Under the pieces are notes generated by a model. That model saw only the letters and a list, made by a program, of their open reading frames with translations. It was not told the DNA's origin and did no database searches. Position numbers and translations under genes: made by a program. DNA of 19,323 nt, the filler included, from an uncultured Methanosarcinales archaeon (GTDB taxonomy: Archaea; Nanobdellota; Nanobdellia; Woesearchaeales; CAYSVS01), in NCBI GenBank assembly GCA_964589485.1. It is 2 parts of 2 records of this genome, joined end to end, with 100 filler letters (N's around TTAATTAATTAA, not from the genome) between each part and the next. Parts side by side here need not be neighbours in the genome. Positions count along the whole stretch, not along the records: positions 1 to 9,810 come from CAZPRK010000021.1; 1 more part is not named here. The stretch is one strand, 5' to 3'. Positions 1-19,323 of the stretch are shown here, in pieces; the stretch's first letter is position 1; each line of letters opens with the position of its first letter.

Positions 1-1343
1 TTTTGTTTTTCTTTTAATAATTGTTTTATTTTGCCTAATATTTTGTGTTCTTTATTTTCTTCATCTTCAATTTCTTTTATTATATCGCTTTCTTCAGTTT
101 CAGAACCATTCTCATTTCTTTTCCTTATGAACAATACTAATAATATAATAGCAATTAAACCACCAACTCCACCGCCTAATTCCCATCCTGAGAAACCATC
201 ATCTTTTTCATCTTGTTCTGGAGTTAGGGTAACTTGAGGGTTACTTTTCAAAAAATCATAGTACCTTTGAATGATGTTAATAATACCATTTGCCCAATTT
301 GGATCTTCTTGATTATATAATTGTTGAACATCTTTTACTAATTTAAAAACGTCTTTATGATTTTTGTATGAATCAACATAACTTCTATAGTTTCCTTTAG
401 ATCCATTTTTTAAAGTGATGGTATTTTGATTATACATTTTACTTACAAAACCGTTTACTGAACCTATTTGTGAACTGTACTTTTTACAAGTAGTACCTTC
501 GCAAGGATATCCTTCCTCTCCTTTTTTAGCATGAATTCCAAATAGATTATTACCTTTTGTAATGTACTCTGATTTTTTATTTGCTACGGCCCAACCGCTT
601 TCCCATGCACTAACTGCCATTATATATTCGGAAGGTAAATCTTTATTTAGTGAAAAAAAACTATTAACTGTTTTTCTTTTGTATCCATGATTTTTATTTT
701 CTCTATTAATAAAAGCCCACATTAAATCTGAATTAGATTGAAGTTCATCATCTAAAATAATTTCACTAGGTGTTGTACTCCCGCTTTCAAACTCTTCTTC
801 AACAACTAAACTAGGGGAAGTACTTCCTTCAAAAGTTTCAGTTAAACTTTCTCCAAAGTTATTGGCTAAGTCACCCCAACCGTACAAAAACCCAACCAAT
901 AACACAGTTGTAATTAAAGCTAAAATAAAACTCCATATTCCATTTGCACCCATGCTTTGAAATAATTTAAAAAATAATATAAAAACAGCTAATATGATAA
1001 AAACTCCAGCAACTGGAAATAAATTTTTAACAGTAAGTTTTCCGCTCCAAACTAATGCTAATGATAACGCAAAACCAAAAGTAATTCCTATAACATTCGC
1101 TGAACGAGTATGATTTTCTCCTGCCCATGCTCTTAACCCTATTAAACTAAATGAAGTTAACAATGCAAAAAATACAAAGAAATCAACTACTTTAGTTCCG
1201 GTAGGACCAAGCGTAGTTAAAAATCCACCTAATTTAGCAAACGCTCCTTGAACTGCATTTTTAGATCTACTTATAAAAATAGGTTCAGCTAATACGCTTA
1301 AACTATTTAAAATAACCATTATGACTAATATTATTTTTTTCAT
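1..1343 (-). CDS. Multipass membrane protein with extracellular GH73 (glucosaminidase/FlgJ-like) lysozyme-fold domain; 3'-partial, >=447 aa; absent from ORF track
   Basis: Manual translation from ATG at 1343 is open to the window edge. It shows a signal peptide (MKKIILVIMVILNSLSVLA|EP), 4 hydrophobic helices and an acidic linker. It then reads IMAVSAWESGW (Glu codon 600-602), GNNLFGIH, KKYSSQIGSV and LYNQEDPNWANGIINIIQRY, matching GH73 motifs AxxESGWG / NNLFGIK / YxS / YATDPxYAxKLxxII. A TM helix (GVGGLIAIILLVLFI), RKR and a charged tail follow. Confidence 0.85.
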   Translation of the reverse strand, partial: MKKIILVIMVILNSLSVLAEPIFISRSKNAVQGAFAKLGGFLTTLGPTGTKVVDFFVFFALLTSFSLIGLRAWAGENHTRSANVIGITFGFALSLALVWSGKLTVKNLFPVAGVFIILAVFILFFKLFQSMGANGIWSFILALITTVLLVGFLYGWGDLANNFGESLTETFEGSTSPSLVVEEEFESGSTTPSEIILDDELQSNSDLMWAFINRENKNHGYKRKTVNSFFSLNKDLPSEYIMAVSAWESGWAVANKKSEYITKGNNLFGIHAKKGEEGYPCEGTTCKKYSSQIGSVNGFVSKMYNQNTITLKNGSKGNYRSYVDSYKNHKDVFKLVKDVQQLYNQEDPNWANGIINIIQRYYDFLKSNPQVTLTPEQDEKDDGFSGWELGGGVGGLIAIILLVLFIRKRNENGSETEESDIIKEIEDEENKEHKILGKIKQLLKEKQ

Positions 1344-1344
1344 T

Positions 1345-2481
1345 TTATACTGCTTTATCCATTTCCTCTTCATATTGACCTAAACTTTGCCCAACTTGAT
1401 TCATTGCTTTTGGAACTATTTTTTGAAATTCAGAAATGTCTGAATTTACTTTTTCTATTCTTTTCATGCTAAGATTGATATTTTTATATATCTCTGTAAT
1501 CATTTCTTTTTTAACAACTTTTTCATGATCTTTTAAACTATTAATCCATCCGACAGACTTTGTTATGTATAATGCGTGTTTTTTAATATCTTGATACTTT
1601 AATGCAATTGTTTCTCTTAAACTTTCTAATTGTATTAATTTTTTATCGTAATTTATTAATAACTCTTCTTTTCTAATATTAAACCTAGCTATTTCTTTAA
1701 TTCTTTTCCTACACAGGTTAATAATGCTTTCATTTATTTTTCTTCCTTCATTTTCAATTTTTTGTATTCTTTCTTCTAAAATTTTAGCAATACCTATAGT
1801 GGCATCTCTTTCAGAACTAACTAAATATTTATTATCACTTAATTCGTTTAATTTCTTAGTCATAAAATCTAACCATGCTTGATGATTTTCATGAACATTT
1901 TCTTCTTCATTCAATAATGCGTTTTTAAAACTAGTATCTCCATACTCTTCAAACCTATGGGCTATTGTTCTAATTTGTTTAATAAAATGTTTTCTAAAGA
2001 ATTCCCATTTTTTTTGTTCACCGGACTCTGTTAATTTATCATGTAACTCATTTAAATAATCTAATTCTCTTTGATAAAAGAAAACTCTTTTGAAAAAATT
2101 AGATTTAGTGATTTTTTTAACTAATTTTCTATCTCCCATTTGCGCTAAATGATTAAGGTAATTTCTAATTTCATCTATAAAATGTTGCACTGTTCCAGTA
2201 TGAGTTCCTGATAATAAATTATTTCTAACTTCTTCAAGATATTCCTTTTCATTTTCAGGTGGAAGTTTAAGTTTATTAATTTGTTTAACTAAATTACTTT
2301 CTGGGTTTAGTTTAATTAATTCTTGAATTAATAATTTAACATTAACTGTACCTGATCTAATAACCCCTTTTAACATATTTGATTCATATGAAAATGATAT
2401 ATTCTTAACTTTACTAGTAACTTCTTTGACCTTTTCTAGGTCAACATTTCTCTTTCCTGTGAATATTTCAACTATTTTCAT
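1345..2481 (-). CDS. Hypothetical alpha-helical/coiled-coil protein, 378 aa
   Basis: Long K/E/L/I-rich ORF with heptad-like C-terminal half and no TM or catalytic motif seen. Its stop is 1 nt from the next ATG (1343). Confidence 0.8.
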   Translation of the reverse strand: MKIVEIFTGKRNVDLEKVKEVTSKVKNISFSYESNMLKGVIRSGTVNVKLLIQELIKLNPESNLVKQINKLKLPPENEKEYLEEVRNNLLSGTHTGTVQHFIDEIRNYLNHLAQMGDRKLVKKITKSNFFKRVFFYQRELDYLNELHDKLTESGEQKKWEFFRKHFIKQIRTIAHRFEEYGDTSFKNALLNEEENVHENHQAWLDFMTKKLNELSDNKYLVSSERDATIGIAKILEERIQKIENEGRKINESIINLCRKRIKEIARFNIRKEELLINYDKKLIQLESLRETIALKYQDIKKHALYITKSVGWINSLKDHEKVVKKEMITEIYKNINLSMKRIEKVNSDISEFQKIVPKAMNQVGQSLGQYEEEMDKAV

Positions 2482-2653
2482 TTTTTGATAAGTTTGGGTT
2501 ATTAAAGTTTAAATTTAATGATCTTTCATTTAATTTTTTATCCTTTGTCGATATTGTAATCTCTGGTTCTGTTTGTTGTTTGCTATTAGATGAATGTGTA
2601 AATATTTTTGGTACATTATTAGTATTAAGATCAGTTGTATTCCCATTATCTCC

Positions 2654-4408
2654 TTACTCTACAACAACCTCTTCTTTAACTTCACTTGGTTCAAGAGCCT
2701 TATCACACAAAGCTTTAATTTCTTCTGAAAGATTTTCAATTTCTCTATCTTTTTCATCTCTTTGTGTAATTAGAATATTGATATTTCTATCTTTGTCTGT
2801 GTATTCCCTAGTTAACTCTTGAATAGGTTTTAGGATTTTTTCTAAATCTAACATGTATGCGTTAAAGGTTTCATCTTGTTTTTCTGAAGTAATTTTTTCT
2901 CTTATGATTTCTTGTAAACTTTTTTTAATGTCAATTTCATTACACATATTTCTAAATCCACTTTCATCTAGTTGTGAAATATTTTGTCTTGCGCCCATTG
3001 CTTGATAATTTGTCCAAGCAGTTTTAATAGCGTTAATTCTTTGATTTCCTAAGTCATTCAAGCTTCTATTAAATTTAAATATACTTTTCTTGCTTCCATA
3101 CTTATGTTTATCTATTGAATTTTGAAGTTTGTTACGTTCTTTTTCTAAATTTTTAAATTCTTTAGTTTTTTTCTTAATTTTTTTACTAACTGCACTTTCT
3201 TTTCTAAACCATGCAGCTATATCTAAAAGCTCTTTTGACGTTTTTTTAAGAAAATTCCATGCATTTTTGGCAATTTCTTTAGTATATTTTTGTATTTTTT
3301 GTTTACCTGCTTCTTTAATTGCTTTATTAAATCCAGTATCTAAAGCTCCTGATTCAAAAATTGCACCTAAAAAATAACCCACAATCATATTTCCTATAAA
3401 ATTAGTACTTGGGAACAGTGGAGCTAATGGTTCCCCTCCTATTTTTATTCCGCTTGCAACTCCATGAACTATTGCAAATGATAAAGACCATGCCCATTCC
3501 CATGAGACTGTTTTTTCAAACTTCTTCCTTAATACAAATATGAATAATATGTATGCAATTGATTTTACTGTAGTTAATCCTGTTCCGCCATTAGAAGCCA
3601 TTGCTGCTAAATATATAGCTAAAGCCCAACCAATTCCTTTAGATTCTAATTCAAAATAACCTAACAATAACCATGAATATAATAAAACTGAAATGATAAA
3701 TACGCCTAATGGGTAATGAGTTTCTCCGCCAACAATTGCACTGGTTGCTAAAATACCGTACTTGATATTATCTCCAACATTATAATACCCTGAATGTCCA
3801 GTGCTATCTCTTTCACCAAGTAAAAACTTTTCACCACCAACAATAAACTCCATATCCCAAATATATTCATCTACGTGTTGTGAACCATCAAATGCTGCTG
3901 CATGTGCACTCATTATTGCAATTACAACACTTAACAAAATAAACGCAATTTTGCCAGTATTATCATCTTTAAATGTATCTTTCATAAAAAAACTTTTAAT
4001 AACAACAAAAATCAAGCTAAGTATTGCAATATTAACAATTGGCTTTACTGTTAATCCTCCATCAAACCAATATAACCAACTGATAGATTTATTGCTGTTA
4101 AGAGCTTTATAGATCCATTCTATACTTCCGAATTTGAAACTTAAAACTAAAGATAGTGCTGCTAACATAAAATAAATAATGTATTTTTGTGCATTACCGC
4201 TACTCCAATACCCATTACTTGAATTTAATTGTTCTTTTAATCCAGGAATGAAACTTGATAAAATTAAAATTGCAAAAAATATAATTACAAAGTTTCCAAT
4301 TAATATTCCCCATTTTATTTGACTAAATGTGATGGCTAAAGCAACATTGCTCATTAAAGTAGCAACTATGAAAAACATTACAATTTTTAATAAATTGTTA
4401 TTTTTCAT
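2654..4408 (-). CDS. Multipass membrane protein with C-terminal coiled coil, 584 aa (frame stays open to 2468 past the TAA)
   Basis: Signal-peptide-like N-terminus (..SNVALA), about 9-10 hydrophobic segments in the first ~350 aa, then a K/E-rich coiled coil. ATGA overlap with the ATPase gene at 4405-4408. Confidence 0.85.
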   Translation of the reverse strand: MKNNNLLKIVMFFIVATLMSNVALAITFSQIKWGILIGNFVIIFFAILILSSFIPGLKEQLNSSNGYWSSGNAQKYIIYFMLAALSLVLSFKFGSIEWIYKALNSNKSISWLYWFDGGLTVKPIVNIAILSLIFVVIKSFFMKDTFKDDNTGKIAFILLSVVIAIMSAHAAAFDGSQHVDEYIWDMEFIVGGEKFLLGERDSTGHSGYYNVGDNIKYGILATSAIVGGETHYPLGVFIISVLLYSWLLLGYFELESKGIGWALAIYLAAMASNGGTGLTTVKSIAYILFIFVLRKKFEKTVSWEWAWSLSFAIVHGVASGIKIGGEPLAPLFPSTNFIGNMIVGYFLGAIFESGALDTGFNKAIKEAGKQKIQKYTKEIAKNAWNFLKKTSKELLDIAAWFRKESAVSKKIKKKTKEFKNLEKERNKLQNSIDKHKYGSKKSIFKFNRSLNDLGNQRINAIKTAWTNYQAMGARQNISQLDESGFRNMCNEIDIKKSLQEIIREKITSEKQDETFNAYMLDLEKILKPIQELTREYTDKDRNINILITQRDEKDREIENLSEEIKALCDKALEPSEVKEEVVVE

Positions 4409-5508
4409 TTTAGTTCCTCTTTTGAAATATTTTTTGAATCTAAAACTAATACATGATAAATGTAAAATTGCATTACTTCTTCTGAAATAGAGAAATATTT
4501 GTCATTTTTAGAAATTAAATCAACTTCCAATAATCGATCTACTAAACTTTTTGTAACTGGTCCGCTTCTATATATTTTTGAAGCAATTTCTGTTAACCTT
4601 AATGGTTTATTTTGAGCTAAAACTTTAAGAATATTAAATAAGAGCGTTTGTCCTCTTGCTCTAGAAAGATTTTCATGAAGCGAAAAACGCAAGGCATTAT
4701 AAATAATACCTTGTTCATTTAACACTTCATGAATGTACGCTTTATCTACAGATTTTAACTCTTTGTATTTATTACAAATTGCTAAGGTAAACATGGGGAT
4801 TCCATTAGATAAAGCATATATTCTGTCAACCTCTTTTTCCCCAGTGATTTTGAATTTATTAGTTAATTGTTTTACAGTTTCTCTGTCAAATTCATTCATG
4901 GTTTCTGTTTTTAATTTTAATTTTTGAGAAATAGTTGTCATTTCGTATTTAGCGCTACTACTACAAACTAAATTAGTTTTTTTCCAATTTAAATTAATTA
5001 TAGATAATATGTCTTTAATTTGTAAGAAATTATTAAATTCAAGTATTTTATGAAACTCGTCCAGAAAAAGCATGCAATGAAAATCATCTTCTTGAGCCCA
5101 TTTATCTAGAAATGAAAAACTCCACTCAATTAATTTCTGTTGATTTGGTTTAATTTTTTCTAGTTCGTTTTTAATCTCTTTTACTATACTTAATCCAGGA
5201 AATTTTAATTTTAAGATTTCTTCGAATGTTAATTTTTCATTTTTAATTTGAGAAACACATTTTTCAATAAATTCAACTGAAAAACTTTCTGGGCTTAAAC
5301 TAATTTTTTCTAAGTCGACATAAACATTTTTTATGTCTTTATTTTTAAGAATTATTTGTTTTATTGTACTTGTTTTACCAATATTTCTATTCCCTATAAT
5401 TGCACTATGAGAAATGTGACCTTTTTTTAGATTTTCTTTATTTTTTCTAAATAACTCTAAGAAATACTCTCTTCCTGTAAATAATTCGTTTGTTTCCAAT
5501 ATTTCCAT
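4405..5508 (-). CDS. Archaeal ATPase (ATPase_2/AAA-type P-loop) with C-terminal winged helix-turn-helix
   Basis: N-terminal FTGRE, Walker A GNRNIGKTS, Walker B MLFLDEFH and GIP motif. The C-terminal ILKVLAQNKPLRLTEIASKIYRSGPVTKSLVDRLLEVDLISKNDKYF is a typical wHTH. Confidence 0.88.
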   Translation of the reverse strand: MEILETNELFTGREYFLELFRKNKENLKKGHISHSAIIGNRNIGKTSTIKQIILKNKDIKNVYVDLEKISLSPESFSVEFIEKCVSQIKNEKLTFEEILKLKFPGLSIVKEIKNELEKIKPNQQKLIEWSFSFLDKWAQEDDFHCMLFLDEFHKILEFNNFLQIKDILSIINLNWKKTNLVCSSSAKYEMTTISQKLKLKTETMNEFDRETVKQLTNKFKITGEKEVDRIYALSNGIPMFTLAICNKYKELKSVDKAYIHEVLNEQGIIYNALRFSLHENLSRARGQTLLFNILKVLAQNKPLRLTEIASKIYRSGPVTKSLVDRLLEVDLISKNDKYFSISEEVMQFYIYHVLVLDSKNISKEELK

Positions 5509-5550
5509 CTTTAATTATACCAATTGGCATTAAACTTAATCTATATTCTT

Positions 5551-5565
5551 CTATTTAAATGTTTG
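5551..5565 (-). promoter_or_regulatory. BRE/TATA promoter of the ATPase operon
   Basis: Minus strand CAAACATTTAAATAG, with TATA box at 5559-5552, about 44 nt upstream of ATG 5508. Confidence 0.55.
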
Positions 5566-5588
5566 TTTTTTAGTCGACAATTTTTATT

Positions 5589-5642
5589 AAAAAAATAAAA
5601 AAAGTGCCTTGAAATTTGGGGGTAGGTATATTTTCAAGGCAC
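5589..5642 (-). terminator. 11-bp stem hairpin followed by U-tract (intrinsic terminator-like)
   Basis: GTGCCTTGAAA (5604-5614) pairs with TTTCAAGGCAC (5632-5642). On the minus strand it is followed by T7-A-T7 (5603-5589), and the loop contains CCTACCCCC. Confidence 0.6.
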
Positions 5643-5690
5643 AAAATTAAATGTGCTTTTAGTATTTATACCATTTAGTATATTTCTTAT

Positions 5691-5707
5691 TTTATATAAA
5701 TGTTTCT
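5691..5707 (-). promoter_or_regulatory. Second BRE/TATA promoter upstream of the hairpin
   Basis: Minus strand AGAAACATTTATATAAA shares AAACATTTAWATA with the promoter at 5551-5565. No ORF lies between it and the hairpin. Confidence 0.5.
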
Positions 5708-5810
5708 ATTTTTTATTAATTTTATGTTTAAAAAATAGTCCATTTGGTATTTTTAATATTTTATTAATTAATTTAACTTAACTATGCCATTCTGTATACT
5801 TTCTTCTTTA

Positions 5811-5828
5811 CAGCAAGATATTTAAATA
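5811..5828 (+). promoter_or_regulatory. TATA promoter of rpl35Ae (probably leaderless or short leader)
   Basis: CAGCAAGATATTTAAATA, with TATA at 5821-5828, 20 nt before ATG 5849. No SD seen. Confidence 0.5.
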
Positions 5829-5848
5829 AACTAATATTTCTGGCTATA

Positions 5849-6106
5849 ATGAAAGGTTTAATACAAAGTTACAGAAGAAGTAAGCATTGTCAGACACCAA
5901 ATCAAGTTATTGTTCTGGTACCAAGCGTTGACACTAAAGAAAAAGCAAAAGAGTTTGTAGGAAAGAAAGTAACATGGACAACTCCTGCAAAAAACGTTAT
6001 TAACGGTGAAGTTAGATCTTCGCATGGTAATTCTGGTGCAATAAGAGTATTATTTGAGAAAGGTATGCCTGGTCAATGTTTAGCAACTGAAGTTCAAATC
6101 GAATAG
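5849..6106 (+). CDS. rpl35ae: 50S ribosomal protein L35Ae (eL33)
   Basis: 85 aa with the family signature SYRRSKH.Q.PNQ ... GKKV.W ... G.V...HGNSGAIRV.F.KGMPGQ. Confidence 0.96.
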   Translation: MKGLIQSYRRSKHCQTPNQVIVLVPSVDTKEKAKEFVGKKVTWTTPAKNVINGEVRSSHGNSGAIRVLFEKGMPGQCLATEVQIE

Positions 6107-6142
6107 GTATTTTATTATTATATGTATTAATTAGTGATAACT

Positions 6143-7411
6143 ATGGCGAAATACAATCAAAGAGAATTAATGGATCTTTTTTTAAAAAATAGATTAACTG
6201 ATCAAGATTTAAAAGATTCTGGTTTTAGGATAGATAGAGGCGATGGAATCAAGTTTATTCAATTAGCTGATGAATCTGATATTAAGTTAGCATCTGAAGT
6301 TCTTTCAATAAAGGAAAATCGGTTATTGGGGAAAGGTGTTAAAGGTAGACCTTTAGAATTTCTTTTACAAAAAAAACAAGGTTTTTCGGATATGGGTATA
6401 ACAGAAATTAAACGGTTGTATTATGATCATAGTGTGCTTGATGATAAGTTGAATCCGAATTCTTTTCCAATTTCAGATTTTGTGGTTATGTTAGGAAGTG
6501 GAGCATTCAAGGAAGAAGTTTTCAAAAGGTCTTTTAGAGAAACCAAAACAAAAAGTCTTGAAGAAATTTATTTTGATCAGATTAGGGGAAAAGATATGTA
6601 TAAATTTTGTTTTTCTGAACAAGGTATTTATGCAATGGATGCAAATTCTTTATTAAAATATTTTGATATTGCTTATGATGGTGGAAAAATAAAACCTAGT
6701 TTGTTGAAAATGATTAGGTATATTGCATCTGAAAGATTTAAGGTTAATGTGGATATATTTATGAACAAATCACGTGAAGCTATTGATAATTTACACCAAA
6801 TAAGAAATTTGGAAGTACAGACTCCTTTAGAAAGAGAATTTATTGGTTTTGATTCATTACAAGATGAAGATTGGTTTTTACATTTTGATAATTTTGGAGA
6901 TATTCTGGTTGATTTACAAACAAAGATGTTAAATAAGCCTAATTTGTATCCTCATATGGCTCAAAAATATACAATGCTTTCTTATTTTGTTGACTTACCT
7001 GATTTGGAAGATTTTGTTAAAGAATTATTTTCTAAGAATTTACATAGATTTGGTAAAATGCCAGCAATATTGTTAAGTGATGAGGCTTACGATGGAGCCA
7101 TAAGGGAAGTATATGATTCTAGAATTAGAGAACTTGAGGGAAAAGATCCATATTTTGCATTAAACGTTATTTCGCATTTGGAAACTAATTTGAATTTTAG
7201 TGTTTCTGATATAAGGGGCGAAAGAGCAAAACATCATAGGCAAGTTCTTTCAGGATTAAGGTTGGAAAGTGTTAAACGACTTACTGATGAACAATTTGCA
7301 ACTTTATCAAGAAAACCAAATGCATACAATGGTTTACCTGAAATTAGAAATTATGTGTTAAATAGATTTAAACTATTAGATCAAAAAGAATATAATAACA
7401 GGAATCATTAG
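6143..7411 (+). CDS. Hypothetical soluble protein, ~422 aa
   Basis: Long ORF with host-like codon use. ATG 6143 is preferred over GTG 6134 because SD-like AGTGAT precedes it. No motif recognised; the 3' end overlaps tctA convergently by 36 nt. Confidence 0.75.
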   Translation: MAKYNQRELMDLFLKNRLTDQDLKDSGFRIDRGDGIKFIQLADESDIKLASEVLSIKENRLLGKGVKGRPLEFLLQKKQGFSDMGITEIKRLYYDHSVLDDKLNPNSFPISDFVVMLGSGAFKEEVFKRSFRETKTKSLEEIYFDQIRGKDMYKFCFSEQGIYAMDANSLLKYFDIAYDGGKIKPSLLKMIRYIASERFKVNVDIFMNKSREAIDNLHQIRNLEVQTPLEREFIGFDSLQDEDWFLHFDNFGDILVDLQTKMLNKPNLYPHMAQKYTMLSYFVDLPDLEDFVKELFSKNLHRFGKMPAILLSDEAYDGAIREVYDSRIRELEGKDPYFALNVISHLETNLNFSVSDIRGERAKHHRQVLSGLRLESVKRLTDEQFATLSRKPNAYNGLPEIRNYVLNRFKLLDQKEYNNRNH

Positions 7412-8587
7412 ACACCCCATTGCATTGTTTCTACCTACACCAACTAATGCAGGAATCATTCCTATGGCTGTGCTTATTATTAATACTGATATCCCCCATA
7501 TTCCTGATATTAATATTACTAAAATAAAAATTAAACTAATTATGCTGATACACATTTTTTTATAGTTTAATTTAGTAATTATTTTTGCAAATATTTTACT
7601 TACCTTTAAAGCTAATATGGTAGCAATACCTCCTGCAATTAATGCAGTGCAAAGAAAAATAATCAGTTCAGACATATTTATTTTTTCAACAATTTCTTTT
7701 ACAACAATAATTGCTCCGTTTCTTGCTTTTTCTAATGAGAATAAAGTAGCTAAAGAAAATACGAAATTCACAGTGTTTATTCCTCCAATTAACACCATAA
7801 ATGCATAAATGCCAACATTACCTACAATTTCAACTGCAATTATTGCAGCTTGTGCACTTCCCAGTCCAGGAAAAATCCCGGTTAAACTTCCTGAAAAAAC
7901 TGCTGCCATAATTGCTTTAAAACCTTTTATTTTTTTTAATATAATAGTTTCTTCAAATGTTTGTATTGGAATAGAAACTTGATCATTTAATGATAATAAT
8001 AAAGTACTAATTCCGAACATTCCAGATAACATCGGAAATAAAGGTTGTGATAAATTTGGAAAATTTAATACAATTATTCCTAATATGCCTGATAATACAA
8101 AAACAAAAAAACTCCATAATTTCTTACTTATTCCGTTGTTTCTTAAAATCATATAAATACTTACAAATAACAATATCCATCCTATATATGGATTAATAAA
8201 ATTATATAAAGTTGGTAAGATTGGAATTGTTACTGGAATTAACATTATTGTTAATATTAAACAAATTAAACTTCCTATGACGGTTAATTTAATTGCTTCA
8301 AACCCTTTCCCTTCCATTAACAATTTATGTCCTGGTAAAACGTTTAATGCTTGATCTGCATCTGGAGCTCCAAGAAAAATAGAAGGAATACTATCTAAAA
8401 AGGAATGTGTTACAGCCATTGCAATAATAAAAACACCTAAACTAATTTTATTAACATAAACAAGAAAATAACCAGAAACGCTTAACAATAAAATACTAAT
8501 TAGATTAATATGAATGCCGGGAATTAAGCCTGTGATAATGCCGGAAGCCACACCGAGCAATATTGCAGCTATTATTTCGAGAAACAT
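7376..8587 (-). CDS. Tripartite tricarboxylate transporter TctA family (DUF112) membrane protein
   Basis: Motifs GLIPGIHIN, HSFLDSIPSIFLGAPD, VLPGHKLLMEGKG.EA, PMLSGMFG and GIFPGLGSAQA, with about 11-12 TM helices. Confidence 0.93.
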   Translation of the reverse strand: MFLEIIAAILLGVASGIITGLIPGIHINLISILLLSVSGYFLVYVNKISLGVFIIAMAVTHSFLDSIPSIFLGAPDADQALNVLPGHKLLMEGKGFEAIKLTVIGSLICLILTIMLIPVTIPILPTLYNFINPYIGWILLFVSIYMILRNNGISKKLWSFFVFVLSGILGIIVLNFPNLSQPLFPMLSGMFGISTLLLSLNDQVSIPIQTFEETIILKKIKGFKAIMAAVFSGSLTGIFPGLGSAQAAIIAVEIVGNVGIYAFMVLIGGINTVNFVFSLATLFSLEKARNGAIIVVKEIVEKINMSELIIFLCTALIAGGIATILALKVSKIFAKIITKLNYKKMCISIISLIFILVILISGIWGISVLIISTAIGMIPALVGVGRNNAMGCLMIPVIIFFLI

Positions 8588-8865
8588 ATAAACCCTAAAT
8601 CGCCCAGATTTATATATTTCACGCCTTCTAAACCGAAATCTCTCCAGTTATTTTGTAGGTTTTTTCGACTCTCTTTCTATCTCTTTTCGCCCGGAAATAT
8701 GTGGATTCCCAGACCAAACTTTGACAACCTAAGACCATAAAAGGATTATGGCGATAGTTCGTCACTTTGTACAGTGTGTATAAAAAGGATTTTAAAAGGC
8801 TTGTCATATTGTTGTGCATTCCCGGACTACTTTCAAGAAGTTTAATCAACTTGGCAGCCTTGAGG

Positions 8866-9498
8866 CTAATTTAACAACTTCATCAGAGGATCCAGGTCAT
8901 TAAATCCATTAAGAAACTCAAGAAGGTATTTGCGAGTTTGTGGTTGCTTTTTTCTCAATTGAATAGCATATGATAAAACCACTTCATATGTACCTTGTAA
9001 ACTTTTCCGAACATTTTGAGCTTTTGGCACAAAGAGTTTATTCAGTTTGGGTGATTTGAGATTCGGATTAGAAAGAATATAGATATACTGAATAATTTGA
9101 TCCATCGCATCAACTGCATTAATATCTGAAGAGATGTAATTTTTTATATCTTCTTCGCTCAATAATCTGTCTATAAAATCTTTAACTTTACTGTCAGGCT
9201 CAATTTTTTTTAGATCAAAATAGAACTTTGAATTTAATGTATATCTAATAATATCTGTGTGGCTTTTATGAAACTTTCCGAGTTTACTTTTCTTTACAAA
9301 TTCAGTCTTGAACTTTTTCTGATCTAGCCAACCGTATTGTTTGAATCGATAAAAATAATATGCGACAGTCCTATGATTCCAACTTTTTGGATGCATGGCT
9401 GAATATTCTTCTGATGCTTCTTTCAATGTTAACCAATCCATTAGAAACATCTTCAGAATCTTCTCAGATTGTTCTGTTGAATTAAATATTATTTTCAT
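8866..9498 (-). CDS. Putative winged-helix DNA-binding protein, 210 aa
   Basis: N-terminal KILKMFLMDWLTLKEAS...HRTVAYYFYRFKQYGWL...RYTL pattern resembles a wHTH with a long basic wing. Divergent from the RHH genes. Confidence 0.6.
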   Translation of the reverse strand: MKIIFNSTEQSEKILKMFLMDWLTLKEASEEYSAMHPKSWNHRTVAYYFYRFKQYGWLDQKKFKTEFVKKSKLGKFHKSHTDIIRYTLNSKFYFDLKKIEPDSKVKDFIDRLLSEEDIKNYISSDINAVDAMDQIIQYIYILSNPNLKSPKLNKLFVPKAQNVRKSLQGTYEVVLSYAIQLRKKQPQTRKYLLEFLNGFNDLDPLMKLLN

Positions 9499-9562
9499 TT
9501 TACCCTATGCAAGGTAATGGCTAGGAATATATTAATGTTACGTATGTTTACACACTTTTATT

Positions 9563-9703
9563 ATGAATAAGACAATATCTCTACCGGATGAATTGCTTGA
9601 AAAGGTTGAGAAGCACGCTTATGAAAGTGGGCGAACTTTCTCAGGGGTGGTTAGAGTCTGTCTGGAAAGGTATGTTGAGAATGTGCAGGAGCAGGTTAGT
9701 TAA
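9563..9703 (+). CDS. CopG-like ribbon-helix-helix protein, 46 aa; absent from ORF track
   Basis: MNKTISLPDELLEKVEKHAYESGRTFSGVVRVCLERYVENVQEQVS matches the RHH consensus (TISLP.EL...l...A...G.s.S.vvR..l..Y). Confidence 0.85.
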   Translation: MNKTISLPDELLEKVEKHAYESGRTFSGVVRVCLERYVENVQEQVS

Positions 9704-9810
9704 TGTTAGGTTATCAGAGAGGCAGTATAATCTTTTGATAAACAGAATGGAGGCGATTGGTTATCGTAATATGTCTCAGTTTATCAGAGATAGCTGTCTC
9801 CGAGATGATC
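9681..9810 (+). CDS. Second ribbon-helix-helix (MobC-like) protein, truncated by the gap
   Basis: MCRSRLVNVRLSERQYNLLINRMEAIGYRNMSQFIRDSCL matches the RHH pattern (V.vRLs..ey......a...G...mS.fiR). Overlaps the first RHH gene by 23 nt. Confidence 0.75.
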
Positions 9811-9910
9811 NNNNNNNNNNNNNNNNNNNNNNNNNNNNNNNNNNNNNNNNNNNNTTAATTAATTAANNNNNNNNNNNNNNNNNNNNNNNNNNNNNNNNNN
9901 NNNNNNNNNN
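9811..9910. other. Assembly gap with artificial TTAATTAATTAA six-frame stop linker
   Basis: 44 N, then TTAATTAATTAA (9855-9866), then 44 N, exactly 100 nt in total. Confidence 0.97.
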
Positions 9911-9954
9911 TGTCATAACCTAAAACAAACTTAGGACACTTTTCTATTTAACTG

Positions 9955-12900
9955 TCAAACTTGGGCTGAAGGTCTGTTCCCTGTTGTGGGTAATGTCTTT
10001 GGAAGATTTATTTTTGTATTACAATTAAAATTTTGAAAATAATCATCTATTTTTGTAATACTAGATGGATGAATTACACTTTTTTTACCTTCAATAGTTA
10101 TTTTAAGTGGAAGTACTTTATCATTTGTAGTTAGTTCTTTATGTACTTGTTTTATGCTTTTCAAAATATTTTCTTTAAAATTTTCACATGATGTTGAACT
10201 TTTTATTTTTTCGCTTAATTTTTGGTTTACAATTCCTTGTTCTGAATTAAGGTTGGGATTTATACTATTTTCATTAAAATCCCAATAGTACGAAGCTGTG
10301 CTTTCAAAGAAATTACCGCCGTAATTAAACCAAGCATGTTCTGGATCAACAGTAATCTGTAAACTTCTTTGTGGATTAGATTTATCTATTTGTTGAATAG
10401 GTTCTCTATATGCAACTGGCCTATCTTCTTGTTTATTTTTATTTTTTGATTCTTGAACTTTACTTTTAGTTGAAGATTTACAATCTATATTTCCATTGAA
10501 AAATTCAGTTAAATCAGTTCCACTTCTAACACTTTTAGAATTATCTTTTATTTCTACTCTTAATGTAGGGGGATCACTAATAGTTTCTTCATAACTTCGT
10601 GTTATTGCAGAATTTAAATCTTTCAAAAAATCTTTACAAGTTTGAGGGTTACTATCTTTAATTCTCTCTGCTATTTTTTTATTAATATCTGAACTTCCTT
10701 CATCTGGAATATAGTTTTTATTTTCAAAATCCCAGTAATATTTCGAAGTACTATCATATATAATTCCTACATCTCTAACAGTAATAATACGAGTTTTTCC
10801 ACTAGTTGGTTCTTTTTTTTGTTCTTTCTCTATTTTAGCTTTTTTAACCTCTTTAATTTCCTTATAACACTTATTATCTACGCAATACCTTCCTTCTTCA
10901 CTTGTTCCGCATTTTGTAGTTCCACAAAGACATTTGTCATTTTCGTATTCGCCATCGAATTTACATTTATTATCATCAATTTGTTTTCTAGGTTCAACTT
11001 TAATCGGAATATCTTTTTTCCATTCAAATTCAGATAATCTTAATCCGTCTTCTGCAGTTGTATCTTGACAATCATCGCTTTTATCAGATAAATGTCTTAA
11101 CTCTAACCTTAAGTTCCAATCTTTTTTATTTGATTCTAATTTAGTTCCTTTGGCATAAACTATAACCATAGTATGACCTAATCTTTTATTTCCACTTGCT
11201 TGAGTTTCAAATGCAGATCTAAGATCATTTATTTTTAGTCTAACTCCTCTGTGAGTAATTATTTCTTTTAAATTTCCTTGAGTTGTAATTTCTTTTTTAG
11301 AATTTTCTTTTAATACTCCATCATATATTTCAAATCTATCCTTACCATCAAAAGTAAATCCATCTGGTTCATTGTCTATGAATTTAATTGTAAATTCTAC
11401 ATCTCTTTCATTTTCCTGAGATAAAACTTGTAATGAAGCTGTTCCTCTATATTTATCAAAAGCATCAAATTTAACTTGACCATTTGAAAGAGTTAAGTCT
11501 GCAACTTTAAATTCGAGTTCAGTACTTTTAACTATTTTTTTATACACTGGCTTAAATGCAGATAATTTTCCACCAGTTTTACTTTGTAATTCTGCATATA
11601 AACATTGAGGTTTATCTTCACTTTCTAAGAAAACGTTTCCTCTAAACCATAATTCATCTCCTGGACTGTAAGTTGTATCTACTTTAGGTAAGTCTATTGT
11701 TGTAAAGTATGCTCTTCCTTTAGCGTCCCATAAAAAATCTGTTCCAGTACATAAATATTTTCCAGTTAATTGATCAAATGAACAAGCTACAATATCTTTT
11801 TGAGATTCATCTCTTAATGGGAAATAAAATACTCCATCTTTATTTCCTTCAGGTAAGCAACTTTCTCTTGCCTTAGCATCAAAAATATGTAACTTAACTT
11901 TTAGGTGGTCATATCTATAAGGCGATTCAACTATTTTAGAATGACTTTTATCTTCAAATTGACCTTGTGTAAGTTGATCTCCAGAATAGAAAAATTCATT
12001 CTTTTCTTCATTTAGATTAAAACAATCACATCCTTGATTTGGATGATTTTCTCCTGCAACTTGTTGACAAGATAATCCTTTTTCGAATGCAGTCTTACTA
12101 TTAATACAAGCTAATTCTGCAGTATATCCGTTAATTTCACATCCAGGGACAATGTTCCAAGCAGCTCTATATTCATATTGAGCTGTATCTTTGTAAGGAA
12201 CAAAACGTAAGTATTTTCTATTAACAGGGAAAGCTCCAACCATAGTGTTAAATGTACTTGAATAAGCTCCATCTAAAATATTATCCATACTTAATCCCCA
12301 ATCTCCTGTAATAGATCCAAGACAAACTTTTCTCATTATTCCCCTTGTTCCGCCACCTAAATAATTAGTTAATGCAGCATTACCATATTCGTCATTTAAT
12401 TCTTGTGCACTTTCACCAATACTATCAAATATAGAAGAAACTGTCATTTTTAACTGGTTTCCTCCGCCTCTATTTCCACCAAGTATTTTATCGTCTGGTG
12501 CACAACCTTCTGAAAAGTAACTTACAACTTGATACATACTTTCACACATATATTGAGTAAATATTTCTTTACATGTTCCTGAATCAGCTTCACCTGTTTT
12601 TTGAATTTGTGAAAAGCAACCATTTAACCCAGACATAATATTTTTCAAAGCTTTTAACCTATTATATATCCCAGATAAACATAAACATTGAAATGCAGAA
12701 GTATGTTGTTGCGGTGTTAAAATTGGCATTTTCTTTTTATAAATAAAATTATCTTGTCCGAAACAACTTGTAAAATCTCTATCTTTTAGATATTTATTTT
12801 CATTAAAACATTTAATTTTAAGTAAATTTTCTCTATAACTATATTCATCTCCTGAAGATATAATGACCTTAGGATTTTCTTTTTTCATTTGTTCACATTT

Positions 12901-15609
12901 AGGAGAAATTTGTTTAGTGTCTATTTTTTTTAAATATTTATTATCAATAAAATCATCTTTAAAATATGATGGAATATCATTTTCTTCAATCATTACTTGT
13001 TTATTACTTTTAACTACTGTTAATGTATCAGGAGGGCCACTTAAACCTCCACGCGGATATACTTTCTTTAGAATATATTTTTCTCCTTCCTTGCCACCAT
13101 CAAAAACATATTGACCTCCATCAAAAACATAATATGAATTATATTGTTGGTTATTTTTAGGGTGACCTTGTTTATAATCTAATACAAAACCCCTAGTACT
13201 TATTTTTTCTTTATTGTTACATCTTTGAACACTTTGAATTGCAGTTTTTACTTCACTTTCAGAAGCATCCGCAGTCCATTTAGCTGGAGTGCTATGACAT
13301 AATAATCTATCTGCAGCCCACCTGAAAACTGTATTCATTTTTTCTTCTTGTTTCCAAGCTAATTCACATTTAGTGCAACCTTTATCTCTCATTTCCTTAT
13401 CAGTCATTTCATTAATTTTTTTACAATCTTTACTTGTAGATTGTTCAATTTTACATGTAGCTTTTCTTACTCCCCTTGTAACAGCTTTTGCGATAAATCC
13501 AGCAATAGTTGCAGCTGCAGTTACTTTTAATGCTTGATCAATTTTAGGTAGAATTTTATCTATAGTTTTAATAGTACTATTAGTTAATTTAATAGAATCT
13601 TCTAAAAGCCAGTCTGGTAAAACTTTTCTTGGATCAATTCTAGAATTATCTAAATTATAAGAAACTTCAAAACATTTTTTCATAGGTTTAGTTTTACCGT
13701 TTTCTGAATATGTTAATAATGCATCAAAAGGAAAAACAACTTCATTAGTCATAGCTTTAATGAAATCTTCCATTGACAATCCTGTAGTTTTTCTTAAGTT
13801 TTCAATTTCGTTTAAGTTATAACTAAAATACCAAGCACTTTTATCAGGATTAGCTTTTTTAATTAAAGGTGAACTTTCTGGAAGAATGTCACAACTTAAA
13901 TTATATCTTTTATTTTTATTACTTGTTCTACATCTTTTTTCTAAACTTAAATCATCAACTTCCCAATCTTGTGCATTTCCATTGTATGTTAAATTTAATA
14001 TAAACGAAATTTGTTCACTTCCCTCTTCTAACCTATCAGGGCTTAATGTACTTGGGCTTTGGTATTTAGTTAACGGCATTATTGTAAATTTAGTTTCACC
14101 GCCACCACATGGAACTATAATGAAACTTAACCTTTGTTCTTGCCCTATATTTCCGCTAAGGTCAGTTGCTACTAAAGTAATGTCAATATTTTTTTCATCT
14201 TGAATGTCAACTATGTTTAAATCAATATTATTTGGGTCTTGTGGAAGGTGTGAACCAGATGCACTGAAAAAAGTTTCAATGTTAAGTCTTTTAAATTCAA
14301 AATTTCCATCTTCATCTGCAATAGCTGTTTCTCTTACATTATTGTTAGCAGAAAGTTGAACAGTAGCGAAAGGTTCAGTTTTTCCTTTAATTGTAGTTCT
14401 AGTTCCTAATGAACCTTGATCAATATAATACCCAGAACCAAGTGCATCTTCTGGGGAAATGTCAGTAATTTCAGGAGCAATTGAATCTTTAGTAAAATTA
14501 ATTTTTCTTATATCTTTATTTCCAGCATTATCTGTAGCTGTAATGGTTAAAAAGTTTCTTCCCTCTTCAACTGGAATGTCAATTACAAAAGTATTATCTG
14601 TAATAATTGGATCGAATTGATATAACTTTTTACAATCTTCTTCCGGCATAAGAGGAGTTCCTTCCTCAGCTTCACTTTCACGTGTAGTGTAAGTTAATGA
14701 AGATTCATCGTTTTCATTACAGTTATTATCAACTATTATTATTTTATATTCGTATTGAGTATTTGACCCTGTATAATGATCAGTTACAGTGTTTCCTCTT
14801 TGTATTGCGAATAATCTATCATTTCTATATATTTTGTAATATTTAACATCTTCATTGTTATCCCAGGTTAAAGTAACGCTACTTAACCCTTCTTGATCAA
14901 CTCTAAAGTTAGATATTTTTTCTTTAGTTGTTAACCTTTCATTTTTCAATGTATATATAATTGAAACATTTTCAGTAACTTTTCCATTTATTCTTAGATT
15001 ACTTTGTTCTTCTTTGAATATAGCGGGAACTTCACTTAAAGTTAATTCTGGGTCTATTGTATCAACTTCAATGTCGTAATAAAATTCTTTTTCTTCATCT
15101 GCTGTTACTTTAAAATAAATGTTGTTTATATTATTAGGAATTAATTTTACTCTAGAAAACCTAAATTCACCATTTCCAGTATCTGAATTAAATTTAGATT
15201 CTTGGTTATTAACTGTCATTAGAACTTGACTATTTGCAGGAGTTTTTCCTCTTATATCAATGATTGCTTTATTATATTTTTTTGGAAGGTCAACTTCAAA
15301 ATTTAAGTTACTTAATTTAGTTTTAAAAGTTGAAGGTGTTGATTCTTCAGTTTCAGTAACAATTTGATAGTTATATGTTGTATCTTGGGTTAAATCTTCT
15401 ATTAATATTGAATGTTCAGTGTTAGAGTTTGATGTTTTTGATTCAGTTAAAGCTGAAGTTCCATATTTAATTTCCGCAGTTGTACTTTCATCTGTTGTAA
15501 AGTCAATTGAAGCAGTTGTTTTTTCTGTAGTAACTTCAATATTAGATATAGCTGAGATAGGTGTAACTAGTAAAATTAATATTATAAACATACTTAATAT
15601 TTTTTTCAT
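9955..15609 (-). CDS. Giant secreted/surface protein, 1884 aa: FN3 and Ig-like domains, Cys-rich core, duplicated C-terminal domain
   Basis: Signal peptide MKKILSMFIILILLVTPISA. FN3-like motifs (IKYGT..HSILIEDLTQDTTYNYQI; VTLTW..YKIYRN..YEYKI) and Ig/Big-like motifs (VDTIDPELTL; EGRNFLTITATDNAGN; DSIAPEI; ATDLSGN). Many Cys after about aa 500; no C-terminal TM. Confidence 0.88.
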   Translation of the reverse strand: MKKILSMFIILILLVTPISAISNIEVTTEKTTASIDFTTDESTTAEIKYGTSALTESKTSNSNTEHSILIEDLTQDTTYNYQIVTETEESTPSTFKTKLSNLNFEVDLPKKYNKAIIDIRGKTPANSQVLMTVNNQESKFNSDTGNGEFRFSRVKLIPNNINNIYFKVTADEEKEFYYDIEVDTIDPELTLSEVPAIFKEEQSNLRINGKVTENVSIIYTLKNERLTTKEKISNFRVDQEGLSSVTLTWDNNEDVKYYKIYRNDRLFAIQRGNTVTDHYTGSNTQYEYKIIIVDNNCNENDESSLTYTTRESEAEEGTPLMPEEDCKKLYQFDPIITDNTFVIDIPVEEGRNFLTITATDNAGNKDIRKINFTKDSIAPEITDISPEDALGSGYYIDQGSLGTRTTIKGKTEPFATVQLSANNNVRETAIADEDGNFEFKRLNIETFFSASGSHLPQDPNNIDLNIVDIQDEKNIDITLVATDLSGNIGQEQRLSFIIVPCGGGETKFTIMPLTKYQSPSTLSPDRLEEGSEQISFILNLTYNGNAQDWEVDDLSLEKRCRTSNKNKRYNLSCDILPESSPLIKKANPDKSAWYFSYNLNEIENLRKTTGLSMEDFIKAMTNEVVFPFDALLTYSENGKTKPMKKCFEVSYNLDNSRIDPRKVLPDWLLEDSIKLTNSTIKTIDKILPKIDQALKVTAAATIAGFIAKAVTRGVRKATCKIEQSTSKDCKKINEMTDKEMRDKGCTKCELAWKQEEKMNTVFRWAADRLLCHSTPAKWTADASESEVKTAIQSVQRCNNKEKISTRGFVLDYKQGHPKNNQQYNSYYVFDGGQYVFDGGKEGEKYILKKVYPRGGLSGPPDTLTVVKSNKQVMIEENDIPSYFKDDFIDNKYLKKIDTKQISPKCEQMKKENPKVIISSGDEYSYRENLLKIKCFNENKYLKDRDFTSCFGQDNFIYKKKMPILTPQQHTSAFQCLCLSGIYNRLKALKNIMSGLNGCFSQIQKTGEADSGTCKEIFTQYMCESMYQVVSYFSEGCAPDDKILGGNRGGGNQLKMTVSSIFDSIGESAQELNDEYGNAALTNYLGGGTRGIMRKVCLGSITGDWGLSMDNILDGAYSSTFNTMVGAFPVNRKYLRFVPYKDTAQYEYRAAWNIVPGCEINGYTAELACINSKTAFEKGLSCQQVAGENHPNQGCDCFNLNEEKNEFFYSGDQLTQGQFEDKSHSKIVESPYRYDHLKVKLHIFDAKARESCLPEGNKDGVFYFPLRDESQKDIVACSFDQLTGKYLCTGTDFLWDAKGRAYFTTIDLPKVDTTYSPGDELWFRGNVFLESEDKPQCLYAELQSKTGGKLSAFKPVYKKIVKSTELEFKVADLTLSNGQVKFDAFDKYRGTASLQVLSQENERDVEFTIKFIDNEPDGFTFDGKDRFEIYDGVLKENSKKEITTQGNLKEIITHRGVRLKINDLRSAFETQASGNKRLGHTMVIVYAKGTKLESNKKDWNLRLELRHLSDKSDDCQDTTAEDGLRLSEFEWKKDIPIKVEPRKQIDDNKCKFDGEYENDKCLCGTTKCGTSEEGRYCVDNKCYKEIKEVKKAKIEKEQKKEPTSGKTRIITVRDVGIIYDSTSKYYWDFENKNYIPDEGSSDINKKIAERIKDSNPQTCKDFLKDLNSAITRSYEETISDPPTLRVEIKDNSKSVRSGTDLTEFFNGNIDCKSSTKSKVQESKNKNKQEDRPVAYREPIQQIDKSNPQRSLQITVDPEHAWFNYGGNFFESTASYYWDFNENSINPNLNSEQGIVNQKLSEKIKSSTSCENFKENILKSIKQVHKELTTNDKVLPLKITIEGKKSVIHPSSITKIDDYFQNFNCNTKINLPKTLPTTGNRPSAQV

Positions 15610-17474
15610 TCTATCAGCTCAGTTGAAACTTTATTGGAATTTGCACTTAATTGAGTATAAAATTCAATGAATTGTTCTTCATCTAAATCTTCTACTGTTG
15701 CAATTGCATTGAATTTAATTGATTTAATATCTTCAATGTTATCTATTGTAAGTTTTCCTATGTAACCGCCTACAATTTCATCGTTATTCATTATATATAA
15801 TTTTACCGAATATTCATAGGTGTCATCAGCTAGGAAAATTAATGGAATTGGTTCTTCTGAAGGATAAAAACCGAAACTTGAATGATCTTTATGTTCAATG
15901 AAAATTGCCACTTGTTCATTTTCATCTAATTCACTTTCATAATCTGAATCTTGTTCTAAATTTTCAAGGAAATGTTTAATTACGGTATAATTATATATTT
16001 CTCTTATTGGGGTCATTTTAATTGTATTAATTTTATCTTGACTATTATCTATCATGGTTCTTTCAGTTTTATAATTTTTACCTTCAGTTTTATACAAACC
16101 ATTGTAACATAACGGAAGAGAAGCACGATATCCTGCAATATTACCTTCCATGTAATCTGTTACACCCACATTACCACATTTAAATTTAAAACAATCAAAT
16201 GAAATATTAATATCAGGAATGTCTTCATTTGTTACTTTATTAACAGTTCTTATTGTTAGATTTTTTTTACTTTCCTGTGCACAATATTCTAAACTTAATG
16301 GAGAAGTTTCAAAATCAAACCGTTTAGAGTATTCTGTAGTTTTATCTGGTTGATTATTTTTAATTATTACAGGGAATGCAAAATTAAACAAATATTCATC
16401 AGTTTTACGGTTTTCTTCATCTCTCACAGTAATCATTATAGGGAACTTTACATCATAAGTGAAATGATGTGTTTGTAAACAAAGCCAAGACATGTCAATT
16501 ATTCCATCTACATTTTGTCCTGTTTCTTGCCCTGAAGTTAAAAATAATCCATTATTAGGTCTTCCATAGAATTCATATCTCCATTTAGGATCATACTTGA
16601 AAGTTACATGCATGTCTGGATAATCTGTTTCGGATGCCCTAAATGCAAATCTATTTTTTACATATTCTTGGTTTTCTTCTCTATGTTTAGTTCCTTTTAC
16701 TTTTATTAACGGTACATTAACTTCTAATAATTTTTCTAGTTTATTTTTAACTTTATTAATTAACCATACTTTAGGACTACATGAAACATCAAAACTAGTT
16801 GTTGGAATTTCCGGATCAAGTGAAATTAAATCTAAAGTTAAATCTTCAAACCAATATTCTTTATTTTCTTGTTGCATGATTTGAGTTGCAAGTTCTAATA
16901 CTTTTTTTAATCTAACATCTCTTGTAATAGTAAATCTATTTATCTTAGTTAATTTATCTTCTTGCTTTACATTTAATAACCATTCAATGTCATAAAGTAC
17001 ATTACTATCTCCTAAATCAACAATAGTTTTAGGTAAATCTTCACTTGAAATGTTTAATTGTTTAAAATCAGTGAAATTTTTAACACAAGTAATTAATTGT
17101 TCATTCATACTATCTTGTAATTGTTCTTTGATAAAAGATTCAGTTGGAATTCTATCTTGATTTTCATACCACCAATATGGAACTTTTAAGTTAGGAAATA
17201 ATGGATTAGTGCTTATATGAGAGAAAGGATCATTTTCTATTTTTTTAGGGATTTTAATATAACCGCCATTATGACCTAATAAATTTAAATCTTTTTTTGC
17301 TATTTCACCAATACATCCTTCAACGAACTGGTATACTCCTGCTATTTCTTTAGGAATATCAGTTTTATCTACCTTAATTGTAGATTTCTGCATAAATAAA
17401 ACTAACGAAACTCCTAGTAAAAGCACTATTCCTATTATGATGAATAGTGTTATTTGACCTCTTTTTTTATTCAT
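15606..17474 (-). CDS. Large type IV pilin-like protein with class III signal peptide, 622 aa
   Basis: MNKKRG|QITLFIIIGIVLLLGVSLVLF, followed by VYQFVEGCI...LGHNGGY and several Cys. ATGA overlap with the giant gene. Confidence 0.85.
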   Translation of the reverse strand: MNKKRGQITLFIIIGIVLLLGVSLVLFMQKSTIKVDKTDIPKEIAGVYQFVEGCIGEIAKKDLNLLGHNGGYIKIPKKIENDPFSHISTNPLFPNLKVPYWWYENQDRIPTESFIKEQLQDSMNEQLITCVKNFTDFKQLNISSEDLPKTIVDLGDSNVLYDIEWLLNVKQEDKLTKINRFTITRDVRLKKVLELATQIMQQENKEYWFEDLTLDLISLDPEIPTTSFDVSCSPKVWLINKVKNKLEKLLEVNVPLIKVKGTKHREENQEYVKNRFAFRASETDYPDMHVTFKYDPKWRYEFYGRPNNGLFLTSGQETGQNVDGIIDMSWLCLQTHHFTYDVKFPIMITVRDEENRKTDEYLFNFAFPVIIKNNQPDKTTEYSKRFDFETSPLSLEYCAQESKKNLTIRTVNKVTNEDIPDINISFDCFKFKCGNVGVTDYMEGNIAGYRASLPLCYNGLYKTEGKNYKTERTMIDNSQDKINTIKMTPIREIYNYTVIKHFLENLEQDSDYESELDENEQVAIFIEHKDHSSFGFYPSEEPIPLIFLADDTYEYSVKLYIMNNDEIVGGYIGKLTIDNIEDIKSIKFNAIATVEDLDEEQFIEFYTQLSANSNKVSTELIE

Positions 17475-18195
17475 CTTCGATTTCTAATACTATAAATTTA
17501 TTATACGCGAAAAATGTAATTAATAATAATGTTGATAAAATGAATGCAATCCATTCATTAAATAAATTAAATATATTTGATACTTGACCAATGATTATTG
17601 TTAATATTCCTAACAATAAATGTGTAGTATAATACTTCAGTTTTAATCTTTTATATATCTTTTTAAAGTTATTTTTAATTAATGCAATGTAAAACAAACT
17701 TATTATGTTATTTAATATTAAAAATAAAGGAAGAATGATGAATAATAACGATGCACCGAATAGAATGTTTCTAAATATTAAACTGTTAATAGTAAGTATA
17801 TTAATTTCATTTTGAAAATATTGAATGAATAATCCAAAGTAATTTAATACTATAACTCCTAATATTGTAATAACTAAATTAATTCCGAAGAATTTTAAGA
17901 AAAACATTTTATTTGGTTTCTTGTGAAGTAACTTATGCCACAATATACCTTTAATTATACTCCAAGCTAAAATTATTAATATTAATAAGATAATTGAACC
18001 TATGATTATTTTAATGTTAAGAGCTTTAATTGCTTCAAAGTCTGATGCTTTAGCTTTAATTATTTCAGTAGTACTTTCAAAAAATTTTTGAAATAAAAAC
18101 CCAAGTAAATATAATATTGCGAAGAACGATAAATCTAACCCTATTACAAGTTTCCATTGTTTTTTGAATTTTTTAAACGCTTCCTTGATTACCAA
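17467..18195 (-). CDS. Integral membrane protein (about 6 TM), 242 aa
   Basis: Six hydrophobic stretches separated by Lys-rich loops. Overlaps both neighbours by 7-8 nt. Confidence 0.8.
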   Translation of the reverse strand: MVIKEAFKKFKKQWKLVIGLDLSFFAILYLLGFLFQKFFESTTEIIKAKASDFEAIKALNIKIIIGSIILLILIILAWSIIKGILWHKLLHKKPNKMFFLKFFGINLVITILGVIVLNYFGLFIQYFQNEINILTINSLIFRNILFGASLLFIILPLFLILNNIISLFYIALIKNNFKKIYKRLKLKYYTTHLLLGILTIIIGQVSNIFNLFNEWIAFILSTLLLITFFAYNKFIVLEIEDE

Positions 18196-19323
18196 TTTAA
18201 ATTTTCCCTCGTTCTTTCTATTGCAGGAATAGTTTTTCTAACTTCAACATCTTTTAATATTTCTTTATTTTCAGTGCTTATAATTTCATTGCAAAAAGTT
18301 CCACCTTGTCTTGCTCTGATTGTTATACAAATTTCATTAAATTCTTTTTGACTTTTTTTTAATATTGCATCTGTTCCTAGTCTTTTTAATTTATTTCCTT
18401 TTTCCATTTCAGTTGGATTTAATAACCTAATAGTTTGATTTCCTTTCAAGTTAATTTCTGCATTCATTCTTTGAGTTTGAGCATCTAAAACATAAGTTAT
18501 TTTATATAAAAATTGTTCTAAAATTGTATTGTCTTTCTCACAAAATCCAATACTGTTACATTGAGCATTATATTGTGTACAATTACTATTACTTTCGCAT
18601 GAAATTTTAAGTTTAGTTTTTTCTCCTTCAGCGTGTGCAGCGATAGGTGCAATTATCCTTCCATAATCTGTAAACGGCGTTATTAAAGTTCCTTGGCTTT
18701 GACTTCTTTTAATATGTTTATTACATACTAACGCGTCTTCTAAGTTTCCAGTAAATATTTGTCCTAATGCGTTATTATTGAAAAAGTTTTGTACACCCTC
18801 AAATGCTTTAACTTTAACATCAAAGAAATTTAATATACCTTTTGCTGACTGAACACTTTCTAATGCGTGATTCCAAGAACTTCCTAGGGAAGCGTATTTA
18901 CGTTTAGCTTTTGCTACCTTTTTTGCTTCATCACAAGGATCTTTACAAGTAATAGTTCCATCTGGTTGAACTATTGCTGTTTGTTCGTCTACTACAACTT
19001 TAGTTGGTTTAAATTTAATGTTGTATTCGGTGAAATCTTTTTTTGCTTTTCCATCTTTTATTACTGATTCTCTTCTTACATAATCTCCTTTATTGGTGTA
19101 GTATATTGAAGTTTGTGATTTTGTAGTTTTTACTTTATTTATATATTCGTAAGTGGCTGTTGTTGTACCTTCATTTTTTCCATTAAATTTTTCTTTATAT
19201 GTTTCTCTTGTAAAAGTTGATGGATCTTCTTTATCAGTAAATCTTGTTCTGGATTTTGCTTTTCCCTCATTCATTTCTATTACTTCTATATATTTATCTC
19301 CTGATTTAATTGCTAAACCATTT
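18189..19323 (-). CDS. C-terminal part of a large Cys-containing, probably extracellular protein; 5'-partial
   Basis: The frame is open upstream of the listed ATG 19274 to the window end (NGLAIKSGDKYIEVIE-MNEG). Contains Cys cluster CESNSNCTQYNAQCNSIGFC and C-terminal EICI...FCNEI. Confidence 0.8.
   Translation of the reverse strand, partial: NGLAIKSGDKYIEVIEMNEGKAKSRTRFTDKEDPSTFTRETYKEKFNGKNEGTTTATYEYINKVKTTKSQTSIYYTNKGDYVRRESVIKDGKAKKDFTEYNIKFKPTKVVVDEQTAIVQPDGTITCKDPCDEAKKVAKAKRKYASLGSSWNHALESVQSAKGILNFFDVKVKAFEGVQNFFNNNALGQIFTGNLEDALVCNKHIKRSQSQGTLITPFTDYGRIIAPIAAHAEGEKTKLKISCESNSNCTQYNAQCNSIGFCEKDNTILEQFLYKITYVLDAQTQRMNAEINLKGNQTIRLLNPTEMEKGNKLKRLGTDAILKKSQKEFNEICITIRARQGGTFCNEIISTENKEILKDVEVRKTIPAIERTRENLNW

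Follow-up and report, generated by a model that had tools for sequence, protein, structure and literature searches.

A divergent GH73 domain on a conserved archaeal membrane scaffold, possibly cutting bacterial cell walls at cell contact

The stretch of archaeal DNA analysed here (19,323 nucleotides; the window) contains a gene for an integral membrane protein in which a signal peptide and four transmembrane (TM) helices would anchor a divergent, GH73-type N-acetylglucosaminidase domain so that it faces the outside of the cell. A fifth TM helix would bring the chain back to the cytoplasm, a coiled-coil-type tail of ~630 residues following next. This anchor, here called the 'scaffold', is encoded in a conserved operon, and across relatives it displays interchangeable heads of peptidoglycan-binding or -cutting type (OmpA-like, SLT, SLT plus M23 and, in this case, GH73). 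Our preferred reading, to which we assign a probability of roughly 0.55, is that the scaffold-held GH73 domain cuts the wall of a bacterial partner at cell contact, its glycan strands being cleaved where both cells touch, with heads exchangeable across relatives. Tethered to the archaeon's membrane at its two ends, the head would act at very close range only. The domain identities, predicted topology, operon synteny, head swapping and absence of peptidoglycan synthesis genes are shown below; an active enzyme, a peptidoglycan substrate, a site of action at cell-cell contacts and a bacterium as partner are inferred.

The scaffold-GH73 gene lies on the minus strand at 3..1373, its reading frame being open at the window start, where it leaves the contig and continues in frame on contig C11. 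The first 457 codons fall within the window; on C11 the gene tail adds ~590 more residues and ends at C11:33497, so that the full protein would comprise ~1045 aa once the C11 reading is joined to contig C21, a length that depends on this contig join. The original prediction had described an ORF at <1..1343. This ORF is real and lies on the minus strand, its start has been moved to an upstream Met (1373) and its end lies beyond the window, the protein being therefore longer than ~450 aa. Ortholog alignments begin at this upstream Met, for which reason the catalytic-type Glu previously announced as E248, a count that ran from the second Met (window 1343), is present and numbered E258 here. Positions 9811-9910 are an artificial spacer joining two separate contigs, and genes beyond 9810 are therefore not neighbours of those discussed here.

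The contig is archaeal and Woesearchaeota-like, as had been assumed for both contig and genome: L35Ae is encoded on the same contig, and the adjoining contig carries Rpb11, P0 with an archaeal/eukaryotic insert, P1 and PAC2, markers which rule out a bacterial contig. The genome (1.16 Mb, 27-28% GC) has relatives labelled as Woesearchaeota/Nanoarchaeota; the assembly yielded no SSU rRNA, so that taxonomy rests on protein markers and the labels of related records, and McrA was not found in the genome. The expectation that this archaeon makes no peptidoglycan of its own was upheld, murein and pseudomurein synthesis genes not being found in the genome. Its sole match to the Mur-ligase family (Mur_ligase_M) is FolC (319 bits), and a genome-wide search found no PBP transpeptidase.

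The PF01832 profile matches aa 245-372 (258..641, minus strand) with 44.8 bits, above the curated gathering score of 30.2 (E 2.4e-11), and covers profile positions 12-122 of 123; an independent whole-genome scan scored the same protein at 48 bits. All four motifs that had suggested a GH73 enzyme are found in ORF 3..1373: AVSAWESGW at aa 253-261, whose Glu is aa 258 (window 600-602), NNLFGIH at aa 275-281 (531-551), KYSS at aa 298-301 and YNQEDPNW from aa 353 (294-317). E258 occupies the single invariant column in both the 93-sequence GH73 alignment and a 7-sequence alignment, and a Glu of this type is what we take, from FlgJ and Auto studies, to be the catalytic general acid. The Tyr of the YATD-like motif, Y353, falls in a near-invariant Tyr column of the 93-sequence alignment and is paired with Y-ATDPNY in the alignment to 5t1q. 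A second catalytic carboxylate in the GH73 beta-hairpin is present in FlgJ/Auto-type members and is not universal in the family; the 5t1q alignment places K297 opposite the Glu of T-L-E, with E286, E287 and E292 within 5-11 residues in a poorly modelled loop. The stretch that runs from the FRxY-like region to the YATD-like motif is ~25 residues shorter than in the canonical domain, and a Cys291/Cys296 pair lies within the domain. No other Pfam domain was found in the 457 aa or in the C11 tail, and no recognised cell-wall-binding domain was found by Pfam in either part.

Single-sequence searches returned no significant relative. Using phmmer, aa 190-400 gave 0 matches among 1.84 billion representatives, 5t1q was the sole match in the PDB (E 0.094, non-significant), and the best E against 95 profile-found GH73 proteins was 0.02; a near-length homolog search with aa 195-400 produced 161 candidates, none with E <= 0.001. 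For this reason no donor lineage can be named for the domain, and the earlier description of it as hidden is fair in this one sense, that of lacking a significant single-sequence relative in 1.8 billion representatives. Judged from sequence, it is a genuine but very divergent GH73-type domain, and probably a catalytically active one.

The predicted fold points in the same direction. The AF2 domain model is mediocre (mean pLDDT 63.5, 53 residues below 50); GH73-type wall hydrolases nonetheless make up 12 of its 13 best Foldseek matches, headed by 5dn4 FlgJ (E 6.2e-3, prob 1.00), the remaining one being a type VI secretion effector-immunity complex. With VIA, all 11 chains with Z >= 5 were GH73-type enzymes, the best of them reaching Z 6.5 with an rmsd of 4.3 A over 122 residues. 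The AlphaFold and Foldseek check that had been proposed thus ranks GH73 enzymes as the best fold matches at modest scores, with no Foldseek match at E <= 0.001, TM 0.37-0.49 and Z < 8, and the model is consistent with the lysozyme-like alpha+beta GH73 fold. The bacterial enzymes FlgJ, Auto, AtlA and LytB are these best fold matches and have the E-S-G, NNLFG and Y-x-x-D-P motifs in common with the window's protein. However, pairwise similarity to them is below significance, their rod-binding, LysM, SH3 and choline-binding modules are absent here, and the context is archaeal. An assignment to FlgJ itself was discarded, the NCBIfam FlgJ and Bax equivalog scores being far below cut-off (19.6 vs 456).

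With regard to topology, the protein begins with a signal peptide formed by a basic n-region and a hydrophobic stretch (aa 1-29, 1287..1373, minus strand as for all features of this gene), whose cleavage is predicted between VLA and EP, same-genus orthologs having VSA and AP at this site. Four TM helices follow at aa 62-82, 92-112, 119-139 and 146-166 (876..1190), in agreement with AF2 scaffold helices 56-84, 89-110, 115-140 and 145-183 (pLDDT 83.9). An acidic, Ser/Thr-rich linker of low pLDDT (aa 167-240, 654..875) leads to the enzyme, beyond which lie the fifth TM helix (aa 400-416, GGGVGGLIAIILLVLFI, 126..176), the RKR stop-transfer residues and the start of a K/E/I-rich cytoplasmic tail (3..125). 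At either end of the protein this arrangement is in keeping with hydropathy and the positive-inside rule. Therefore, the order originally proposed (signal peptide, four TM helices, GH73, TM helix, RKR) agrees with hydropathy and AF2 helices, and the predicted topology supports a domain outside the cell that is tied at both ends. Its tethers measure ~75 residues on one side and ~25 on the other and would hold the enzyme beneath the S-layer, if the cell has one, a point that counts against the preferred reading. The ~630-aa tail is predicted to be cytoplasmic and of coiled-coil type. No relative of it was found in the fetched loci and no paralog in the genome, and because it shows no similarity to the 608-aa gene located 3' of one ortholog (G218), a simple gene-fusion origin is unsupported.

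From sequence comparison, the conserved part of the protein is the N-terminal module and not the GH73 domain. This scaffold module (aa 1-195, 789..1373) comprises the signal peptide, an amphipathic helix and the four TM helices. We defined the family by an N-terminal signal peptide, a helix that bears (I/V)DFFxFF and its invariant Asp, three more TM helices and a variable ectodomain beyond aa ~170, all of which are present in the window's protein. This protein matches 38 of the 401 genomes of the order, via aa 3-197 only, and a scaffold profile built from 33 sequences matches 108 of the 401 genomes in the phylum sample; its own score against this profile, 151.5 bits, is partly a self-match given that it is among the 33 rows. 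Over aa 3-195, its identity to same-genus orthologs is 35-40%. The only invariant residue of the module is Asp64 (window 1182-1184) in the (I/V)DFFxFF motif, placed at the outer end of TM1. No known fold could be assigned to the scaffold, which is not evidence of a new one: the best Foldseek match in the PDB had E 0.21, the top VIA-align result among 48,161 chains (Z 7.2) covered only a helical hairpin of 55 residues, and a scaffold query of the ESM Atlas retrieved only unnamed Nanobdellota clusters (0.79-0.81). A conserved acidic residue in a TM anchor combined with an OmpA-like ectodomain, as in many scaffold members, recalls MotB, TolR and Pal, by analogy only, the head in the window's protein being GH73 and not OmpA; no relation to them was found by sequence or fold (TolQR Foldseek E 0.2, TM 0.13).

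Among 44 Pfam-scanned scaffold ORFs, OmpA matches occur at aa ~245-340 in seven (two above cut-off) and SLT matches in two (one above cut-off), one SLT-bearing protein (relative G194) having in addition M23 at 58.8 bits; an iterated search raised OmpA-like heads to 11 of 49 ORFs, always at the same position. At the GH73 position itself, the head is an SLT lytic transglycosylase in one same-genus ortholog with identical synteny and a visibly reduced homolog of that head in another (G295). GH73 was seen here only, among the scaffold proteins scanned. All four head types, GH73, SLT, M23 and OmpA-like, are murein-specific in characterised systems. The occurrence of SLT, M23 or OmpA-like heads at one position in scaffold orthologs and paralogs thus makes peptidoglycan their common denominator and strengthens the murein theme of the original prediction. 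This label fits only the identifiable minority of heads, those of ~33 of the 44 ORFs matching no recognised type.

The operon starts with an AAA-type 'archaeal ATPase' of 367 aa with a C-terminal MarR-like winged helix (4405..5508, minus strand, as are the next two), which overlaps by 4 nt the gene for a 584-aa polytopic membrane protein whose C-terminal tail is charged (2654..4408). A 378-aa coiled-coil-type soluble protein (1345..2481), kept directly upstream of scaffold genes in relatives, comes next, followed by one or two scaffolds and three small conserved genes. The ATPase, membrane protein, coiled-coil and scaffold order is found in 4 of 4 loci fetched with long flanks, and an ATPase homolog was present in 13 of another 20 upstream stretches. 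A related-locus search with a 3-row alignment yielded only 4 loci. Pfam, NCBIfam and PHROGs gave only sub-threshold noise for the 584-, 378-, 310-, 128- and 212-aa proteins and the tail, and the ESM Atlas no usable match for the 584-aa protein. Paralogy of the latter with the scaffold-GH73 protein was not supported by BLASTP, which gave no significant match; an iterated profile of the 584-aa protein drew in scaffold proteins weakly, a link which may reflect drift on TM composition.

Membrane-anchored glycan-cutting enzymes, sometimes with M23 or CHAP, open the wall locally for trans-envelope machines, as in PrgK, TraG of pIP501 and CwlT of monoderm conjugation systems and in VirB1, and the head set of PrgK resembles the SLT plus M23 of G194. 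However, the wall that the window's enzyme would open is that of another cell, and its anchor is an archaea-specific 4-TM module unlike theirs. No homologs of VirB4, VirD4 or a relaxase were found by Pfam or NCBIfam in the operon, here or in relatives; a T4SS hydrolase was rejected, as the operon provides only the AAA/'archaeal ATPase' with its winged helix. A phage endolysin was likewise rejected, 0 of 11 other window ORFs matching PHROGs and the flanks being housekeeping genes in genus-conserved synteny.

The idea that Woesearchaeota cut bacterial walls and may have bacterial hosts has already been published for their SLT/GH23 proteins, in the sections of PMC8204110 (2021) and PMC9723730 considered here, the latter (Vigneron et al. 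2022) dealing with GH23 genes. Those murein-like lytic transglycosylases of Woesearchaeota and Pacearchaeota (fam00969) belong to the same organism group as the window's protein, are like it surface glycan-cutting domains directed to bacterial walls in archaea without murein, and were given the same proposed role, namely binding or degrading bacterial walls with bacteria as possible hosts. The window's protein differs in its enzyme family, a GH73 hydrolase in place of GH23/SLT (PF01464 has no match in the protein or anywhere in its genome), and in its polytopic 4-TM scaffold, double tether and long cytoplasmic tail. Neither the operon nor head swapping on the scaffold is described in those sections of the two reports.

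Of the alternatives, the one that survives best, though we consider it improbable, is an antibacterial weapon, in which the GH73 head would harm neighbouring bacteria on contact or once proteolytically released, in competition or defence, much as haloarchaeal secreted peptidoglycan hydrolases do. Bacterial killing by peptidoglycan hydrolases of archaea is on record, a PF01832 protein of Halogranum being one example (PMC12352652, in the sections considered), and the patchy distribution and fast head swapping even within a genus are typical of arms-race genes. Like the window's protein, Woldo and Danwoldo of Halogranum salarium are archaeal with an exported peptidoglycan-hydrolase domain, which in Danwoldo is also PF01832; they are, however, soluble, Tat/Sec-secreted and equipped with PG_binding_1 domains, whereas the window's protein is membrane-tied without these (PLoS Biol 2025, PMC12352652). 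The survey reported in the same sections (Strock et al. 2025) admitted only proteins that combine a catalytic domain with one or more recognised cell-wall-binding domains; since no such binding domain was detected here by Pfam, the window's protein is not a modular archaeal peptidoglycan hydrolase as there defined, and proteins like it fall outside that survey. A head tied at both ends within a conserved multi-gene membrane operon, in place of a stand-alone secreted modular enzyme, argues against the weapon, as do the missing cell-wall-binding domain and the many scaffold heads that are OmpA-like binders and not killers.

Somewhat less probable still is a non-murein substrate, a GlcNAc polymer that belongs to the archaeon or to a host archaeon (for instance a glycan of the cell surface, a wall resembling pseudomurein or a chitin-like material), the operon then serving envelope remodelling. 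The presence of the scaffold in 108 of 401 genomes is what a housekeeping role in the envelope would lead one to expect, most heads match no recognised type, and the extreme divergence from bacterial GH73 enzymes leaves room for shifted specificity. On the other hand, every identifiable head type is one established as murein-specific, to our knowledge GH73 enzymes are known solely as murein glucosaminidases (CAZy), and no pseudomurein-type ligases were found in the genome beyond the weak sub-threshold similarity of FolC. Nutrient scavenging, with the enzyme trimming free peptidoglycan fragments by the archaeal membrane for amino-sugar uptake, is in our view unlikely. Its membrane-proximal site suits the processing of diffusible fragments, the small genome is probably auxotrophic and contains one Glucosamine_iso-family gene; yet in a genome search MurQ reached only 19.5 bits where the cut-off is 302, NagA had no match, no transporter was found linked within the operon, and the OmpA-like and M23 heads of relatives misfit a sugar-harvesting role. 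The suggestion that the archaeon feeds on bacterial walls accordingly finds no support from known amino-sugar catabolism genes. Least probable is a decayed relic, a catalytically dead domain retained as a glycan-binding or spacer module, which the lack of significant single-sequence relatives, the ~25 absent residues, the uncertain second carboxylate and the reduced SLT-like head of G295 would allow and which the retained general-acid Glu, NNLFG motif and YxxDP Tyr and the nearly full-length profile match speak against.

The cutting of a bacterial partner's wall at contact thus remains our preferred reading, and a bacterial host or prey for this archaeon is plausible but unproven. Diderm peptidoglycan lies beneath an outer membrane, which counts against wall cutting, and we know of no Woesearchaeales archaeon with a known host. 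Whether DPANN archaea live on bacteria is a question posed in the literature itself (in the sections of PMC8204110 considered), and a GH73 domain on an archaeal scaffold accords with the earlier published proposal that archaea of this kind contact or attack bacteria. What is new with respect to published SLT proteins of Woesearchaeota is that, within one genus, GH73 has taken the place of SLT at a single site of this gene; therefore selection would act on murein-glycan cutting and not on a particular enzyme. Besides, the head is carried by a widespread membrane scaffold family that can be defined and that belongs to a conserved operon, giving a genomic marker and proteins to localise. Only tentatively, and with odds against it, can the operon be seen as a class-wide cell-contact machine of Nanoarchaeota/Woesearchaeales whose scaffolds carry exchangeable peptidoglycan-binding (OmpA-like) and cutting (SLT, M23, GH73) heads. 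If so, a large share of this very diverse uncultured group would live attached to bacteria and not to archaea; whether a head binds or cuts, and whether its target is the glycan or a peptide bond, would reflect the kind of wall that each lineage meets; and the invariant membrane-embedded Asp and long cytoplasmic tails would link the head outside to an inner part, energised or cytoskeletal. The membrane hold on both sides predicts enzyme action at tight cell-cell contacts only, and the ectodomain is small enough for expression, making its choice among murein, pseudomurein and the archaeon's own glycans directly testable.

As a minor observation, only the GH73 domain gave a match, a weak one, to a PHROG endolysin (E 1.1e-5).

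Our follow-up analysis places a glucosaminidase-type domain in P0001, the scaffold-GH73 protein (window 3..1373, - strand; 457 aa here, open at the contig start). Residues 245-372 (window 258-641) match PF01832 (Glucosaminidase, GH73) with E 2.4e-11 and 44.8 bits, above the curated cut-off of 30.2 bits, and span profile positions 12-122 of 123; scanned independently in six frames, the genome gave 48 bits for the same match. The motifs from which the original prediction had read a GH73 domain in an ORF at <1..1343 were all found in P0001, the catalytic-type Glu of AWESGW among them; its number, E248, counts from the second Met, whereas orthologs align from the first, making it E258. This residue is the sole invariant column of a 93-sequence alignment with GH73 proteins gathered by profile search, and Tyr 353 (YNQEDPNW) sits in a nearly invariant Tyr column of the same alignment. 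An AlphaFold2 model of aa 215-395 reached only moderate confidence (mean pLDDT 63.5; core helices 72-86); GH73-type enzymes accounted for 12 of its 13 best Foldseek matches (best E 6.2e-3), the matches including FlgJ of Salmonella and of Sphingomonas, AtlA, Auto, LytB and TM0633, and for all 11 chains at Z >=5 in VIA-align (best Z 6.5, rmsd 4.3 Å, 122 residues). These structural scores are modest and insufficient alone, but combined with the profile hit they confirm that the domain is of GH73 type, and by sequence criteria P0001 is a member of GH73. The same kind of comparison marks the domain as very divergent: searched as a single sequence against 1.84 billion representatives, it returned nothing at E <=0.001, a word-indexed protein search likewise nothing, and the PDB only 5t1q (E 0.094). 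Because of this divergence, because the domain is ~25 residues short of canonical GH73 ahead of the YATD-like motif, and because the second carboxylate used by some GH73 enzymes is not clearly conserved, we only infer that it is probably active. The ectodomain also contains a single pair of Cys residues (aa 291 and 296) and a single N-glycosylation sequon.

Of the 19,323 bases of the window, positions 1-9810 are contig C21 of an assembly in 23 contigs (estimated 99.9% complete), followed by an artificial spacer (9811-9910, N runs around TTAATTAATTAA) and then by contig C22; since the window is two joined contigs, the genes up to 9810 are the sole neighbours of the GH73 gene. A 92-aa 'NikA-like' ORF (9588..9866, +; Pfam E 4.6e-4) reads through the spacer and was rejected as an artefact. 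Among all contig ends of the genome, eleven pairs overlap by exactly 55 nt, and the C21 start is matched by the end of contig C11 and by no other. Joined via this overlap, the frame stays open without a stop and gives a 1045-aa protein. The join is supported because the overlap is exact and unique, because the C11 ORF lacks its own start at the contig end and is in frame with P0001, and because the next three C11 genes behind the P0001 frame (310, 128 and 212 aa) have homologs behind the scaffold ortholog in two genomes of the same genus. The 55-nt overlaps would also let much of the assembly be ordered into larger scaffolds.

Judged by gene content, contig and genome are archaeal rather than bacterial. 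C21 encodes ribosomal protein L35Ae (E 5e-17); on C11, which adjoins it, lie genes for RNA polymerase subunit L/Rpb11, L10/P0 including the archaeal/eukaryotic insertion domain, an acidic P1 and a PAC2 proteasome chaperone, along with isoprenoid-lipid genes. The records of relatives bear the label Woesearchaeota or Nanoarchaeota archaeon, and those of the same genus (L068 from genome G295, L069 from G218) 'uncultured Methanosarcinales archaeon'. McrA was not found in the window's genome and the Methanosarcinales label is therefore probably wrong; the size of 1.16 Mb, the 27-28% G+C and the grouping with Woesearchaeota/Nanoarchaeota records contrast with it further. On contig C8 of this McrA-less genome, a 381-aa ORF adjoining folC (L067:2121-3266, +) resembles MtrA (tetrahydromethanopterin S-methyltransferase subunit A) below threshold, scoring 64 bits where the cut-off is 161. 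The original prediction had taken DPANN archaea to make no peptidoglycan, and no murein or pseudomurein synthesis was detected in the genome among the families searched, its sole Mur-ligase-family match being FolC (TIGR01499, 319 bits) and a PBP transpeptidase being absent. Contig C1 encodes a second, more canonical GH73 protein of 661 aa (L005:625-2610, -; PF01832 88 bits) with a pilin-like N-terminus, directly downstream of two small pilin-like ORFs (L005:2594-3046 and 3039-3485).

The main new point is that, as far as sequence comparison tells, the N-terminal scaffold of P0001 (signal peptide plus four TM helices) is conserved and the head behind it is swapped. Searching the order with P0001 gave matches in 38 of 401 genomes (37 of 400 leaving out the unpublished G458), all limited to aa ~3-197 and never covering the GH73 part, while a scaffold profile built from 33 sequences matched 108 of 401 phylum-sampled genomes, all of one class (106 of 399 minus the unpublished G332 and G412). 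Marks of the module are its signal peptide, the invariant Asp of the motif (I/V)DFFxFF and a Pro conserved in TM3; it found no match among Pfam families, solved folds or named Atlas clusters. In the G218 ortholog, aa 239-341 match an SLT lytic transglycosylase domain (22.7 bits vs a cut-off of 21.3), in exactly the place of GH73 in P0001; the G295 ortholog is homologous to it across the SLT region, but with a deletion, and both are without fifth TM and tail. A Pfam scan (E <=0.01) of 44 scaffold ORFs, taken from 36 loci outside the window's genome, retrieved OmpA-family matches in seven, all at aa ~245-340 (two above cut-off at 33.6 and 31.4 bits, five below), SLT matches in two, and nothing informative for ~33; when two OmpA-like heads seeded an iterated search, 11 of 49 scaffold ORFs proved to have the OmpA-like domain, again at that position. 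Of the two SLT proteins, one (1691 aa, L043:1037-6112, -, genome G194; SLT-like 20.1 bits, slightly below cut-off) also has a Peptidase_M23 domain (58.8 bits; MepM/ShyA-like by NCBIfam), a head set that recalls the PrgK-type hydrolases of monoderm conjugation systems. Among those ~33, a 1669-aa member (G463, L046:1090-6099, -) bears a GT4 glycosyltransferase (PF00534, 66.6 bits, aa ~1064-1377), so enzymatic domains may also sit on the C-terminal, presumably cytoplasmic, side of scaffold proteins. Across the phylum GH73 is rare, occurring in 9 of the 201 genomes sampled (the window's included), and, since the scaffold is absent from all GH73-bearing ORFs of the 8 other genomes, its placement on the scaffold is known only from P0001 in this survey.

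Hydropathy assigns to P0001 a signal peptide with a basic n-region (aa 1-29, boundary VLA/EP), four TM helices (aa 62-82, 92-112, 119-139 and 146-166), a hydrophilic stretch (aa 167-399) and a fifth TM (aa 400-416) followed by RKR; the helices of an AlphaFold2 model of aa 1-200 (33 homologs, pLDDT 83.9) coincide with these positions. The GH73 domain is thus predicted to lie outside and the C-terminal side inside, signal peptide cleaved or not, in agreement with the double tether proposed originally. The tail is rich in Lys (17%), Glu (15%) and Ile (11%), and neither a Pfam family nor any relative was detectable for it. Homology and gene order indicate that conservation of the operon frame extends far outside the genus. 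G218 and G295 repeat the order of the window (TctA, L35Ae, ATPase, polytopic membrane protein, ~420-aa soluble protein, scaffold, homologs of the 310/128/212-aa genes); ATPase, membrane protein, coiled-coil protein and scaffold follow each other in all four loci with long flanks, and 13 of another 20 upstream stretches contain an ATPase homolog; of the seven misses, three are truncated where the contig or the fetched stretch ends, with the membrane or coiled-coil gene lying at that end. An iterated profile of the 584-aa membrane protein (window 2654..4408, -) also recruits scaffold proteins at weaker E-values, direct BLASTP between the two not being significant; they may be distantly related membrane modules, or the profile may have drifted on TM composition.

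That such archaea may carry wall-cutting enzymes and contact bacteria is an idea already in the literature (Castelle et al., PMC8204110); Vigneron et al. 2022 reported GH23 genes and proposed predation (PMC9723730), and a 2024 mBio paper makes the observation again (PMC10936187). A 2025 PLoS Biology survey found that 175 of 3,706 archaeal genomes, prominently those of Nanoarchaeota, encode modular peptidoglycan hydrolases; one of its haloarchaeal enzymes kills, and the same haloarchaeon has a PF01832 protein (PMC12352652). As described there, the survey demanded a wall-binding domain, and P0001 is without one. A full-text literature search returned no paper joining Woesearchaeota and GH73, and none combining DPANN, OmpA and peptidoglycan-binding; related proteins may appear in supplementary tables (PMC12352652 S2 Table, family tables of PMC8204110). 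P0001 would work like the woesearchaeal SLT proteins, but stands outside their family. What is new is the replacement of SLT by GH73 inside one genus, the definition of a widespread scaffold and its operon, and the predicted double tether with a long cytoplasmic tail.

In characterised systems, every recognisable type of scaffold head binds or cleaves murein, and a single genus has two unrelated glycan-strand cutters (GH73, SLT) at the same scaffold site. In the simplest reading, the scaffold would present a murein-directed head on the archaeal surface within a multi-protein membrane assembly, and in the window's organism this head would be a GH73 glucosaminidase held within ~75 and ~25 residues of the membrane. 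With tethers this short, the enzyme would reach only a bacterial wall a few nanometres away, and so would work solely at tight cell-cell contact. We give a probability of 0.55 to the GH73 head cutting the murein of a bacterial partner at such contacts. The original observation is confirmed and its interpretation partly supported, a bacterial host or prey being plausible. Counted against this reading are the majority of scaffold heads without recognised type, the lack of a wall-binding domain in P0001, a possible S-layer above the enzyme and the outer membrane of diderm bacteria, which bars the way. Use of the protein as a contact weapon, with the killing haloarchaeal enzyme on one side and the missing wall-binding domain on the other, is rather unlikely. 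A little less probable again is action on another substrate or remodelling of the cell's own envelope, with the unrecognised majority of heads on one side and the murein specificity of the recognisable types on the other. Scavenging of fragments is unlikelier still: the position of the domain close to the membrane would suit it, but the genome has no MurQ match above cut-off and no NagA, which leaves the originally suggested feeding on bacterial walls, with wall sugars as food, without genomic support. A decayed, non-catalytic module is the least probable of all, the divergence of the domain being set against its retained E258.

On C22, a 1884-aa ORF (window 9955..15609, -) shows weak Ig-like/fibronectin-type matches (Big_6, Pur_ac_phosph_N, Glucodextran_B), all below cut-off; together with the ORFs of 622, 242 and 361 aa, without family, that follow on the same strand, it probably forms another large surface protein cluster.

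Follow-up and report, generated by a model that had tools for sequence, protein, structure and literature searches.

A conserved A-B-C-D gene module of one DPANN archaeal order, combining a P-loop protein, related polytopic membrane proteins and a soluble coiled-coil-type protein

Four neighbouring genes, designated here A, B, C and D, comprise one conserved and undescribed module of a single DPANN archaeal order. Among the 401 sampled genomes of the order, gene A was detected in 43 and gene B in 41; both occur in 36 genomes, in 35 of which they are neighbours on a single contig, and in three of the seven A-only genomes a better profile revealed B beside A. B follows A directly in 66 of the 69 metagenome loci having a next gene, and two genomes possess two copies of the module. 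The C-family label was assigned to the gene after B in 16 of 22 genome loci; for metagenome loci the figure is 36 of 80. A D-family gene follows in 16 of the 22 genome loci. The labels of C and D come from iterated profiles, which can drift on coiled-coil and transmembrane (TM) sequence. The order A>B>C>D is fixed across many families. A sequence-only reading of this DNA had proposed a candidate undescribed system, and the comparison of gene neighbourhoods clearly demonstrated that the homologues are co-located in other genomes. No informative member name was found in the databases searched, and no published account of the module in full-text literature searches. The absence of any secretion or defence family match in Pfam, NCBIfam, PADLOC and PHROGs agrees with the earlier statement that the genes resemble no known secretion system. 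Our preferred interpretation, which we hold tentatively, is a surface complex showing variable ectodomains on a cytoplasmic scaffold; A-B-C-D would then possibly represent an envelope complex peculiar to one lineage, the Woesearchaeales-type DPANN archaea.

The window, i.e., the whole stretch of 19,323 nucleotides that was analysed, is composed of the contigs C21 (positions 1-9810) and C22 (from near 9911), which a run of N links. It contains the following features:

3..1373, minus strand: gene D, residues 1-457 of 1045, open at the left edge, start at 1373 or 1343
120..188, minus strand: last TM helix of D (residues about 396-418) as read from the sequence, followed by RKRN and the tail
258..641, minus strand: GH73 N-acetylglucosaminidase domain of D (residues 245-372; PF01832), predicted to face outward
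864..1373, minus strand: signal peptide and 4-TM module of D (residues 1-170), common to the N-terminal half of B
1345..2481, minus strand: gene C, 378 aa, soluble, charged and helical (coiled-coil type)
2473..2653, minus strand: stop-free extension of the B frame beyond the TAA of B, comprising 60 sense codons, with a TGA overlapping the ATG of C
2654..4408, minus strand: gene B, 584 aa, with a signal peptide, 9 TM helices and a coiled-coil tail
4405..5508, minus strand: gene A, the first gene of the module, 367 aa, a predicted cytoplasmic P-loop ATPase with a C-terminal winged helix
5552..5559, minus strand: TTTAAATA, a candidate TATA-box-like octamer read from the sequence, 44 nt upstream of the ATG of A
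5849..6106, plus strand: ribosomal protein L35Ae gene (PF01247, 5.3e-17), the divergent neighbour upstream of A

All four co-oriented open reading frames of the minus strand are present where they had been described. The suspicion that the module continues beyond the left edge of the window is borne out as well. This edge is the end of contig C21, whose first 55 nt recur as the final 55 nt of C11, another contig; a contig of a public run adds 9250 nt on the left side of position 1. Via the 55-nt C11/C21 overlap, D is completed to 1045 aa in a stop-free read-through, and in this genus it is followed downstream by two further coiled-coil proteins of 310 and 212 aa.

In the product of gene A, Pfam recognises ATPase_2 (6.3e-7), AAA_14 (1.4e-6) and a MarR-like winged helix (4.5e-4). 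AAA_14 exceeds its cut-off (28.8 bits, cut-off 27), and ATPase_2 (29.9 bits, cut-off 33.2) and MarR (20.5 bits, cut-off 24.6) stay below theirs; the orthologue of A in the congener G001 scores 41.0 bits for ATPase_2 (PF01637), above the cut-off. The motifs of A are GNRNIGKT (Walker A) and LFLDE (Walker B). In the alignment of 18 family members, the Walker A glycine is present in all 18 and the lysine in 16, the Walker B aspartate is kept in 13, and the next site is occupied by glutamate in 5 and by asparagine in 8 members. Since this glutamate is kept in 5 of the 18, ATP hydrolysis may be lost in many members of the A family. The best-conserved part of A is the winged helix, with R314, V318, K320 and R325 invariant. 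All 118 homologues of A, of about 200-640 aa, are unnamed or called “ATP-binding protein”, and their sources carry the names Woesearchaeota/Pacearchaeota.

Given its winged helix, A may be an ordinary operon regulator. One can suggest that it is merely the transcription factor of the operon, and that B, C and D are co-expressed surface or structural proteins and not one machine; the conservation of the winged helix, the Walker B glutamate retained in 5 of 18 members and the small extra wHTH genes found in several clusters are in line with this. However, we consider such an explanation improbable because A and B are almost always adjacent, the stop codon of one overlapping the start codon of the other in this genome, the B and D paralogues are kept together, and the gene order is the same in many families.

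B is a polytopic protein of a rare family, for which 18 matches at E<=1e-3 were obtained among 1.84 billion representatives. It carries a conserved beta-hairpin ectodomain (about residues 173-232, including W184, G198 and Y209) and an antiparallel coiled-coil tail (about residues 407-572), which is predicted to be cytoplasmic. An AF2 model of residues 1-400 built with the family alignment is confident, with a pLDDT of 83.4 and a pTM of 0.61 (full-length model: pLDDT 75.9), and no solved or viral fold was among the matches listed for the membrane domain by Foldseek and VIA-align. Neither B nor C has a Pfam family above cut-off. C has zero TM segments by hydropathy count and consists of 33% charged residues, in agreement with its earlier assignment to the soluble coiled-coil type. 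The same count fits the description of B and D as two multipass membrane proteins with charged tails, these tails also being proline-poor. B and D are related to each other: hhalign aligned their families with a probability of 93.9% (E 1.6e-7; B 18-172 on D 27-160), a score that shared hydrophobic composition can inflate when two membrane-protein profiles are compared. D64, F68 and A152 are invariant in the N-terminal module of D.

D comprises, in this order, a signal peptide with four TM helices, an acidic linker, the GH73 ectodomain, a fifth TM helix and a charged tail, which according to the predicted topology is cytoplasmic and 625 aa long. The GH73 domain, noticed earlier in one of the products, is above the curated cut-off (2.4e-11, 44.8 bits, cut-off 30.2), and a genome search recovers it with 48 bits. 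Typical GH73 motifs are an ESGW-type motif with the catalytic glutamate and a Y..DP motif. E258 of D (in AWESGW) and its NLFG have aligned counterparts in a second GH73 encoded by the same genome, and Y353, D357 and P358 align with the Y, D and P (Y..DP) of PDB 5t1q. The motif residues are in place, and hydrolysis of GlcNAc-MurNAc bonds in murein is predicted. A topology with GH73 outside and the coiled-coil tails inside is predicted from signal peptides, hydropathy count and the AF2 model. With such a topology, D would be anchored in the membrane both before and after the enzyme and bear the 625-aa tail, and therefore could not diffuse.

For the surface complex that we prefer, the following arrangement can be envisaged. 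B and D would be paralogous membrane subunits with the same start (signal peptide and four TM helices) and long cytoplasmic coiled-coil ends. B would add the small conserved beta-hairpin ectodomain and five further TM helices, and D would provide, after TM4 on the outer face, a slot for different ectodomains in different lineages. The soluble coiled coil of C would bundle with the tails into a cytoplasmic scaffold, which the two downstream coiled-coil proteins of this genus probably join. A would be an ATP-binding switch, used either for operon control or for gating of the assembly on the tails.

The genomic position of the module and its rate of change also speak for this reading. L35Ae recurs as a neighbour in 4 families, with 6 loci in all; in L041, L042, L044, L046 and L050 its distance upstream of A is no more than about 2 kb. 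TctA is a neighbour in 4 loci. Within the genus, identity is 70-80% for the flanking genes and lower for the module, where A reaches 50%, B 31-38%, C 30% and the N-terminus of D 36-40%. The stable chromosomal site beside housekeeping genes would suit an internal membrane-organising or cytoskeletal scaffold (for shape, division, vesicles or membrane domains), in which the coiled coils inside the cell do the work, the ectodomains of D serve as accessory anchors, and GH73 was added late in one genus. Most of the coding length is indeed predicted to be cytoplasmic coiled coil (the tails of B and D, the latter of 625 aa, as well as C and the 310-aa and 212-aa proteins). Peptidoglycan domains are rare in the family, and 26 large proteins located after C in metagenome loci are without a Pfam domain. 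Nevertheless, this scaffold is rather unlikely, since the module is present in only about one tenth of the sampled genomes, which is odd for basic cell biology, its components diverge much faster than the flanks, and B has a conserved outward-facing hairpin domain.

The patchy occurrence (41 of 401 genomes) and fast divergence, the variable “head” domain, the constant STAND-like P-loop partner and the two copies in two genomes could also be attributed to an envelope-linked conflict or defence system, which senses a disturbance such as virus entry and signals via the tails to A. This would follow the logic of Zorya, where the membrane complex ZorAB has a coiled coil that extends far into the cell, a peptidoglycan-directed outer domain and cytoplasmic P-loop partners. 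We assign only a small probability to this possibility: the PADLOC matches are weak (E 3.2e-4 to 2.6e-3) and cover just coiled-coil or P-loop segments, the clusters show neither a nuclease nor any other effector domain, the site is conserved beside rpl35ae and is not a variable island, and viral contigs yielded no relative. Membership in a known defence family of PADLOC-DB 2.0 was rejected on the basis of these best matches. Zorya membership was rejected as well: the sole match, a weak one in PADLOC, is between residues 166-372 of C and the tail region of the ZorA model (E 0.0015), and no MotA/ExbB Pfam match and no ZorC/D-type effector are found here.

A peptidoglycan-directed domain (GH73, SLT, SLT+M23 or OmpA) occupies the D slot in 4 of the 18 genome D proteins: GH73 here, SLT at the same position in the congener G001, SLT+M23 in G040 and an OmpA-type peptidoglycan-binding domain in G121. 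The respective count is 0 of 18 for the D-labelled proteins of metagenome loci, at least 7 of which are short or ended by the locus edge. One metagenome D has a weak match to a mobile-element family (CD1107-like, 4.8e-4). Of the trans-envelope apparatus proposed in the sequence-only reading, the conserved module and its extension to the left thus hold, but wall hydrolysis as its defining part does not: it is a minority trait, and the wall hydrolase is not a core component. The regulated, trans-envelope and penetrating character of the apparatus is putative. The core function of the module may be unrelated to bacterial walls. Of the 401 genomes of the order, 219 contain SLT domains, mostly on contigs other than that of the module, and 41 have the module; wall attack, if real, can do without it. 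No SLT at E<=0.01 was detected in this genome. Membership of D in fam00969 (large murein transglycosylase) was rejected by the domain criterion only, D having GH73 and the genome being without SLT.

Membrane-anchored GH73, SLT and SLT+M23 hydrolases beside a polytopic protein recall the hydrolases of Gram-positive conjugation, and in the VirB1/VirB6-type systems PrgK, TcpG and CwlT are TM-anchored GH73/SLT/M23 enzymes beside a polytopic protein with a cytoplasmic extension. This combination and the CD1107-like match would fit a conjugation-like transfer apparatus of a mobile element, either degenerate or modified, with D as the VirB1-type hydrolase and B as the VirB6-type channel. Such an origin is, however, highly improbable. 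No VirB4-type ATPase (PF03135) matches in the cluster or in the whole genome, which is rated 99.9% complete, and VirD4 is lacking here too; Pfam scans of the neighbourhood yielded no relaxase, integrase or coupling protein. The chromosomal site and flanks are stable, with no mobile-element context and no viral-contig relatives, and the only PHROG match is the GH73 domain. A VirB4-bearing type IV secretion or conjugation system was thus rejected. The matches listed by Foldseek and VIA-align for the B model include no VirB6-type fold, although B may resemble a family outside these listings. In FtsEX-EnvC-amidase/LytM, a nucleotide-binding protein, a polytopic membrane protein, a coiled coil and a hydrolase also form one unit. 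Its chains gave coiled-coil matches only (Z 9.4), A does not belong to the ABC ATPases, the coiled coils are periplasmic there and predicted to be cytoplasmic here, no own murein synthesis genes were found here, and there is no sequence or fold relationship.

Returning to the surface complex, the target of its GH73 member deserves attention. PBP transpeptidase and SEDS polymerase genes were not found in this genome, rated 99.9% complete, and there is only one Mur-ligase-type match. Since PBP and SEDS genes were not found, the GH73 of D should act on foreign murein. Being tied to the membrane on both sides in a cell where no murein polymerisation genes were found, the enzyme could therefore act only where a bacterial wall is pushed up against the surface of the archaeon, and such a limited reach would mean contact-dependent binding or cutting of the sacculus of a partner or prey. 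An enzyme predicted to face outward and to cut bacterial walls in this tiny marine archaeon hints at contact with, and attack on, bacteria by such archaea.

A less likely possibility is that the module is a new contact organelle for docking, in which the two paralogous membrane subunits, whose fold has no solved relative among the listed matches, present exchangeable “warheads” (wall hydrolases, wall-binding domains or cysteine-rich adhesins) outside and are supported inside by a coiled-coil lattice assembled by the ATP-bound winged-helix switch; in this genus, it would open the murein of a bacterial host. If so, the docking of Woesearchaeales-type DPANN archaea to other cells would for the first time become accessible at the molecular level, and these archaea would be contact-dependent parasites or predators of bacteria. 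No Woesearchaeota-type archaeon is known to have been cultured together with an identified partner. Provided that the complex marks contact sites, hosts in natural samples could be located by means of antibodies or tags directed against B and D. The question of bacterial partners thereby obtains defined testable parts, namely a tethered, presumably contact-only enzyme, the conserved membrane partner B with no solved fold among its listed matches, and a constant ATP-binding partner. If the peptidoglycan link is incidental, a conserved four-protein membrane and coiled-coil system of one archaeal order is still described.

The murein hydrolases of these archaea were proposed to act on bacterial walls (PMC8204110, PMC9723730, PMC12352652), and genome studies raise bacterial partners of Woesearchaeota-type archaea from the presence of murein hydrolases only (PMC8204110, PMC9723730). 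The woesearchaeal SLT/GH23 proteins (2021, PMC8204110; Vigneron et al. 2022, PMC9723730) come closest, sharing the group of organisms, an outside wall hydrolase and a proposed role in binding or degrading a bacterial partner's wall. They are described as single very large proteins, whereas the GH73 studied here lies inside a polytopic subunit of a four-gene module, and no ATPase, coiled-coil or B-type partner is mentioned in the passages on them. Woldo and Danwoldo of Halogranum salarium similarly represent PF01832 or related hydrolases directed against bacteria by an archaeon without murein; they are soluble, Tat-secreted and equipped with peptidoglycan-binding domains (PMC12352652), in contrast to D with its predicted tethers on both sides and 625-aa tail.

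Several details of the gene junctions were also refined. The ATGA shared by A and B at 4405-4408 is exactly as described. The 1-nt gap between D and C exists if D starts at ATG 1343 and turns into a 29-nt overlap with C if it starts at ATG 1373, which is as likely because the D orthologues carry 10-15 residues ahead of the hydrophobic stretch. The gap at 2482-2653 is spanned by an open frame, as had been noted, and this is the frame of B and not that of C, which has three stops there. A stop-free frame was obtained in only 49 of 20000 shuffles of the post-B stretch; the TAA of B is identical in contigs from three runs, and in congeners B abuts or overlaps C. On the upstream side of A, the region around the candidate octamer is very A+T-rich.

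The source genome (1.16 Mb, 27-28% G+C) is represented here by two of its contigs with a run of N between them, and within the window the module of genes A-D is confined to the first contig, C21. The features are arranged as follows:

1-9810: contig C21; the second contig, C22, starts near 9911
9811-9910: N join of C21 and C22
5849-6106, plus strand: ribosomal protein L35Ae gene, the ORF upstream of A
5600-5650, minus strand: inverted repeat (GTGCCTTGAAA...TTTCAAGGCAC) and then a T run, between rpl35ae and A
4405-5508, minus strand: A, 367 aa, with ATPase_2/PF01637 (6.3e-7), AAA_14 (1.4e-6, above the cut-off) and a MarR-type winged helix (4.5e-4)
2654-4408, minus strand: B, 584 aa
1345-2481, minus strand: C, 378 aa
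3-1373, minus strand, open at the edge: D, with GH73/PF01832 at residues 245-372 (2.4e-11, above the cut-off)

All four ORFs lie on the minus strand, as the sequence-only reading had stated, and the tight junctions that it described are real: A and B have an ATGA in common, and between C and D there is a 1-nt spacing or a 29-nt overlap, according to the ATG chosen for D. The open frame claimed across the 172-nt gap between B and C is also present, in the frame of B, where 60 stop-free codons follow the TAA of B and end at a TGA overlapping the ATG of C; 49 of 20000 shuffles of the gap were stop-free. Since the contigs of three public runs carry identical letters across this gap, the stop of B is real and an assembly error at this codon is ruled out. 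The gap may represent a recent truncation or stop read-through of the end of B. The stretch from this stop to the TGA occupies 2473-2656 on the minus strand, and its 60 sense codons are polar and N-rich. With the stop read through B would have about 645 aa; B of the congener G002 is likewise 645 aa long and overlaps C at its end. The public runs containing this DNA are marine or seawater metagenomes, and none of the holders listed for 1-5600 is an RNA run. To the right of 9910, on C22, a surface protein of 1884 aa with Ig domains is found among other genes; because C21 and C22 are joined by N, the nearness of these genes to the module need not hold in the genome.

The continuation past the left edge that had been suggested was found when the left flank was retrieved: C11 ends with the same 55 nt that open C21, a fit given by no other contig end, and one of the public runs has a 9818-nt contig reaching 9250 nt left of position 1. 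Across the C11/C21 overlap D is completed as a stop-free frame of 1045 aa, the last 625 residues of which are 40% charged. Four further genes of the same direction are located on C11 downstream of D:

310-aa charged helical protein
128-aa 4-TM protein (G000:C11:32159-32545, minus strand; L061:5160-5546 in the fetched locus)
212-aa charged helical protein
PAC2 proteasome-chaperone

The 4-TM protein belongs to no family and was found in none of 20 distant loci. Its identity among the three congeners is 71-82% (71-74% between this genome and its congeners), far above that of the module proteins around it.

Homologues that are not co-located in other genomes had been named as the observation that would speak against a common system, and co-location is what we found. 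Among 401 sampled genomes of the order, the B profile matches 41 (29 of 258 genera) and the A profile 43; both occur together in 36 genomes and abut on one contig in 35 of these, the sole exception being G377, whose B is at a contig start. B without A was seen in five genomes and A without B in seven, three of which (G017, G169, and G187) have B beside A under an improved profile. These tallies take in the unpublished genomes G374 and G210, the former being among the 35 adjacent pairs. A second, independent collection of 80 metagenome loci, each found through A, agrees: where A has a following gene (69 loci), this is B in 66, and a C-family label was assigned in 36 of the 80, most of the others being short.

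For gene order, we fetched the loci of the two congeners and of 20 other B-bearing genomes, picked by score and contig extent with unpublished ones excluded, and labelled their ORFs by iterated local profiles. The order A>B>C>D is recurrent: C follows B in 16 of the 22 loci, and a D-family gene follows in 16 of the 22, with the D of the congener G001 counted from BLAST and Pfam and with several contigs stopping before D. Two genomes of one genus, G179 and G241, each have two separate A-B pairs on different contigs; in L040, L053, and L048 (genomes G194, G369, and G028), what comes after the module is either very large proteins (1355-1625 aa) or a neighbouring gene with a Metallophos (calcineurin-like phosphoesterase) domain.

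B is a rare protein. A word-based search of a word-indexed set of 5.8 billion proteins gave one non-self relative, a search of 1.84 billion representatives gave 18 matches at E<=1e-3, and B alone gave no match against genome contigs. The B profile was aligned from 15 of these 18; P0014 (a fragment of 173 aa), P0017 (limited to the tail), and P0018 (E 6.9e-4) were not used. All 24 genomes with a match in a phylum-wide sample of 401 are labelled “same order”, and the named homologues of A are from “Candidatus Woesearchaeota”, “Pacearchaeota”, “Nanoarchaeota”, and “Nanoarchaeia” archaea. Neither B nor C has a family in Pfam or NCBIfam.

The surroundings of the module are also recurrent. In five distant loci belonging to three further families, an L35Ae gene lies upstream of A, at most about 2 kb away, and TctA is a flanking gene in this genome, its two congeners, and G263. 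Identity within the genus is 70-80% for the flanks, versus 50% for A, 31-38% for B, 30% for C, and 36-40% for the N-terminus of D. Between 3.5 kb upstream and 7.5 kb downstream of B, 331 ORFs were called, and in the 158 of them scanned Pfam recognised none for an integrase, a relaxase, or a VirB4-type protein; the whole genome gave no match to PF03135, and the viral-contig collection contains no relative of A. Vertical inheritance with frequent loss and fast evolution seems to be the history of the module, and that it is a conjugation-like remnant we regard as highly improbable.

In the A family, the Walker A motif retains its glycine in 18/18 and its lysine in 16/18 sequences, while the Walker B aspartate is present in 13/18, followed by glutamate in 5/18 and by N in eight. 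The winged helix is the most invariant stretch of the family (R314, V318, K320, R325, and V329). Because of this conservation pattern, A would fit better as an ATP-binding switch than as a motor; it has no match among PDB sequences. The winged helix and the recurrent adjacency of A and B are the observations on which another explanation has to be weighed, namely that A is an operon regulator and the remaining products are unrelated proteins co-expressed with it; we consider this improbable.

AF2, given 30 family sequences, models B residues 1-400 with confidence (pLDDT 83.4, pTM 0.61) as a signal-peptide-like helix, nine TM helices, and, in the post-TM4 loop, short beta hairpins (208-231); the same loop carries the most conserved residues of the family (W184, G198, and Y209). 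The tail (407-572) is modelled as a long antiparallel helical hairpin. For residues 1-400 Foldseek gave no match at E<=0.001 in PDB or BFVD, and the top VIA-align Z was 6.1, spanning 60 residues; the full-length model has no Foldseek match at E<=0.001, and its other matches are restricted to coiled-coil hairpins of a generic kind at residues 400-581 (highest Z 11.9). The ESM Atlas search gave no usable match. As modelled, the membrane domain of B is without a convincing structural relative. The tails of other B members are coiled coils or, by eye, zinc ribbons, and one includes a segment read by eye as FHA and J domains.

The common part of the D family is its first ~200 residues, with a signal peptide, a short outer helix, four TM helices, and the invariant residues D64, F68, and A152. 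In profile-profile comparison this module aligns with residues 18-172 of B (probability 93.9%, E 1.6e-7), so B and D are probably paralogues, although scores between membrane profiles call for caution. With the signal peptide cleaved, the even count of TM helices would put the post-TM4 region of both proteins on the outer face. D in this genome has one further TM helix and then RKRN, which would place its long tail inside; we thus infer a GH73-out/tail-in topology of D and an outward post-TM4 region of B.

The reading that we prefer, though tentatively, is that A-B-C-D form a surface complex. B and D would stay together in the membrane, their tails and C would build a cytoplasmic coiled-coil scaffold, and the ATP form of A would control assembly or expression. 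D would display a lineage-specific ectodomain, here a wall hydrolase tethered on both sides, and because of this tethering its action would be limited to a bacterial sacculus in direct contact.

The motifs expected of a GH73, with the putative catalytic residues, are present in D: E258 in ESGW and the NLFG motif match the other GH73 of the genome. Y353 and D357-P358 align with PDB 5t1q. Compared with PDB sequences, D gave one weak GH73 match (E 0.094), the GH73 region as a query found no relative at E<=1e-5, and the sole PHROGs match is an endolysin family, for this domain. In other genomes the D slot contains different domains:

G001 orthologue: SLT (7.6e-5)
G040 D protein: SLT and peptidase M23
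G121 D-family protein: OmpA-type peptidoglycan-binding domain (5.2e-8, above the cut-off)

Several other D proteins have a cysteine-rich ectodomain or nothing recognisable. OmpA-like segments noticed by eye in D of L039 and L045, and an SLT-like one in D of G002, are unsupported by Pfam even at E<=1. Altogether, a peptidoglycan-directed domain (GH73, SLT, SLT with M23, or OmpA) occurs in 4/18 genome-derived D proteins; in the metagenome loci none of the 18 D-labelled proteins (at least seven short or cut off) and none of six further membrane candidates has one at E<=0.001. SLT domains occur in 219 of the 401 genomes of the order, mostly on contigs other than that of the module. Since hydrolase domains are so distributed, wall hydrolysis, which the sequence-only reading had made a part of the system, does not define it: on domain content, D carries the hydrolase in some lineages as an exchangeable head. 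Beside the same counts stands the alternative of an internal scaffold with incidental outer domains, for which the coiled-coil tails and the outward loop of B also have to be considered; we find it rather unlikely.

As for the target, the genome (99.9% estimated completeness) gave no match to a PBP transpeptidase or a SEDS polymerase, and one Mur-ligase-type match. Since these enzymes were not found, the GH73 of D should act on foreign murein. The portions consulted of PMC8204110, PMC9723730, and PMC10936187 describe murein hydrolases of Woesearchaeota and Pacearchaeota, large SLT/GH23 proteins outside the cell for which bacteria are a possible target, and in a haloarchaeon, according to the part consulted of PMC12352652, secreted archaeal peptidoglycan hydrolases were experimentally shown to kill bacteria. 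SLT proteins of the order are often 800-2400 aa and are much commoner than the few cases in those portions of the cited papers.

The module had been said to match no recognised secretion system, and this stands: no known secretion, division, or defence system has the same parts, for which reason we rate the module as a new kind of system. Full-text literature searches found no description of an ATPase-B-C-D module in the text they covered (supplementary tables might list the families with no name for the cluster), and the consulted part of PMC6393860, on archaeal “dark matter”, makes no mention of it. In PADLOC the module proteins have weak matches only, and an envelope-linked defence sensor, which membrane proteins with outer domains beside an ATPase might bring to mind, seems to us a poor prospect.

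The other GH73 protein of this genome (G000:C1:16566-18551, minus strand; L062:7567-9552; 661 aa, PF01832 2.4e-24) is very different from D and unrelated to it. It adjoins an RPA-like OB-fold gene, and its N-terminus, KKGG and then a hydrophobic stretch, looks by eye like an archaeal pilin-type signal. On the same contig, an 805-aa ORF (G000:C1:13127-15544, minus strand; L062:4128-6545) combines PyrB catalytic and PyrI regulatory domains in an apparent fusion (aspartate carbamoyltransferase).
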